Of a stretch of DNA of 64,000 nt, positions 1-64,000 are shown piece by piece (positions within the stretch are counted from its first letter, which is position 1; every line of letters starts with the position of its first letter). The notes under the pieces were generated by a model. It was not told the origin of the DNA. It worked only from the letters and a program-made list of their open reading frames with translations, and searched no databases. A program made the position numbers and the translations under genes. Location: positions 7,009 to 71,008 of the IMG/VR virus record IMGVR_UViG_3300032283_000645; one strand, written 5' to 3'. The stretch comes from a virus. Taxonomy: Duplodnaviria; Caudoviricetes.

Positions 1-1
1 G

Positions 2-322
2 CTCTTTGCGAACACTGACGACATTGGGGAGTGCATAACCATCACCCATGCATATACTGATTTACGAACCGACCCACCAAAGCAGGCCGTGAGCCTTGTG
101 GCTGTTCCTTACTCCTATGGACTTGGTCGAAAGATTGAGTGGAAACAAATGCTGGCGGCGCCAGACGATGGGGTCAAAATCTTGCGAGAGAGCATGTATC
201 CACAAATGATTATGAGAGTGCTTACGGAAAAAATAGAAAAAGATGTTCCAAGCGATGCTCTTTATTCAATCGTTGAACAAATGATGGAAAACGGTTTTGA
301 AGTTTTTGAGTTTGAGATTTAA
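2..322 (+). CDS. hypothetical protein, 5'-truncated by window edge
   Basis: The frame of track ORF 89..322 stays open back to base 2 (LFANTDDIGECITITHAYTDLRTDPPKQAV...), so the true start lies upstream of the window. Confidence 0.6.
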   Translation, partial: LFANTDDIGECITITHAYTDLRTDPPKQAVSLVAVPYSYGLGRKIEWKQMLAAPDDGVKILRESMYPQMIMRVLTEKIEKDVPSDALYSIVEQMMENGFEVFEFEI

Positions 323-336
323 TGTAAACTTTTTAT

Positions 337-669
337 ATGGATTATCCACAGCACCCATTTCATAATTCAACAATTAGAGTTGGGAGTGGAACATCCAGTA
401 TTGGAAACATAAAGATATCCACAGCCGATAGACAAAAATGTCCAATCTGTGGACATAAAACCGGAGACTGCACTGGGGACTCTGCACCACCAAAACACAT
501 TGCTGGTTTTAATCAGATTGAGTCATTGAAAGCAACACAATCTTTGCTTGTTGAAGAAGATATTTACGAAGAAAGACAAATAACTCCTTTTAACAAGATT
601 CGAGTAGTTATTCACCACGCAGGGAGTTATATTTCCTTGGACGAGGCCAAGAAATTTGGTCTCCTCTAG
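337..669 (+). CDS. hypothetical protein with CxxC motif (CPICGHKTGDC)
   Basis: 110-aa ORF filling the gap before the RNR. A -10-like TAAACT at 325-330 lies 6 nt before the ATG. Confidence 0.65.
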   Translation: MDYPQHPFHNSTIRVGSGTSSIGNIKISTADRQKCPICGHKTGDCTGDSAPPKHIAGFNQIESLKATQSLLVEEDIYEERQITPFNKIRVVIHHAGSYISLDEAKKFGLL

Positions 670-673
670 GATA

Positions 674-700
674 TTTCACTATTCATTTGTGAAGTAGAAT
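674..700 (+). promoter_or_regulatory. putative promoter/operator upstream of RNR (TTTCACTAT-N6-GTGA-N2-TAGAAT)
   Basis: -10-like TAGAAT at 695-700; same spacing as the site at 14910-14936 (-). Confidence 0.45.
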
Positions 701-741
701 AGATTCTTCTAATCGTGACTACCTAATCTAAAAGGGGCTTT

Positions 742-2667
742 ATGGCTTTTATTGACGACTCTTTCGTTGCTTCCTACTCAACACAAACACCTCCTTGGGG
801 ATTTAGTGGTCTTGGTGAAATCGTTTATTTGAGGACGTATTCCCGCAAAAAGGACAATGGCGATTTGGAGAGCTGGCCAGAAACTCTCCAGCGAGTAATC
901 AATGGAGCAATTGAAGTTGGAGCAAAGTTGTCCCAAGAAGATGCGGAGAAACTCTTTGACCACTGCTTTAATCTTCGTGCTTCTTTTTCGGGTCGTTCGC
1001 TTTGGCAGTTGGGCACCCCACTTGTCAAGAAACTAAATGCAACATCACTCAATAACTGCTACTTCACCAACATTGAAAAGATTGAAGACTTTGAGTTGCT
1101 GTTTGAATACTTGATGCTTGGTGGCGGTGTTGGATTTTCCGTTGAGCGAGCAAAGATTCACGACTTACCAAAAGTTCAAGAAGGCGTAGTCATTACCCAA
1201 GAGCGAAGCAATGATGCAGACATTATTGTCCCAGACTCCCGCCAGGGTTGGAAGCGTTTGCTTCATGCCGTACTTAAGTCATATTTTGAGACTGGCAAGT
1301 CATTTAGTTACTCAACGATTTTGATTCGTGAATTCGGTGCCCCACTAAATACATTTGGCGGAACAGCATCTGGACCCGGCGCTCTAATTGAGGGAATCAA
1401 AGACATCTGTGCAGTACTTGAGAATCGTGTTGGAAAGAAACTTCGTTCAATTGATGTTCTTGACATCTGCAACATCATTGGTCGAATTGTTGTATCTGGT
1501 TCATCACGCCGTTCAGCACAGATTGCAATGGGCGACCCAGACGATGTGTTGTTCCTTCGTGCAAAGAACTGGGGTTCAGGAAATGTTCCAGCATGGAGAG
1601 CAAACTCAAACAACAGTATCTATGCAGACTATTACGAGGAGATTCAGCCAGAACTCTGGAAGGGTTATGACGGAACCGGAGAGCCTTACGGTTTGTTGAA
1701 TCGCCGCCTTGCTCGACGCTTTGGTCGCACCGGAGAAGTGAAGGTTGATAATTCAATTGAGGGTTTTAACCCATGTGCGGAAATCGCACTTGCTGATGGC
1801 GAATCCTGCAACCTTGCAACATTGTTTTTACCCAACATTGATTCTTATGAACAATTTGTAGAGATTTCAACTCTTCTCTACAAGGTGCAAAAGCAAATCA
1901 CTCAGATGTCGTATCCATACGAAAAGACAACGAACATTGTTCGCAAGAATGCTCGCTTGGGGCAATCCATAACTGGAATCCTGCAGTGTGACAGCGAAAA
2001 GTTGACATGGCTGTCGGATGGCTATCAGGCTCTCGTTGACTACGATGCAAAATTCTCAAAAGAGAATGGATTGCCGACATCTGTAAGACTGACCACCGTT
2101 CAGCCTTCGGGAACATTGTCTCTTCTCCCAGGTGTAACTCCTGGAATTCACCCTGCATATGCCAAGTACTACATCAGGCGTGTTCGTTTTGGTTCTTCTG
2201 ACCCACTTGTTGAAGCATGTCGCAAGCGTGGATACAAAGTCCAGTGGGACATGGGTCTTGATGGTAGAGAAGACCACACAAGATACGTTGTTGACTTCCC
2301 TTGCGAATCACCAGAGGGTTCTGTCCTTGCGAAAGACATGACTGCTGTACAGCAATTGGAGTGGGTGAAGAAGATGCAGACCGAATGGGCGGATAATGCT
2401 GTTTCGGTTACCGTCTATTACAGAAAAGAAGAACTTCCAGCGATTCAAGAGTGGCTCTCAAAGAACTACGACAAGAGCGTGAAGTCTGTTTCGTTCCTTC
2501 TTCACACTGACCACAACTTCGTGCTTCCTCCATACGAGGAAATCACCGAAGCTGACTACAGGAAGTCTGCGGCCAAGATTGATGCAACCATTCCGATGGT
2601 TCAGCGTTCATTCGATGGCGACTTGGATTTGGATAACTGCGCAACTGGTGCTTGCCCAATTAAATAG
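742..2667 (+). CDS. nrdJ: class II (adenosylcobalamin-dependent) ribonucleotide reductase, monomeric RTPR type
   Basis: Thiyl-radical motif GFNPCAEI, TTVQPSGTLS, GSSRRSAQIA, C-terminal redox pair CATGACP; 641 aa; no beta-subunit gene adjacent. Confidence 0.93.
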   Translation: MAFIDDSFVASYSTQTPPWGFSGLGEIVYLRTYSRKKDNGDLESWPETLQRVINGAIEVGAKLSQEDAEKLFDHCFNLRASFSGRSLWQLGTPLVKKLNATSLNNCYFTNIEKIEDFELLFEYLMLGGGVGFSVERAKIHDLPKVQEGVVITQERSNDADIIVPDSRQGWKRLLHAVLKSYFETGKSFSYSTILIREFGAPLNTFGGTASGPGALIEGIKDICAVLENRVGKKLRSIDVLDICNIIGRIVVSGSSRRSAQIAMGDPDDVLFLRAKNWGSGNVPAWRANSNNSIYADYYEEIQPELWKGYDGTGEPYGLLNRRLARRFGRTGEVKVDNSIEGFNPCAEIALADGESCNLATLFLPNIDSYEQFVEISTLLYKVQKQITQMSYPYEKTTNIVRKNARLGQSITGILQCDSEKLTWLSDGYQALVDYDAKFSKENGLPTSVRLTTVQPSGTLSLLPGVTPGIHPAYAKYYIRRVRFGSSDPLVEACRKRGYKVQWDMGLDGREDHTRYVVDFPCESPEGSVLAKDMTAVQQLEWVKKMQTEWADNAVSVTVYYRKEELPAIQEWLSKNYDKSVKSVSFLLHTDHNFVLPPYEEITEADYRKSAAKIDATIPMVQRSFDGDLDLDNCATGACPIK

Positions 2668-3025
2668 TTGAGCCACCCATTGTTGTTCGCACTACCCCTT
2701 CGGGGATAACGGCAAATCTGCATTTTCCTTCAGGCTCAACAGTCTGGAGGATGATGCGGCATTGCCCTTCCCCCATGTATAGGACGCAATTTGCGCATTT
2801 AACGCCAATGCCTTTTACTTTGTTTTCTGCTGGTGGATAGTAGCCGGCCCAAATTCCGTCGCCGTCTTCATCAAATTTTCCATACTTGTTGGCAATGAGA
2901 ACAAGTGATTCAGCAAGTTCTTGTTCTTCTGGAATGAGAATATTTTTCTGTGGTTCTACTTCATTAACAATTCTTACTGGAGCGCCAGACATGAGTAGTT
3001 CATATGCTGATTTTTCTTTTGACAT
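2660..3025 (-). CDS. HiPIP-like 4-Cys small protein
   Basis: CANC-x8-C-x6-V-x3-GKC, close to the HiPIP [4Fe-4S] ligand pattern. Confidence 0.55.
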   Translation of the reverse strand: MSKEKSAYELLMSGAPVRIVNEVEPQKNILIPEEQELAESLVLIANKYGKFDEDGDGIWAGYYPPAENKVKGIGVKCANCVLYMGEGQCRIILQTVEPEGKCRFAVIPEGVVRTTMGGSTI

Positions 3026-3432
3026 TATTTAGTTTCCTTTTTGAACTCTGCCCAAGTCTTATCGCCGACACCGTAATACTCACGTGCATATCCGGATTGG
3101 ATGATGTCTTTGTTTAAACATGCTGTTGCTGGGTCATCTACTTCGTCCGAACTGTAGATTCGTGCAAGAACACGACCGTACTTGTCGTTCTTGTCTGGAA
3201 TTGTGTTCACAAAAACCCACTGGTGGTTTGTTAGCCAGTCTTTTGTAAAAGATTTAGCTTTAAGACCCAATTCTTTTTCAGCGAGGTCTTTTGTTCTTGA
3301 CTCTGGGGTATTAACTCCGTAGAGCCGAACACGAATTTTGTGATGGATACTAAATCCGAGGTCAATCATTAGGTCAATGGTGTCACCATCAACGACATTT
3401 AAAACAGTTGCTCCATACCAGAATCTTTGCAT
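3025..3432 (-). CDS. thermonuclease (staphylococcal nuclease-like, SNc)
   Basis: VVDGDTI, RVRLYGVNTPE, DKYGRVLA and LNKDIIQSGYAR motifs. Confidence 0.9.
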   Translation of the reverse strand: MQRFWYGATVLNVVDGDTIDLMIDLGFSIHHKIRVRLYGVNTPESRTKDLAEKELGLKAKSFTKDWLTNHQWVFVNTIPDKNDKYGRVLARIYSSDEVDDPATACLNKDIIQSGYAREYYGVGDKTWAEFKKETK

Positions 3433-3454
3433 TTAGTAATTATCCCACATAATA

Positions 3455-3492
3455 CAAAAACCCCGCCCCAACCTTTCGGCCAGAGCGGGGTT
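3455..3492 (-). terminator. Rho-independent terminator after major capsid gene
   Basis: Minus strand AACCCCGCTCTGGCC-GAAA-GGTTGGGGCGGGGTT followed by TTTGT, about 20 nt after the MCP stop. Confidence 0.85.
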
Positions 3493-3510
3493 CTTGTTAC
3501 TTGCGGCTAA

Positions 3511-4818
3511 TTATGCGCTTGGTGCTGCGTCAAAGTTTACCTTGACGAAGGACTCTGGACGCTTGACAGCAAGGGCGAGACGCTGCTCGGCCAAGATGAC
3601 AATCGCATTGCGGATAAAGAAGTCTGCATGCTGTTCCGAGATGCGGATGCTTGCTTGTTCACGGTCGTAGAGCTGTGCGCCCTGACCAAATGAACCAACA
3701 AGTGCAACACCCTCGGTCATTGCTGGAGTTTCAACGATTGGCAGACGCCATACCTTTGGCTCGCCACCCATTGCAACCGAAACTGCGATGAGGTACTGGC
3801 CATTGCCGTCCTTGGTCAATTCGATGTCTTCCCAATCGTTTGGATGCATTACAACACCCGATGGCTCGTAGTAAGCCAAGAACGAAAGAGTTGCAGCACG
3901 ACGGATTGCATCAGCCTTGGTGTCGCTCATACCAGCAGTTGCTGAATAAGCACCATCAGACCAGTCGTAGGTCTGAATGCCTGATGTCTGAAGAATACCG
4001 GTGAGGTTTTCGCCAGAGCCATCGCCATTGAGGATTTGAGCATCTTCCTGAAGACGGAGACCGTACATCAGTTCGTTGTCAATGATTGAGCGTAGTTGTG
4101 GCTCATCAGCAAGAACGTTTCTGTGTGCTGCTTCCCAGTGTGCAAGGGTCTTGACCGAAGTCTGTACACCCTCAAACGACATGCTTGACTGTGGCTTAAC
4201 ACCGAATGTTGCTGAAGCTGTGCGCTCTGCAACTGCTGCGGCATTGTTCGTGAAACCAGTCATGCGGAAGTATTCAATGATTGCTGCAGTCGTGGTACGA
4301 ACTGGGAACAAGTCACGAACTCTCTTCGTGCGCTTTGGCTGAATGACGATTGGGTCACGCTGTACGGTACCGAACTGAGTTGGGAAACCGCTTGGCATTG
4401 ATGTGAATACGTCCTTCACGTTGTAGCTGTTGGTGAGGCTTGAGCCGTACTGGAAAGGTGCTGGCATGTTTGCGCCATTCTTTCCACCATTGAGCGACTT
4501 GAATTCAGCTGAAGCAAGGAATGCTTCACCGATTGATTCAAGCTGACGGGTTGGGATTGCGTAGCCGGCAGCAGCTGCAGCAGCAACTGATTGACCACTT
4601 GCTTCCGAGCCCCACTCCTTAACGGAGTTCATGGCTTCCATGCCATCAATCAAGGACTTGATTTCCTTGATGTCAGTCATGTTCTTGTCAAATGCAGACT
4701 TTTGCTTTGCATCAACAATTACGGTGCCGTTTTCGATTTTGAACGAATCGGCGATTGCTTTGTTTTCCGCCATTTTAGTGCGGAGAGCTCCTTGGAGCTC
4801 CTTCAGATTTTCTGACAT
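3511..4818 (-). CDS. major capsid protein, HK97 fold, with N-terminal coiled-coil delta domain
   Basis: RVRDLFPV, TLAHW..AHRNVLADEPQLRSIID, LNGDGSGENLTGI, VMHPNDW, EQHADFFIRNAIVILAEQRLALAVKRPESFV. Confidence 0.95.
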   Translation of the reverse strand: MSENLKELQGALRTKMAENKAIADSFKIENGTVIVDAKQKSAFDKNMTDIKEIKSLIDGMEAMNSVKEWGSEASGQSVAAAAAAGYAIPTRQLESIGEAFLASAEFKSLNGGKNGANMPAPFQYGSSLTNSYNVKDVFTSMPSGFPTQFGTVQRDPIVIQPKRTKRVRDLFPVRTTTAAIIEYFRMTGFTNNAAAVAERTASATFGVKPQSSMSFEGVQTSVKTLAHWEAAHRNVLADEPQLRSIIDNELMYGLRLQEDAQILNGDGSGENLTGILQTSGIQTYDWSDGAYSATAGMSDTKADAIRRAATLSFLAYYEPSGVVMHPNDWEDIELTKDGNGQYLIAVSVAMGGEPKVWRLPIVETPAMTEGVALVGSFGQGAQLYDREQASIRISEQHADFFIRNAIVILAEQRLALAVKRPESFVKVNFDAAPSA

Positions 4819-4891
4819 GATTTTCCTTTGTTATTTTTGTAAGGTGAATTATTGAGGTCAGCTCAGGTAAGCACCCAACCGATACCTATCA

Positions 4892-4926
4892 AAAATAGCA
4901 GAGGTTTTCTATTAGTTAGGGGAACT
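4892..4926 (-). promoter_or_regulatory. 21-bp-spacer promoter motif upstream of MCP (AG-TTCCCC-N21-TATTTT)
   Basis: Weakest member of the eight-site motif family (see findings). Confidence 0.4.
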
Positions 4927-4940
4927 AGTAATAAATACAG

Positions 4941-5564
4941 TTATTTTAGTTTGCGTCTTTTTAATTCGTCGTTAACTATGGTTCTAACACCACGACGCAT
5001 TTCTGCTTGTTGTCCTCGTCTACCAAGTGCAGTTGTGCCTGCTAAACGGGCGTAATCACTCATGTTTGTGCATGGTGTCCATACTGTCCGACCATTTTTA
5101 GAGGTTCTTCTTGAGATTCCAATGCATCCCAACTGCCTGGACCTGTTTCTGGCAGATTCTGGCTCCATGAAGACATCTGGGTCATTGTCTCTTGGTGCTG
5201 AAATAGGAATCGCCTTACCCCTGATTCCATAAAGACCCCCACCATGGAGCGTCCCAATTCCAGAAAGCGGTTTTTCGTTTAACTTTTCGTTCTTTTTTCT
5301 TTTTGGCTTTCGTTTTTCGCCACGCTTTGATGCCTCAACCAGAGCAGACTTGCCACTGGCGCGAACATCTCGCCTCCGAAGCGAAGAAAGACTATTGGAG
5401 CCATACCACGAATCGCTTTCCGCTGCATCAGAGAGTCGTTCCATCTCTTCCATGCTCTTACATGGGTGCCACTTGCCATTTGCATCTTGATGCGCACCAG
5501 AGCAACCAATAATGATTGCCATTCTCAAGGCATAAGCCTGCTCCTGCTTGTCTTTACTTACCAT
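4941..5564 (-). CDS. head-module protein with two GC-x-G...W-x-PC repeats (DUF3721-like)
   Basis: GCSGAHQDANGKWHPC and GCIGISRRTSKNGRTVWTPC. Confidence 0.6.
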   Translation of the reverse strand: MVSKDKQEQAYALRMAIIIGCSGAHQDANGKWHPCKSMEEMERLSDAAESDSWYGSNSLSSLRRRDVRASGKSALVEASKRGEKRKPKRKKNEKLNEKPLSGIGTLHGGGLYGIRGKAIPISAPRDNDPDVFMEPESARNRSRQLGCIGISRRTSKNGRTVWTPCTNMSDYARLAGTTALGRRGQQAEMRRGVRTIVNDELKRRKLK

Positions 5565-6054
5565 TTGTTTGCTCCATTATCAATGAATCAAGGTAGAGAC
5601 CTTGGAAAAGTCTTTTTTGCTTTACTGCCAAAACTGGATAGACCATTGTCTCGGATTTAATTCCTCGTCGACGTCGCCTTTTTCTGCGAAGTTTATTTCG
5701 CACAACCCCAAATATGAATTCACCTGGGTATTTGACTTCAATTTCCTTTTCCAAAAGAGACTTCGCTCTTCTTTCTAGTCTTCTGTTACTAGAACCGACA
5801 ATTGAATTCTCGTTATCAATCCCAAATGCTTCAAGAAATTTATTCAGCACTTCTGGGTCAGCGCTTTTCTTCTCGGTAATCATCATTCCGAACGGAGCAG
5901 CGGTTTTGGTTGCCGATAAGTTCGCCGAGGCGGCCCACTTCTTTGAATGCTTATTGATGCCGTATACCTTTTCGCTTTTACCATCGCTAAATACGATTGC
6001 ATATGGTTCATTTCTTGCAACATCAATAACTAGGGAATAAAGCATTTTATCCAC
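5554..6054 (-). CDS. hypothetical head-module protein with Arg/Lys-rich C-terminus
   Basis: 166-aa ORF overlapping both neighbours in the same operon. Confidence 0.7.
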   Translation of the reverse strand: MDKMLYSLVIDVARNEPYAIVFSDGKSEKVYGINKHSKKWAASANLSATKTAAPFGMMITEKKSADPEVLNKFLEAFGIDNENSIVGSSNRRLERRAKSLLEKEIEVKYPGEFIFGVVRNKLRRKRRRRRGIKSETMVYPVLAVKQKRLFQGLYLDSLIMEQTNGK

Positions 6055-8047
6055 TTAATCCATCACGAATCAATTGTCCAGAATTTGATAACTGTTCTAC
6101 TCTTTGTTGGAAAAGTTTTCCAAGAATTTCAATATGGATTTTTTCACCTTCAGACAATTTGCCTTCACTTGAAAGCCTGCTCCTGTATTGCGAAATGCTG
6201 AATTTTCTTGCTCGTGAAAGAAGTTGAGCGATAAATCTGCGCATTTGTGCTTGCTGGTCGGCGCGTAATTCTCTGTAGTATTTTGAATACTCAGACATCA
6301 ATGCTGAACCAAGTAGTTCGTCCACTTTCATTTTCTGTCGCTTTGAAATGGCAATTTTGTCAAGTGCCATCAATCCTCCAGAAACATTAGTTACAGCCAT
6401 TGGAACAACCCTGTCGCCCCTTCTGAGTGCAACAACCGAATCACTTGTTCTAATTCTTTGGTCTGTTACGAGGTCTGAAACAAGAAGTTTGGAAACATCT
6501 TCTGGAGAGAAATCTTTCCAAGTTGCATTTCTGTCAAGTGAAGAACCAAGAATTGCACTTTGTGCATCTTCTCTTAGGTATTTTCTATTGTCGCCATTTC
6601 CAACCAACAAAACGTCTGGAGATTCAAGTCCAAGAAACTGCTGAACATCTTCGGAAAATCTTTCAGACAATGCTTCGTACTTTGATGGTCGTTTGTTGTA
6701 GATATATTTTCTGGAACCAAGTTCAATCATTGATGCATTAGCAGAAAGTCTTGTTTCTCTCGTGACTCCATTGCTTGCAAGAACTTTTGCCAAAATTGCT
6801 GGGCTTACATCAGATAGATTTCCACCGTTATTGATGTGTGCAATCGCTTCGTCAACAGAATTAATCTTTCCCTTGATTCCAGCAAAGGTTTCGGTTTCTC
6901 TGGTGGAAAGATTTGATGTTCCGATTGGCTTCATTCGATTACGCTTGCCACCAAAGGTTTCCTCTACCCACTTCTCCCTATTTTTCCCGCCTCTAAAAAT
7001 CATCTGGTGTGGGTTCTTTATTCTCGGAAAGTCTTCGGAGTATCTAATCCCGTCACCGGTTTCGTTGGCAACATACTTAAGTCGTGCAGTCGGGTCTGTT
7101 GAAATATCAATGGAATTAGCAGTATTTACCGTTCTTCCAAGCTTTCTTCTTTCACCAACTGTAAGTTCTCTAACCTTTTGAAGCGAGAATGTATTACCAC
7201 CAGGTGTCACATAAAGTAATTGATTTACACCAGTATTTGAGAGCAATCCAAGTTCTTCTCTACCGAACTCGGTTTGTCCAAGTGCAGACTGGATATATGT
7301 TGCACCTTCCATATCCCTGTTGTCTGGGATTGCTCGCAAAACAGATGGAGGCACAACTGGTTGCAATACAAAACCATCACGTCTTACAAGTCTTGCATTC
7401 CGTGTGTCAACACCACCCAACTGTCTAACCATCTCTGCAACGCCTTTTGCACGAGAGGCATTATTAGCGGTTGATACTTTTGGAATCTGAATATTTGGTG
7501 CACGACTGATTACTGGGCTGTCAATGTATTCACCAGCTCCCAAAACTTGTCCAGATGCAGGCTTGCCTTTGGGACCCCTTGAAGCACGAGCCAAAGCACC
7601 TAATGCAAGACCAAGTGGACTAGGAATATCAAATAATTTTGCACCACATGTTGAGAGTCGTGAGTCAGTGAATCGACCGCCGTACTGGTAACCCTCGGGG
7701 CACCTATATCCACGATTCTGACCAGGCTTAGAACCACCAACTCCCGGTTTACCTGGGGTGATTGTTCTGTAAACAGCAGAACGAACTGGTGAGCGAATTG
7801 GGTCAGAGTCTCCTGGGATAGCAAGACTAAGTAGTGTGTGTCCAAGGCGCTTAACTTGAATGTCTTTTGATTTTCTGCTAAAACCAGTAACAACGGAAAT
7901 GGCTTTGAATTCCCGAATTTCTGCTTTATTGAGAGTTTTGGTACGGAGGATGTTGTTCGGAACAGAACCAGTGTCCTGTTTAAGGATTACACGGGTTCTT
8001 TTTACTTCTCCACTAGAACGATTCGTCATCTTTGTCAAGCAACCCAT
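6047..8047 (-). CDS. head-module protein with RCP..FTD..C motif and C-terminal HipA/PI3K-like (pseudo)kinase domain
   Basis: ALSERFSEDVQQFLGLESPDVLLV and LVSDLVTDQRIRTSDSVV follow the HipA-like layout, but the catalytic Asp positions are substituted. Start may be 8029. Confidence 0.55.
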   Translation of the reverse strand: MGCLTKMTNRSSGEVKRTRVILKQDTGSVPNNILRTKTLNKAEIREFKAISVVTGFSRKSKDIQVKRLGHTLLSLAIPGDSDPIRSPVRSAVYRTITPGKPGVGGSKPGQNRGYRCPEGYQYGGRFTDSRLSTCGAKLFDIPSPLGLALGALARASRGPKGKPASGQVLGAGEYIDSPVISRAPNIQIPKVSTANNASRAKGVAEMVRQLGGVDTRNARLVRRDGFVLQPVVPPSVLRAIPDNRDMEGATYIQSALGQTEFGREELGLLSNTGVNQLLYVTPGGNTFSLQKVRELTVGERRKLGRTVNTANSIDISTDPTARLKYVANETGDGIRYSEDFPRIKNPHQMIFRGGKNREKWVEETFGGKRNRMKPIGTSNLSTRETETFAGIKGKINSVDEAIAHINNGGNLSDVSPAILAKVLASNGVTRETRLSANASMIELGSRKYIYNKRPSKYEALSERFSEDVQQFLGLESPDVLLVGNGDNRKYLREDAQSAILGSSLDRNATWKDFSPEDVSKLLVSDLVTDQRIRTSDSVVALRRGDRVVPMAVTNVSGGLMALDKIAISKRQKMKVDELLGSALMSEYSKYYRELRADQQAQMRRFIAQLLSRARKFSISQYRSRLSSEGKLSEGEKIHIEILGKLFQQRVEQLSNSGQLIRDGLSG

Positions 8048-8648
8048 CTAGACCACCGCAGCAGTCATTGTCGTATGAGATAGAGAATGGAACGGATTTT
8101 TCACCCATGCCTGAAATATCGTCGCCAACAATCTCCCAGTTATCGTGGTTTCGTACATACTCGCTGAAGTCAGGTTCCGACTCAACAAAATCTTTCAATG
8201 CTTTTGCGGCCATTCTGTAGTCATCACCGGTTACGATGCTGTCTTCCTCTAATGGCATGCCCTTAAACTCAGCAAAGAAAATATCATCTGACTTTTTCTT
8301 GGAAAGACGACGAGCAAAGTCTGCATCACTCCAATTTTTTAGTTTTTTGAGTTTTCCTTTGCAGTTCTTCATGCCTGGGTGATGGCATCCTTCGTTTGGC
8401 CACAAGCCAGTTGTCTCATGGTGAAGCCACGCACAGATTCTTTCAAGTGGGTAAAGTTCTGGGTGATTTGCAAGAATTACTCGACAGCGACGGAAGCCAC
8501 CTTCTTTGCGCATAATCGGTCGCCAGTAGCGCAAAAGACGCTCAAGATTTCCCCTTCGTGGACCGTATCCACGGGTTCGTGCTGTGACAATTTCCTGTGG
8601 AACGAGTCCACCGAGAGGACCGCCAGCCTTAATTTCAAAATCAGACAT
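8013..8648 (-). CDS. hypothetical head-module protein with Cys/His domain (GGFRRC...ICAWLHHETTGLWP)
   Basis: 211-aa ORF; the motif resembles a small domain I recall from actinophage head-region proteins. Confidence 0.65.
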   Translation of the reverse strand: MSDFEIKAGGPLGGLVPQEIVTARTRGYGPRRGNLERLLRYWRPIMRKEGGFRRCRVILANHPELYPLERICAWLHHETTGLWPNEGCHHPGMKNCKGKLKKLKNWSDADFARRLSKKKSDDIFFAEFKGMPLEEDSIVTGDDYRMAAKALKDFVESEPDFSEYVRNHDNWEIVGDDISGMGEKSVPFSISYDNDCCGGLDGLLDKDDESF

Positions 8649-9047
8649 TTATGGCCTCTCGTTCATTTGCATCATTAATATTGCCACCTTTGTCTGCATT
8701 TCCATTGCACCACTTGAATTCTTCGGCTTTGGTGCTCCAACTTGGATGGTCTGAATTGGCGTATCCCCCAACATCTCTTTGCTGAATGGAACTTTCCTGT
8801 TGACGAAAATGTCAACCCAGGCACCATCATCTTCTTCCTCGTTTTGACTCCAAAGTGCTTGCTGGAACTCATTTTCCTGCAACTGCTCAAGACCTCTAGC
8901 AGAACCCACCCAAGTCCAAAATGGGACTAGGTATTTTTTACCAGTCTTAGTAACAACCAATCCAGTTTCCTCTTTTGGGATGTTTTCGTCAACAGCAAAA
9001 TAAACCGATTCACCAGAACTAGTTCTTCCAACAAGTATGCAGTTCAC
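8649..9047 (-). CDS. hypothetical protein
   Basis: 132-aa ORF abutting both neighbours. Confidence 0.65.
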   Translation of the reverse strand: MNCILVGRTSSGESVYFAVDENIPKEETGLVVTKTGKKYLVPFWTWVGSARGLEQLQENEFQQALWSQNEEEDDGAWVDIFVNRKVPFSKEMLGDTPIQTIQVGAPKPKNSSGAMEMQTKVAILMMQMNERP

Positions 9048-12000
9048 AGATTAATCTCCGTTAACTCTCCACGGGTCTTTTGAATCTTCTTCAATGCGGC
9101 TTTTAACTCATTGTCAATTTCAATCTGAATTCTCGCCTTGAGGACATCCTCAACACCACCCTCATCTTGATTGGTTAGTGAGTAAGAACTTGGTGCGAGC
9201 ATGTCTAAACCGTGCTTGTGTGCAAACTGAACTTCTGGTATTCCCATTTTCTTATACTTATCGCTAACTTCTTGGCTCTTTCTAAATGCTCTCAGCTGTT
9301 GCATTGCTGAAGTGTTGATTGAACCAAGAGAGTTACCATTGAGCGAATAGAAGTACTGAATCTCTTCAGGAGAAAAGCCAAGTCTGGAAAGTTTTTCTGA
9401 TATTGGCTCTTGCTCAATTGCATCTGAAATGTCCACATCTTTGGATGCTCCTTGAACTTTGCTCCATGGGTGAACAACAGCAGCAATTTCATCTTTTTTG
9501 AACCCGCCCATGATGTGTGCCCCAAGTGGTTGCTGTCCAGAAAGGTCGGAATAGAAACTGTCTAGTTCTGAATCGTAGTTTTCACTCAATTTTGATGGCT
9601 TGATTCTCTTTGAGTTCATGAATGATGCAACGTCGTTATCATCGGAAACAATCATTGCATTAGCAAATCTAGTTTTGTAGTTATCGCTCGTTGGGTGGAG
9701 TAGAGCATCCATAATGTCATCTGGCTCATCTGAGTTCATCCACACTGGTCTGGTTTGTTGCTCTGAACCACGGCCAAATCCGTATGCAGTTCTTCCAGAA
9801 ACCTCAGGACGCAAGATTATTTCAATATCGCCATCAACACCTACGTTACCAATTGGAGTATTTTCTGATTCGTATTCAAATGGCATGTCACCAGCAACAA
9901 TTCCTTTTTTCTTCAATGCATTAACCGTCATATCTCTCTGTGATTTATGAACAACATAGCCAGATACAGGTCGTTCAGTATCTGGTGTACTTGGGTGGAT
10001 TCCAATTCGTGATTGGTACTCAACTTCGTGTTTTCTAGGAGCCCCAGTTTGACCGAACGAGTAATAACCTGGTTTTCCTTCAAACTCGACGCCCTTCAAT
10101 GCGTCTTGAATTTGCTCTGGGGTCAAGTCGGTTAGTGATGAACTTGGTTTTTCCGTCTCAGGGAGTTTGAATTCTGGCATTGATTCAATTAAATCCCGAA
10201 GTCTGTTCTCCCTAATTCTGTCGGGATTACCAGACCCATCAATAGGCTGTACGCGTGGAAACGACATATCCATCATTGAGTCAATATCTAGTTCATTCAT
10301 TCGCAAGCGTGGTCGCCTGTCAATTGAGTCGTGAATATCAAAAACAACACCTTCAAGCTGTTCTTTAATCTCTTGCGGTGTCATTGATGAAATCATCTCC
10401 GCTAACTCTGGATTGTCTGGAAAACTCCCAGCAGAAATATCGCTAATCACTTGATTGAGTACATTGTCTCGGTCAATTCTTCGTTCAATTGGTGTGGATG
10501 CAAGACCGAAAGCATCGTCAAATCCAGCAGAAGATGCATTAGATGTGGATGCAAGACCATCAACATATTCTCTATCCGGTCTCGTTGGTCGTCCACCGCT
10601 TCGACGCAATCTATCGACAATGTCTTCGTTGTTCCTTCTGATTTCCCTAGCAAGAACCGGACCACTTCTTCCATCTGGTAGCACTTCTCCACCACCAGCT
10701 CTAACCTTTTCATTGTGATTGTCTACGAGCTTTTGGGCTGCGCTCTTTTCTCTCCTCAAAATTCCATCTTCAAACTTTGAGTCGCCTTTTGTCGGCCAGT
10801 TGTCAATCATTCTCTGAAGCGACTCACTGCTGGACTCTTGGTCAACTAACCGTGCGGTAATGCGACCATCGGCATCAGTTCCCGTTATGAAAATTCTTCC
10901 AGGTGGCAACATGACTCGACCAAATTTTCCTGCTTCATCTACAGAGGAATCAAATGGGTCTGATGGAACAAATATTCCACTAGCGTCTGGGCCGAGTTCA
11001 ATAGCGATTGTTCCAGGTGGTAAACCGAGTTCATCGTGTTCTAATTGAAAACTTTTTAGTTCTGGAATTGAAAGCATCTCGCCGGGATTGGCTGTTGACT
11101 TGGGCTGAAATCTTACAACAAGATTTGAAGGGAGTTTGCTCTTCTCTAGTGCTGTCAATGTCGGAATTAGGGTGTGTTCAATTTGTTCTGCAACAGAGCC
11201 TTCGTAAATATCAAACTTATCTGGTAGTTCGCCGATTCTTCTCAGTCGCTTATGGTCACGGTGTATGGCGAGGATTTCTTGAGTTGGGTCTCCATCAAGA
11301 AGGGATGCAACACGAGTTGTTGCTGGGTCGCCAATCCTCTCAATGGCTCCACCCTCCTGTTCGTTGAGTTTTTCAATCTGTTTTCTTCGTGTAGATTTAC
11401 CAAATGAATCAGAGTCTTTCTTTGAGGTAAACACTCGTGGTGGTTTTCTAGGTTTGGGTGGTTTCCCGCCATCTTCTGGGTCAATTGGATAATCAGGTCT
11501 GTCTCCATCCATCAATGGTTTTGACATTTCTTTGGCAACTAAAGCCATTTGGCGTTTACGGGTATTTGCACGATGAGTTGCATCTTTTGCCTTTGCCGTT
11601 CTATCCATCCACTCAAGGGCTGAATCAATATCATCACCTTCAAGGATTCCCATGTCACGAAGCGCATATAGTTCAGCAGATAGTTCTATCGCCCACAGTT
11701 GTGACATACCCTCTGCTCTATATAGGTCAAGTGGGTACTTGCCGCCAAGTATCGCCACTGCTTCCATTGATTCACGAGTTACACCCAAATCAGTAAAGTC
11801 AATTCCATCGCCTAAATCTTTCATGCTGTCTACAATTTGACCACTTGTCATTTCATTAAGTTCTTTATTGGAGTATTTTGCCAACATTAATTTTTTCCAC
11901 TGCATCATTTGAATGACGTGACCAATTTCGTGAGCGGCAGTATGGACACCTTTGCCTTTTCTGCCATCAACGGCGATGGCTGCGGCCATTCCACCAGCAA

Positions 12001-13480
12001 ACATTTTCTGACTTGCCACGAAGTCTGCGATAGCGGCTGCTCTTTCTTCTTCGGTGCGGGCTCCAGTTACATTGATTCCAAGTCTTTGACCCTTTTTTAC
12101 TTCTGGAACCTGAGAGGCTGCATTCAGAGTCATTTTCTGAATGTCAAAATTTATAGCAAATTTAGTATCAGCCAATTTTGAGCCACCTAGTGGGTGGGCC
12201 ATTGCTTCTTCCGTTTCCCCAAGTGGATGTTTTTTTGGGTCTTTGGATAACATGCCTGAAAATCTAATTACAGAAATTTCCTTTGCTACATGTGGGTCAC
12301 GGAGGTATGTTTCAAGAAGCCTTGTTAGAACGCCACGTTCTACTGCAAGTGCTGTTTCTGGAGTAAAACCTAGTTCTTTTGCAGCCTCAAGTTCTTCTGC
12401 TGACAGTGTTGCAAATGTTTTTTTAAAGTCAAGACTTTGATTAGATATATCAATATCCCATAAACCCATTTCTTTAAGTTTTGCAAAAGCAAGAAAAAGA
12501 TGTTCGTTTTGTGCTCGCTGTTCTGGGGTTACTTCAATCCCAAGTTCTGATACAAGATTGTCAACAGCGTCTTCCATCTCGACCATGCGAGCCTGCCCGC
12601 GCGTGCGAGCATTCTTCAACCATCTTGCTTTAGGTCGCTCTAATTTCTCTCGGTACCTATTAGCGGATGTTAATGAAGAGCCTGACATATCACGGATGGA
12701 CCTGCTTCCAAAACCAGTTGCTCTTTGGTGTTTCCACCAATCACCAAGTGAATCAAGACCACGTTGTGCTATTTCACGTATTTGAGCGGCGGAAATAGCG
12801 AAACAAGTGCTTCCAAATTTGTCTGTGAACTGGTTGGCTTGAGGCGTGCCCGGTGGGCACCGGAATTTTCCCAAGTCGTCCACCACCACCTTAAACTGCT
12901 TGGCTGCTCTTTGTGCAAGACCACCAGCGGGATTCATTTGGCGAATTGAACGACCAATTGATTTTACTGATTCAGCATTTTGTTCAGCAACTTCACGTTC
13001 ACTAAGTTTTCTTGCTGGTTCCCCATCTTTATCAACCTCATAAACATCAAGGGTGACTCGTGGTTCCTTCATTAGCTGTTGAATTGATTCTTTAAACGTA
13101 TTTGCCGTAGGAGGTGTTGGTTCTTCAACCCAACCAAAGTTGGCATGTTTATCCAAGCCTTCACGAACATTCATCGGAGGGAATAGGCGGAGTTCCATAC
13201 CAGGACCACCCTTTGCAGAAGGGTCGTATCTCCATCCATCTTCATTTTTGATTCCCGGAAGTTCTTTTTCTTCCTTCTTTGGTGTTTGTTCTTTCTGGCT
13301 CTGAGCAACAGTCTTGCCAATACCCTTGACCATTATTTCGTCGCTATTAGAGATTGACTTTGCTGATAATTCAAGTCCATCTAGGAAATCAGCGACGGCT
13401 TCCTCTAACCTCTCTTGGTCATGACCCATAGCACGTTGAGAGATGATGAACCGATTCATTCTTGGATTGTTGCTGTCCAT
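9044..13480 (-). CDS. 1478-aa multidomain putative internal head protein (zincin-like HExxH peptidase, degenerate ART-like domain, DUF3626-like domain)
   Basis: HTAAHEIGHV + ELSAELYA; TLTALEKSKLPSNLVVRF...MLPPGRIFITG; ERPVSGY...DGDIEIILRPEVSGRTAYGFG. Confidence 0.65.
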   Translation of the reverse strand: MDSNNPRMNRFIISQRAMGHDQERLEEAVADFLDGLELSAKSISNSDEIMVKGIGKTVAQSQKEQTPKKEEKELPGIKNEDGWRYDPSAKGGPGMELRLFPPMNVREGLDKHANFGWVEEPTPPTANTFKESIQQLMKEPRVTLDVYEVDKDGEPARKLSEREVAEQNAESVKSIGRSIRQMNPAGGLAQRAAKQFKVVVDDLGKFRCPPGTPQANQFTDKFGSTCFAISAAQIREIAQRGLDSLGDWWKHQRATGFGSRSIRDMSGSSLTSANRYREKLERPKARWLKNARTRGQARMVEMEDAVDNLVSELGIEVTPEQRAQNEHLFLAFAKLKEMGLWDIDISNQSLDFKKTFATLSAEELEAAKELGFTPETALAVERGVLTRLLETYLRDPHVAKEISVIRFSGMLSKDPKKHPLGETEEAMAHPLGGSKLADTKFAINFDIQKMTLNAASQVPEVKKGQRLGINVTGARTEEERAAAIADFVASQKMFAGGMAAAIAVDGRKGKGVHTAAHEIGHVIQMMQWKKLMLAKYSNKELNEMTSGQIVDSMKDLGDGIDFTDLGVTRESMEAVAILGGKYPLDLYRAEGMSQLWAIELSAELYALRDMGILEGDDIDSALEWMDRTAKAKDATHRANTRKRQMALVAKEMSKPLMDGDRPDYPIDPEDGGKPPKPRKPPRVFTSKKDSDSFGKSTRRKQIEKLNEQEGGAIERIGDPATTRVASLLDGDPTQEILAIHRDHKRLRRIGELPDKFDIYEGSVAEQIEHTLIPTLTALEKSKLPSNLVVRFQPKSTANPGEMLSIPELKSFQLEHDELGLPPGTIAIELGPDASGIFVPSDPFDSSVDEAGKFGRVMLPPGRIFITGTDADGRITARLVDQESSSESLQRMIDNWPTKGDSKFEDGILRREKSAAQKLVDNHNEKVRAGGGEVLPDGRSGPVLAREIRRNNEDIVDRLRRSGGRPTRPDREYVDGLASTSNASSAGFDDAFGLASTPIERRIDRDNVLNQVISDISAGSFPDNPELAEMISSMTPQEIKEQLEGVVFDIHDSIDRRPRLRMNELDIDSMMDMSFPRVQPIDGSGNPDRIRENRLRDLIESMPEFKLPETEKPSSSLTDLTPEQIQDALKGVEFEGKPGYYSFGQTGAPRKHEVEYQSRIGIHPSTPDTERPVSGYVVHKSQRDMTVNALKKKGIVAGDMPFEYESENTPIGNVGVDGDIEIILRPEVSGRTAYGFGRGSEQQTRPVWMNSDEPDDIMDALLHPTSDNYKTRFANAMIVSDDNDVASFMNSKRIKPSKLSENYDSELDSFYSDLSGQQPLGAHIMGGFKKDEIAAVVHPWSKVQGASKDVDISDAIEQEPISEKLSRLGFSPEEIQYFYSLNGNSLGSINTSAMQQLRAFRKSQEVSDKYKKMGIPEVQFAHKHGLDMLAPSSYSLTNQDEGGVEDVLKARIQIEIDNELKAALKKIQKTRGELTEINL

Positions 13481-13493
13481 TGGACTCGCTTAA

Positions 13494-14870
13494 TTAAATA
13501 TCTTGTGATTCGTCGCTAAGAAGCTGAAACTCAAGGAGTGAGCGCTTGAATTCTTCGTCTTCAATGCTTGCCATTTCATCTTTTTGACTCATTACCCAAT
13601 TTGAAGGAATAAGTTTTTCAAGACCAAGTGCTTTAGCTCGCTTCATAATATGACGCTTCGCTGCTTCTTTATCTTTTGCCCTACCAAATGCTTGGATTGC
13701 ATTCTTCAAGTCACCCTCGGTCTTGATTGGGTATGAACCGTCTGGAAGTGCCATGCCACTATTTGCTAGTTCTTCACGGCTTTCATCAGAGAAGGCTCGC
13801 TTCAGTGCGATTTCAGCCGCTTCAGCCTCAATCTCTTCTGCTTCTTCTTGCTCGTACTTGTCGTAACCAAGAACTTCGCCGTCAAGAGAAACGAAAACAT
13901 CATAAGACTTCCCGTCAAGACCTTCAATTTCGACCGCATAAGAATCAATCCCTTCAAACGAATCTGGCTCAATACTGACAACCTCACCATCAATTGACTT
14001 GGTGGCGATATCGCCAGCTTCATCAAATGTGATTAAAAGAAGTTGTTCAGATTTCGTCTGAATACTACCGTAACTATCGGTCAAGCGATGACCATGAATC
14101 TGTCCAGTAGTTCCATTAATAAATACATCAAATGTTTTTCCATCTTTTCTTTGCACACCAACTACATACATATCTGCATTTGACACATATCCAGAATCAA
14201 CAATGTCACCCTTAACGAGAGTCTGCGCATAACCTTCTGCATGCAACAAAGTCATTTGACCTTTTGTTCCAGTGCAACCACCAGGGCATGATGCACATGG
14301 CGGAGTTCCGCCAGGGTAAACCTTCCCGTCCATTGCGCACTTGTATCCGCCCAAGCCAGCGTCCATTGCTTTGATTCCCATTTGATTAAGACGAGCTTGG
14401 CGGAATTTTTGCATCATTCCGACTTCTTCGTCTTCAAGCATGTCTTCTTCGTCTTCGTCTTCTTCCTCGGAATCATCTTCGTCAGCCATTTCGCCTTCAG
14501 CATTTTCTTCGGCTGCGCGTTCGCCCTCTGGCATTGATTCTTCTTCTTCTTCGTAAGGAACTTCAGCGGTCTCGTCGTCTTCCGTCATGGCATCTTCCAT
14601 TGCGCGTGGACGTGGTTTCTTTTTCTTTGGCTCTTCCATTGAAGCCATTGCTTCATCGGCTGCTTTTTCGTTCAGCGCCTTTTGAAGCATTTCGTAGTCT
14701 TCGCTACGGAGAACCTTCATTTCAATAGGAAGCGCTCCACACTTACCGCAAACTGGAGAACCAGCACTGTAACCACAATCTGCAGAGCCAAGTCCTTTTG
14801 CGCATTTAAGGACATTGCCTTCTGTGTCAATGCTGACACCAGCTACTTGATTCGGGCTATTTGAGTCCAT
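13494..14870 (-). CDS. head-module protein: two Cys4 clusters, acidic tract, PepSY-like repeats, C-terminal DUF6582-like domain
   Basis: CAKG..DC..VCGKC; CAMD..PCASCPGGC; EVVSIEPDSFEGIDSYAVEIEGLDGKSYDVFVSLDGEVL; LPDGSYPIKTEGDLKNAIQAFGRA...RAKALGLEKLIPSNW. Confidence 0.65.
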   Translation of the reverse strand: MDSNSPNQVAGVSIDTEGNVLKCAKGLGSADCGYSAGSPVCGKCGALPIEMKVLRSEDYEMLQKALNEKAADEAMASMEEPKKKKPRPRAMEDAMTEDDETAEVPYEEEEESMPEGERAAEENAEGEMADEDDSEEEDEDEEDMLEDEEVGMMQKFRQARLNQMGIKAMDAGLGGYKCAMDGKVYPGGTPPCASCPGGCTGTKGQMTLLHAEGYAQTLVKGDIVDSGYVSNADMYVVGVQRKDGKTFDVFINGTTGQIHGHRLTDSYGSIQTKSEQLLLITFDEAGDIATKSIDGEVVSIEPDSFEGIDSYAVEIEGLDGKSYDVFVSLDGEVLGYDKYEQEEAEEIEAEAAEIALKRAFSDESREELANSGMALPDGSYPIKTEGDLKNAIQAFGRAKDKEAAKRHIMKRAKALGLEKLIPSNWVMSQKDEMASIEDEEFKRSLLEFQLLSDESQDI

Positions 14871-14909
14871 GAAACCAATCCTTTTGAAAATACTAATTTA
14901 TAACACACT

Positions 14910-14936
14910 AGTATAACTCACTGTTTTATAGTGGAT
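14910..14936 (-). promoter_or_regulatory. putative promoter/operator (ATCCACTAT-N6-GTGA-N2-TATACT)
   Basis: -10-like TATACT; same architecture as the nrdJ upstream site. Confidence 0.45.
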
Positions 14937-14947
14937 TAATGAAAGTG

Positions 14948-17900
14948 CTATTCTGAACGGAACTTATCAAATTCTTCGGTACTAATTCCAAGCTTCTCAA
15001 GCAACTGATTTAGTTCTATTGGGCTTAGTGAGAATGGAGCTCGACGAGCGGTTGCACTAGATGACCGTGGGTCGTTGATGAGTTTCTTAACCGTTGAGAT
15101 TGATGGTTTTCTGCCCGTAATTTCAAAAATTGCATCAACAACCTGTTGAGGGAAACCCCTTCTTCCTCGTGCCGAGTCAAAAGCCTGATTACCAAAGACA
15201 TCAGCCAATGGGAGGCTGTCTGTCCTGCCGACTGTTCTCGTGACTGGTTGTTTATCACCATAAATGCTGTCTGCTGTCATTTTTGACTTCCTTGCTTTTA
15301 GCAAGGTGTTTACTTCGTCTCTCGTAATGCCTTGAGCCAAGATTCTTCTCCAAGTCTTATCTGAGAAGACATCATTATTATTTTTCATAATTGAATACTG
15401 TGACGCAGTCTCACTTATACCAATTTCTTCAAGAACTGGACGAGCATCTAGGTATTCCCTTCGACTTGCCGTTCTTCGAGCTCGTGCTCCGGGTGCATCT
15501 GGGGCTAGGTCTTCAACATCTGGAATGTCGGCTGCATCCAAAATCGGATTTCCAGATTGGTCATAATAGAAAAGTGGGTCATTGTTTGCGCCCCACAAGT
15601 CCCTGCCTCCGCCAACTTGTATGCGTAGATTATCCAGAAGGTATATGTCTCTTGTTCTTGCACCCTGTTTACGCATCTTTTTAGCCACTTCAACTGGCAC
15701 CCCAAGTTCGGAAGCAAGTTGGTCATCACTCATGTTTTCTGTTCCGCCAAACCTTCTGGCAGCACGTCTAATGATTGGCTCAAAACCCCATGAACGACCA
15801 GCACCGTCATCCCCAATGAAGATGTCGCTAGGAATCATGTCAATAGGTCCACCTTGTGAGGAAAATCCATATTCAGATGCACTTGGTCCGTCACGACGTT
15901 TGCCTGGTCGCTTCTTTGAGCGAAGTTTGTCCCCATCGGCATAACGCTGACGGTCTTCAGGCGACCAACGCGCCTTGGGGGTGCGAGGACGCTTATCGTT
16001 ACCTCGTGAAGGGAAACCGCCCCTATTTCCACGCAGTGTCATTCTGTTAAGGGCATCCCATTGCCTGTCAGATAGTTCTCCATTTCGGTCATACTGCTCA
16101 ACGACACTCCTTGTGAACGAAGTGTTCATTCTTCTAGCAATGGAGATAATTTCATTCTTTTCTGGAGTGCTGAGGTTCATTCTGCTTGCAAAACCATCAT
16201 CTTGCGATGGTTCTTCAGGCATCATGTATTCTTGTTCCATCAAGTAATCTTGAGCGGCATCGTATGCCCAGTCCATTGCATCAAGCTCGTCTGGGTCCAT
16301 TGAATCTGCGCCAGATGCAAAGCCACCTTCATAGACCTGACCGTTTTCGTCAAGCAATGAACCGGTTTGTGGGTGGTCAAACGCTTGAGCCCATACAACC
16401 TTGTTATCGTCACTCAGCATTGAAGGCTTGAGTGATGCTTGGTATGCGGTTTCGCCCAGTTCGTCTGCATAGACATTGTCCCACTGACCAAGAACTCTGG
16501 TTTTACCCTTGTCCTTACCATTGGTGATGATTTGCTCTGCTCTTACGAAGTATGTATCACTTCCGCCGTCGTAACCAACAATCACTTGCTGGTTTCTGTT
16601 AACTGGAAGAACCATTTCGTTATTGCGCTTATTTGCTCGTGTTCCAGAAATTGCCATGAGATTTCCACGACCGATTTGTGAGAGCGCTGTTCGCATATCA
16701 AACTCACTTGGCTCGTATCCGCCAGGTGTTGGCCAGTCGCCGCGTGAAGCAAAGCCTTCAACAGCAACTACAGGCTCAGTTGGGACTGCAATGTCTGGAT
16801 TCTCAAATTCTGCCTTTTCACCGTTGGAGAACTTGCTCTTGGCATTAGGAGAAATATCAAGAATGTAGTTGACTGCACTTTGAGCATCCTTCATCGCTCT
16901 TTCAAGCGCGGTTGGGTCATCCTTGAGTTTCTTAATCCAAGACGCTAGATATGGGCCGTGGTTCTCTTGAATGTTTGGCTCAATGTTGTGTGCCGACATA
17001 AACATTGCAGATGCAATTTCTGCAACCAATTCTTCGTATGCATATTCTGGTGTGCCAAAACGATTCATGTTCTCTCTACCAAGACGGTCTTTACCACCAG
17101 TCCAGTGCATGAGTTCATGAGCTGCTGTTGAGTAATATGCCCGTGCATCTTTGAAGTTTTCAAATAGTGGCAATTGAATGAAGTCTTCAGATGGACTGAA
17201 GTATGCTTCGTCTCCACCATTTTTAATGACAGCAGGAATTTCTGAAATCGTCTTCTCTAGGTCGGCAACGCGTTCTGATTCTGGAAGAATTTCCTTCTTG
17301 TCAAAATCCTCTGGCATTCCATCAATTTGGTCAAGGTTGAAAACCGACCGAGAAATGAAGCTAACTCTTCCTTTTTCTTCAGTTCCATCAGCCTTTTCTT
17401 TGCCCTTAATGAAGATAGGAACAAAGATTGATGTTGCTTTTTCGCCCTTGCGAACCTGTCCGCCAACACCTTGCCATTGGTCATAGGTTGCCCACTTGTT
17501 TGAGTTGTAACCCTTGACATCAGCCATTGCAGTCAGGAAGAACCAGTTTGAACCAGAGTACTTATGACCGGTTGTTCCGTTTTCTGGCATCCCAGTTCTT
17601 CTCCATGGGAGTTGCCATTTGCCAAGTTTTTCAGATTCAGAAAGAGCATCAATGAGCTGTTTCGTCATCTCAGCATAAACTTCTTCTTTAGACTTTTTCT
17701 TTGAACCGCTCGCTCCTCTTGAAGCAAATCCACGAGGGGTCAGTCCAAAGACATCACCATCTGAATATCCTCCAAGAATCGAGAGCGGGTCAACTTTTGG
17801 GCGGTCGCCGCCAGTCTTTGGGGTAGAGCCCTTAATGATATTCTCTATAATTTCTCTGCGCTTATTCTCAAGGTCAGACGCTGCTGCAGCCATCTCAAAG

Positions 17901-20900
17901 GCGTCCATGTTCTTTACAAACAGTCTTTCAAAATCTGTTTCTGAAAGACCCAAGTCAACAAGCATGTCATCAATTTCTTTTTCGCTCATTGTTGGGTTCA
18001 TTTCCTCTGCTCTGGCTCTTGCCCAGAAAGAGTAGTCATCGCTGGCCTTCTTGAGGGCTCGTTCAAGGGTAATCAAATTTGCCTTTGCCTCTTCGTCGTA
18101 AAGTCTTCCTATTTCTTTGTCAATTTCTCCCACTGTTGCACCATCACGGTCCATTTGGTTAAAATATGCGCGATTGTTATCAATCATGTCTTCGGCAACT
18201 CTTCTTTTTTGACCTGTTGTCATCTTGGACCACGGTACGGTATTGATTGATGGCTTATATTCAGCCGAATCAGCCCAAACCCCACCCCCAGCTGGTGGAA
18301 GAACTCTGTCAAGAGCATTAAAGATTCCAAAGTTGTCATCGAGTTCTTTGTCAAGAAGGGCCATGTCGGCGATTTCTGGATTAAATGCAGATGTTTGACG
18401 TGAAGCGAATCCGTCCATTGGTTCTTCGTCCATATAGTCATATTCTTCGGGCATGTCGGCAGCAAGTTGGTCAATTGACCGCCTCATTCTGCTTATATAA
18501 TCTTCTGCTTCAGAGATATCGGTTGAATCGCTTTCAAGAGGATTGTCAATTAGCGACTCAGCAGTCAAGAATGCTAATCCATCCAGACTGTATGCACCAA
18601 GTTCCCTATCGCTTATGCCGAGAGAATTGACTTCGTCTCGTAGACGAGAGAATACATCCATGAGCGAATTAGAACGTTCCTCACGGAGTTCTTGTGCCCT
18701 TTGAGCCCAAAACTCGTACGCATCTTCAAGACTTGGTGCTTCTTCATCAAATTCATTAAGGTATGCCTCCATGACCATTTCGTCATTCTTGGCTTTGTCT
18801 TCAGGACTGTAACCAAATTCTCTTAAATCGTCGTACTCTTCATTAAGCACACCACCTGAAGCGAATCCGTCATCATCCAATAAGTCTGCTGGTTCGCCAT
18901 CTGGCCCAACCGGGAAACCATTTTCGTCGTAGGTTTGTACTATCCTCTTGCGTTTTGGAGATGATGGCTTGGCAAATATTCTTGGTCCGTAGAACTCAAT
19001 CAATTCATCAATCCGTTGCTTTCGCTCTTCGGGGTCGGTGATTTCAGCAAGGGCTTCTCTGTCGTCAGAGTGCATTCTTGAAGGAACAATCCTTTGACCA
19101 GTACTGCTCTCGTTAATTGATGCACGTGAAGCAAATCCATCGTCTGCATCGCCACCCCTGCCAAACGTGCTCTCGTATGTCGCTGCTCGTCTATCATTGT
19201 CATTTTCTAAACGCAACTCATTCACGTAGTTCTCAGCAAACTCACGCACCAGCGAGCCAGCCTCATAAGAGGTGTCCGCATCTGCCGTGTCCACTACCAC
19301 TTCTTCTGGTGGCTCATCTCTGTTGAACCCTCTAACGGTTTGAATTCTCTCCACACCGTATGTTCGCTTTTCTGGGTTGTAGGAAATCCGAATGTAGTCG
19401 CCCTCATTAGTGCTTGGGTAAACGAGAGTGCCAGCATCGCTTTCTGGGTTTGCCAAGTTGGCAGCAACATCTGGGTCAATTGGCTTATTCCGTTTTCCGT
19501 TTCTAGAGCCAGGATTTTTCAAGTCTCTTTGAATTTTGGATTGCAGGTCTTGAAGTTCTTGACCCATTGAGGCAAATCCATCACGACCATTTCGTCGTGC
19601 ATTCATCTTCTGAATATCACTAGTTGTGTATGCGCGCTTGTTGTAGTTCGTTGCTCGACCATTTTCGTCAAGGTAGAAACCATTTGCGTTTGTACGATTG
19701 GTGATTTTTGGATTTGACCTCTCGCCCATATCACCCGCATCACCCATTGAATAAAATGCTGATTCAGGGATTGCTGATTCCGTTGTGAATTCAAAGTCAT
19801 CACGGACTCTGCGGAGTGTTGCTCCACGGCTATCCGATGCTTCAATGTCGTCAACTACTGACTGAGGAACATTCTTATAAACATAGAATTCACCAGTTCC
19901 TTTGCCATCGCGTCCACGATACTCAACACGAAGTTCACGCTTGCTTGGGTCATACTGAACACGGTTGAGCGCAGCACTTGAGCCAACATCAACATTTCTG
20001 TAACCCATGCCAAGTTCTTCTGCTTGCATTTCCATCATTGCAATTTGACGGTCGTCATATGCTCGTTGTTTTGCATCAGCAGTAATATCTTCTGCGGAAG
20101 TTCCGCTTCCTGCATTGATTGCAGAATCAACTGCTCGTGCAAAGTAACTACGTTGCTCTTCTGGTCCAATCTTGTCCCAGTGTGAATCAACCTGCGCCTC
20201 GTATCCACCAGCACCAACTTCATCAGATGCACCTGGAGTACGTTCCATTCTGTCGTCTGCACCAGCACGTCGAACCGACTTGGATGCTTTGAGTTTATTG
20301 ATTACCTTGCCCTTGGATGAGGAGGATGCAAGTTCGTTGGCTTCATCTGGCGTTACACCTTCATAGATGTAACTTCCACCAGGGGCTCCATCTTTGCCCT
20401 TGAATGTAACGACAAGTTCTTCTGTATTTGGGTCATAATACGACTCTGATAGAGCGGCACTTCTACGGACATCAATGTCTTGAATTTCAGAACGCCCACT
20501 TGGTGAGGTTGTTTTACGAGTGCGTGTTGCATAGTCTTTTCCAGCCCATGCCTTAGCCGCCTCAAGTGTTTCGTATTGTCCCATTCTGTCTACTTCGCTG
20601 CCTGAGCGTTTAGAATAGGCAGAAGCACGGTAACCACCTGCTCCATCAGGGCTGATTGTGTAGTAGTAGTCATCACCTTCAGCCAAAATGGCTCCAGTTC
20701 TTGAACCTCTTGTGGTTGACCAAGAACCAAGTTTTGCTGGGGTAGAAGCAACTTCTCCACGGCCATTGATTGCATCAACTGTTCTTGGGTTCGTTACTTC
20801 AACGTCGTAGTTTTTCTTTACGTCATTGATTACACGACCAATTGAGTTTGAACCACTGACCTCATTGTCAAAGTAGTCTGCAGGAACTCCAGAGTAGGTG

Positions 20901-23900
20901 TAGTAACGAGCATCGCCACCAGTCTGTCCAGGCTTAAATGCAACATGGAGTTCACCGGTATTGCGGTCATAGTGAACTGCTTCAATTGCACTTGAGTTTG
21001 GAGTTTCAAAAGTGTCAAAGCGTGAACCGCCACGTGATGCAAATCCACTGTTATATCTCCCTAAATTATCACTATCTAGGAATGGATAGTCATCATATTC
21101 TGCTTCTGCTGTTCGGTATCTATCGTCGGTGGTATCAAAAATTTCCTGCGTGACATCGTAAAGCATGTCTTCGGCTTTTCCGTAACGACCATCACGTAGC
21201 ATTTTTTCAATTTCACTCTGTTTTTCCTCACTCCAATCAACAGATAGATTATTTTCATCTACCAGATAATTGATGTCTCTCATGAGGCTGATGTATTCAT
21301 AATGTGCATCTTCAAATGACAGTTCGTCCAAGTCTTCAGCTGATGGGCGAGTAATACCTCTCCGTGTCTCAACCAAATCATTTGCTTCACCACTCAATGT
21401 TGCTGCTAAGCCCATTTCATCATTAAGACGTTCTTTTTCAGAAACCATCTCGTCCATCATGTCTTCAATTTCACCAAGACTAAAAGACATCTCTTGCTGT
21501 GCGTCAAAGAGTCTTTCCCATTCAGGACTGTCTTCATCAAGACCATCAAGCATGTTTTCTGCTTCATCAATTGCAGTGGTTAGTTCAGCTTTTGCTTCTC
21601 CGAGTGTTGAGACTCTTTCGTATGGTTCCATGTCCTCAAGGGTTCTTGCACCATATTTATCTTTTAGACTTTCAAAGTCTTGAACCGTTCTTGTTGCGTT
21701 ACCTCCACGGGAGGCAAGACCGAAGTCTTCCTCACCAAGCGTGTTGGCATCGTCTAGGTTCTTTTCTCTCTTAAGAACATCTTTTCTTAGAGATTCCCTA
21801 ATACTGTCAAGGGTTTCTCTTGCTTGTTCGTAATCAGAGTAATTAGCACTCAACGGGTTTTTGATTATTTCTTCTGCATAAGCAAATGCTGGGCCATGGT
21901 AAGGCTTTGTTCTGCGCTCAGCGTCTGTAAAATTTGCTTTAGCTATGTCTTCCAACTCGTTGAGTTCACCGAGCATCTCATCGGTATACTTCTCGCGCGT
22001 TTCTAAGCCTCTTCCATTCCATTCGTCTGCGGCAAGTGACAGTTTGTCTGCAGCGTCATAATCTCCATCAGAGAAATAGTCATCTGCTTCCAATTCAGCA
22101 ATAAAGTCTTGTTGGGATTGACGGTCAATTTCATCCCATCTTGACATCGTGCTGATGTCGTTGTCATCAATTTGTACAGGTTTTCCAAAGCCGTAAATGT
22201 CCAATTCGCCATCCTGCGAAGAACCACGTGAACCAAATCCCATATCTCCAGCATCGCCAAAATCGGCGAAGTCTGGGTGGAATTCTGGGTTCTGCTGGAG
22301 GAAGTCGTCGTAGTCAAAGCCGCCTTCTTCTAGCTCATTCTTAATTCTTGCCCAGTCTCCACGACCGTTGAGATAGTTCTCAATTGACTCATACAAATCA
22401 GATTTTTCTTTACTAGTCAAATCAGAGTATGGGCGCATTTCCAGCATCTCATCACCACGTGAACCAAATCCGCGCTGACGCTCGTTGTAATCATCAGCTG
22501 CTGCTTCGATATAGTTGTCGTAAGCAAGAGCCATTGCATACAGCGAATCGCCGTCTGCTTCTTTTAGGTATTCGTCATGGATTGCATCATTTTCAATCCA
22601 GTAGTCGGCAACTCTTTCTGCTTCATCCCTATCTGCACCGCTCCCCTTGAGCGCTTCAATTGCTTCTTTTCTGAAATCTTTTGCAAATCCGTATTTCTCT
22701 GGATTTGCCATGAGGTCTTCAATCATCGCCTCAGAGGAATGGTCGCGTGCGCCTGGGCGTGGGCTACCAGGGTTGTCTAGGTAGTACTGTGCATCAAGTT
22801 CTCCAAGCAAATCATCATTGGAATTAAGAAATTCTTGGACATCTTCTGGCAACCATTTGCCGAGGTCGTTATTCTTTCCAGGAACATCAAGTCTGTCGCC
22901 TCGTGAGGCGAATCCATTACCCCGAAGATTTGCATAGCCATTAACGTTTTTCAGGACTTCGTTGATTGCGAAGCGTTCGTTTGGCTTTATGGTTGGTCTC
23001 ATCTTATAGAGGTTGGCGAGTTTTCTGATGGCGGCTTCCTCTTGTGGGCTTACCTTCCCATCACCTTTTCTCACCTTGTCTAGTCCACTCATTGCCATTC
23101 TGTACTCACTCGGTGAGAACTCGTCAGAAAGGAAGTCTCTGTTCCCTCTTTGCAGAATTCGTTCGCCATCATTTGGCATACGTGAAGCAAAGCCATCTAC
23201 TTCGTCATCTCCACTCTGCGTCTTGCGCACTAATATGCGTTCAACTGCATTAGCGCGAGTCTCAAGACTAGAGACACCCTCTGCTTCGTAGTCGCGCCCC
23301 ATAACGCCGCCGTCGCGTTGGAGAAGAACGAATCTTGCCTCGCTGTATTTTTCGCGTGCTTTTTCAAGTTCCTTCTCAAGTTCAGGAAGCGACATTTCCA
23401 TCAATGAGCGGTAGTCGGATTCAATCCTTTCAAAGTCCTGAGTTTCAGGACCACTCCTAGTCGGTCGTGGTAATAGGTCAGCAATAAATTCATCATCGGA
23501 TAGGTCTAATCTTGCCTGTCTTGCGACCTTCTCTGCTAGTTTTTGTTTTCTTTTTTCGTTAAGAAGCAGTTTCTCAAGTTGAAGCCGTGTTTCAACACCC
23601 TCAAATTTTTCTTCGCGTCCAAAGAAGTTGGCCTTGTCATCATTCGTGACATCTCTGCTGGTCTTGATTTTTTCAAGGGCATTGATGGACTCACTTAGAT
23701 TCCTAGAGGCACCCAGTTCATCAAGTTCTTCCTTACTTACATCTTGGAGAATGTAAGTCTGAAGTTCTACGCGTGTGTATGGAATTGCCCCACTTTCATC
23801 TGGCTCGCCCTTCTTCCAATATCCACCGGTGGAAACAAATAACTCCTTGCTTACATCGTCGTAAATAAGGTCATTAACAATTTCATCGCTTAAATCAATT

Positions 23901-26900
23901 TCCTCAACGGCTCCATCATCTACGACACCTCTAACCCGACCCGGCTTGATTCTGCTCAAAGAGGCAAAGCCATCATCTGCGTTTTCTGCGTCTACCATTG
24001 CATCCGTTAGGTCGTCTAATTTGTTCTCATGTTTACGCAACTTTTTGACAAAGTCATTTGCTTCACTGCGACTTATTCGGTAATTTCTCATCACAGATTT
24101 CTTGACGTCCTCGTCGGACATTTGGGTGTAATCCATGAAATACTCGCCATACTCACGGTCAAGGAAGTTTTTGAAATCCTCTAGTTCCTCTAGAGGAGTT
24201 GGCTTATCGGTTAGTGAGGAACCACGCGAGCCAAAGCCGTCACGACTCCTCATGTAGTCGTCGTAGTCTGGTTCATATCTGGAATTTGCTTGCTCAACCA
24301 TTCTGTCGTATTGGTCGTCTAACAGTTCACGATAGAAACGTGTAGTTATTTCATCAGCAGCTATATCTCTAACAGCATCGTCGTCAGACTGATACCTATC
24401 AAACAAATCTTGAAGTTCTGCATCACTCAGTGGCTCTCTGTCACGGTTATAAAATTCTGGCTTATCGTTGAATTTTTCCAATTTGTCAAATTCAATTTCA
24501 CCATTGCCGACATAGTCATTTAGATAATCTTCAATAAATTCGTCTGAGATTTCGTCGTCATCTGGGTCAAGGCTTCTATTGGAACCCCAAAGTCCACTGC
24601 CCTCACCACGCGATGCAAAGCCTTCATCTCTTGATGCGAGACCGCTTCTACTTTGTGGCTTCTTTTGCTCTCTCTGCAGTGCACTGATTAATGCATCTGG
24701 TTTGTCATCAGTTCCGGCTTTACGGACACGGTCATAGGGAACATCATTGAATGTTTCTTTTTTGCCATCTCTGTAATAAACAGTGAGGTCACCATTCTGT
24801 GGGTCGTAATCAATTTGTCTTGCAAGTTTGGAATTCTTAGGGTCCATCTGCATAGCTACAGCGGTGCGTGGTGGTCTCTGTCCTTCTGAAGTGGTTTCTC
24901 CACGTGAAGCAAGACCACGAGCACTATCACGACCTTGTTCAAGAATTAAGTCTTGTTCATCTGCCGACAAACTTTCAAATCTTGAATTCTCTGTTTCAAG
25001 GTCTGCTGGGTTTACTAGGTCTGCAAACTCTTTGTCAAGTTGACCATAGAAGCCTTCTTCGTATGATGCAAAAATATCTTCAGCATCTGCTTGGAGACCT
25101 GAGTCAGTTGACCAGTCACCCTCTGGCAACAAGTCGCCAATTCTTTCAGCAGGTGAATCTCCCGCCCACTCTCCACTCAATGGACCACCAGTTCCGTCTT
25201 GAAGCAAGAACGAAACGATGCCTTCTTCACGGATGGTGTCTTTGTCTTCATCGCTGAGATTCTTCAAGTTGTCTGCAAGAATTTGAGCTCGTCCAGATGC
25301 AATGTCTGAACCACGCTTGCGTGAAGCATCAATTCTGTTCTGTTGCTCTGGTGTTACATCACTACGACTGCCAAAACCTCTTGTGGAACGGCTCTTTGAC
25401 CATTCTTTCATTGCATCAAGCACCGCCGACATTGGAACTTCTTGCATAACCTCATCTGGTTTTGATGCATTGAAAGTCTCACGACCCGTTGATTCTGTCC
25501 TCTTTGGTGGAACGAATTCTTTTCCAAACTGTTGCTTATAAGCATCACGACGAGAGAACTCATGTGAAATCTTAAAGAGTTCTGCATCTGTCTTTTCTCT
25601 TTCAGAACCAGTTTGTCCACGACGAGCAGCAACGAGTTTTTGTCCTTCTACACGGAGACCTTCCTCGGACATGTCCCAATACTTTGCAATGCCTTCGTTT
25701 TCTGGTCGACGATTAGCAAGGAATGAAATGTCGTCCATCGTGCGTGGTTGCAGGTCTCCAGCAGCCAATGCTTCTTGACGCTCTTGGCCAGACAAAAGAC
25801 TTGGGTCTTTATCTGGCTTCTTGCCAGTTCTAATTGTTGGCTTGTCAAGAATTTCATTTGAGTTGCGATTCCTTCCAGCAACATCTGGAAGATTCATGTC
25901 TGGCTTCTTGATTGGAATGTACGGTCTCTGGAATGTTGTACCGTCTTGTGCAAATCCGTCGTTGTCACCGTCAATTGCAAATGGGTTGAACGACTGTGCA
26001 AGGGTGCGGAGATTTCCTACCGATTGACCAATCGTTTGACCAATTGCCTTCACGGCATTCTGGAGTGCATCAATAGCTTGTGCCGAGATACTTCCATTAA
26101 CAATAATTCCATTATCAGAATCAGTTGTTGAAAGATTGTGATAATTAAATACTGGCTGAAGCATGCTCTTGGCTTGAACCATGTGACTTTGTGGAATTTC
26201 AATGAGGTGTGCATATGCGGACTTACCGACACCAACCTGACCGCCAAGCATGGTATTCATTTCATCTTGGTCATCGTCTCGGTATGGCATTTGTTGTGGC
26301 TGTGCAGGCATCATTGATGCATCGGCTGGCTTCACTTCAATCTGTTGTTGAACTGTTGGCTTGTCTTCACTTCCAGCATATGCTTCTGGCTTTCCAAACA
26401 TAAATGTGTTGTAACCATCTGGTGTGTGGTAGCCAACTCTGTACATTGAAACTTTTCCGTCAGTAGTTGTTCTGCGGAAAACAATGAAACTATCTGTTGC
26501 TTCAACAATGTCCACTTTTGAACCAGTTCTTTCACTGAGTTCTGTTTGAATCTTTTGAACTTTGTCCATTTCAAGTGGTTGTGCAAGACCTTCAGCAAAA
26601 ATATTAAATGGTTCGTCTTGCCCTTGTTCTTGCTGTGGTGCTGCAACAACAATCATTCGAGGCTGTTGTGACTGTCCGCCCATCATTGGCATGCCAGCAA
26701 TAATTGGCATCATGTGATTCTTTGATTCGCTCTTTACAGAGATGGTTCCAGTCAATTGGTTGGCACCATGAAGCACCGGTGAGACTTCGTAGAGTTCTAC
26801 TTCTCTAAGGACATTTGCTTGTTGTGCTGTGTCAAACGCACCATTGATGGTTTTGTAACCAATGGACCATTCCTGCTCTTCTCCAAAGAATGCAACGCTC

Positions 26901-27238
26901 GCAAATGCTTCTTTGCCTTTTTCTGACTGGAGGTTAAATTGAACCTTTGCATACAAACCACCGATTCCAGCATTTCTCATCTTTGCTGGAAGACGTGGGT
27001 CTCCTGCTGGAACTTCGTACATCTCAAGGACTTTTCCGATTGGGTCATTCCAGCTGTGAGCCCATACAACTCTTGGTTTACGACGGGTGAGGCTCTTGGC
27101 AAATGCTCCAGTTACAACGATGTCGCCTACTGAGTCTTTATTGCCAATTCCTGCAACGAAACATTCAACAATTCCCTGCAGTTCGTCAAGAGCGATTGCT
27201 CCGGTAGCTGCTGATTTGAATTCAAATTTTTCGTTCAT
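14948..27238 (-). CDS. 4096-aa giant: HK97-family prohead protease fused to a linker-punctuated array of modules (5 KTSC, ArdC, acidic modules, HTH-like units)
   Basis: Protease motifs KDSVGDIV, VWAHSWNDPIG, EWSIGY, LYEVSPVLHGAN. Start moved from the track's 27277 to ATG 27238 because it has a GGTGGA RBS and a -10 TATGAT lies at 27266-27271. Confidence 0.9.
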   Translation of the reverse strand: MNEKFEFKSAATGAIALDELQGIVECFVAGIGNKDSVGDIVVTGAFAKSLTRRKPRVVWAHSWNDPIGKVLEMYEVPAGDPRLPAKMRNAGIGGLYAKVQFNLQSEKGKEAFASVAFFGEEQEWSIGYKTINGAFDTAQQANVLREVELYEVSPVLHGANQLTGTISVKSESKNHMMPIIAGMPMMGGQSQQPRMIVVAAPQQEQGQDEPFNIFAEGLAQPLEMDKVQKIQTELSERTGSKVDIVEATDSFIVFRRTTTDGKVSMYRVGYHTPDGYNTFMFGKPEAYAGSEDKPTVQQQIEVKPADASMMPAQPQQMPYRDDDQDEMNTMLGGQVGVGKSAYAHLIEIPQSHMVQAKSMLQPVFNYHNLSTTDSDNGIIVNGSISAQAIDALQNAVKAIGQTIGQSVGNLRTLAQSFNPFAIDGDNDGFAQDGTTFQRPYIPIKKPDMNLPDVAGRNRNSNEILDKPTIRTGKKPDKDPSLLSGQERQEALAAGDLQPRTMDDISFLANRRPENEGIAKYWDMSEEGLRVEGQKLVAARRGQTGSEREKTDAELFKISHEFSRRDAYKQQFGKEFVPPKRTESTGRETFNASKPDEVMQEVPMSAVLDAMKEWSKSRSTRGFGSRSDVTPEQQNRIDASRKRGSDIASGRAQILADNLKNLSDEDKDTIREEGIVSFLLQDGTGGPLSGEWAGDSPAERIGDLLPEGDWSTDSGLQADAEDIFASYEEGFYGQLDKEFADLVNPADLETENSRFESLSADEQDLILEQGRDSARGLASRGETTSEGQRPPRTAVAMQMDPKNSKLARQIDYDPQNGDLTVYYRDGKKETFNDVPYDRVRKAGTDDKPDALISALQREQKKPQSRSGLASRDEGFASRGEGSGLWGSNRSLDPDDDEISDEFIEDYLNDYVGNGEIEFDKLEKFNDKPEFYNRDREPLSDAELQDLFDRYQSDDDAVRDIAADEITTRFYRELLDDQYDRMVEQANSRYEPDYDDYMRSRDGFGSRGSSLTDKPTPLEELEDFKNFLDREYGEYFMDYTQMSDEDVKKSVMRNYRISRSEANDFVKKLRKHENKLDDLTDAMVDAENADDGFASLSRIKPGRVRGVVDDGAVEEIDLSDEIVNDLIYDDVSKELFVSTGGYWKKGEPDESGAIPYTRVELQTYILQDVSKEELDELGASRNLSESINALEKIKTSRDVTNDDKANFFGREEKFEGVETRLQLEKLLLNEKRKQKLAEKVARQARLDLSDDEFIADLLPRPTRSGPETQDFERIESDYRSLMEMSLPELEKELEKAREKYSEARFVLLQRDGGVMGRDYEAEGVSSLETRANAVERILVRKTQSGDDEVDGFASRMPNDGERILQRGNRDFLSDEFSPSEYRMAMSGLDKVRKGDGKVSPQEEAAIRKLANLYKMRPTIKPNERFAINEVLKNVNGYANLRGNGFASRGDRLDVPGKNNDLGKWLPEDVQEFLNSNDDLLGELDAQYYLDNPGSPRPGARDHSSEAMIEDLMANPEKYGFAKDFRKEAIEALKGSGADRDEAERVADYWIENDAIHDEYLKEADGDSLYAMALAYDNYIEAAADDYNERQRGFGSRGDEMLEMRPYSDLTSKEKSDLYESIENYLNGRGDWARIKNELEEGGFDYDDFLQQNPEFHPDFADFGDAGDMGFGSRGSSQDGELDIYGFGKPVQIDDNDISTMSRWDEIDRQSQQDFIAELEADDYFSDGDYDAADKLSLAADEWNGRGLETREKYTDEMLGELNELEDIAKANFTDAERRTKPYHGPAFAYAEEIIKNPLSANYSDYEQARETLDSIRESLRKDVLKREKNLDDANTLGEEDFGLASRGGNATRTVQDFESLKDKYGARTLEDMEPYERVSTLGEAKAELTTAIDEAENMLDGLDEDSPEWERLFDAQQEMSFSLGEIEDMMDEMVSEKERLNDEMGLAATLSGEANDLVETRRGITRPSAEDLDELSFEDAHYEYISLMRDINYLVDENNLSVDWSEEKQSEIEKMLRDGRYGKAEDMLYDVTQEIFDTTDDRYRTAEAEYDDYPFLDSDNLGRYNSGFASRGGSRFDTFETPNSSAIEAVHYDRNTGELHVAFKPGQTGGDARYYTYSGVPADYFDNEVSGSNSIGRVINDVKKNYDVEVTNPRTVDAINGRGEVASTPAKLGSWSTTRGSRTGAILAEGDDYYYTISPDGAGGYRASAYSKRSGSEVDRMGQYETLEAAKAWAGKDYATRTRKTTSPSGRSEIQDIDVRRSAALSESYYDPNTEELVVTFKGKDGAPGGSYIYEGVTPDEANELASSSSKGKVINKLKASKSVRRAGADDRMERTPGASDEVGAGGYEAQVDSHWDKIGPEEQRSYFARAVDSAINAGSGTSAEDITADAKQRAYDDRQIAMMEMQAEELGMGYRNVDVGSSAALNRVQYDPSKRELRVEYRGRDGKGTGEFYVYKNVPQSVVDDIEASDSRGATLRRVRDDFEFTTESAIPESAFYSMGDAGDMGERSNPKITNRTNANGFYLDENGRATNYNKRAYTTSDIQKMNARRNGRDGFASMGQELQDLQSKIQRDLKNPGSRNGKRNKPIDPDVAANLANPESDAGTLVYPSTNEGDYIRISYNPEKRTYGVERIQTVRGFNRDEPPEEVVVDTADADTSYEAGSLVREFAENYVNELRLENDNDRRAATYESTFGRGGDADDGFASRASINESSTGQRIVPSRMHSDDREALAEITDPEERKQRIDELIEFYGPRIFAKPSSPKRKRIVQTYDENGFPVGPDGEPADLLDDDGFASGGVLNEEYDDLREFGYSPEDKAKNDEMVMEAYLNEFDEEAPSLEDAYEFWAQRAQELREERSNSLMDVFSRLRDEVNSLGISDRELGAYSLDGLAFLTAESLIDNPLESDSTDISEAEDYISRMRRSIDQLAADMPEEYDYMDEEPMDGFASRQTSAFNPEIADMALLDKELDDNFGIFNALDRVLPPAGGGVWADSAEYKPSINTVPWSKMTTGQKRRVAEDMIDNNRAYFNQMDRDGATVGEIDKEIGRLYDEEAKANLITLERALKKASDDYSFWARARAEEMNPTMSEKEIDDMLVDLGLSETDFERLFVKNMDAFEMAAAASDLENKRREIIENIIKGSTPKTGGDRPKVDPLSILGGYSDGDVFGLTPRGFASRGASGSKKKSKEEVYAEMTKQLIDALSESEKLGKWQLPWRRTGMPENGTTGHKYSGSNWFFLTAMADVKGYNSNKWATYDQWQGVGGQVRKGEKATSIFVPIFIKGKEKADGTEEKGRVSFISRSVFNLDQIDGMPEDFDKKEILPESERVADLEKTISEIPAVIKNGGDEAYFSPSEDFIQLPLFENFKDARAYYSTAAHELMHWTGGKDRLGRENMNRFGTPEYAYEELVAEIASAMFMSAHNIEPNIQENHGPYLASWIKKLKDDPTALERAMKDAQSAVNYILDISPNAKSKFSNGEKAEFENPDIAVPTEPVVAVEGFASRGDWPTPGGYEPSEFDMRTALSQIGRGNLMAISGTRANKRNNEMVLPVNRNQQVIVGYDGGSDTYFVRAEQIITNGKDKGKTRVLGQWDNVYADELGETAYQASLKPSMLSDDNKVVWAQAFDHPQTGSLLDENGQVYEGGFASGADSMDPDELDAMDWAYDAAQDYLMEQEYMMPEEPSQDDGFASRMNLSTPEKNEIISIARRMNTSFTRSVVEQYDRNGELSDRQWDALNRMTLRGNRGGFPSRGNDKRPRTPKARWSPEDRQRYADGDKLRSKKRPGKRRDGPSASEYGFSSQGGPIDMIPSDIFIGDDGAGRSWGFEPIIRRAARRFGGTENMSDDQLASELGVPVEVAKKMRKQGARTRDIYLLDNLRIQVGGGRDLWGANNDPLFYYDQSGNPILDAADIPDVEDLAPDAPGARARRTASRREYLDARPVLEEIGISETASQYSIMKNNNDVFSDKTWRRILAQGITRDEVNTLLKARKSKMTADSIYGDKQPVTRTVGRTDSLPLADVFGNQAFDSARGRRGFPQQVVDAIFEITGRKPSISTVKKLINDPRSSSATARRAPFSLSPIELNQLLEKLGISTEEFDKFRSE
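16845..17700 (-). other. ardC: ArdC-like module (ArdC N-terminal ssDNA-binding domain + polyvalent metallopeptidase) inside the giant ORF
   Basis: WQLPW, GHKYSGSNWFFL, WATYDQWQGVGGQVRKGEKA, SVFNLDQIDG, AYFSPSEDFIQLP, AHELMHWTG, YAYEELVAEI, HGPYLASWIKKL. Confidence 0.9.
19785..24845 (-). other. five KTSC-like domains inside the giant ORF
   Basis: Pattern S-x2-[IL]-x3-YD-x4-L-x-V-x-[FY]...Y-x-Y-x2-VP...S-x-G at ~24716-24845, ~23660-23900 (degenerate), ~20800-21010, ~20268-20475 and ~19785-19998. Confidence 0.8.
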
Positions 27239-27265
27239 TTTCCACCAATCAAATAGAGTGTTTAA

Positions 27266-27300
27266 ATCATAAGACACTTATTTGATAAGGCACTGCAACT
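27266..27300 (-). promoter_or_regulatory. 21-bp-spacer promoter motif upstream of giant protease gene (AG-TTGCAG-N21-TATGAT)
   Basis: Counted directly from the sequence. Confidence 0.6.
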
Positions 27301-27319
27301 AATCGCCAAAAATTATGTA

Positions 27320-27343
27320 TTTCACTATATGTAAATAGTGAAA
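27320..27343. repeat. perfect 9-bp inverted repeat TTTCACTAT-N6-ATAGTGAAA
   Basis: Lies immediately after the portal stop codon; could be an operator or a hairpin. Confidence 0.6.
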
Positions 27344-29365
27344 CTAGTAAATTGAATTCCAAGCCTCGTTTGTCTCTTCAAGAGCAACTTCGTGACGGAT
27401 TTTTCCGTGAAGGTGTGTGTACATCTCAATGATGTCCTTCTTTAATGACTCATGTCGAGCCTCTTCGCCAGGAGTATTGACTGCATTGATAATCGCAGTC
27501 TTTACCTGACTAAACATATCGGAATTGAGTTGCTTAAGGTTCTCAATATGTCGGTAAACCTTGACATTGATTTCAAGTTGATTCCAAGTTGCGCTTGGTT
27601 GCTTTACTTCAATGGCATCTTTGACGATTGCCGACAGAACTGGCTTAATGTCTTCTTCTAGTTGTTTATTCCAAACATCTGGACTCAGGATTGATTCTGC
27701 TTCAAGGGTTCCAGCAAAGAGTGCTTTACGAGACTTGACTCCGTTTGCTTTTTCCATGACAACACGTTGCTGTCTTTCAAGAACTCGCTCAAGCGAACGG
27801 TCTAGAATTTCAACCCATCTATCCATGGTTCGTGATGGTTCTTCTGACTTGTAATTCATAACTGAACTTGCTGATGCCATACCCTCTGGGAGTGGGGCTG
27901 TTGCAGTTTCTGGAGCGCCAAGTGGTGGGGACATTTCTCCTGGAGGGGCACCAACGCCGCTCGTTGCAGCAGCCAATGCTCCAGCCATAGTGTTCGGGTC
28001 AAGACCCGCAGGTGGCGCACCTTCAACTGGTGGCACGCCTGGCGGCATTGCGCCCTCTGGTCCTGGTGGCATCCCTGGTGCTCCTGGAGCCCCTGGTGCT
28101 CCGCCAGCCATCATTGGTGGCTCTTCCATCTTCTTCTTGGTATTTGCAATTGGCGTCAAGTTTGGATTCATCAACAACGAATCAGCCAAGTCTGCATCAA
28201 CTTCTTTACGACCGCTCATAAGGCGATATTCGTTCACACTAATTAGACCTTGTGAGAGTTCGTCCTTGAGGTACCTTTCACGCTCCTGCTTGTAGAGCAT
28301 AAGAACAGGAACGAGACTCGTGTCAAAGTCAATGTAGTGCACAGGGTCAAGTTCATCAAGCGCGCGAGCAAGTGGTTCAAGATGAGGAAGCATTGTCTCT
28401 GTCCAGAACACTCGGATTTCTTCGCTTGCATTGCTAAAGGTTCTGCCAGCAGCATTACCGATTACTGTTTCAGGAACACCGAATGCTGCAAGAATTTCTT
28501 CTTTTGTAATCTGTCGCATTTGGATATATGCAGCATCACGTGGGCTTGCTGAAACATCAACAAAGTCAACACCATCATCAGCAGAAAGAACTGTGGTTCT
28601 TCCTGTTGTGGCAAGGTTCCCCCTGAATCTGCTCTTTAGTTCTTCCTTGTCATCGTCGTCAATTTCACCTTTGACAACAAGAAGGCTTCCTGGTCGACCA
28701 TCATTCATCAAAAAGTTTCGGTTGTACAGTTTTGCAAAGTTTTCAATCTCAATCGCAATACCGGCTGATTCCATTGGTGTTAATGAAAGGTAAGGGTCAA
28801 GCGGGTGTGGTCTTCTTACCCACACAACATCATCTGGCTTGAGGATTACTGGTTCGCCGTTAGGCATCATCACTTCGTATCCAGAGACAAACTTCTTTGG
28901 GTCTGGGATTGGCGATGTTGCCTGGGGTGGCAAAAGATTCAAACCAATGATGTCCCCATCGCGTCCACGAACCTTTTCAATAAATGCGCCGCGAGTTCCA
29001 AGAAGTAACTGCGAGGAAAGTCTGTAGCGGAAGATGAATGAGTTTTCACCAATGTTTGACTTTGTGTTCAAAACCTGAAGGAGTGTTGAGTCTTCTGCTT
29101 TTTTGCCGACAATGATTTCACCGTCAGGAGAATTGTCTTTTCTGAGAATAATTGGAAGCCTTGCTTGGTTTCCAGCGATTACATCAATACATCTAGCCAC
29201 CCAAGTGACTCGCTGCATTCCTTCTCTATAGGCACGCTCAATATCCCATGAGTCTTTATACGGTCTGCCAACAAATGATTGGTCTTGCGCTACGGGCGCG
29301 CCGGGTCCAATAGACTTGGTATTGATATTATTTAGGGCTTTATTTGAACCTGTGTTCCATGCCAT
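27344..29365 (-). CDS. portal protein, HK97 family, with Pro/Gly/Ala-rich linker and C-terminal helical extension
   Basis: VARCIDVIA..ARLP, LLLGTRGAF, LSLTPMESA, YNRNFLMNDGRP, RQITKEEILAAFGVP, FSNASE, LISVNEYR. Confidence 0.93.
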   Translation of the reverse strand: MAWNTGSNKALNNINTKSIGPGAPVAQDQSFVGRPYKDSWDIERAYREGMQRVTWVARCIDVIAGNQARLPIILRKDNSPDGEIIVGKKAEDSTLLQVLNTKSNIGENSFIFRYRLSSQLLLGTRGAFIEKVRGRDGDIIGLNLLPPQATSPIPDPKKFVSGYEVMMPNGEPVILKPDDVVWVRRPHPLDPYLSLTPMESAGIAIEIENFAKLYNRNFLMNDGRPGSLLVVKGEIDDDDKEELKSRFRGNLATTGRTTVLSADDGVDFVDVSASPRDAAYIQMRQITKEEILAAFGVPETVIGNAAGRTFSNASEEIRVFWTETMLPHLEPLARALDELDPVHYIDFDTSLVPVLMLYKQERERYLKDELSQGLISVNEYRLMSGRKEVDADLADSLLMNPNLTPIANTKKKMEEPPMMAGGAPGAPGAPGMPPGPEGAMPPGVPPVEGAPPAGLDPNTMAGALAAATSGVGAPPGEMSPPLGAPETATAPLPEGMASASSVMNYKSEEPSRTMDRWVEILDRSLERVLERQQRVVMEKANGVKSRKALFAGTLEAESILSPDVWNKQLEEDIKPVLSAIVKDAIEVKQPSATWNQLEINVKVYRHIENLKQLNSDMFSQVKTAIINAVNTPGEEARHESLKKDIIEMYTHLHGKIRHEVALEETNEAWNSIY

Positions 29366-29367
29366 AT

Positions 29368-29550
29368 TTATTCAAGACCTAACAAGAAGCCGACTATTCC
29401 ACATACCAAACCTGCAACTATCAATCCGGCTGGAGGGAATATTAAACCAGCACCGATTGCTGGTAATAGTATAAATGACATCATTAAAAAATTAGCGATA
29501 TAACTACGGTTTATTAAAACAAGCCGAATCTTGGCAAATATTTTTTTCAT
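29368..29550 (-). CDS. small two-helix membrane protein preceding portal
   Basis: Hydrophobic IANFLMMSFILLPAIGAGLIFPPAGLIVAGLVCGIVGFLLG; ATG at 29550. Confidence 0.7.
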   Translation of the reverse strand: MKKIFAKIRLVLINRSYIANFLMMSFILLPAIGAGLIFPPAGLIVAGLVCGIVGFLLGLE

Positions 29551-29618
29551 GCGCACTGTCCTACATTACCCGATTAATGTGCTCTAATCTAGAACAACAA
29601 TTTTTATTTGGAGACTAA

Positions 29619-30923
29619 ATGCCTGACTGGGGTGAAATTCTTGAGTACCTTGAACCCAAGGAACCGCTCTATTGCCCTGAAGAGGGTTCGTTAAATCAGA
29701 GAGCATTCCTTCGTTACTACGGGTTAGAAGCCCTCTTTGGTGGGGCTGCTGGTGGAGGCAAGTCTTCTGCTTTGTTGATGGCGGCATTGCAATATGTTGA
29801 CGTTCCTGGATACTCAGCAATTCTTTTCCGTAGAACATTTGCCGACTTGTCCCTACCTGGAGCGCTCATGGACCGCTTCAAGTCGTGGATTGCAAACCAC
29901 GACGATATCCACTGGAATAACAACAGTTTTCAAGCCACTTTCCCATCTGGAGCAAGAATCTCATTTGGTTACTTGAACAACACAGGCGACTACCTCAGGT
30001 ACAAGGGTTCAGAATTCCAGTTCATTGGGATGGATGAGGTTACGGAAATCCGTGAATCCGATTATCGCTATTTGTTCTCTCGTTTGCGTCGTCCTGCTGG
30101 TGGACCACTTTCTCAAGTTCCCCTACGAATGCGTTCAGCATCAAACCCTGCTCCCAATTGGGTTAGACAACGGTTCATCGTTGAAGGGAAGCAAGAGGGA
30201 AGAATATTCGTTCCTTCAAAGTTGACCGACAACCCAGGAATTGACGCGGTATCATACCGACAAGCCCTATCTGCCCTTGACCCAGTTGAAAGACGAAGAC
30301 TTGAAGAGGGAGACTGGTGGGCAACGACTCTGGGAAGCCTCTTTGACAGAACGTCAATGGTCATTATTGATGAAGGAGACATCCCTCAAATCACCTCGGC
30401 AGCCAGAGTTGTAAGATTTTGGGACTTGGCAGCAACTGAGCCATCTTCCAGCAACCCCAACCCCGACTGGACGGTTGGCACATTGATGATGTTTGACCAA
30501 GGTATTGCCTACATCCTTGATGTAAAGAGAGCCCGCGTTAGGGGTGAAAAAGTTGAAGCCCTAATCTCCCAGACCGCCTACGAGGACGGGAAAATGGTAG
30601 CCATTAGGATGGAGCAAGAACCGGGTTCATCTGGAAAGGCTCTTGTTGACCAATATGCACGTTACGTCCTTCCAGGTCATGACTTTCAAGGCTTGAGGGC
30701 AACTGGAGATAAGTTGACCAGAGCTAGACCATTTGCTGCAGCGGTGGCGAATGGAAATGTTCGAGTGATGCGAGGTGCTTGGCTAACTGCTTGGCTTGAC
30801 GAATTGTCCTCATTCCCTGAAGCCGCGGACCATGATGACCAAGTTGACTCTGCTGTAGGAGCTTTTACACATTTAACTGGCTTGGGGTTGCCTCAGCGGA
30901 AAAGAATCAGTATCATCGCTTAG
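29619..30923 (+). CDS. terL: terminase large subunit
   Basis: Walker A FGGAAGGGKS, Walker B FIGMDEVTE, coupling motif ASNP, nuclease motifs RFWDLAATE, EQEPGSSGK and HDDQVDS. Confidence 0.95.
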   Translation: MPDWGEILEYLEPKEPLYCPEEGSLNQRAFLRYYGLEALFGGAAGGGKSSALLMAALQYVDVPGYSAILFRRTFADLSLPGALMDRFKSWIANHDDIHWNNNSFQATFPSGARISFGYLNNTGDYLRYKGSEFQFIGMDEVTEIRESDYRYLFSRLRRPAGGPLSQVPLRMRSASNPAPNWVRQRFIVEGKQEGRIFVPSKLTDNPGIDAVSYRQALSALDPVERRRLEEGDWWATTLGSLFDRTSMVIIDEGDIPQITSAARVVRFWDLAATEPSSSNPNPDWTVGTLMMFDQGIAYILDVKRARVRGEKVEALISQTAYEDGKMVAIRMEQEPGSSGKALVDQYARYVLPGHDFQGLRATGDKLTRARPFAAAVANGNVRVMRGAWLTAWLDELSSFPEAADHDDQVDSAVGAFTHLTGLGLPQRKRISIIA

Positions 30924-30955
30924 GTACTAATGGCTATTCTTACTAAAGGAGCGAT

Positions 30956-31489
30956 GTGGACCTACATCATGCGGTTGTCAGTTTAGGCAAAGCTGTCACA
31001 GAATTAAATGAGTTAATAGAAAAAGAATTTTCTGATTCTCCAGACATGGACCAAAAACTCTTTAACAAGTATGCCGAAGCGCTAATTGAGCTTCATACCG
31101 TAAAGGCTGAATTAAAGGTTGCTTACGACTCATTTGCTTGGAAAGTCCAACCAAGGATTGATGACTACGAGCCATTAACCCTAGAGAACGGACTCATTGA
31201 AAAGAGTTACAACACTCGTCGAACTGGCTGGCAGCACAAAGACCTCGCCAGCGCAGTGGCGCAAAGGATTTCATCAATGTCTATTGATATGGATACTGGT
31301 GAAGTAAAAGCAAGTACAGAAGAAATGATTACAAAACTACTTGACTACATCCAGCCTAACTACTGGAAGGTCGGGGAGTTGAGGAAGATTGGTTTGAACG
31401 CAGATAACTATTGTCAAACCGGTGACACAAGAATAAGTCTTATTATCCGAAAGGGAAAGCAGGAAGAATCAAATGACTACGACGAATAA
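30956..31489 (+). CDS. hypothetical protein
   Basis: 177-aa ORF with AAGGAG RBS, upstream of the recombination genes. Confidence 0.75.
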   Translation: MDLHHAVVSLGKAVTELNELIEKEFSDSPDMDQKLFNKYAEALIELHTVKAELKVAYDSFAWKVQPRIDDYEPLTLENGLIEKSYNTRRTGWQHKDLASAVAQRISSMSIDMDTGEVKASTEEMITKLLDYIQPNYWKVGELRKIGLNADNYCQTGDTRISLIIRKGKQEESNDYDE

Positions 31490-32111
31490 CACATACCAAA
31501 ACCTATCCGAACCATTTCCGCAAGAGATGGAGCGAACCTTGAATAAGGGTGGAGCGAACCTTACCTACATTCCTGTAAGTGAAGTAATCAACCGTATGAA
31601 CAAAGTTCTTGGTGTTGAAAACTGGTCATTCACTGTCACATCTTGGCAACAACTTGGAACATCAATTGTCGCTCATGTGAGAGTGATTGCAACCATTGAC
31701 GACACTTCCGTAACACGCGATGGTGTTGGTGGACAGAAAATCAAGATGAACAAACAGGGTGAGCCAGTAGACATTGGTGATGAGGTCAAGGGTGCTGTAT
31801 CTGATGCTTTGAAGAAAGCAGTACAAACACTAGGTGTTGGTCTTTATCTCGCACGTAGCGAAGACGCAATGGAGATTGAGCAAGTAATGGATGCTCCAGC
31901 GCCATCTTCATCAGAGGTAGAGAACTTCAGTAAACTTGTTGGCATCACGAAAACATTTTCAGACGACCAGAAGCAAGCATTGAACCAGCGATGGGTTTCA
32001 ATTGCAGGCGATACACCAAAGCCTCGTAAGGCTGGCGATGTTTCTTCTGATTTGCTTGAAAAATTACTTACCGAAGCAGTTTCAGTATCGTTTAATGCAA
32101 CTGCCGTCTGA
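31473..32111 (+). CDS. Rad52/Sak-like single-strand annealing protein
   Basis: LTYIPVSEVINRMNKVLGVENWSF, RDGVG, KGAVSDALKKAVQTLGVGLYL. Confidence 0.88.
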   Translation: MTTTNNTYQNLSEPFPQEMERTLNKGGANLTYIPVSEVINRMNKVLGVENWSFTVTSWQQLGTSIVAHVRVIATIDDTSVTRDGVGGQKIKMNKQGEPVDIGDEVKGAVSDALKKAVQTLGVGLYLARSEDAMEIEQVMDAPAPSSSEVENFSKLVGITKTFSDDQKQALNQRWVSIAGDTPKPRKAGDVSSDLLEKLLTEAVSVSFNATAV

Positions 32112-32913
32112 GAGCGAGGGGACAATTGTCCCCCCACCGTATCTCTCGGCATCATCTATCGCCACATGGAAACAATGTCCACTTAGATACAAACTAAGTC
32201 GCATTGACAAGATTCCAGAGGGCACTAGCGAAGCTTTGTTGATGGGTTCGTTCGTACACGAGGTTCTTGAACACTTGTACAAGCAACCTGCCGCCGAAAG
32301 AACACTACTTAATGCAAAACAGATTTCGTCTTATATTTGGACTGTCAATAATTGGCAGGAACAGGTTGAGCAAATCATCCACACAGAGCAGGGAATACGA
32401 CAACTGAGGTGGAACTCTTGGTGGTGTATTGAGAATCTTTGGATAATCGAAGACCCAATGCACATTGAGCCAAGTGGTGTTGAGAACGAGGTTGGCGGTG
32501 AGATTGCCACTGGTGTTGTACTAAAGGGATTTATTGACCGTTATTCAATTTCTGAAAATGGTGGATTAAAAATCTCTGATTACAAAACAGGCAAAGCACC
32601 AAAAATGAAAAAGTGGCTGGAAGAGAAGTGGTATCAACTTTCAATCTATGCAATGTTGCTGGGCGAGGAGTTACAAAAGCCCATTGATGAACTTGAATTA
32701 ATATTCCTCAAAGAGGCTATAAAATTCACACATAAGCCAACACTCAAGGATATTGAAGATGTCAGACAGGACATCATAAAAACACATAAAGAAATTACTG
32801 AAGCTTGTGCGAGCGCAGAGTTTGATGCCAAGGTTGGAAAACTTTGCGACTGGTGCTCGTATCAGGGGATATGCCCAGCATGGGTTGGAAAGAAAAGAGG
32901 GAAAAGATGGTAA
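32095..32913 (+). CDS. RecB-like PD-(D/E)XK exonuclease with 4-Cys Fe-S/Zn staple
   Basis: SASSIATWKQCPLRY, GSFVHEVLE, LKGFIDR, ISDYKTGK, YQLSIYA, CDWCSYQGICP; ATG 32095 preferred over the track start. Confidence 0.9.
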   Translation: MQLPSESEGTIVPPPYLSASSIATWKQCPLRYKLSRIDKIPEGTSEALLMGSFVHEVLEHLYKQPAAERTLLNAKQISSYIWTVNNWQEQVEQIIHTEQGIRQLRWNSWWCIENLWIIEDPMHIEPSGVENEVGGEIATGVVLKGFIDRYSISENGGLKISDYKTGKAPKMKKWLEEKWYQLSIYAMLLGEELQKPIDELELIFLKEAIKFTHKPTLKDIEDVRQDIIKTHKEITEACASAEFDAKVGKLCDWCSYQGICPAWVGKKRGKRW

Positions 32914-33416
32914 TTGATAATGAGACATTTGCAAAAATGGTTGCTGAGGAAGTGAAGAACAAACTCTCTCCATCGCAAAGGAATACCCTCTTAGAGCAAC
33001 ACAATTGGGATAGATGGCAAGCGGCCCTCGTTGCACTGGCTGACAACCTCAATAATCAAATCATTTCAATTGATGCAGATTCTAATGCCGATACCCAGAG
33101 GTACTCGTCTTTTGGAAACGATGGAAATAAACTAATTGAGGAATCAGAAAATGCCTACAACAATCGCAAGAGAAAGATTGAGCGGTTTAAGTTTCACGTA
33201 GAGCGACGTCTTGATGATGTTACAAAAATGATTGAAACTGGAGCAATCGCAGAGAGCAATGGTTGGGAAGAAGTTTCTTTCTACCGGCGAGCAATTGTTC
33301 AACATAGGTTGATGTTGCAGGAATACGACCTTGAAGAAACATCAATTGACAGGGCTCTCTGGGCTGCACTTGACAAGAGGTGGGAATTTGACAAAGTTGA
33401 CTTGTCATCAATATGA
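32907..33416 (+). CDS. hypothetical helical protein
   Basis: ATG 32907 overlaps the upstream stop and has a purine-rich RBS. Confidence 0.7.
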   Translation: MVIDNETFAKMVAEEVKNKLSPSQRNTLLEQHNWDRWQAALVALADNLNNQIISIDADSNADTQRYSSFGNDGNKLIEESENAYNNRKRKIERFKFHVERRLDDVTKMIETGAIAESNGWEEVSFYRRAIVQHRLMLQEYDLEETSIDRALWAALDKRWEFDKVDLSSI

Positions 33417-33718
33417 TTCGCAAGCGCAGTGCAAAAAAAGAAGCAGAGTACAAACTCCGTAGACCTTTTGTTGAAGAGATATTGACGAAGTATCCAGCGT
33501 GTCAAGCCTGCCCAGTGTTTGCAGAACATGACAAAAAGAAGACGTATGTAAGAAACCGCTCGACCGATGTGCATGAATTGATTCGTCGCTCACAGGGTGG
33601 CTCAATACTTGACCCAGACAATGTTCTGGCTGTCTGTAGACCGTGCCACACAAGAATTGGTAATTATCCCCAACTTGCTTTTGACCTTGGTTTGGCGAAG
33701 CATGGGTGGGAGCGGTGA
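33413..33718 (+). CDS. HNH endonuclease-like protein
   Basis: CQAC...DVHELIRRSQGG...DNVLAVCRPCH. Confidence 0.8.
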   Translation: MIRKRSAKKEAEYKLRRPFVEEILTKYPACQACPVFAEHDKKKTYVRNRSTDVHELIRRSQGGSILDPDNVLAVCRPCHTRIGNYPQLAFDLGLAKHGWER

Positions 33719-33739
33719 TATATCTTAAACTTTTTTAAT

Positions 33740-33774
33740 ACTTGCATTTAAATATTTTTCACTAAATGTAAACT
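33740..33774 (+). promoter_or_regulatory. 21-bp-spacer promoter motif (AC-TTGCAT-N21-TAAACT)
   Basis: AT-rich intergenic site; counted directly. Confidence 0.6.
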
Positions 33775-33798
33775 GGAATTCCTTAGGACCGTTATAGG

Positions 33799-33836
33799 TG
33801 CAAAAGTCGGGTGGGGAAACTCACTCGGCTTTTGCA
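33799..33836 (+). terminator. 17-bp hairpin with GAAA tetraloop (terminator-like)
   Basis: TGCAAAAGTCGGGTGGG-GAAA-CTCACTCGGCTTTTGCA; fully paired when G-U pairs are allowed. Confidence 0.7.
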
Positions 33837-33859
33837 TGTTAACCGTTATGCTCTAGTTG

Positions 33860-34384
33860 ATGAAAATCCTTGCGCTTGACCTATCACTCACCTCAACTGG
33901 CTACTGCCATGATGGCGAAACTGGTGTGATTACTCCAAAAACCACTGGTGCTGAAAGGCTTTCTGATATCCAGAGAAAAGTTGCATTACTTGCACTCAAC
34001 TTTTCTATCAATGCTGTTGTCATGGAGGGGTATTCCTTTGCATCTCGGCACTCCCAAGCTCACTCCATTGGTGAACTCGGTGGCGTAATCCGATTATTGC
34101 TATTTGAGATGGAAATCCCATATGTAGTAATTCCCCCAACCTGCCGTGCGAAGTTCGCCACTGGAAAAGGCAATGCCTCAAAAAATGAAGTTATTTCTTC
34201 AATTTCTGCAAAAACCGGAATCATATGGAGCAACCCAGGTGGGGACGATAAATGTGATGCTTGGATTCTTGAGGAAATGACAAAAACTCACCTAGGAACC
34301 AGCAGTATTGATTGGCCGCAAATAAACAAAGATGCATTAAAGACGATAGATTGGTCACCACTCGAATTACTACGAAAGGACTAG
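33860..34384 (+). CDS. ruvC: RuvC-like Holliday junction resolvase
   Basis: ILALDLSLTSTG, VVMEGYSF, IGELGGVI, KFATGKGNASK, DDKCDA. Confidence 0.85.
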   Translation: MKILALDLSLTSTGYCHDGETGVITPKTTGAERLSDIQRKVALLALNFSINAVVMEGYSFASRHSQAHSIGELGGVIRLLLFEMEIPYVVIPPTCRAKFATGKGNASKNEVISSISAKTGIIWSNPGGDDKCDAWILEEMTKTHLGTSSIDWPQINKDALKTIDWSPLELLRKD

Positions 34385-34389
34385 CCGAC

Positions 34390-34725
34390 TTGAGAAGTTC
34401 ACCAATCAGTCAGGTTGATATTGAAGAGGAACTGTTGCGTCTTCTGGAATTACTTGAAGAACATACAGAAGCATTTGAAACCCTCGCAGAAGACAATGCA
34501 AAGAAAGAAGCAAGACTGAAAGCTGAATGGGCCAAAGAATACCTTTCAGCCAAGGGGTCAATCAAAGAGCGTGAAGCTTGGGCGGACTACAAACTTGCAG
34601 ACCAAGAATTTGAATCCAAGGTCGCCGAAGCACTAGTCAAAGCAAAGCGAGAAAAACTACTCTCTCTTCGTACGTCAATTGATGCACTGCGAACATTGAA
34701 TGCCAATGTCAGGAGTCAAGTGTGA
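34390..34725 (+). CDS. hypothetical coiled-coil protein
   Basis: TTG start after an AAGGA RBS; heptad-rich sequence. Confidence 0.65.
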   Translation: MRSSPISQVDIEEELLRLLELLEEHTEAFETLAEDNAKKEARLKAEWAKEYLSAKGSIKEREAWADYKLADQEFESKVAEALVKAKREKLLSLRTSIDALRTLNANVRSQV

Positions 34726-35483
34726 GCAATATCCATAAATCACTTCAAAGTTCATCTGTTGCTATTGACACCCTTGTTCATCTTGAGAACAATCCACGAC
34801 GTGGTGATGTTGATGCAATTATGGCTTCATATAGAGAGTTTGGACAAATGAAGCCGATTGTCGCTCGCAAGAACGAAGATGGAACTGCAACAGTTATTGC
34901 TGGTAATCATCAACTTGAAGCCGCCATTCGACTTGGCTGGAAAGAAATTGCATGTGTTTACATTGACGGTGATGAGGCGCGAGCAATTGCTTATGCCATT
35001 GCTGACAACAGGACAATGGAACTTGGGAAAACCGACGAGCGCCTCTTGTCTGAACTGCTTTTGGAAATCAACGATGAATACTCAGACCTTATTGATGACC
35101 TCGGATGGGATGAGTTTGAAATTGCTGCAATTGAGGAATTCTCCAATATTGATGAAAGCGAACTAGCAACAAGCACGACTTTTACCCCTCCGGTGATGAA
35201 TCAAACACCAGTTTCTCAATTAGTAAAAGAACTCAGGGCAGACGGAGAACTTCATGCAAACGATGATGTTGACCACAATGAGTTGGTTACGAAGGGGAGC
35301 ACTGCCGCGACTGGCTCAAAGTCTGCAAATGCAATAGTGCAATACACAATTGTCTTTGATTCAGTTCAACAACAGTCACGCTGGTATGACTTCATTAGAT
35401 GGCTCCGAAGTAATCCAAGCATTGATGGAAACACCACATCCGAGAGACTCATGAATTTTATTGACGAGCATTGCGAGATATAG
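34722..35483 (+). CDS. ParB/Sulfiredoxin-like domain protein
   Basis: NNPRRGDV, SYREFGQMKPIV, VIAGNHQLEAA, AYAIADNRT. Confidence 0.85.
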   Translation: MSNIHKSLQSSSVAIDTLVHLENNPRRGDVDAIMASYREFGQMKPIVARKNEDGTATVIAGNHQLEAAIRLGWKEIACVYIDGDEARAIAYAIADNRTMELGKTDERLLSELLLEINDEYSDLIDDLGWDEFEIAAIEEFSNIDESELATSTTFTPPVMNQTPVSQLVKELRADGELHANDDVDHNELVTKGSTAATGSKSANAIVQYTIVFDSVQQQSRWYDFIRWLRSNPSIDGNTTSERLMNFIDEHCEI

Positions 35484-35490
35484 GAATTTT

Positions 35491-35646
35491 ATGAGTGACA
35501 CAGATAAAGATTTTCGTATAGCAGAGCTTATTTATGAATCTGCTTACCACCAATTAAAGGCAAATCGCTTGGGTCGAGAAGTTGTAGAACTTAAAAAAGA
35601 AATTTTAAGACTTGAAGACGAAATAGAAAAATTAAAAACAAACTAG
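35491..35646 (+). CDS. small coiled-coil hypothetical protein
   Basis: ATG 35491; fills the gap between neighbours. Confidence 0.55.
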   Translation: MSDTDKDFRIAELIYESAYHQLKANRLGREVVELKKEILRLEDEIEKLKTN

Positions 35647-35648
35647 AA

Positions 35649-35948
35649 ATGCTGATTGGGGACAAGGTGTCGCAAAAGGGAACAATTGGACAAATTACTA
35701 GAGCTGGGAAAACAGAAGATTGTGTTTATGTAATCTGGCAGACACGAGACCCAGTTAATACGTGGTATGTAAACATCCAGGTTAATGGCAAGCTTGCGAG
35801 ATGCAAACTCCTGTCATTGATTGACAGAAGACCACATGAGATAAACAATGGATTCACCCAAGATGCATGGTCGTTTGAAATTATTGACGATAAAACTTTT
35901 TACAAAATCGCCAGTGGTGGCTTACCAATTCCACCACGAGACCTATAA
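35649..35948 (+). CDS. hypothetical protein
   Basis: 99-aa ORF in operon. Confidence 0.6.
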   Translation: MLIGDKVSQKGTIGQITRAGKTEDCVYVIWQTRDPVNTWYVNIQVNGKLARCKLLSLIDRRPHEINNGFTQDAWSFEIIDDKTFYKIASGGLPIPPRDL

Positions 35949-35965
35949 ATAGACAGGAGTGGCAA

Positions 35966-36238
35966 ATGTGGTGGAGTCCTTGGGTACTTCTTGTTGACCT
36001 TGATAGTGTAAAAATTGATGAAAAAATTAAACTAAAAGCAACTAAGTTGCGTGAAGAGTGCAAATCATTATTAAATCAAAGTAAAGCAGTTACTGATAAA
36101 TGGAAGATAATCAATAATACAGTTGTCATTTTGCAAACTGACAAAATTAAAAATGACGAAATTATGGTTCAGTATAAAAAAACCATGTTGAAACTGCAAA
36201 AACTCTTAAGTCCATGGCATGGAAAGCTAAGCCGATAA
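35966..36238 (+). CDS. hypothetical Lys-rich protein
   Basis: 90-aa ORF in operon; start uncertain. Confidence 0.45.
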   Translation: MWWSPWVLLVDLDSVKIDEKIKLKATKLREECKSLLNQSKAVTDKWKIINNTVVILQTDKIKNDEIMVQYKKTMLKLQKLLSPWHGKLSR

Positions 36239-36241
36239 ATC

Positions 36242-37381
36242 ATGACTAGACAACGATTATTTTTAGATATGAGTTGTGTTGATGCCGCCCGTGCACGAAT
36301 AAGACATGTTTACGACACATTTGACACAGTGTGCGTTCAGTTTTCTGGAGGTAAGGATTCAACGGCAGTTCTTTATCTTGCGAAAGAGATTCACGAAGAA
36401 CGCGGTCTTGGTCCGGTGAAGGTTATCTTCCGTGACGAAGAAATGGTCAGTCCTCTTGTCGTTGACTATGTAATGAAAATTAAAGACTACGACTGGGTTG
36501 ACATGGAGTGGTATTGCCTTCCATATGGTGCTGAGGTATGGATTCTTGGCAGAAGAGAATCGGCAATCCTCTGGAGCCAGAGACGAAAAGATTTGGGTGA
36601 GTGGGTTAGACCAATGCCAGATTTCGCCATCAATGCAACTCATTTTGGGCTGACTCACGAAAAGCCACTCCCAGAGTCTGTTGACTATTACACAATGCAA
36701 GGGAAGCCAGGTCGTGTCGCATTCATAACTGGAGTTAGAGCAAACGAGTCAATGATTCGTTACCGCTCCTGTGTGCAGAAACTTCATGAGAACTACATTG
36801 TCTCTCCATACAAAATGAAGAAAGGTATTCCTCTTAAGTTTGCAAAGATTATCTACGACTGGCAGATGGACGATGTTCTTAAGTTCATAACAGAAGAGCA
36901 TGGTGCAGAGTATTGCCCATTCTACGACATTGCAGCAATGACTGGAAGCAATACGAGAGTAGGCATTCCGCTCCACTCTGTTGCCATCAGAAGAATTGGT
37001 GACGTGATTGCTACTGAGCCAGAATTCTATGACAGATTAGTTGAGGTATATCCCCGAATTGACTCTCAGCGGAGAATGTGGCCAGACTTTGACATTGAGG
37101 CACTCATCGAACTTTATGCACAAGATGGATTTGATGGCGCAGGCAAATTTATAGACGAATATATGCTCGGCCCATCGTTACAAAGAAGGGCGCGGGCATT
37201 TGTTGCACAGTTCAGAACAAAGCATTTACAAGACCCATTCTCATATCCGATTAATTGGCTAATTCGGAATCTCTTGCTTAATGAAATAAATATCACCTCG
37301 GCTTCACCAATTGGCCCAGGAACAAAAGCACATTCTGTACGAAGCACCGAAATAGTGGAGGTAGTTTTAGATGAACGTTGA
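36242..37381 (+). CDS. PAPS-reductase-like PP-loop protein (IbrA/YbdN type)
   Basis: QFSGGKDST, FRDEE, WYCLP, TGVRANES..R, IYDWQMDDV, RVGIPL. Confidence 0.85.
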   Translation: MTRQRLFLDMSCVDAARARIRHVYDTFDTVCVQFSGGKDSTAVLYLAKEIHEERGLGPVKVIFRDEEMVSPLVVDYVMKIKDYDWVDMEWYCLPYGAEVWILGRRESAILWSQRRKDLGEWVRPMPDFAINATHFGLTHEKPLPESVDYYTMQGKPGRVAFITGVRANESMIRYRSCVQKLHENYIVSPYKMKKGIPLKFAKIIYDWQMDDVLKFITEEHGAEYCPFYDIAAMTGSNTRVGIPLHSVAIRRIGDVIATEPEFYDRLVEVYPRIDSQRRMWPDFDIEALIELYAQDGFDGAGKFIDEYMLGPSLQRRARAFVAQFRTKHLQDPFSYPINWLIRNLLLNEINITSASPIGPGTKAHSVRSTEIVEVVLDER

Positions 37382-37916
37382 AATGATAAATATTGAGGAA
37401 TTGAAAATTTCTGAATGGGCAGCAACTTATATCCTAAGACCAGACCTATTGACTTTGTCTGTCTCCCTGACCGAGTATGGCTTTATACAGCCGATTATTG
37501 TACGGAAGTCAAATAATGAGATTATTGACGGTAATCAGCGTTTTCTTTTGGCAACCAGAAATCCTCACATAAAAGAAAAGATTGGTGGCTTGATTCCAGT
37601 TCACTACATTGATTGCAATTCATCAGAAGCAATGATGATGCATCTGCAGTTGAATCGAGGAAGAGGAACTTCGCAGGTTCGCAGGGTATCAAACATTATT
37701 AGGAAACTCTCTATATCAAAGGCTTACGGAACAAGCGACTTCTCCCGTCTGCTCTCGATGAGGATTGATGAATTAGAACTTCTCTTAGATGGAACGCTCA
37801 TAAAAATGCGGAAAATACCGCAACATACCTACTCTCGGGCATGGGTTCCGATTGAGGTTCCTGCTGGAGAAGAAAAACCCGTAGTCATTGAAAGACCACC
37901 AAATCCAGATAGATAG
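37371..37916 (+). CDS. ParB-like protein (IbrB/YbdM type)
   Basis: SLTEYGFIQPIIV, EIIDGNQR, HLQLNRGRG; overlaps the IbrA-like gene. Confidence 0.82.
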   Translation: MNVEMINIEELKISEWAATYILRPDLLTLSVSLTEYGFIQPIIVRKSNNEIIDGNQRFLLATRNPHIKEKIGGLIPVHYIDCNSSEAMMMHLQLNRGRGTSQVRRVSNIIRKLSISKAYGTSDFSRLLSMRIDELELLLDGTLIKMRKIPQHTYSRAWVPIEVPAGEEKPVVIERPPNPDR

Positions 37917-37973
37917 TTCTGAGACTATTTAATAGTGGTAAAATCTGAACTGTAAATATTCACAGTTTGGAGA

Positions 37974-38192
37974 ATGTTCATGCCTACACCTTTAATTGGC
38001 GGAGAGGAAGGAATTTCCCCTGCCCGTCGCAGAGAAGGATTCAGCCTTAGACGCCGTATCGGTCGTGCATTGGGGCTTGTAAGGCGGGGAAGACTCCGTG
38101 ATGCTGTTCGTGACTTCAGAACTCCGCGCGCCAAGGCACGTGGTCGCCGTGGGGACATTCGTCGTGGAGTCACCGAAACTCTAGGCAGATAA
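37974..38192 (+). CDS. small Arg-rich protein (20 Arg in 72 aa)
   Basis: GGAG RBS; upstream extended -10 TGGTAAAAT at 37936-37944; stop immediately before the RBS of the next gene. Confidence 0.6.
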   Translation: MFMPTPLIGGEEGISPARRREGFSLRRRIGRALGLVRRGRLRDAVRDFRTPRAKARGRRGDIRRGVTETLGR

Positions 38193-38205
38193 ACAGGGGG
38201 GCTCT

Positions 38206-38850
38206 ATGGCTTTGGTTACCGTAGCAAACCTGAGGTCCTACATGGATATCAGTTTTACAAACCGTCAACAAGATGCAGCGCAATTAGTACTTGATGGACT
38301 TCAGAGCGAACTTGAGGCATACCTCAGACGACCCGTTGAAGTTGCAACATTTACTGAAAAATATACTTATGCAAGTATTGACACTGGAATTCCAATGGAT
38401 TCGTTCTTCAATAATGCAAACCCATTCAGTTCGTCTTTCTATGGTTCGCCAGTTGATAGAACAACCTATCTTGAACCACCACAGACTATTTATTTTAGGA
38501 ATTCCCCAGTGGTGACGGTGACTTCGGTTATTTACAGACCATTGAATGGGGTTGCTAGAAACCTAGTAGTGGATAATGACTATGTGATACGCCGTTTTGG
38601 AATTGATGTTTTTAGCGGATTCGCAAACGACACCGTAGAAGTGACATACACCGCTGGCCTCGTAGGAGCAAGTACCCCCATCTTCAAGTTGATGATTCTT
38701 CGCGCTGCAACACGAGAAATGCAAAACATGCACGACGATGTTGTCGGTATTAAAGACTTAGAATCAAGAAACGTTGCCCCAATGCAGACTGGATTTTTGG
38801 AGACAGAACTCATGGCTCTTAAGAAATTTAGGCGAAACCGGATTGCATAA
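38206..38850 (+). CDS. head-tail adaptor/connector protein
   Basis: LVTVANLRSYM, ELEAYLRRP, VEVTYTAG; position before the neck genes. Confidence 0.8.
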   Translation: MALVTVANLRSYMDISFTNRQQDAAQLVLDGLQSELEAYLRRPVEVATFTEKYTYASIDTGIPMDSFFNNANPFSSSFYGSPVDRTTYLEPPQTIYFRNSPVVTVTSVIYRPLNGVARNLVVDNDYVIRRFGIDVFSGFANDTVEVTYTAGLVGASTPIFKLMILRAATREMQNMHDDVVGIKDLESRNVAPMQTGFLETELMALKKFRRNRIA

Positions 38851-39332
38851 TGGCTAGGTCTACATACATCCACATTACGGTGGATGCCAAAAAAGCCATC
38901 AAACGAATGGTTGATATGAAAAGGCGAGGGAAAGACTTCGCCCCAGTCTTCAAGGAAGCTCGTTCTGGTCTTGAGGCATGGAATGCAGCTAACTTCACTC
39001 AGAATGGGGTGCCATCCGGAAGTCCTTGGAATGCTCTTCATGCATCAACCCTTCAATGGAAAGCTATGCATTATCCAGGAACGACACCAATGGTGAGAAC
39101 TGGGAAATTGTTTAGGAGTTTAACCAGCCTTAAGGGTCCTGCAAATAAAATCGGTACAAATGAAGCAGAATTTGGCACAAATATTGAATATGCAAAGTTT
39201 CATCAATACGGAACGACTAATATGGCTGCCAGAAAGCTCGTATTTGAACCACCAATGTTTGCCAAAAGACTCGCACAGATTGCCGCCAATTATCAGGCTC
39301 ATGGCAAGGTCGGGAAAGTGACTAATTCATGA
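38850..39332 (+). CDS. virion morphogenesis/neck protein (Mu gpG/P2 gpS-like)
   Basis: WNAL, MVRTGKLFRSL, FGTNIEYAKFHQYGT, ARK. Confidence 0.82.
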   Translation: MARSTYIHITVDAKKAIKRMVDMKRRGKDFAPVFKEARSGLEAWNAANFTQNGVPSGSPWNALHASTLQWKAMHYPGTTPMVRTGKLFRSLTSLKGPANKIGTNEAEFGTNIEYAKFHQYGTTNMAARKLVFEPPMFAKRLAQIAANYQAHGKVGKVTNS

Positions 39333-39940
39333 TTGACCTAATGCACGGGCCGCAGTATGCAAAGCAGTATGTTTCCGACTATCTTGAAAGTGATTTGCCG
39401 ATTCGCCTTGTTTCGTACAGAAACGGCTGGAATGTTGACGACATCAGACTTCCGACACCAGTCAAATACCTTTCTTATGAACCGATAGCCCTTGATGACT
39501 GGCCAACGATTATAACCGTGGTTATGTCTACGAATAGATTTGAGCGAATTGATTTTGACCATCACGACCCTGTTTACCGAGTCACCTACTCAATGCGCAC
39601 CTATGTATGGGTAAGGACTGAGTATTCCGATGAATGCACAACAATGAGGGACAGACTGACCGTAGTTGTTCGCTCTGCACTTCTTGACTATCCATGCATG
39701 CAAGCGACCGACCCCCGTGAATCATGGATGGCTCGAATTGACGAAACAACACTACGTGAGGAATTCTCAGACCTCACTCTCTTAAAGGGGGACAGGGTGC
39801 TCGCTGGTGCATTTATTGGGTATGACCTGACCATTGATGAAGTCGTTGCTCGTGAGACACTTGGGACTGTAAATACGATTGACCTAGACATTAAGCACCA
39901 CCCGATTTCCCCATCTGCATCTCTTACTTTTAATCCATAA
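39329..39940 (+). CDS. tail terminator/completion protein
   Basis: Position between neck and sheath genes; size and WPTII motif are consistent. Confidence 0.6.
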   Translation: MIDLMHGPQYAKQYVSDYLESDLPIRLVSYRNGWNVDDIRLPTPVKYLSYEPIALDDWPTIITVVMSTNRFERIDFDHHDPVYRVTYSMRTYVWVRTEYSDECTTMRDRLTVVVRSALLDYPCMQATDPRESWMARIDETTLREEFSDLTLLKGDRVLAGAFIGYDLTIDEVVARETLGTVNTIDLDIKHHPISPSASLTFNP

Positions 39941-39963
39941 TCATTAATAAGATGATTTTTAGA

Positions 39964-39998
39964 AGTTGCATTAATAAACGCTCAATATTGGGTACAAT
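39964..39998 (+). promoter_or_regulatory. 21-bp-spacer promoter motif upstream of sheath (AG-TTGCAT-N21-TACAAT)
   Basis: Counted directly. Confidence 0.65.
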
Positions 39999-40050
39999 CG
40001 TATGAACAAGAGGCAGAGTTTTGCCTGTAACAAACAATTAGTGAGGTCTC

Positions 40051-41517
40051 ATGCCCGGTGTAGTGATTTCAACAGCAGTACGAACTGGTCCTTCAAGCCC
40101 AACAGTCCGTGAATCGTCGCAGGCTTTTTTCGTTGGTCTCTCCGACCGCGGCCCAACCGACACTGCCCTCAAGGTTTCAAGCATTGAGGAATTTGAAGAC
40201 ATTTATGGTGAATATGTTTCTTATGCATATCTTCACCCAACAGTTGAAACCTTCTTTGAAGAAGGCGGCACACAGTGCTATATCGCACGTGTTGCTGGTT
40301 CTGCCGCTACAACTGGCGTAAAGAACATTGCGAGCACCAGCGGTAGCGTTGCAATCGCTCTTGAGGCAAATGGTCCAGGAGCATGGAGTGACGACCTGAG
40401 TGTAACGACAGCAGTTGGAACAGCAGCTGGAACATTCATTGTCAAGTTGTATCTCGGCACAGATTTGCTTATGAGTACATTCAACTGCACATCAAACGAA
40501 ATCGCAATTGGAAAAATCAACTCACACCCAGTAGCGAGCAAGTATGTGGTTGCTTCTGTTGGTACAACTACCGTTACACCTGTAACAAACTTGACGCTTT
40601 CTGCCTTTTCGGCTGGAGCAGACGATAGGGCATCTGTTGTGGCTGCCAACTATGTAACTGGTCTTGAATTGTTCAACGATGCACTTGGCACTGGCGCAGT
40701 ATCTTGTCCAGAAAATTCATCTGCAACGGTTTATCAAGGACTTGTTGCTCATGCAAATACCTATAGCAGAATTGCAATCTTGCATGGTTTGTCAGACGAC
40801 ACACAGTCTGAAATTATCACAATGGCTCAGACCATTTCTGGCGGCCTAGATAACACCGAGCATGCAGCCCTTTACTACCCATGGGTTTATGTGCCAACAC
40901 AGGTTGCTGGAATCAATCGCTTGATTCCACCAGATGGATACGTTGCTGGAAAGCGTTCAGCGGCACATAACACTGCTGGCGCACATGTTCCTTATGCTGG
41001 TTTGCTCTCGCAAGCAGTATTCGTAAATGGTGTTGTTGCAGACATCAACAAAGCAAATGGAGACCTGCTTGATGATGAGGGCGTAAATGCAATTCGTGTT
41101 ATTCAAAATACGGTTCGCGTTTATGGCGCACGTTCGCTCTCGGCAGACACCACGAACTTCCGTTACATCACCGCACAGGACATTGTGAACGGAATCGTAA
41201 CTGATAGCAATCGCACTCTTGAGTCTGTGGTATTCTCGACTATTGACGGACGTAACAACTCGTTCGCTTCTGTTGAGGCAAAACTGATTGCTGTTCTAGA
41301 GGCCGCAAGAATTTCTGGCGCTCTCTACGAAGCATTTGATGCAAACGGAAGAAGAATTGACTTCGGTTACACGGTCAAATGTGATTCATCGCTCAATCCA
41401 GTAAGCCAGCTTGCAACTGGTCTTATCAAAGCCCGCGTTGGAGTAAGAGTATCCAGCGTTGGTGACAAGATTGAAGTGAACATCATCAAATCAAATCTCA
41501 CCACATCAGTTGTCTGA
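40051..41517 (+). CDS. contractile tail sheath protein
   Basis: MPGVVI, FFEEGGTQCYIARV, LYYPWV, IPPDGYVAG, GVNAIR, YGARSL, LYEAF. Confidence 0.92.
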   Translation: MPGVVISTAVRTGPSSPTVRESSQAFFVGLSDRGPTDTALKVSSIEEFEDIYGEYVSYAYLHPTVETFFEEGGTQCYIARVAGSAATTGVKNIASTSGSVAIALEANGPGAWSDDLSVTTAVGTAAGTFIVKLYLGTDLLMSTFNCTSNEIAIGKINSHPVASKYVVASVGTTTVTPVTNLTLSAFSAGADDRASVVAANYVTGLELFNDALGTGAVSCPENSSATVYQGLVAHANTYSRIAILHGLSDDTQSEIITMAQTISGGLDNTEHAALYYPWVYVPTQVAGINRLIPPDGYVAGKRSAAHNTAGAHVPYAGLLSQAVFVNGVVADINKANGDLLDDEGVNAIRVIQNTVRVYGARSLSADTTNFRYITAQDIVNGIVTDSNRTLESVVFSTIDGRNNSFASVEAKLIAVLEAARISGALYEAFDANGRRIDFGYTVKCDSSLNPVSQLATGLIKARVGVRVSSVGDKIEVNIIKSNLTTSVV

Positions 41518-41535
41518 TAAACAGAGGAGTAAGTA

Positions 41536-42003
41536 ATGGCAAAAGTAGCTCAAAGGCAAGTTCTCGCCGACATCGCACCGGTGGACACGAACAATCCCCA
41601 GTTTGAGGGATTCAAGTTCGCCCAAGTATCGGGTGGAGAAATCACAGCCTCTGTGGAAAAGATTTACGAAGGTGGAGCAAAGCGCCCAACAGTTCTTTGC
41701 GCACCTGCAGAAATTGGTGACATCACATTGACTGCACACTACGACGATGCAATGGTTACATCGACTGGTTCTGATGGTCTTGCAAAGAAGATTTCACAAC
41801 TTCGCGCCCTTGTTGGTCAGGCGTTCTACGATATCAACATCAAGCGTTACGACTGTGACCTTGAAGTTCGTGGAACCGACCGAGTTTACAAGAGCTCGCT
41901 CCTCGTTGGTTTGACTGAGCCAGACGGTGACTCGTCATCTGGTGCTCCTGCAACCTTCGCCCTAACCTTCTCGGTTAGCGACGTAAACGTAGCAACAAAC
42001 TAA
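41536..42003 (+). CDS. tail tube protein
   Basis: FAQVSGGE, DITLT, ATFALTF; directly after the sheath gene. Confidence 0.8.
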   Translation: MAKVAQRQVLADIAPVDTNNPQFEGFKFAQVSGGEITASVEKIYEGGAKRPTVLCAPAEIGDITLTAHYDDAMVTSTGSDGLAKKISQLRALVGQAFYDINIKRYDCDLEVRGTDRVYKSSLLVGLTEPDGDSSSGAPATFALTFSVSDVNVATN

Positions 42004-42008
42004 TCACC

Positions 42009-42030
42009 ACCCCGTATTGACGGGGTTTCA
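42009..42030 (+). terminator. putative terminator after tube gene
   Basis: ACCCCGT-ATTG-ACGGGGT-TTCA; short U-tract. Confidence 0.5.
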
Positions 42031-42045
42031 TAGAGCAGTAGGAAT

Positions 42046-42080
42046 AGTTCCACTGGCATTGGGTTTAATGGTGATAGTTT
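42046..42080 (+). promoter_or_regulatory. 21-bp-spacer promoter motif upstream of tail chaperone (AG-TTCCAC-N21-TAGTTT)
   Basis: Counted directly. Confidence 0.5.
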
Positions 42081-42119
42081 GCCTATTAATCCACCCATAT
42101 ACCAAAAGGAACATTACAC

Positions 42120-42656
42120 ATGTCCAATAACGACCTGTACTCAGAAGTATCTCCTGAAACCAAGGAAGTCAAGCAACAAGCACGAGCAAAAGCAAATGGT
42201 GAGCCAACCATTCTTGAAAAACTTAGTGCAACGATTGCCGCAAAAGTTAAGCGTGAAGATGTTTACATCGAAGTCCCAGAGCGCAAAGGCGTAAAACTTC
42301 GCATTAGTCCAAACATCACACAGTCACAGGTTAAAGGCTGGAGAAAGCAAGCTGGCGAAGATAGCCGTCAAGGAATGGATGGAACAAAGTTCGCTTGCTA
42401 TGTGATTGGTCATACAACCGATGGAATCTTGTTCAATGATGAAGAAGTGAACGACGAGGATGGCTACGGATTAAACTTTGCATCACCAGTAGTATTGAAA
42501 ATGACAGACACAACCCGTCCAATTCCAGAAGCAGTTCGTGCATTCTTTGGTCTGGACCCACACGTAGAAGCGGCCGCAGTTGCAATTCTTGATGCATCTG
42601 GATTCGGTGACACGATTGAGGCATTGGACCCTACGAAGGAATCTTCGACGAACTAG
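42120..42656 (+). CDS. tail assembly chaperone (G-like)
   Basis: Between tube and tape measure genes; ends ALDPTKESSTN. Confidence 0.7.
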   Translation: MSNNDLYSEVSPETKEVKQQARAKANGEPTILEKLSATIAAKVKREDVYIEVPERKGVKLRISPNITQSQVKGWRKQAGEDSRQGMDGTKFACYVIGHTTDGILFNDEEVNDEDGYGLNFASPVVLKMTDTTRPIPEAVRAFFGLDPHVEAAAVAILDASGFGDTIEALDPTKESSTN

Positions 42657-42817
42657 TTGAAGATTCCAGAGTAATCACAGCTGCCCGGTTGGGTGAGTTA
42701 TTTGGTACTGACCCAATTGAGTTGCTGAAATGCACTGAAGAGGAATGGCTCATTCGTCTCGCTTGTGGTAAAGTTATATCAGACGACCGTGAGGCCGAGG
42801 CAAACCGGGCTAAATAG
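42620..42817 (+). CDS. probable frameshift extension (GT-like) of tail chaperone; not in ORF track
   Basis: The -1 frame is open 42620-42817 (GIGPYEGIFDELVEDSRVITAARLGELFGTDPIELLKCTEEEWLIRLACGKVISDDREAEANRAK) with no canonical start near its 5' end. Confidence 0.6.
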   Translation, partial: GIGPYEGIFDELVEDSRVITAARLGELFGTDPIELLKCTEEEWLIRLACGKVISDDREAEANRAK

Positions 42818-42855
42818 CAACTCCTGTGGCCATTCACCTTTTCTTGGGGCAGTAA

Positions 42856-45800
42856 ATGGCTGACGAAAAAGTTACAATCAAAATTGAAGTCCGTTCGGAC
42901 GATGGTGCGATTGATAAAACTCGTCGTAAGTTAGAACGCCTCTCTGGCGCTGAAGGTCGTCACTACAAGAAAAACTCTGCACTTGCATCTAAGGGCTCTT
43001 CTGATATCAAGAACTACGGTAAAAATACCGACAATGTTCTCAACAATGGTTCACGCAAGTGGAAAAAACACTTTGACCAATTAGACAAGAGCATGAAAGC
43101 ATTTGGTGGCGGACTGCTCAAATTGGTTGCGATGTCAGCAAAAATGGCTGCTGTTGAAATCGCTGGAATGGGTTTAGCAATGGTTGCAGTACACGGTGCC
43201 TTCCTGATTGGTAAGGGTCTTTCAAAGGCATATCAAGTCGCAATGCAGGGAGCAGCCGCGGGTGTTGCGGCATTGGCGATTGCCGCAGGAACGGCCGCAG
43301 CAGCAGTCCGTGAACAGCAAGCAGCAATGTTTGCATTTTCACAAAAGGGTCATAAAGAATTTGGCAATGGACTAAATCAGACACGTGTTGCAATGAGAAT
43401 GATGACTCACGATGCGGATATGGCTGCCGTTGGTGTTGACAACTTAACAAGTGCATATGGCGAGATTGTAAATAAATCTGGAAAATTTAATGCATCAAGT
43501 GCAAAGATGTTCAAGGGTTTAATGGACTTTGCCTCTGCCGGACAAGACATGAAAACTGGGACCAAAGCAGCAGCTGGTCTGGTTGCAGAGTTGCAAAATG
43601 TTAAAGGGACTTATGCAAGTATAAAAACCGCAGCCCAGGGACTCGGTCCGCAGATGAAAAAAGCTCTTGAGGAGTATGAGAAGGCTGGTGGAGCAAAGAA
43701 GGGTAAGGCTGGTCTTGTTGAAGCAATCACTAGCGGTGAACTTGCAAGACTTGGTGGAGTTACTGGTCAGTTTGAAGCAGTTAATAGCACCCTCATCAAT
43801 CAAGCAAAAGGTTTTTTTACACAACTTAAAAATGAGTTTGGAGATTTTGGACAACAATTTCTTGAGCCTGTAAAAACCGAGTTTAGACAAGTTTTTGAAA
43901 TCATCAAACGTACACTTCAGCGGTTAACTGGAGAATTTGGAACTTTTGCCAATAACGGATTTATTGACAAAATATCTGTTGTTGTTGAAAAACTTGCTAA
44001 CGGAACAGTAAATCTAATTAGAAAATACCTTCCAGCGGCACAAGGCATGTTTGAACGCTTTGGAAGTTGGTGGGATAAATTCACCAGTGGTTGGAAGCGC
44101 ATGGTTGAGTATCTCCGCCCGTTGCAAGAAGGCGCACGAGTAATTGAGCAAATGCTCAAAAATGTAATGATGCCGATTTGGGATGAACTAAAAGGGAAGT
44201 TTGGAACTTTCAACAGGGAGCTTGAAAAATATAAAGAAGACTTTGCACAATTTGGAACAAATGTTGGAAATCTGATTGTAAAAATCATGGAGTACGGCAA
44301 TGAGGTTCGTACAATTTTCATGGAATCACTCCCTTTTATAAACAGGGTTATTGAGGGTGTAACGAGTCTTATCGAACACTTCACTAGTTTTTTGGGTGGA
44401 TTTAAAAAAGTTACTGGAGTAGTTGAGAAATTCCTTGGTTCAAAAGGATTTGGAAACTTCATGCTTCTTGCGGGTTTGATTACTTATGGCAAAAAAATGA
44501 AGGGTGCCGCTGGAGGTTTTATTTCTGGAACCAGCCAGAGCGGAATTCGTGAAGCGGCCAACATGAAAATCACTGCTGGTGTTGTAAACATCAATGGAAA
44601 AGATGTTGCAAGATACGGTCCTGGGTACAGAGATGTTCCTGGTCATACAACAAGAACAACTCCTGTTGGCGGAACGGTTACAAGAGGTATGTCTCCAACA
44701 AGTGGTCCATATCCTGGTGTGACACCCGGAAGACCCGGCGCACCTGGTTTTGCATCTGGGGGTGTTCCTGCTGCAATGACATCAGTTGCTGGTGCAGCGA
44801 ATATGGCAGCAAATGCTCTCTCAACGCTTGCTGGAGTCGCTAGTGGCGGTTCACGAGCAGCAACAGGAGCAGCGGCACGTGGTCCAAATGGTGGATATCT
44901 TATTCGTAGTGGCAAACACAAAGGTAAAGAGCTTCTTCAGCAAAGTGTCGGCGGGCAGAATCCTCGCTATGTCTTTGGTGGTCGTGGAACTGGTCCAGTT
45001 GACCAAGCACAACTAAGGGCATCTGGTCAAGAATTTAGAAGTGGTGTATTTGTTCCAAAAGAATATCGAGTTGACGAAAAAGGTCGTAAGCGTTTCACTG
45101 CTCATGGAAGAATTATTAATCGTCGTGAAAGATTTTTCCGTGGAATAGGTGAAGGTCAGAAACTTGGTGCAACTGGGTATGTTGGGGACGGAAAAATTAA
45201 AACCCGTTTTGACAGAATGTTTGCTCAAGCAAATAATGGTTTGGGTGGACGGCTTGGAAGAGGTGCTGACTGGATGCGCGATAGGCAAATCGCTCGTTCA
45301 CAATACCTTGGACCAGATGGAACACCCATAGACGGGCCAAAACAGAAAAAACTTTGGAGACTCTCATCAACTGCATTAAGTGGTCCAGGAACAAGCGTTC
45401 TAGGAAAGCGAGCAGAAAAATTCTATAACGGAAGTTTGTATAACAACTGGCTGTCACCACAGTCAAACATTCGTGGAGATGGACCAATTGAGCCACGCAC
45501 AAAAATGGGTCGTCGAATTTTAAATGCCAAAACCGGAATCAGAGGAATACGCGCAAGTCGCTTTGGCAGCAATGTTCTTGGCAATAGCCAGACTGGTCAA
45601 AAAGGTTTTGCTGGCTCAATGGGTGGAACAATGGGAACGGCGCTTGGCATGCAATTCCTGTCTTCAAAGATGGATGAAAGCGCACAAGGCTCAATGGCGC
45701 TTGGCTCATCGCTTGCAATGATTAACCCATTCGTTGGTGCGGCGGTTGGATTTGGTGGCGCTGCAATGAATGCACGAACTGGTGGTGGCGGAGCGGTCAT

Positions 45801-47718
45801 GGGCGCTGCCGCCGGTGCCGCAATCGGAACGATGATTGCGCCTGGAATTGGTACTGCAGTTGGAACTGTCGTTGGTGCTATTGCTGGTGGAATTAAAGGT
45901 GTTTTCAATCGTGTTAAAAAAGAAAAAGAGGATTCTCGCTCTGCGATGGCGGAAGGTTTCTCATCAATTCTTCGTAAACAATTTGGCGTTGCTGGTACGG
46001 CAATAGCCAACCAAGGTGGTATTGGCAAATCATCCATTGCTCAAATCATGCCTGCATACCTAAGTCAAATACAGGGAATTTCGCAAAAGGCAAGAGCAGT
46101 TCAAGGTGGTAGTGGTAGTAAGACCGACTTTGTAAAAGACTTGTACCAAAATCAAAGTACTTACGGGATGACGATTTCGCAAGACCAGTATGCATCAATG
46201 ATTAAACGGCCAGATGAAGCAATTAATTTTGCCATAAATCAAGAGTCAAAGCAAACACAAGTTGGTACTGCAGTAACTGAAACATACCAAAAGAGAATGA
46301 ATGAATTAACAAAAATTTTGGGCATGTCGGAAATGGAGGTTGAAAGTCTAGCAAGAAGTCTTGATTTCAATCTATACGACTCAACCAAAACATTTACAGA
46401 ACAACTCAATGTTCTCGGTGCAACGATGGTTAAAACATCAGCACAAATGAAAGGTATGCAGACTGATGTTTTTGTTAACGGTTTAAGCAAGTTTGACGAA
46501 GTTATAAAACAGATTGAAGCACCTATAATTCTTGACGAAAAAGTAGCAAACTTTAGGGACATGATGGATGCTGGTGGTGCCGGAGAAAAAGAAATTGCAC
46601 AATTCTTCAGAGATGTCATGGTTGATACGGCTGCGCTTGGTGGTGGTGGTCTTCAGGGTGCATTAAAATTGAAGGGAATCTACGGCGAAGGTGGAACCGC
46701 ATACACGCAAAAGGGCGGTTACCTTGAGGGCAAAGAATCAATCCTTCAAACCCAAGGTGGACAAACAGCAATCAACTACATGGACCAGTCAATCCTTGAT
46801 ACTGGTAAAAATCTTGCTGGATTTGTCAATAATGCATTGCTCACTGGTGCTGGAGGAGACAATAGATATGCAGTAAATGCAGACCTATTTGCGGGAGCGG
46901 TATCAAGAATGGGCTCCGCTTCTGCTGGGAATCTTGAAGCTGCAATTAATAGTGGAACTCTATTTGAGGGTATTGATATGTCAAATCTTGGTGCAGTTGA
47001 TGCAAGATTGCAACAGTTTGACCCAACACTTAATGCTGGTGCAATTGGTTTGCAACGAATTGCAAGTGATGAAGATATGGCTTCAAGTCTCGGTGCCATT
47101 GCAGAACTGGACGAGTCGTTGCGTTCGGTATTTGATAACTTCATGTCTGAATACAAGATTTTCTTTAAATCCGAAGCCACTACCCCAGAGTGGTTTACTG
47201 CAGAATCGTTCAAGGAGTTGGTTGCTGCAATTAATTCAGACACATCCTCGCCTCGTGGAAAAGGAATCGGCGACACCACTTCATCACGTCTTGCACAGAC
47301 ACTCGGAAGACACAATATGATGGACGGTGCACTTGTTGGGAAGAGAACGATTACCTCGGCATATAGAACAACTGGTCTAGGCTCACCAAGTTCAGACCAT
47401 ATTATGGGTCGGGCATACGACCTTGTTGGTCAAAACCTTGGTGGATACTCCAAGATGGTTCATGCCAATGGTGGCTTTGCAGAGTTCCATGGAACAAATG
47501 CAAATCGACACCTCCATGTTGTTCCAGGTGCTGGAATGGGTGACACCATGGTTCCGCAAAGGATGTCTGGACCAAGTAGTGCCGGCATTGGTTCCACAAC
47601 AAACAACAATTACACGATTAATGTTGAGGCTGGTCCAAACGCAACAGCCGAGCAGATAGCAGCCATCACCATGAAGAAGATAAAACTCATGCAAGACAAC
47701 CAGAGACAGAGGTCGTAA
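42856..47718 (+). CDS. tape measure protein with C-terminal peptidase M15-like domain
   Basis: 1620 aa, helical Ala/Gly-rich; ITSAYR...SDHIMGRAYD...RHLHV at ~47350-47523. Confidence 0.9.
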   Translation: MADEKVTIKIEVRSDDGAIDKTRRKLERLSGAEGRHYKKNSALASKGSSDIKNYGKNTDNVLNNGSRKWKKHFDQLDKSMKAFGGGLLKLVAMSAKMAAVEIAGMGLAMVAVHGAFLIGKGLSKAYQVAMQGAAAGVAALAIAAGTAAAAVREQQAAMFAFSQKGHKEFGNGLNQTRVAMRMMTHDADMAAVGVDNLTSAYGEIVNKSGKFNASSAKMFKGLMDFASAGQDMKTGTKAAAGLVAELQNVKGTYASIKTAAQGLGPQMKKALEEYEKAGGAKKGKAGLVEAITSGELARLGGVTGQFEAVNSTLINQAKGFFTQLKNEFGDFGQQFLEPVKTEFRQVFEIIKRTLQRLTGEFGTFANNGFIDKISVVVEKLANGTVNLIRKYLPAAQGMFERFGSWWDKFTSGWKRMVEYLRPLQEGARVIEQMLKNVMMPIWDELKGKFGTFNRELEKYKEDFAQFGTNVGNLIVKIMEYGNEVRTIFMESLPFINRVIEGVTSLIEHFTSFLGGFKKVTGVVEKFLGSKGFGNFMLLAGLITYGKKMKGAAGGFISGTSQSGIREAANMKITAGVVNINGKDVARYGPGYRDVPGHTTRTTPVGGTVTRGMSPTSGPYPGVTPGRPGAPGFASGGVPAAMTSVAGAANMAANALSTLAGVASGGSRAATGAAARGPNGGYLIRSGKHKGKELLQQSVGGQNPRYVFGGRGTGPVDQAQLRASGQEFRSGVFVPKEYRVDEKGRKRFTAHGRIINRRERFFRGIGEGQKLGATGYVGDGKIKTRFDRMFAQANNGLGGRLGRGADWMRDRQIARSQYLGPDGTPIDGPKQKKLWRLSSTALSGPGTSVLGKRAEKFYNGSLYNNWLSPQSNIRGDGPIEPRTKMGRRILNAKTGIRGIRASRFGSNVLGNSQTGQKGFAGSMGGTMGTALGMQFLSSKMDESAQGSMALGSSLAMINPFVGAAVGFGGAAMNARTGGGGAVMGAAAGAAIGTMIAPGIGTAVGTVVGAIAGGIKGVFNRVKKEKEDSRSAMAEGFSSILRKQFGVAGTAIANQGGIGKSSIAQIMPAYLSQIQGISQKARAVQGGSGSKTDFVKDLYQNQSTYGMTISQDQYASMIKRPDEAINFAINQESKQTQVGTAVTETYQKRMNELTKILGMSEMEVESLARSLDFNLYDSTKTFTEQLNVLGATMVKTSAQMKGMQTDVFVNGLSKFDEVIKQIEAPIILDEKVANFRDMMDAGGAGEKEIAQFFRDVMVDTAALGGGGLQGALKLKGIYGEGGTAYTQKGGYLEGKESILQTQGGQTAINYMDQSILDTGKNLAGFVNNALLTGAGGDNRYAVNADLFAGAVSRMGSASAGNLEAAINSGTLFEGIDMSNLGAVDARLQQFDPTLNAGAIGLQRIASDEDMASSLGAIAELDESLRSVFDNFMSEYKIFFKSEATTPEWFTAESFKELVAAINSDTSSPRGKGIGDTTSSRLAQTLGRHNMMDGALVGKRTITSAYRTTGLGSPSSDHIMGRAYDLVGQNLGGYSKMVHANGGFAEFHGTNANRHLHVVPGAGMGDTMVPQRMSGPSSAGIGSTTNNNYTINVEAGPNATAEQIAAITMKKIKLMQDNQRQRS

Positions 47719-50300
47719 TGGCTGCTTGGATTACAACGTCAGCCCCCACTTCTCCAAATGTTGTTGGTTCTTTTAGCTATGTCAATGGATTTGAAATAAG
47801 CAATTGGCATCTAAATCATGGGAGTTTTGCTGGAAATGATGTTCCTGCTCGCTGGGGTCCGACACCAAGTCTTGTCTTGGGTGTAGAGAGGGGTAATGAC
47901 AAGGGTGTACGTTGGAAAAAAGAAATTAAACAGTGTAGGTATTCACAAGGAACATCACAGCTACTAGAGACAACAACCTTTTGGTTGCCTGTTCTAGTTG
48001 AAGGCGACCCTCTTATGTGGGATATTAGAAAGACGCTTATCGCAAATGCTGGATTTACTGGAACCAACACAAGCGCAACTGTACAAAATGTTTTTCACCT
48101 ACCATTAATTGCCACTGCAACAACCGTGACAGACGTGTACAGAATTGGCTATGCTTCTACTAACCAATACCTAGATACATTCTCACCGCAGTTAAACACT
48201 GTTGCAGGAGGAATAAATCCAGGTAGACATGTTGCCAATTATGGAGGATTTGACTACTACTGGGAAGATACTGCAACAAATCCACATTTTGTAAGAGGTA
48301 CCGTTTCCTCTAAGGGTGCAACCGTCGTCTCAAGCACCCCATTTGGTAATCCTTATTCCAATACCGTTTTTGTCGGCAATCCAAGTGGATATTCTCCAGC
48401 AGGAAGAAAAGTTTCACAGTTGTATGAATACAGTGTTCTTGAAGTGCGTGGAAAACAGATAAGACCAGGAATGCCATTCACTGGAACTGGAACACCATCT
48501 GCAAATTACGTTTACAGTCAATTCGCTATATCCGTAGGAAAACTCTCTTCTGACCCAGACAGTTTTACTGGAAAAGTTCCAATCGTTGTTCTCAACACTG
48601 ATTATCAAACAATCAATAGCTGGAAAACCGCTTCTGGAACAATCCCACAAAAACCAAGTTCGACCGCACTTTACCCTGCAAATGGAACAGTTGGTTTACC
48701 GGCATACATATCCTCATATGCAACTAAATGGGCAGAATCAAGTACTGCTGATGGATTCACTGTGCATCAGACAACAGGCTGGCCAAATTGGACCGCAAGT
48801 TCTCCGTCTATCTCGTTGGGTATTGGTAAGTGGATGGTCTATCCGCGTTACTGGATTAGTTCAGGAGTCAAAACAGCCAGAACAAACGATGCCGCCAAAG
48901 CAAACTTTGCAGTGGGGACTGGTGGGGTTTCTTTCCCTACAAAAGGTAAACACTTCGGTGTTTTTGACAATAACACCGATGCAAACTCGTGGGCAAGTTA
49001 TTACAACTCAATATTGGATTCCAAGTCCATATCAGTAAAAGAAATGCAAGGATTCGTATTTGTTGCTGGTCCAAACTGGTCTGACAACTGGTCAATTGGA
49101 TTTAATCCAGATGGAATATCTGGGATAATTTCACAAAACTCACTATTGAGCAACACCAATCAAAATGCCTCTCCAATAATTGGTGATGTTGATTCTGAAG
49201 TTGAAGTAGTTACATCTGATGTTGCCGGAGGCTCATTTAGGGTAACAATGCAGTATGCCGTTAATACTGTCACAAAATCAAATGTAAATACTTTAATAAA
49301 ACAATTAATGGCAAATGAAAAACTTTCATTTACACAAACTAAAGATAAGTTCATTGATGAATTCATTAAAGCACGAACTGCTTTTCAGATATCGCAGGGA
49401 AAGACTCCACAGGAGGCTCGCGCTATTGCGACATCTCGCGCTGATGTTATATTTGCGTCTGCAACACCAAACTCCAATGCTGGTGGTACTGGCTCAACAA
49501 GTAATGCCCCACCAGCGGCAACAATTAGGATTCCAATTGTTAGGGGGTTAATTGGTTACCAGCCACCACCATCTGCCCTAGGTGATTCACCACAGTTGGT
49601 TCAAAAGTATCAGTATGTTCAGCTCTCAGCAAATGGGAATGGTACAGAAGTACAAGACCTCGTATCAAGCGAGCGCCGGTTTATTTTTCCTTTCACACCG
49701 AAAGATGTTACATACTCAAATCTAAGTTCAGTGTGGACTGAGATAAATCGCACTGGTCGACATCCAATAGTTGATTGGACTGGATTCCAATTATTAAAAG
49801 TATCATTTACATTTGAACTAGTTTCACGAAACTCTACAGATATTGCTCAACCAAGAGATGGTTTTGGACTTTATTTTTCCATTGATGAGGAAATAAATCT
49901 CCTAAGACAGATGGCAACAGCACCATACCCTGTTTCATTTCTAAACATGGATACATTCTTTTCAAAAGAATTAAGATATCCGCTTTATACACAGGGTCGT
50001 GGTGTTGAATTTGTCATTACTGATTTCGCCGTTCAGTCGGTTCAGAGAACACCAACATCAAATTCTGCTGGAGCAACATCAATTCAACCAAATCAGATTT
50101 CTCGTGCTTCGTGCACAATAACTCTGCAGGAATGCCCAATTGAGGGTGTAGATATCATTAGTATTCCCAAAATAACAGTGTGCTCAAAGAAGAATTGTCC
50201 GCCGCCTACCTGCAAAGAACCATGCACTGAAAAACCGAGGGAATTTGTCTTGTTCGCCAAAGACCAGACACAAAGGGATACTCCTGCAGTTCAGGGGTAG
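47718..50300 (+). CDS. large baseplate-region protein; C-terminal tail-tube-initiator-like domain
   Basis: FIFPFTPKDVTY...WTEINRTGRHPIV..TG..LLKVSFTF at ~49675-49820, preceded by a ~600-aa Ser/Thr/Gly-rich region. Confidence 0.6.
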   Translation: MAAWITTSAPTSPNVVGSFSYVNGFEISNWHLNHGSFAGNDVPARWGPTPSLVLGVERGNDKGVRWKKEIKQCRYSQGTSQLLETTTFWLPVLVEGDPLMWDIRKTLIANAGFTGTNTSATVQNVFHLPLIATATTVTDVYRIGYASTNQYLDTFSPQLNTVAGGINPGRHVANYGGFDYYWEDTATNPHFVRGTVSSKGATVVSSTPFGNPYSNTVFVGNPSGYSPAGRKVSQLYEYSVLEVRGKQIRPGMPFTGTGTPSANYVYSQFAISVGKLSSDPDSFTGKVPIVVLNTDYQTINSWKTASGTIPQKPSSTALYPANGTVGLPAYISSYATKWAESSTADGFTVHQTTGWPNWTASSPSISLGIGKWMVYPRYWISSGVKTARTNDAAKANFAVGTGGVSFPTKGKHFGVFDNNTDANSWASYYNSILDSKSISVKEMQGFVFVAGPNWSDNWSIGFNPDGISGIISQNSLLSNTNQNASPIIGDVDSEVEVVTSDVAGGSFRVTMQYAVNTVTKSNVNTLIKQLMANEKLSFTQTKDKFIDEFIKARTAFQISQGKTPQEARAIATSRADVIFASATPNSNAGGTGSTSNAPPAATIRIPIVRGLIGYQPPPSALGDSPQLVQKYQYVQLSANGNGTEVQDLVSSERRFIFPFTPKDVTYSNLSSVWTEINRTGRHPIVDWTGFQLLKVSFTFELVSRNSTDIAQPRDGFGLYFSIDEEINLLRQMATAPYPVSFLNMDTFFSKELRYPLYTQGRGVEFVITDFAVQSVQRTPTSNSAGATSIQPNQISRASCTITLQECPIEGVDIISIPKITVCSKKNCPPPTCKEPCTEKPREFVLFAKDQTQRDTPAVQG

Positions 50301-50308
50301 GTTGAGCC

Positions 50309-51418
50309 ATGAGTTTTGAACAAGACCCATTTAGATTTCAAATTGGAAATCTACAAGCAAAAGTAATGGAAGATATTCTTTCATCCGTTCTAGATGCTCG
50401 CGTTAACTACAGCATGGACATGGTTACGGAACTTGATTTAAACATATTTGACACCGGATTTGCTTTTGCGGCGAATAATTACTTCAGAGTAACAAATGAT
50501 GTTTACTATACGACAAAGTCAATTTCAAACTTTGACCAGCGTGAAAATGGTATTGAGTTAAGATACAAAACATTACTCATGGAGATTGCAGAGGTTTCAG
50601 TTTCGCAGAGCCAAGGATTTAATCCAATCTGGAATGTTAAATGTAGGACAAAAGCAATTCAGCAGATGAAAAGAGACAAAAATCCAAGTGCTGTTTCTAG
50701 CTCAAGTGGAACAGCATTTGTTCGTGCTGCCGCAAAAAAATACGGCTTAGAATTCATTGGGGAAGAGACTTCAAAATCAGTAAAAATTAACAAAGCAAGT
50801 GGAACAAGTGCTGCCGACTCGCTCTGGAACGTGCTGCAGAACCTTGCTTCATCTGCAAAATTCAAACTCTTTGAAGCAGATGGTACATTGTATTTCGCTT
50901 CAATGAAATGGCTTATGCACAGGTGGGGGACTAAATCCATTGTTGTTAGTGTTGAAAAGAAAAATACAACAAATGGAAAAATTACAAAAGAAGCAGTTGT
51001 CAGAAAATTTATTCCGCTTGTGCCGGGCAAAGTTGGAAAAGATTTTGAGTTGATGAGTCTTCCGGAGATGCGTAAGTCCGATAACGACCCAATGGAATCA
51101 AGCGGAAGCGCAGTGATTGATAGAACGAACGGTACATCATTGCGCCCAGGCATGACGGTTTTCGTGGATGGGATACCATCGTTTGTTGGTTACTATTTAA
51201 TAAATAGCGTTGACTATGAAGAACTAACACCAAACCCAGTGTCTATTGCATTCATGACGCCAGAACGAGACCCTAAGGATATTGTCCAACTACCTATTGG
51301 TCCTACATTTAAGGCGACTGGCGACATGATTGGTCCGGGTGTGCTTATCCCGTTCCTTGAAGAGGGAATAACAGTCCAAGAAACAACTGCCCCATTCCCC
51401 TCATACAAGATTGGTTAA
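50309..51418 (+). CDS. baseplate hub protein (gp27/gpD-like)
   Basis: ELDLNIFD, LWNVLQNLA, LRPGMTVFVDGI..FVGYYLINSV; synteny. Confidence 0.75.
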   Translation: MSFEQDPFRFQIGNLQAKVMEDILSSVLDARVNYSMDMVTELDLNIFDTGFAFAANNYFRVTNDVYYTTKSISNFDQRENGIELRYKTLLMEIAEVSVSQSQGFNPIWNVKCRTKAIQQMKRDKNPSAVSSSSGTAFVRAAAKKYGLEFIGEETSKSVKINKASGTSAADSLWNVLQNLASSAKFKLFEADGTLYFASMKWLMHRWGTKSIVVSVEKKNTTNGKITKEAVVRKFIPLVPGKVGKDFELMSLPEMRKSDNDPMESSGSAVIDRTNGTSLRPGMTVFVDGIPSFVGYYLINSVDYEELTPNPVSIAFMTPERDPKDIVQLPIGPTFKATGDMIGPGVLIPFLEEGITVQETTAPFPSYKIG

Positions 51419-51421
51419 CAA

Positions 51422-51793
51422 ATGGGAAATCCAAATCAACCAGTACCAGATTACATAAATTACAGTAATGGAAGCCAATTCCCATCATTTGGTGGTGGGT
51501 TGTATATTGGGACGATTACGGGCGTTACGAGTGGACTCAGGTATTCGGTGAAGATACAAAGTCTCGGCATTACCGTCAAGGATTGTGCATGTATTTCGAC
51601 AACAGCGTTAAACAAACCAGCCATCACCAATGCCGTTCTAGTTGGGTTTCTTGGTCAGACGCTAGAGGAAGCCGTAATTATTGGTAAAATTAACGTATCG
51701 GTTGATGTCTTCGCAAGCAAAACTAGCGTAACATCATTACAATCCCAGTTAGCAGCTCTCGCTGTGCGGGTTACGGCTTTGGAGAATCAGTAA
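51422..51793 (+). CDS. baseplate spike-like (gpV OB-fold) protein with coiled-coil tail
   Basis: LYIGTIT, VLVGFL..AVIIG; position after the hub gene. Confidence 0.55.
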   Translation: MGNPNQPVPDYINYSNGSQFPSFGGGLYIGTITGVTSGLRYSVKIQSLGITVKDCACISTTALNKPAITNAVLVGFLGQTLEEAVIIGKINVSVDVFASKTSVTSLQSQLAALAVRVTALENQ

Positions 51794-52092
51794 TGGACAC
51801 ACTTGCATTTCCTATTAGGTTTGACTCAACGGGTTTGAAAAAGCATACCCATCACTCCGACGATTATTTTCGTCAACTTCTCAGTTTCACTGCACTCACA
51901 GAGCCAGGGACGCATCCATTAAAGCCAGAATTCGGAGTATTTGACCCATCATTCCAGAACGTAAATCGTGGGGCTTTTATTCTTCAGGCATCTCGGTATA
52001 TCCCAGAAATTGCAATTACCGATGTTGCAACAGAAATCACCAGTGCTTCAAATACATCATTCCTTCAGGTCACATATAGAAGGGTTTCGTAA
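51793..52092 (+). CDS. baseplate wedge gp25/gpW-like protein
   Basis: LAFPIRF, GTHPLKPEFG; synteny. Confidence 0.7.
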   Translation: MDTLAFPIRFDSTGLKKHTHHSDDYFRQLLSFTALTEPGTHPLKPEFGVFDPSFQNVNRGAFILQASRYIPEIAITDVATEITSASNTSFLQVTYRRVS

Positions 52093-53309
52093 TGGCTGCT
52101 GATTTTTCACCATATGTAAACATGCGTTTGTATGACAAGCAACCGAGTGATATATACCTAAACGCTCTCGAGATTGCCCAAATGAATATTCCACAATTTG
52201 AGCTTCGCGTCGGAACGGTTGAGGATGCAATATTTCAGGCAATGGCATATATGACATCTCTTTCCGTCACCCACATTAATGCCCTTCCAAACAGACTGAT
52301 GGAAGGCGTTCTGTCAATGATGGGAGTACCCAGACTAAATGGTTCCAATGCAACAGTGACGGTTGATGTTGAGCTTGCTACCTACTCTGGGGCAACAGTG
52401 ACAGAAGGAACTACATTTCTTCATGAAACTTCAATCTTTGGAGAAATAACACAAACCTATTATCAGGTTATTGGTGCAGTAACAATTGCAAGTGTTGAAC
52501 AAGACCCAGAAGCCGAACCAGCGACACCATTTCCAGTTGGCTCAGTTCAACTGATGGCAATGGATATTGGGCCAGTCCCAACAGTTGTTGAGGGTGATTT
52601 GTTGACTATTATAAATATAAATACTCAAGTTTCATCGGTTACTGCACACGACGACTTTATTCAGGGTGAGGATGAGGAAAGTGACGGAGAGTACCTTGGT
52701 CGTGGGGTTACCGTTCTTTCATCACTCAGTGATGCACTTGTAACAGCAAATCAAATTGAGAAATATATTGCCAGCACATACCCTGCGGTAAAAAGGGTTA
52801 AGGCATATGACCTCACGGATGCTGACCTCGATTCTGACATAAATGCAGATGAAGCACCCGGATATGCAACCGCATATGTTTATGGAAACAACACGGAAAT
52901 CAATGTTCTTCAAAGATTGCAAATACAAAAAGATGTAAACGACAGGACATCTGCTGGCTTGGCGGTAAGAATTTCCCCTGTCAGGATAGTTGCAGCAAGC
53001 GTAAGTGCTTCACTGGAAATCCCAAGCACATACTCCGTATCCAGTGCATCGGCAGCAATTACTTCTGCACTCCGTTCATATTTGAGTCCACTCTATTTTC
53101 CAAATACAGACACTTCAATTAGAAAAAATGCAATTGTTGGAATACTTTCAAAACTTCCTTCAGTTCTATACATCTCGGATATTGAAGTATCTTCAAATAC
53201 CATGGATGTTGATGCAGAAACCGGAAATTTGATATTTCAGCAAAAAGGAGACTTGCCGTCACTTGCAGAAGCAGCAATTGAACTTACCATAAATGTTGGC
53301 GATTTGTAA
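52092..53309 (+). CDS. baseplate J-like protein
   Basis: LLSMMGVPR-like segment, GEDEESDGEYL, GYATAYV; 405 aa. Confidence 0.8.
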   Translation: MAADFSPYVNMRLYDKQPSDIYLNALEIAQMNIPQFELRVGTVEDAIFQAMAYMTSLSVTHINALPNRLMEGVLSMMGVPRLNGSNATVTVDVELATYSGATVTEGTTFLHETSIFGEITQTYYQVIGAVTIASVEQDPEAEPATPFPVGSVQLMAMDIGPVPTVVEGDLLTIININTQVSSVTAHDDFIQGEDEESDGEYLGRGVTVLSSLSDALVTANQIEKYIASTYPAVKRVKAYDLTDADLDSDINADEAPGYATAYVYGNNTEINVLQRLQIQKDVNDRTSAGLAVRISPVRIVAASVSASLEIPSTYSVSSASAAITSALRSYLSPLYFPNTDTSIRKNAIVGILSKLPSVLYISDIEVSSNTMDVDAETGNLIFQQKGDLPSLAEAAIELTINVGDL

Positions 53310-54511
53310 TGTCTAAATTTAATTATATTGACGATATTTCTGGTCTCTATCGGCGTGATGCTCTTGATAATCAGTACGACCTTGCGAACTATCCGATTTT
53401 GTGGACATTTTTAAATAATTCATCGACACCAGCCCTGGATGCACTCACTTATAGACATTCATCAAGACTCTCAATTGAAATTAGAAATCCAATCACAGAG
53501 CAATACGCCTTTAACAGTATTGAGTTTGAAATACCAGCAGATGATGTTTCCAAGGAATTTAGCTTCAATGCAGTTTTTAAATGTGCAGCCCCAGCGAATG
53601 TTTCAATATATCTCCATGATTTTGAAGAATCATTTGAAAGCGTTACTCCCGTAGTTACACAATTAACAACATCAGAATGGACTGCATGTTTTTCTAATAT
53701 TTTTGAGTTTGCTAACAAGAATCGACCAGTATATGGTCTTGGCGTCAGGGTTGAGATTGAAAATCATCAAGGGAAAATTGTTCATTTTTCAATGCCAAAC
53801 CTTGTAGACGATAAGCCATTTTTAAACAATACATACTTCAACCCATCAAGACAATTCTTTCCAGACGTCTATTACGATGTTGACTCAGAACAGACAAGTC
53901 CAACATTTCCTTTCTACAAACTCTGGCATAGCCTTACCGGTGTTGCTGACACCGTGATGAAAGAGTACTTGAATATATTTAGGTATGAAGATGCAGAAAT
54001 ACCAATTAGCATCAAATCTCAAGAATTCTCTTCTACATTTGATAAATTTTCAAGCGAATTGACAGAACCAGAAATCATGCCAGACCAATACACACCTTGG
54101 GCTTCAATGTTTATTGGGAACCTAATCAAGAATGGCATTTATGTTTCAGGTCAAGATGTAATCGATGATTCACTTGATTTCAAACGTCGTCAAATCAGTA
54201 CTCGTATGTATGGTTTTTCTGCTGGAACCAAAGGTGCAATCAAGAATGCAGCGCGTTCAATTATTGGAGAGGATGCAGCTGTCGTAATTACCCCGAACTG
54301 GGACAATGACCAGTGGGCAATTATGGTGAGAACGATTACTGCAAGCACGCCGGGAGTCTCTGCTTCTGGGCAAAGTAGCTCTGCTGTTTACTATGCAATG
54401 GAGCCAGCTAAACCGGCTGGATATAAACTTCTGCATGAAAGCATTGATGAAATTACGTTCGTGCTAGACGACTCTGACTTCGGAGTATTTAACCAATCAG
54501 TTCTTGGCTAA
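53309..54511 (+). CDS. baseplate wedge/gpI-like protein with N-terminal extension
   Basis: LTEPEIMP..PWASMF, AGTKGAIKNA, AKPAGYKL. Confidence 0.65.
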   Translation: MSKFNYIDDISGLYRRDALDNQYDLANYPILWTFLNNSSTPALDALTYRHSSRLSIEIRNPITEQYAFNSIEFEIPADDVSKEFSFNAVFKCAAPANVSIYLHDFEESFESVTPVVTQLTTSEWTACFSNIFEFANKNRPVYGLGVRVEIENHQGKIVHFSMPNLVDDKPFLNNTYFNPSRQFFPDVYYDVDSEQTSPTFPFYKLWHSLTGVADTVMKEYLNIFRYEDAEIPISIKSQEFSSTFDKFSSELTEPEIMPDQYTPWASMFIGNLIKNGIYVSGQDVIDDSLDFKRRQISTRMYGFSAGTKGAIKNAARSIIGEDAAVVITPNWDNDQWAIMVRTITASTPGVSASGQSSSAVYYAMEPAKPAGYKLLHESIDEITFVLDDSDFGVFNQSVLG

Positions 54512-55380
54512 AGAGGGAAGTTTGCATCAAGCGCGCGTTTGATTCCTTCTTCAAGTGAAACCTTCGGAGCGTAGAACTCCAGCATTTTTGATGGGTCACA
54601 AACCCTATACTGAACACCTTCTGGTGCACCAATAATTCGTTCAAACTCTGGGTTGTATCCAGAAATTTTTGATACCAATTCAGCAAGTTCATTGAATGAG
54701 AATGCAATACCGGTTCCCAGGTTTACTGGCCCCTGAATATCGTTCTTTACTGCTGCAAGAGTTGCTTCAACAACATCGCTGATATGGATGAAGTCTCTTG
54801 TTTGATTTCCGGTTCCCCAAATCTTGAACGGGTTTTCTCGCCTGCCACCACGAGCAATAAAAGATGGGAACGGATAGTCAAGTGCTTGGTCTTCTCCATA
54901 TCCAGAAAATGGGCGGAACACATGAACTCTTAGCCCTTCGTTTTCTGCATATTTTGCCAGCATTTCTCCAGTCAGTTTTGCCCATCCGTAAGTAAGGTCT
55001 GGTGACTGAATGTCATCAAGGTCAATGTCTGATTCCTTCAACTTATGTGTTGAACCATGTCCTTGCAACTTGATTGGATAAGCGGCCGATGAAGAGTAAT
55101 AAACAATTCGTGATGGCCTTGTCCTAAGTGCCCATTGAAACATTTCTGCATCAATCGCAAGGTCAACAGCGACAGAAAGCGGTGCGCCTTCAATAGTTGC
55201 TCGACCACCGACAATGGCTGCAAGGTGGATAACTAGGTCAAAATATGTATTGTCGGTTGCAAAGAAGTGACGTGCGTCTAAACCATTCTTGATGTCAACA
55301 CCAACAATTTGATGTTCAGACAATGCATTTCTGAAGTGTGTTCCCACAAATCCAGCATCGCCAGTAATAAGAATCTTCAC
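54508..55380 (-). CDS. NAD-dependent nucleotide-sugar epimerase/dehydratase (extended SDR)
   Basis: ILITGDAGFVG, HLAAIVGG, SSSAAY, YGWAK, RPFSGYG, QTRDFIHISDV. Confidence 0.92.
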   Translation of the reverse strand: MKILITGDAGFVGTHFRNALSEHQIVGVDIKNGLDARHFFATDNTYFDLVIHLAAIVGGRATIEGAPLSVAVDLAIDAEMFQWALRTRPSRIVYYSSSAAYPIKLQGHGSTHKLKESDIDLDDIQSPDLTYGWAKLTGEMLAKYAENEGLRVHVFRPFSGYGEDQALDYPFPSFIARGGRRENPFKIWGTGNQTRDFIHISDVVEATLAAVKNDIQGPVNLGTGIAFSFNELAELVSKISGYNPEFERIIGAPEGVQYRVCDPSKMLEFYAPKVSLEEGIKRALDANFPL

Positions 55381-55937
55381 TTACATCCCCACATTCCGTA
55401 TATGTATGGTTCGCCAAATACTGTTGTATCAAGCATGATAAAAACATCTGGGTTCCACCCAGCATTCTTCAGAATAGTTTCAACATCTTGTCTACCCCAA
55501 GCCCAGTAGTGCTCTTCGTTGGTGTCATACCAAGCGTCAATGGGAGTTGAAAGAACCAGAGTTTTAGACTTCTTTCTTATTGCGTTCAAAACCGAACTTG
55601 GGTCTTCAACATGCTCAATGCTTTCTGAGCAAATATACAAGTCAACATTGTCAATCTTTGGCAAATTAACTTCAAGCGGCCCAGAGTATTTATAACCCTT
55701 TGCATAATCCCCAAGTATTGTTTTTTTGATGCCTAGCGCTTTAGCGATTGCACCATTGCCGCAACTCAGGTCAGCAACTGATTCCGCCTTTGCCTGATAA
55801 GCCATGTCTTTAGCGAGTTGTATTGTTGTATTTACCCTAATTCCGTGCCCACGCCCATATATTGCATGGTCGTGTGGTGCGGGATAGATTTCTGCCAGTT
55901 CTTTGGAAGTATGGAACTCCCGTAATTTTTTTATCAC
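55377..55937 (-). CDS. class I SAM-dependent methyltransferase
   Basis: VADLSCGNG, DLYICSESIEHVEDP. Confidence 0.8.
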   Translation of the reverse strand: MIKKLREFHTSKELAEIYPAPHDHAIYGRGHGIRVNTTIQLAKDMAYQAKAESVADLSCGNGAIAKALGIKKTILGDYAKGYKYSGPLEVNLPKIDNVDLYICSESIEHVEDPSSVLNAIRKKSKTLVLSTPIDAWYDTNEEHYWAWGRQDVETILKNAGWNPDVFIMLDTTVFGEPYIYGMWGCK

Positions 55938-56644
55938 CTGTGAACCGTCATGTCATGACCACGAGTTTCAATAGCACCAACCGCTTCTGGGAAGTGTCGT
56001 GCAATACAGTCTTCGCGCACATATGTCGGAATTTTTAGATAGTGGAGTGCATCATGATGAAAGCATGGGTCGTCTGACATATTTTTGTCCATATCCCATC
56101 TCCAACGGATTCCAGAGAATACGTCTCTTGCAATAAAGATTGCCGCGGCTGATGCCATTGAATCCATAACTGGGAATGGGTACTTTTCAATTGCTGGGCC
56201 ACGCAAGCCATATGTCGTGATGTATGGAGCGCAAAGCGGGTGGTCCATCTCCAACATTTTTGGAAGAATATCGTCTGGTGGCATGGTGTCAGCAGCAAGG
56301 AACAACATATGTGTACATGCAGGATTTGACATTGCAAAATCATTTACCAAGTTCTGACCAACCGTGATGTGGCGAACTCTGTTCTTGGTGCTGACTTCGG
56401 TGCGCCCATCATCTAGTGAATACGTCCAGTAACTACCGCCGATTGTTGCAAGTCTCTCAAGGAATGGCCCAAATGGCTCAATCCCACGTGCATCAACTTG
56501 GATTGCTGCGAAGTAAAAAACATCAGTCCAATTCCCGAACTGCTGATACTGTTCTTTCACTTGTTCTGCATTTCGCATCCACGAACCCCAATGGTCTTCG
56601 TTATCCATAACAAATGCATGTACTGTTGTTCCAATTACAATCAT
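55934..56644 (-). CDS. GT-A fold (family 2-like) glycosyltransferase
   Basis: HMLFLAADTMPP, AAIFIARDVF, SDDPCF; context within a sugar cluster. Confidence 0.65.
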   Translation of the reverse strand: MIVIGTTVHAFVMDNEDHWGSWMRNAEQVKEQYQQFGNWTDVFYFAAIQVDARGIEPFGPFLERLATIGGSYWTYSLDDGRTEVSTKNRVRHITVGQNLVNDFAMSNPACTHMLFLAADTMPPDDILPKMLEMDHPLCAPYITTYGLRGPAIEKYPFPVMDSMASAAAIFIARDVFSGIRWRWDMDKNMSDDPCFHHDALHYLKIPTYVREDCIARHFPEAVGAIETRGHDMTVHR

Positions 56645-56650
56645 ATGTAT

Positions 56651-57745
56651 CTACAATTTCTCTCGTATTTCGGTCATTACGGCTTCCCAATCATCGGCTC
56701 TAGCCTCCATTGAGAAGTTCTTTAACATTTCGTAGTTATGTTCAATCTCATCGCGTCTTGTTTGAACATCCCTTAGTTCATCAAGATGATATATCCACTC
56801 TTCTTGATTGTTTGCAACTCTTCCAATTCCGTTGTCTGCTAAATATTGATACTCTGGTGAATACGATGCAACGAATGGAACTCCAGCAGCCGCATATTCA
56901 AGACCTTTGATGAAGGATTTTGCATGGTTGAAAGGGATGTTGTTTAATGGAACAATCCCAATATCAATCTCTGTAAACAGCTTTGGATACAAGTTGATTG
57001 GGACTAGCGGTTGGATGCGCGAAATGTTCTCATGGATTCCGAGTTGGTCGCATGCTCTTGCCGCACCGTTCTCCGTATGACCAGAATGATGAAAGTACAT
57101 CTTTCTACTGAGTAGATATTTACCAATCCATGGGGACAGAGTTTCTAGGTCGCCAGAACGCCAAGGAGTTGCTCCAACCCACCCGAGTCGTAACCGGTGA
57201 TTCATTCGACCAGTTCGTTTTTTCCATCTCTCAGTATCAATTCCGTTTCGCACCAAATACACATTGTCCCTTTTGGCTTTATAGAAGTCATAGAGAAATG
57301 GACTTGATGTAATTACTGCTGTGGCATTTTGAATTATTTGTGCATAAATTTCACGATTTTCATCTGGGTTGTCATTCGGGTCAGTCGTTTGATATGCCCG
57401 ATTTGTTGGGGATAAACCCTCAAACCAGTCATCAACGTCAACGACAATTTTCTGACCCATTGCCATTGCTGTGGGTAGATACTCAAGAATCTCTTTTTTC
57501 ATCAGAAGTTTAAAAACTATGATGTCCCAACCATGGAGTGCTCGACCGTTATCAACAATCATCCCAAACCCATCTTTTGGGTTGTAGCCAGGCAGCCCCA
57601 GCGCTGTTATCCAACCACGTTTTGCAAGCTGGTCAGCTGGGAGTTTACACCTATACCAAGCACAGCCATTTGGCTGTAGCGGGTCAGTTCCCCAAGCCCA
57701 GTCGCTGGTTAGATAACCAATAGTTTTTTTGGGAGGTTTTTTCAT
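56651..57745 (-). CDS. GT-B fold (family 4-like) glycosyltransferase
   Basis: WYRC.LP, VVDVDDW, RNGID, LGWVGA, DIGIVPL...KSFIKGLEYAAAGVPFVAS; ATG 57745 preferred. Confidence 0.88.
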   Translation of the reverse strand: MKKPPKKTIGYLTSDWAWGTDPLQPNGCAWYRCKLPADQLAKRGWITALGLPGYNPKDGFGMIVDNGRALHGWDIIVFKLLMKKEILEYLPTAMAMGQKIVVDVDDWFEGLSPTNRAYQTTDPNDNPDENREIYAQIIQNATAVITSSPFLYDFYKAKRDNVYLVRNGIDTERWKKRTGRMNHRLRLGWVGATPWRSGDLETLSPWIGKYLLSRKMYFHHSGHTENGAARACDQLGIHENISRIQPLVPINLYPKLFTEIDIGIVPLNNIPFNHAKSFIKGLEYAAAGVPFVASYSPEYQYLADNGIGRVANNQEEWIYHLDELRDVQTRRDEIEHNYEMLKNFSMEARADDWEAVMTEIREKL

Positions 57746-57756
57746 AAAGGTACTGC

Positions 57757-57791
57757 ATGTTAGCACTGTGGTAAAATATCTAAAGGCAAAC
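57757..57791 (-). promoter_or_regulatory. 21-bp-spacer promoter motif upstream of glycosylation cluster (TTGCCT-N21-TAACAT)
   Basis: Counted directly; overlaps the divergent holin promoter (TGGTAAAAT at 57769-57777). Confidence 0.55.
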
Positions 57792-57803
57792 AAGGAGACA
57801 AAC

Positions 57804-58019
57804 ATGACCACCAATTTCCTCAAAGACACAGCCGAGCGTGCAGCCAGAACCTTTATTCAAGCCTATTTGGGTGCTTGGGTGGCAACTGGTGCAGATGCCG
57901 ATGCGTTGGTTAACATTGACAATCTCAAGATTGGTGCAACCGCTGTTGCACTATCCATTGCAATGGCAATGGGTCTCAAGAAGGTCGGCCCAAATAAGGA
58001 GTCTGCTTCAGTCGTTTGA
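57804..58019 (+). CDS. holin, r1t family-like
   Basis: FLKDTAERAARTFIQAYL plus two hydrophobic segments; AAGGAG RBS. Confidence 0.8.
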   Translation: MTTNFLKDTAERAARTFIQAYLGAWVATGADADALVNIDNLKIGATAVALSIAMAMGLKKVGPNKESASVV

Positions 58020-58025
58020 TTGAAA

Positions 58026-58060
58026 ACTTGCTTATTTAATAGCAGTTCCTAATCTACAAT
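58026..58060 (+). promoter_or_regulatory. 21-bp-spacer promoter motif (AC-TTGCTT-N21-TACAAT)
   Basis: Counted directly. Confidence 0.65.
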
Positions 58061-58091
58061 CGTTTAGGCATATGATTAGAAGGGACTGTTC

Positions 58092-58472
58092 ATGATTGCT
58101 GGAATTTACAACATACTCATTGAACAGGGCACAACCTTCTATCGACTCATTGATGTGATGGAGCCAGACGTTCTTGACCCGACCATATTTGAGCCATTTA
58201 ACCTAACTGGGTATACAGCAAGAATGCAGATACGCAGAGACATTGACTCAGAGACACCAATGCTTTCGCTTACGAGCCCGACCGTTAACGGTAATGGAAT
58301 AACCGTTCAAGACGGTGCCAACAATGCATTAAGCATCAACATAACGAATACTGTGACATCCTCGCTGACCAGCAGCGGCATTTACGACTTGGAGATTATT
58401 AAAACTTCAACAGGTTTTGTTAGCAGACTACTTCAAGGCACTATCACCCTATCTCGAGAGGTGACGAGGTGA
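58092..58472 (+). CDS. virion structural protein (Ig/BppU-N-like)
   Basis: YNILIEQGTTF, NLTGYTARMQIR, IYDLEI, RLLQG..T.S.EVT. Confidence 0.65.
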   Translation: MIAGIYNILIEQGTTFYRLIDVMEPDVLDPTIFEPFNLTGYTARMQIRRDIDSETPMLSLTSPTVNGNGITVQDGANNALSINITNTVTSSLTSSGIYDLEIIKTSTGFVSRLLQGTITLSREVTR

Positions 58473-58502
58473 TAAACAACCATCTAATCGGAGAGCTCAA
58501 AA

Positions 58503-59072
58503 ATGCCTGAAATAGTCTCTGTTCTCACTGATACCGCTAACCAAGTCTTCATTAATCAAGACTCACCCAACTTACTACAGGTCAGAGTTGCAAAATCTGG
58601 AGCCGATGGTGCTGGTTACTCAGGGGTAACTTCAACATCAAATGTTGCCATTGGTGGTGGGACAAAGGTGTTCACCCTGAATACCTCGTCTAGTGCCTTT
58701 TCTAGTGGTGCACGTGTTCGCGCGTCTGGTGCAACAGTTACAAACTACATGGAAGGAATTGTAACAATTTCTGGCACCACAATGACTATGTCTTGCGACA
58801 GTTTTGGTGGCAGTGGCTCATTTTCGTCATGGAATATTAATCTTGCTGGTGAAAGGGGTTCCGCTGGTGCGGCTGGAGGTTCGTATGTTCACTACCAGTC
58901 ATCAGCTGCTTCAACATGGACGGTTGCCCACAATTTGGGTTACTACCCTGGCGGAATATCCATCATTGACAGTGCAGAAACTGTTGTAATGGGTGATATA
59001 ACACATACCAGTATAAATTCATTTACTGTTAGCTTTTCGACTTCTTTTTCAGGAAAAGTTTACGTCTCTTAA
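58503..59072 (+). CDS. tail-fibre-like virion protein
   Basis: TSTS..IGGGTK.F, NYMEG, SW.I..AG..G; C-terminal QSSAASTWTVAHNLG module. Confidence 0.6.
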   Translation: MPEIVSVLTDTANQVFINQDSPNLLQVRVAKSGADGAGYSGVTSTSNVAIGGGTKVFTLNTSSSAFSSGARVRASGATVTNYMEGIVTISGTTMTMSCDSFGGSGSFSSWNINLAGERGSAGAAGGSYVHYQSSAASTWTVAHNLGYYPGGISIIDSAETVVMGDITHTSINSFTVSFSTSFSGKVYVS

Positions 59073-59083
59073 CAGAAATTGCT

Positions 59084-59596
59084 TTACTGTGAGCCTATTG
59101 ATAGTCTTGCCACGTCATTCCCGCTGAGGTAAATCCGAGCAAAACTTATCTCAATTTCATCGCCTGCGCCAGTAAGAATGATGTCAACCTGCTTGTAGTG
59201 AATCCCGAATTTTTCGGCAATAGACTGTGCCAATTGCACTGAAATAGCATAGTCTGTGAACCCAACTGGAGATTCTGGACTTTTTGCTGTTTCAAAATTT
59301 GGCGTGGCTACGACATGATGAACCCCACCAGACTGGATTTCTTCTTCGTCAGGGCTCTCAACGACATCTTCTTCAACTAGATTTTCTTCTATATTTTCTT
59401 CGATTGACGGTTGTGGCTCCTCCTCAACTGGTGAGTGTCTAAAGGCAAACTTGTCACTTGTTGTTGAAAAATCATCTTCTGGATGGTCTTGGACTGGTAG
59501 GGGTGCAGGTGTCGGCGATGCCTTTTTGACAGTTTTAACCACTTTCTTGGCAGTCGTCACTGCCTTTTTGGGTGTTATTTTCTTTTTTGTTGCCAT
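59084..59596 (-). CDS. hypothetical protein, Lys-rich N-terminus and acidic centre
   Basis: MATKKKITPKKAVTTAKKVVKTVKKASP; own promoter motif at 59613-59647. Confidence 0.65.
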   Translation of the reverse strand: MATKKKITPKKAVTTAKKVVKTVKKASPTPAPLPVQDHPEDDFSTTSDKFAFRHSPVEEEPQPSIEENIEENLVEEDVVESPDEEEIQSGGVHHVVATPNFETAKSPESPVGFTDYAISVQLAQSIAEKFGIHYKQVDIILTGAGDEIEISFARIYLSGNDVARLSIGSQ

Positions 59597-59612
59597 TGCC
59601 AGAGGATACCAT

Positions 59613-59647
59613 AGCGTAAAATTTTTTATGTCATAATTAAAGCAAGT
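59613..59647 (-). promoter_or_regulatory. 21-bp-spacer promoter motif (AC-TTGCTT-N21-TACGCT)
   Basis: Counted directly. Confidence 0.6.
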
Positions 59648-59680
59648 TGGCAAGTGGGACCCAAAAGCAAAGACGGTGCA

Positions 59681-60136
59681 ATGACTTACAGAATTAAACT
59701 CCGACGTTCAACAGCCGCACAATGGACTGCTGCCAACCCAGTCTTGTTTGCTGGCGAGGTTGGTGTGGAGACCGACACTAACTCTTTCAAAATTGGTGAT
59801 GGCACAACAGCATGGACCTCTCTCTATTATTTTAGAAATGCAAACAATGTTTCCATTAACGATTTTAGTGATGTAACAATTACTAGCGCCAGCGCCGGAC
59901 AGGGGTTGGTGTACAACGGTTCAGCATGGGTCAACAAAGCAACAACTTTTACCTTCACGCAAGCCAGTGCTTCGGCAACGTGGACCATTGCTCACAATCT
60001 TGGTTTCCGCCCTGGTGGTGTTGCAATTGTTGATAGCAACGAAGAAGTCGTTTTTGGCGACATTGTTCATTCGTCAGATAATCAGCTCGTGATAAACTTT
60101 TCCAGTGCTTTTGCTGGAAAAGCATACCTCTCATAA
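59681..60136 (+). CDS. tail-fibre-like protein with Mtd_N/hyaluronidase-N-type N-terminus
   Basis: IKLRRSTAAQWTAANPVLFAGEVGVETDTNSFKIGDGTTAW; C-terminal WTIAHNLG module. Confidence 0.8.
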   Translation: MTYRIKLRRSTAAQWTAANPVLFAGEVGVETDTNSFKIGDGTTAWTSLYYFRNANNVSINDFSDVTITSASAGQGLVYNGSAWVNKATTFTFTQASASATWTIAHNLGFRPGGVAIVDSNEEVVFGDIVHSSDNQLVINFSSAFAGKAYLS

Positions 60137-60152
60137 GGGAAAGTAGTTAAAA

Positions 60153-61739
60153 ATGGCTAAGCACTTAAATAACTTAAACCTTAACAAGAACGAACTCCAG
60201 AACGCGAGGATTCAAAACCTTGCTACGGCTCCTGAGAGCCCAGTTGCTGGTCAGATTTACTTTGACACTGTTGCCAATGCGTTGCTTGTTTACAACGGCA
60301 CAATTTGGGAAGCAGCTGCACTCAGCGGTGTTACTGCTGACGCGGCAGAAATCAATATTCTTGATGGTGCCACCCTCTCTACGACCGAACTTAACTATGT
60401 AGACGGCGTGACTTCTGCGATTCAGACGCAAATTAACACAAAAGCACCAAGTGCTAATGCTTCGTTTACTGGAACCTTCTCTGCTCCGTCTGGAACAATC
60501 ACATCAGACATGATTGCCAACGGCACCATCGTTGATGGTGACATTAATGCATCCGCCGCAATCGCTGACACAAAACTTGCCACCATTGCAACAGCCGGCA
60601 AGGTATCAAACTCAGCAACTACCGCAACTGATTCTGCTGGAAACAACACAATTGTTTCGCGTGATGCTTCGGGCAACTTTGCGGCTGGAACAATCACTGC
60701 TGCATTGAGTGGTAATGCATCAACTGCAACAACACTTGCAACCGCTCGAACAATCTCACTTGGTGGAGACCTTAGCGGTTCGGTATCTTTCAATGGTTCT
60801 GCTGACGTAACTCTCACAGCGACCGTTGGTGCTAACTCAGTTGCACTTGGAACTGACACAACTGGTTCATATGTTGCTTCCTTGGTGGAAGGAACTGGTG
60901 TAACAATCACCAACAATACTGGTGAAGGTGCAACTCCGACCATTGCAATCGGTCAGGCAGTCGGAACATCAAGCAACGTAACCTTCAATGACTTAACCGT
61001 TTCTGGAAACCTTACTGTTAGTGGAACAACCACGACAGTTAATACAGCGGAAATCTTGCTTGAAGACAACATCATTACCCTTAACTCGGGTGCAACTGGT
61101 GCTCCGTCAGCAAATGCTGGTATTGAGATTGAGCGTGGTTCTGCCACAAACACGGCACTTCGTTGGAACGAAACGACCGACACATGGCAGACGACTAACG
61201 ATGGAACGAACTATTACGACATCGTCACGAGCAATACGGCTGCAGCACAGGTAACCGATGCTGCAATCATCGCTGCTGCCGGTGGCGATGGAACTGCTGG
61301 TCAAGCACTTGTTACGGACGGTGCTGGAAATCTTGACTTTGCAACAATTACTGGCACCTCGGAAGCATCAATCATCAGCGCAGTTGGTGCCGACGGTGCT
61401 GCTGGTGCAGTTCTTACCACCAACGGTTCTGGCAACCTCTCCTTCACTACTTCACTCCCTCTTGCTAACGGTGGTACTGGTGGAACAACCGCCGCTACCG
61501 CTCGTGCAAACCTCGGCGCAACAACCAAAGTTTCAGCAAGCGTTGGAAACGGTTCGGCAACATCAATTGTTGTTACCCACAACCTGAACACCCGTGACCT
61601 GCAGGTTCAACTGTTTGAAGTAGCATCACCATACGCGCAAGTATTTACTGACGTGGAACTAACCACAGCAGATACTTTGACGCTGATATTCAGTGTTGCA
61701 CCAACATCAAATCAGTACAGAGTTGTAATTGTAGGTTAA
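60153..61739 (+). CDS. tail-fibre-like virion protein
   Basis: NELQNARIQNLATAP..P..GQIYFDT, GNLTVSGTTTTVN, NAGIEIERG, THNLNT modules. Confidence 0.75.
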   Translation: MAKHLNNLNLNKNELQNARIQNLATAPESPVAGQIYFDTVANALLVYNGTIWEAAALSGVTADAAEINILDGATLSTTELNYVDGVTSAIQTQINTKAPSANASFTGTFSAPSGTITSDMIANGTIVDGDINASAAIADTKLATIATAGKVSNSATTATDSAGNNTIVSRDASGNFAAGTITAALSGNASTATTLATARTISLGGDLSGSVSFNGSADVTLTATVGANSVALGTDTTGSYVASLVEGTGVTITNNTGEGATPTIAIGQAVGTSSNVTFNDLTVSGNLTVSGTTTTVNTAEILLEDNIITLNSGATGAPSANAGIEIERGSATNTALRWNETTDTWQTTNDGTNYYDIVTSNTAAAQVTDAAIIAAAGGDGTAGQALVTDGAGNLDFATITGTSEASIISAVGADGAAGAVLTTNGSGNLSFTTSLPLANGGTGGTTAATARANLGATTKVSASVGNGSATSIVVTHNLNTRDLQVQLFEVASPYAQVFTDVELTTADTLTLIFSVAPTSNQYRVVIVG

Positions 61740-61783
61740 TCCAAACAACCCCGAGGGGTTCATAACAGGTAAGGTCGAGGCCA

Positions 61784-62206
61784 ATGCCAGCATTTTTAGA
61801 CAAGATAAAAGCACGAAAGTTCGCTTCCGCGGCATCCTCTGCTGTTGAAGTTGGTGTCACCGCCGAGAGTGAGCCTCGTCTAAAAGTTGATGCTGGTGGA
61901 AAACTCACCTTTGGTGACGGTTCGGCTGCTGGTGACACAACTCTTTATCGAAGTGCTGCAGACTTACTTAAAACAGACGACGCATTCCAAGCTGTCGCCG
62001 GTGTTATTACCCTCACTACAGCAGGAGCACCAAGTGCATCAATTGCCAACGGCGCTTTGGCGGTAGACACAACGAATGATGCACTGTACTTTAGGTCCAA
62101 CTCAACATGGAATGAAGTAACGACTATCCCAACATCGCTTGATGGTGGAAGTGCTACAGCAATCTATGATGGTGTTGATGATGTTCTAGATGGAGGCGCT
62201 GCTTAA
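61784..62206 (+). CDS. small tail-associated protein
   Basis: GKLTFGDG...DTTLYR, GALAVDTTN..LYFR, LDGG ends. Confidence 0.6.
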   Translation: MPAFLDKIKARKFASAASSAVEVGVTAESEPRLKVDAGGKLTFGDGSAAGDTTLYRSAADLLKTDDAFQAVAGVITLTTAGAPSASIANGALAVDTTNDALYFRSNSTWNEVTTIPTSLDGGSATAIYDGVDDVLDGGAA

Positions 62207-62207
62207 T

Positions 62208-64000
62208 ATGTCAACAAGAATTAGATTTAGAAGAGACACTGCAGCTAACTGGACATCAAACAACCCGACCCTAACAACGGGTGAACTTGGCTATGAAACC
62301 AATACTGGTAAATTTAAGATTGGCAACAATACCGATGCATGGACAGCTCTCCCCTATTCAATCACGGCTGAATTAGCCGAGGGAAATCTTAATGACCTCA
62401 AAGATGTCATCATTACCAGCGCCGCAGCCGGTGATGTCCTCAGATGGAATGGCACTGCATGGATTAACGACCCAATCAATCTAAGCACAGACACGATTGG
62501 TAGTTATGTTGAATCGTTGGTTGCTGGAACCGGTGTCTCCCTATCCAACAACTCTGGAGAAGGTGCAACCCCAACTGTCGCAATCGGACAATCAGTTGCA
62601 ACTAGTGCATCTGTTTCATTTGCAAGACTTGAAACAACAGGAAATGTTGTTGTAGGTGGAAACCTCACCGTTTCTGGAACTACAACGACAATCAACTCAG
62701 AAACACTTACCGTTGACGACAACATCATTGTTCTGAACAACAACGCAACTGGCGCTCCAAGTGAGAATGCAGGTATCGAGATTGAGCGTGGCTCTTCGGC
62801 CAATGTTTCAATTCGTTGGAACGAAACAACCGATAAATGGGAAACCACCACGGACGGTTCAACCTATGTTGACATCAGCGACCACGGCTCGCTTGGCGGG
62901 TTGGCTGATGATGACCACACGCAATACATGACAAATGCTCGGCACGATGCATATGACCACACTACCGTGATGGGTACAGTGCAACTCACCGACCTCAACG
63001 ATGTAAATACAAATGCAACGCCAGCGAACAATACCTTTCTTCGTTATAACGAAGGAGCATGGGTAGATACAGCCATAACACTTGGGACAAACACAACTGG
63101 AAATTATGTGGAGTCGCTTACCGCTGGTACGGGTGTAACTCTTACAAATGCAACTGCCTCAGAGGGAGGCACTCCGACTATTGCAATTGGTCAAGATGTC
63201 GCCTCATCTACCGCTCCAACATTTGCTGGTTTGACTCTAAATGGAAACATTGTTTTTGAAGGTGCAACTGCTAATGAGTTTGAAACAACACTTGCAGTAA
63301 CCGACCCAACCGCAGATAGGACAATTACACTTCCTGATGCATCAACAACTTTGGTTGGAACAGATGCTACTCAAACTCTTACCAACAAGACCCTCACAAG
63401 TCCGACTATTACTGGGGTGTCACCAGTAATCACACTTGCTGGGGATTTGAGCGGTAGTGCAACATTCACCGATTTAGGGAATACAACTCTCACCGCAACA
63501 ATTGCCGCAAATTCTGTGGCTCTTGGAACAGACACAACTGGAAACTATGTCTCGGACATAACTGCCGGTACGGGTGTCACTGTTACACATACCCCAGGTG
63601 AAGGGTCAAGCCCTACTATCGCAATTGGTCAATCTATTGCCACAAGTGCAAACCCTTCGTTTGCTGGAGCAACACTTGATTTAGTTCAAATCGGCATTAC
63701 TGCCGCAGGAGAAATTGATACAACATCTGGCAATTTAACAATTGACTCGGCTGGCGGAACTGTAACAGTTGATGACAACCTTACGGTAACTGGCAACTTA
63801 ACAGTTTCGGGCACCACAACAAGTATCAATACTGAAACTTTAACTGTTGATGACAATATCATTATATTAAACAATAATGAAGCAGGTACTCCATCGCAAA
63901 ACGCTGGCATTGAAGTTGAGCGCGGTACTTCAACAAACGTAGTTCTTCGTTGGAATGAGACAACTGACAAGTGGGAAGCCACAAACGACGGTTCAACTTA
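62208..64000 (+). CDS. tail-fibre-like protein, 3'-truncated; not in ORF track
   Basis: I translated it open from ATG 62208 to the window end: MSTRIRFRRDTAANWTSNNPTLTTGELGYETNTGKFKIG (Mtd_N-like), DHGSLGGLADDDHTQY, repeated fibre modules. Confidence 0.85.
   Translation, partial: MSTRIRFRRDTAANWTSNNPTLTTGELGYETNTGKFKIGNNTDAWTALPYSITAELAEGNLNDLKDVIITSAAAGDVLRWNGTAWINDPINLSTDTIGSYVESLVAGTGVSLSNNSGEGATPTVAIGQSVATSASVSFARLETTGNVVVGGNLTVSGTTTTINSETLTVDDNIIVLNNNATGAPSENAGIEIERGSSANVSIRWNETTDKWETTTDGSTYVDISDHGSLGGLADDDHTQYMTNARHDAYDHTTVMGTVQLTDLNDVNTNATPANNTFLRYNEGAWVDTAITLGTNTTGNYVESLTAGTGVTLTNATASEGGTPTIAIGQDVASSTAPTFAGLTLNGNIVFEGATANEFETTLAVTDPTADRTITLPDASTTLVGTDATQTLTNKTLTSPTITGVSPVITLAGDLSGSATFTDLGNTTLTATIAANSVALGTDTTGNYVSDITAGTGVTVTHTPGEGSSPTIAIGQSIATSANPSFAGATLDLVQIGITAAGEIDTTSGNLTIDSAGGTVTVDDNLTVTGNLTVSGTTTSINTETLTVDDNIIILNNNEAGTPSQNAGIEVERGTSTNVVLRWNETTDKWEATNDGST

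Follow-up and report, generated by a model that had tools for sequence, protein, structure and literature searches.

A giant reading frame headed by a prohead protease

The window analysed here, a 64,000-nucleotide stretch from an uncultured lake phage, carries on its minus strand a giant ORF of 12.3 kb (14948..27277; 4109 aa counted from a GTG), in which a protease heads a 4,100-residue chain of ~22 small modules. Sequence comparison shows that homologues begin at an ATG 14 codons downstream of the GTG; this ATG (27235) is preceded by GGTGG at a distance of 4 nt, and the gap between it and the stop codon of the portal gene is 108 nt, as in the relative L004. Together, these features indicate that the true product probably starts at ATG 27235 and comprises 4095 aa (about 460 kDa). 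The ORF is not an assembly chimera, a possibility raised in the initial annotation: a 61-kb Logan contig, independent though probably from the same source sample, covers the whole stretch with zero differences, and more than 50 full-length homologues were found in other assemblies. A megablast search with the giant ORF against the phage collection gave no match. The portal gene (27344..29365, minus strand) lies directly upstream together with TerL, in a synteny kept in five relatives, in agreement with a head-module position for the ORF.

The proposed N-terminal S78 protease is confirmed by sequence. A Peptidase_S78 (HK97-type prohead protease) domain occupies 26717..27169 (minus strand; aa 37-187; PF04586, 41 bits against a Pfam cut-off of 21) and matches the phrog_80 head maturation protease (E=3e-23). 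H74 and S138 (EWSIGYKT), which are called catalytic from motif and not from structure, are invariant in sets of 26 and 41 relatives. In the model of the N-terminal region the protease domain has pLDDT 60-73, and Foldseek lists the EBV protease and T4 gp21 among its top, weak matches (E about 0.1, TM 0.3-0.4), with zero matches at E<=0.001; the same domain found no match by sequence in the PDB. The protease and three to four small domains form a fixed N-terminal unit (25370..27235, minus strand), the disordered joins of which are motif-free.

A repeated linker peptide between folded modules

The rest of the chain is punctuated by the peptide G[FL][AGPS]S[RLMGQ], which occurs 22 times from aa 634 to aa 3804 (17 copies ending in Arg, reproducing the original counts); in 2000 shuffles the mean was 0.2 copies and the maximum 4. 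In order along the minus strand, linkers 1 (GFGSR; 25364..25378, aa 634), 2 (GLASR; 24902..24916, aa 788), 3 (GLASR; 24629..24643, aa 879) and 4 (GFASR; 24608..24622, aa 886) are followed by three that are also joints between strain variants, namely 5 (GFGSR; 24224..24238, aa 1014), 6 (GFASL; 23957..23971, aa 1103) and 7 (GFASR; 23180..23194, aa 1362). Linker 8 (GFASR; 22901..22915, aa 1455) precedes linker 9 (GFGSR; 22457..22471, aa 1603), where a variant contig has a loose end, and further strain-variant joints at linkers 10 (GFGSR; 22226..22240, aa 1680), 11 (GLASR; 21707..21721, aa 1853) and 12 (GFASR; 21032..21046, aa 2078). Beyond linker 13 (GFASM; 19565..19579, aa 2567), loose ends of variant contigs occur at linker 14 (GFASR; 19124..19138, aa 2714) and strain-variant joints at linker 16 (GFASR; 18398..18412, aa 2956), with linker 15 (GFASG; 18854..18868, aa 2804) between them. 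Towards the C-terminus lie linkers 17 (GFASR; 17717..17731, aa 3183), 18 (GFASR; 16742..16756, aa 3508), 19 (GFASG; 16310..16324, aa 3652), 20 (GFASR; 16181..16195, aa 3695), 21 (GFPSR; 16004..16018, aa 3754; a strain-variant joint) and 22 (GFSSQ; 15854..15868, aa 3804). The 22 copies are written by 21 different 15-mers, with TCN and AGY codons for Ser and CGN and AGA codons for Arg; since codons vary while the peptide holds, the constraint is on the peptide, as had been proposed.

The linkers sit in a disordered, charged, Gly-rich context in which positions -8 to -2 are unconserved. In an AF2 model of aa 3150-3770, based on an alignment that is shallow outside ArdC (18 rows), all five linkers (17-21) have pLDDT below 50 and lie in coil, flanked by folded domains, so that none falls inside a fold. 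Such surroundings would also suit a chain that is never cut. The motif would then act as a conserved spacer or in docking or threading, for example by binding to DNA, to a chaperone or to the inside of the capsid, or by marking unfolded joints for passage of a 460-kDa protein through the tail. Linker cleavage is itself putative, and N4 vRNAP and the plasmid protein ArdC/TraC1 are transferred full length (PMC5512222). A plain spacer, however, has no need of an invariant core of four to five residues, and the absence of the motif from the disordered inter-domain joins of the N-terminal unit argues that it is not just a spacer. One genome-specific form of the peptide moreover recurs in three different proteins (see below), and we regard an uncut chain as unlikely.

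As initially described, the linkers bracket recognisable domains, judged by motif and Pfam positions. The ArdC-type module (16757..17716, minus strand), between the linkers at 17717 and 16742, comprises ArdcN (aa 3199-3306, E=1.4e-25) and MPTase-PolyVal (aa 3340-3462, E=5.8e-38) matches in Pfam, in the order ArdC-N then HExxH zincin domain; the HELMH motif is intact and the module folds as a single unit in the AF2 model (pLDDT 70-88). The activity by which ArdC anti-restriction proteins are known is the relief of type I restriction in recipient cells (PMC7213743). The triple-KTSC module (19580..21031, minus strand; three Pfam KTSC matches) lies between the linkers at 21032 and 19565, and its tail is joined on through GDAGDMGERS (19715..19744, minus strand), the intact counterpart of which, GDAGDMGFGSR, is at 22226-22258. 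To take GDAGDMGERS as a sign of module gain by duplication was an overstatement, because an intact EGLASRG linker occupies this place in relatives further removed; a decayed linker that fused two modules reads better on sequence comparison. The chain closes with a 50-aa basic module of pI 10.9 (15860..16009, minus strand), kept in all clades examined, and a fixed C-terminal unit of 303 aa (14951..15859, minus strand), for which no family was found and in which HTH-like stretches are visible by eye.

The beads-on-a-string anatomy is thus upheld. The accompanying label of anti-defence and nucleic-acid-binding modules stands in so far as the ArdC-N/MPTase and KTSC units match known families in Pfam; as these are the only units to do so, it is overstated for the remaining pieces, about 17 of which have no family. 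Pfam searches with 20 single pieces at E<=0.5 gave a weak fourth KTSC (E=9e-4) and otherwise sub-threshold noise. The ESM Atlas gave no usable match for the C-terminal unit or for one acidic module, tblastn of the C-terminal unit against the phage collection found no match, and a word-limited search found no stand-alone forms (81-259 aa) of the module at aa 1458-1605.

Family-wide conservation and shuffling of modules

The suggested search for giant S78 fusions with repeated linkers was productive: the motif recurs in no fewer than 53 giant homologues and, within IMG/VR, in 421 related stretches. Single-sequence scans of IMG/VR found the ArdC segment at 8 loci and the C-terminal unit at 1 locus. 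The linker is the commonest 4-mer in nearly all 53 giant homologues, and it comes in clade-specific flavours (DGFASRG, RLSSG, KLSSG, GLASGG) that share a core; the position of Arg is taken by Gly in other clades, which leaves hydrophobic-[A/S]-S as the conserved core and makes the cut after Arg that was first suggested a putative one. WhiB genes occur in all the related genomes, an indication of actinobacterial hosts; none is present in the 71-kb record that contains the window, itself only about 48% complete. On this genomic evidence an actinobacterial host is probable.

Pieces delimited by the motif fall into 70 recurrent module families that are reordered, duplicated or missing between relatives around fixed N- and C-terminal units. 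Of the ends of BLAST segments, 45% are no more than 10 aa from a linker, compared with 13% for random positions, which bears out the expectation of shuffling at linkers. Among strain variants from sister samples, 20 of 46 breakpoints are within 10 nt of linkers (7.8% expected, p=5e-11). Further domains found in the giant proteins of relatives are UvrD helicase, sigma70_r4, pentapeptide and RNase_T. Coincidence of linkers with breakpoints, both between relatives and between strains, is what would be seen if the motif mattered solely as DNA, as a scar or hotspot of recombination that cassette exchange leaves behind, and had no function in the protein. We consider this extremely improbable, given that it is the peptide and not the DNA that is conserved among the copies, and that homologous modules are flanked on both sides by differing clade-specific flavours.

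The motif in other genes of the window

Among the 22 large genes of the window, the tight motif is limited to the giant ORF, a second giant gene and a gene for a tape-measure-like protein. The second giant (9044..13480, minus strand; 1478 aa) carries GFGSR (12701-12715) and DGLAST/FGLAST (10544-10558 and 10493-10507), and its orthologues bear the linker flavour of their own genome, giving a clean diagonal in a 6-genome matrix. One linker-bounded module is found in the second giant of one genome and in the first giant of another, and the flavour common to both giants could stem in part from module traffic between them. The tape-measure-like protein (42856..47718, plus strand; 1620 aa) has two sites, GFASG (44746-44760) and SALASKG (42979-42996), the latter aligned with KKLSSGA and SRLSSGA of relatives. 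The usual types of prohead-protease substrate are motif-free, namely the major capsid protein (phrog_10; 3511..4818, minus strand), which has no N-terminal propeptide, the portal protein and a conserved 458-aa neighbour with a Cys-rich N-terminus (13494..14870, minus strand). Presence of the motif in a tape-measure-like protein and its absence from capsid protein and portal argue against a purely in-capsid cut.

Candidate proteases for the linkers

Every N-terminally complete, linker-bearing family member has the S78 domain. Seven members without the MPTase keep 6-11 core motifs (about 1 expected by chance), which makes the S78 domain the constant partner of the linkers. Between clades of differing flavour the protease domain is 67-97% identical, so that no visible change in the enzyme accounts for the flavours. 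Three protease columns separate the ASR from the SSG linker types perfectly; these proved uninformative as residues tracking flavour, as they coincide with one deep phylogenetic split. A complex prediction that paired the protease domain, with an alignment of 26 rows, and a linker peptide of 35 residues, with 16 linkers aligned, gave no answer (score 0.00) and speaks neither for nor against binding.

The linkers might instead be cut by another protease, either a host enzyme or the in-chain MPTase zincin, with the S78 domain serving only ordinary head maturation. The distribution of the motif, in a tail protein and not in capsid protein or portal, fits such an arrangement, as does the intact HELMH motif of the MPTase. 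For the host enzyme Prp there is also a likeness of sites, the L27 site FF↓ASKKG resembling a linker cut as GF↓ASRG. Prp cuts the capsid and scaffold proteins of 80alpha at F↓A, so that a Phe-Ala(-Ser) site on virion proteins is common to both systems (PMC5744158), and processing by the MPTase was predicted by Iyer et al. (PMC5512222). Against the MPTase stand the seven members that retain their linkers without it. Against Prp, 80alpha proteins have a single N-terminal site each, with a long conserved upstream motif that is missing here, and a Firmicute host; among controls the Prp family was found in Bacillus, Lactococcus and Thermotoga and not in Corynebacterium, and Prp is thus unlikely in the probable actinobacterial host. 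Overall, we judge another protease to be quite improbable as the cutter. The idea that 80alpha gp44 is an HK97-type protease cutting F↓A was also considered here and rejected, as the literature shows gp44 to be an ejection protein and the cutter to be host Prp.

Comparison with known systems

The closest published concept is that of the polyvalent proteins of phages and conjugative elements (Iyer, Burroughs, Anand, de Souza and Aravind 2017, PMC5512222), which combine many unrelated domains in one chain, are encoded in the vicinity of portal and terminase genes, have ArdC-N and MPTase as hallmarks and are predicted to be packaged, delivered with the DNA and proteolytically processed. The giant ORF corresponds to this class in having S78, three KTSC, ArdcN and MPTase-PolyVal domains in one frame beside a portal-terminase module. 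Polyvalent proteins as described there have 2-15 domains, processing by the MPTase and assemblin-like peptidases 'always at the C termini', whereas here the S78 domain is N-terminal, the units number about 22 and a clade-specific linker code is common to two other virion genes; the paper makes no mention of a linker or repeated inter-module motif. The initial view that the architecture was undescribed therefore fails for the general class and holds, with respect to that paper, for the variant with an N-terminal protease and a linker code.

In T4, phiKZ and SPN3US, ejection proteins carry short motifs at which the prohead protease cuts: T4 gp21 cuts after Glu, in a system with capsid-targeting propeptides, and phiKZ gp175 and SPN3US gp245 (A-X-E) are the corresponding enzymes (PMC5694885). 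The likeness lies in a head protease and a short motif on several later-ejected virion proteins. Their substrates, however, are products of separate genes with one or few cuts each, at sites mapped by mass spectrometry, whereas in the giant ORF the protease is joined in one chain to about 20 putative substrates, the motif differs and the cut sites are putative. The closest cultured protease and portal (41-44% identity) are those of Gordonia phage DalanDe and its Bendigovirus relatives; DalanDe gp27 likewise has an S78 protease fused into a 1633-aa head-module protein, but the protease is near the C-terminus and there are no repeated linker motif and no ArdC or KTSC matches. Polyproteins of RNA viruses (3C/NIa-type proteases) and MARTX-type multi-effector toxins also have an in-chain protease of their own, short cut sites and exchangeable units. 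Here the likeness is in working only, without homology, the present gene being a structural gene of a dsDNA tailed phage; these systems offer a model, not a membership.

A proposed self-processed cargo polyprotein

The reading we favour, to which we give about an even chance, is that the gene encodes a polyvalent cargo polyprotein cut at its linkers by its own S78 protease. The fixed N-terminal unit carries the phage's HK97-type prohead protease, and about 20 small modules, most of them acidic and among them the ArdC-type anti-restriction unit and the KTSC domains, make up an exchangeable interior, followed by two fixed last units. The hydrophobic-[A/S]-S-[R/G] peptide, here D-G-F-A-S-R-G, would be the processing signal, recognised by the cis-encoded protease, which would cut the chain into separate proteins and may also act on this signal in the second giant and in the tape-measure-like protein. 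The freed pieces would then ride in the virion and enter the host along with the DNA. We infer cleavage at the motif, S78 as the cutter, the scissile bond, the timing, and the packaging and injection of the pieces.

This reading draws on the excess of copies over chance, the family-wide motif and linker-bounded cassettes; on linkers in coil, a flavour shared in trans, the linker-bounded module found in either giant, the constant S78 partner with its invariant H74 and S138, and restriction of the tight motif to three genes; and on the precedent of prohead proteases cutting ejection proteins (PMC5694885). Counted against it are the motif-free capsid protein, portal and 458-aa neighbour, the motif in a tail protein that should be beyond reach of a procapsid-confined protease, the similar protease across flavours, the module traffic between the giants and the shallow alignment outside ArdC.

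A broader joint reading, tentative and on balance improbable, is that of a lineage of roughly 150-kb lake actinophages with a polyprotein system like those of RNA viruses or MARTX toxins. One peptide code would mark the joints of effector cassettes in two head-module giants and the tape measure; uncut chains would be threaded through the tail and cut in the new host by the protease that heads them. The result would be an open, fast-reshuffling platform delivering 20 or more proteins at DNA entry.

If the linkers are cut sites, a tailed dsDNA phage would be using a polyprotein strategy, in which one gene with its own protease supplies about 20 proteins for delivery from a rack that can evolve. 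The processing predicted for polyvalent proteins in 2017 would become a testable rule that names the peptide, the enzyme and three substrate genes, and boundaries would be set for about 70 unknown module families. These families would be candidates for factors that act early, against defence or in takeover, in freshwater Actinobacteria, which are abundant, and the gene would offer a natural, cassette-based way to load capsids with proteins.

Genome context and anatomy of the giant ORF

The giant ORF (14948-27277, minus; 4109 aa) belongs to a conserved gene block in a 71-kb IMG/VR viral record that is approximately 48% complete; a relative, G001, is a complete genome of 148,355 bp with direct terminal repeats. 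A divergent large terminase gene is followed by the portal (27344-29365, minus), the giant ORF, a conserved 458-aa gene (13494-14870, minus), the 1478-aa second giant (9044-13480, minus), five smaller genes and the major capsid protein (3511-4818, minus). The order of terminase, portal, giant, 460-570-aa gene and second giant (1,456-3,592 aa) is kept in all five relatives fetched. The start of the giant ORF is likely the ATG at 27235, since homologues start at this codon, which has GGTGG 4 nt before it, and the 108-nt gap from the portal stop is as in the related locus L004. Assembly chimerism, a concern of the initial annotation, is countered by a contig of 61 kb that is identical across the whole ORF and probably derives from the source sample.

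Pfam analysis identified Peptidase_S78 (aa 37-187), three KTSC domains, ArdC-N, and a polyvalent-type zincin (MPTase). The product of the 458-aa gene may be a scaffold; it and its orthologues in loci L004-L008 (458-570 aa) have a Cys-rich N-terminus (C..C..C..C), and at its C-terminus there is a weak match to the tail of phrog_80 'head maturation protease'.

A repeated linker under selection as a peptide

The repeat reported in the initial annotation is real, widespread and non-random. There are 22 copies of G[FL][AGPS]S[RLMGQ], 17 with a terminal Arg, compared with 0.2 in composition-preserving shuffles. They are encoded by 21 different 15-mers and draw on both codon families for Ser as well as for Arg, which argues for selection on the peptide. 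As had been claimed, linkers flank the ArdC/MPTase unit and the KTSC block exactly, and the degenerate copy GDAGDMGERS is present, at 19715-19744.

The predicted structure agrees with a position outside folds. In an AF2 model covering aa 3150-3770 (18 alignment rows, mean pLDDT 55), the folded regions are ArdC-N together with MPTase, a small beta domain and a three-helix unit. Each of the five linkers lies in coil with pLDDT below 50, although the shallow alignment outside ArdC may lower confidence there. A second model, of the N-terminal unit (41 rows), places three or four small domains after the protease, with disordered joins that lack the motif; the motif is thus more than a generic feature of spacers in this protein.

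At least 53 homologues of 2,500-5,700 aa were recovered from ENA, JGI, NCBI and Logan assemblies; S78 is the leading domain in nearly all of them (in two the N-terminus is missing). In addition, 421 IMG/VR stretches code for a homologue of the N-terminal unit. A linker is the commonest 4-mer in almost all of the giant homologues, in clade-specific flavours: D-G-F-A-S-R-G in the clade of the window, and [S/A]-L-S-S-G, K-L-S-S-G-[K/R], R-[L/F]-S-S-G, G-L-A-S-G-G and R-G-M-A-S in others. These flavours share the core hydrophobic-[A/S]-S-[R/G], with polar, unconserved flanks. One S78-headed homologue, P0054 (4104 aa), has many HTH-type Pfam matches and no enrichment of the linker core; a different peptide (..ILSFFED..), repeated five or six times, may be another kind of joint.

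Modules as exchangeable cassettes

When 31 proteins from the clade of the window were split at the motif, the 723 resulting pieces formed 70 recurrent families. Fixed positions are held by the N-terminal unit (aa 1-636) and by the final pair, a basic piece of 50 aa and a C-terminal unit of 303 aa. Between these ends, modules change order, are duplicated or are missing in different genomes, bearing out the expected shuffling. The ends of BLAST segments fall no more than 10 aa from a linker 45% of the time, versus 13% for random positions. Of all the cargo, the basic piece (15860-16009, minus; RWSPEDRQRYADGDKLRSKKRPGKRR...) has the widest conservation, with 46-55% identity across all clades, and in loci L006 and L007 it sits mid-chain rather than near the end.

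Contigs from sister samples and a freshwater run show skips, replacements and one order swap within the giant ORF. Among the best-supported joints listed, not all of them independent, 20 of 46 strain breakpoints fall 10 nt or less from a linker (7.8% expected, p=5e-11); an exact deletion of 270 nt, from linker 6 to linker 5, is among the variants. Over 17800-24650 of the window, whole modules are deleted, replaced and, once, swapped in order between co-occurring strains (sister-sample contigs X2, X3 and X5, 90-99% identity), so that the cassette set is polymorphic within the samples of one study.

Recognisable cargo comprises only ArdC/MPTase, anti-restriction by homology (PMC7213743), and KTSC; the remaining linker-delimited pieces gave no family match. 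The whole chain (approximately 460 kDa) has a net charge of -266, and 17 of its 23 linker-delimited pieces are strongly acidic (pI 4.1-4.8, 20-33% Asp+Glu), a composition that resembles DNA-mimic anti-restriction proteins, with no fold or family match in support.

The linker flavour extends to other genes

The flavour found in the second giant is that of the genome it belongs to, a matrix of six genomes by five flavours being essentially diagonal: GFGSR and two DGLAST-type copies in the window, three [S/L]SL[S/A]SG in L004, four GL[A/S]SG in L005, one KLSSGK in L006 and seven R[L/F]SSG in L007. One RNase_T-type module, flanked by linkers in both cases, belongs to the second giant in one genome and to the first in another. 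Of 22 large genes in the window, only the two giants and the tape-measure-like protein (42856-47718, plus; 1620 aa) contain the tight motif. The last has a glycine-zipper match and linker-type motifs at aa 42 and 631; its S-A-L-A-S-K-G aligns with K-K-L-S-S-G-A and S-R-L-S-S-G-A of two relatives, and a second motif site falls where the proteins align poorly. The C-terminal part of the protein has a stretch (SAYRT...GLGSPSSDH) that, by eye, resembles a cell-wall peptidase motif. The comparative evidence is strong that the motif acts as a functional inter-module signal common to three virion genes.

Candidate proteases and comparison with known systems

The giant product belongs to the polyvalent proteins, described as having 2-15 domains, with assemblin-like peptidases at C-termini only and predicted processing by MPTase; the linker goes unmentioned (Iyer et al. 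2017). MPTase cannot be the general partner of the linker, because seven members without it retain 6-11 core motifs, versus approximately one by chance. In the closest cultured relative, Gordonia phage DalanDe, gp27 differs in that the protease is located towards the C-terminus and a repeated motif is lacking, and full-text literature searches found no description of proteins that join an N-terminal S78 domain to a motif repeated between modules.

Every linker-carrying member with a complete N-terminus is headed by S78, with H74 and S138 invariant. Also invariant is L-T-G-T-I-S-[V/I]-K, a stretch at the end of the protease domain (26729-26743, minus; TISVKS, aa 179-183). A host protease is a possible alternative cutter: in 80alpha head proteins an F|A cut is made by host Prp. 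However, WhiB genes, one to three in each of the five related records (G001-G005, reached through L072, L073, L035, L015 and L030), suggest that the hosts of related phages are Actinobacteria, and the Prp family was not found in a Corynebacterium control. As to where S78 would act, absence of the motif from the capsid protein, portal and 458-aa protein of the window, together with its presence in a tail protein, counts against a strictly in-capsid cut; cleavage before assembly or after ejection would fit this distribution over genes. The best fit, to which we would give roughly even chances, is that the giant chain would be cut by its own prohead protease into cargo pieces, which would then be packaged and injected.
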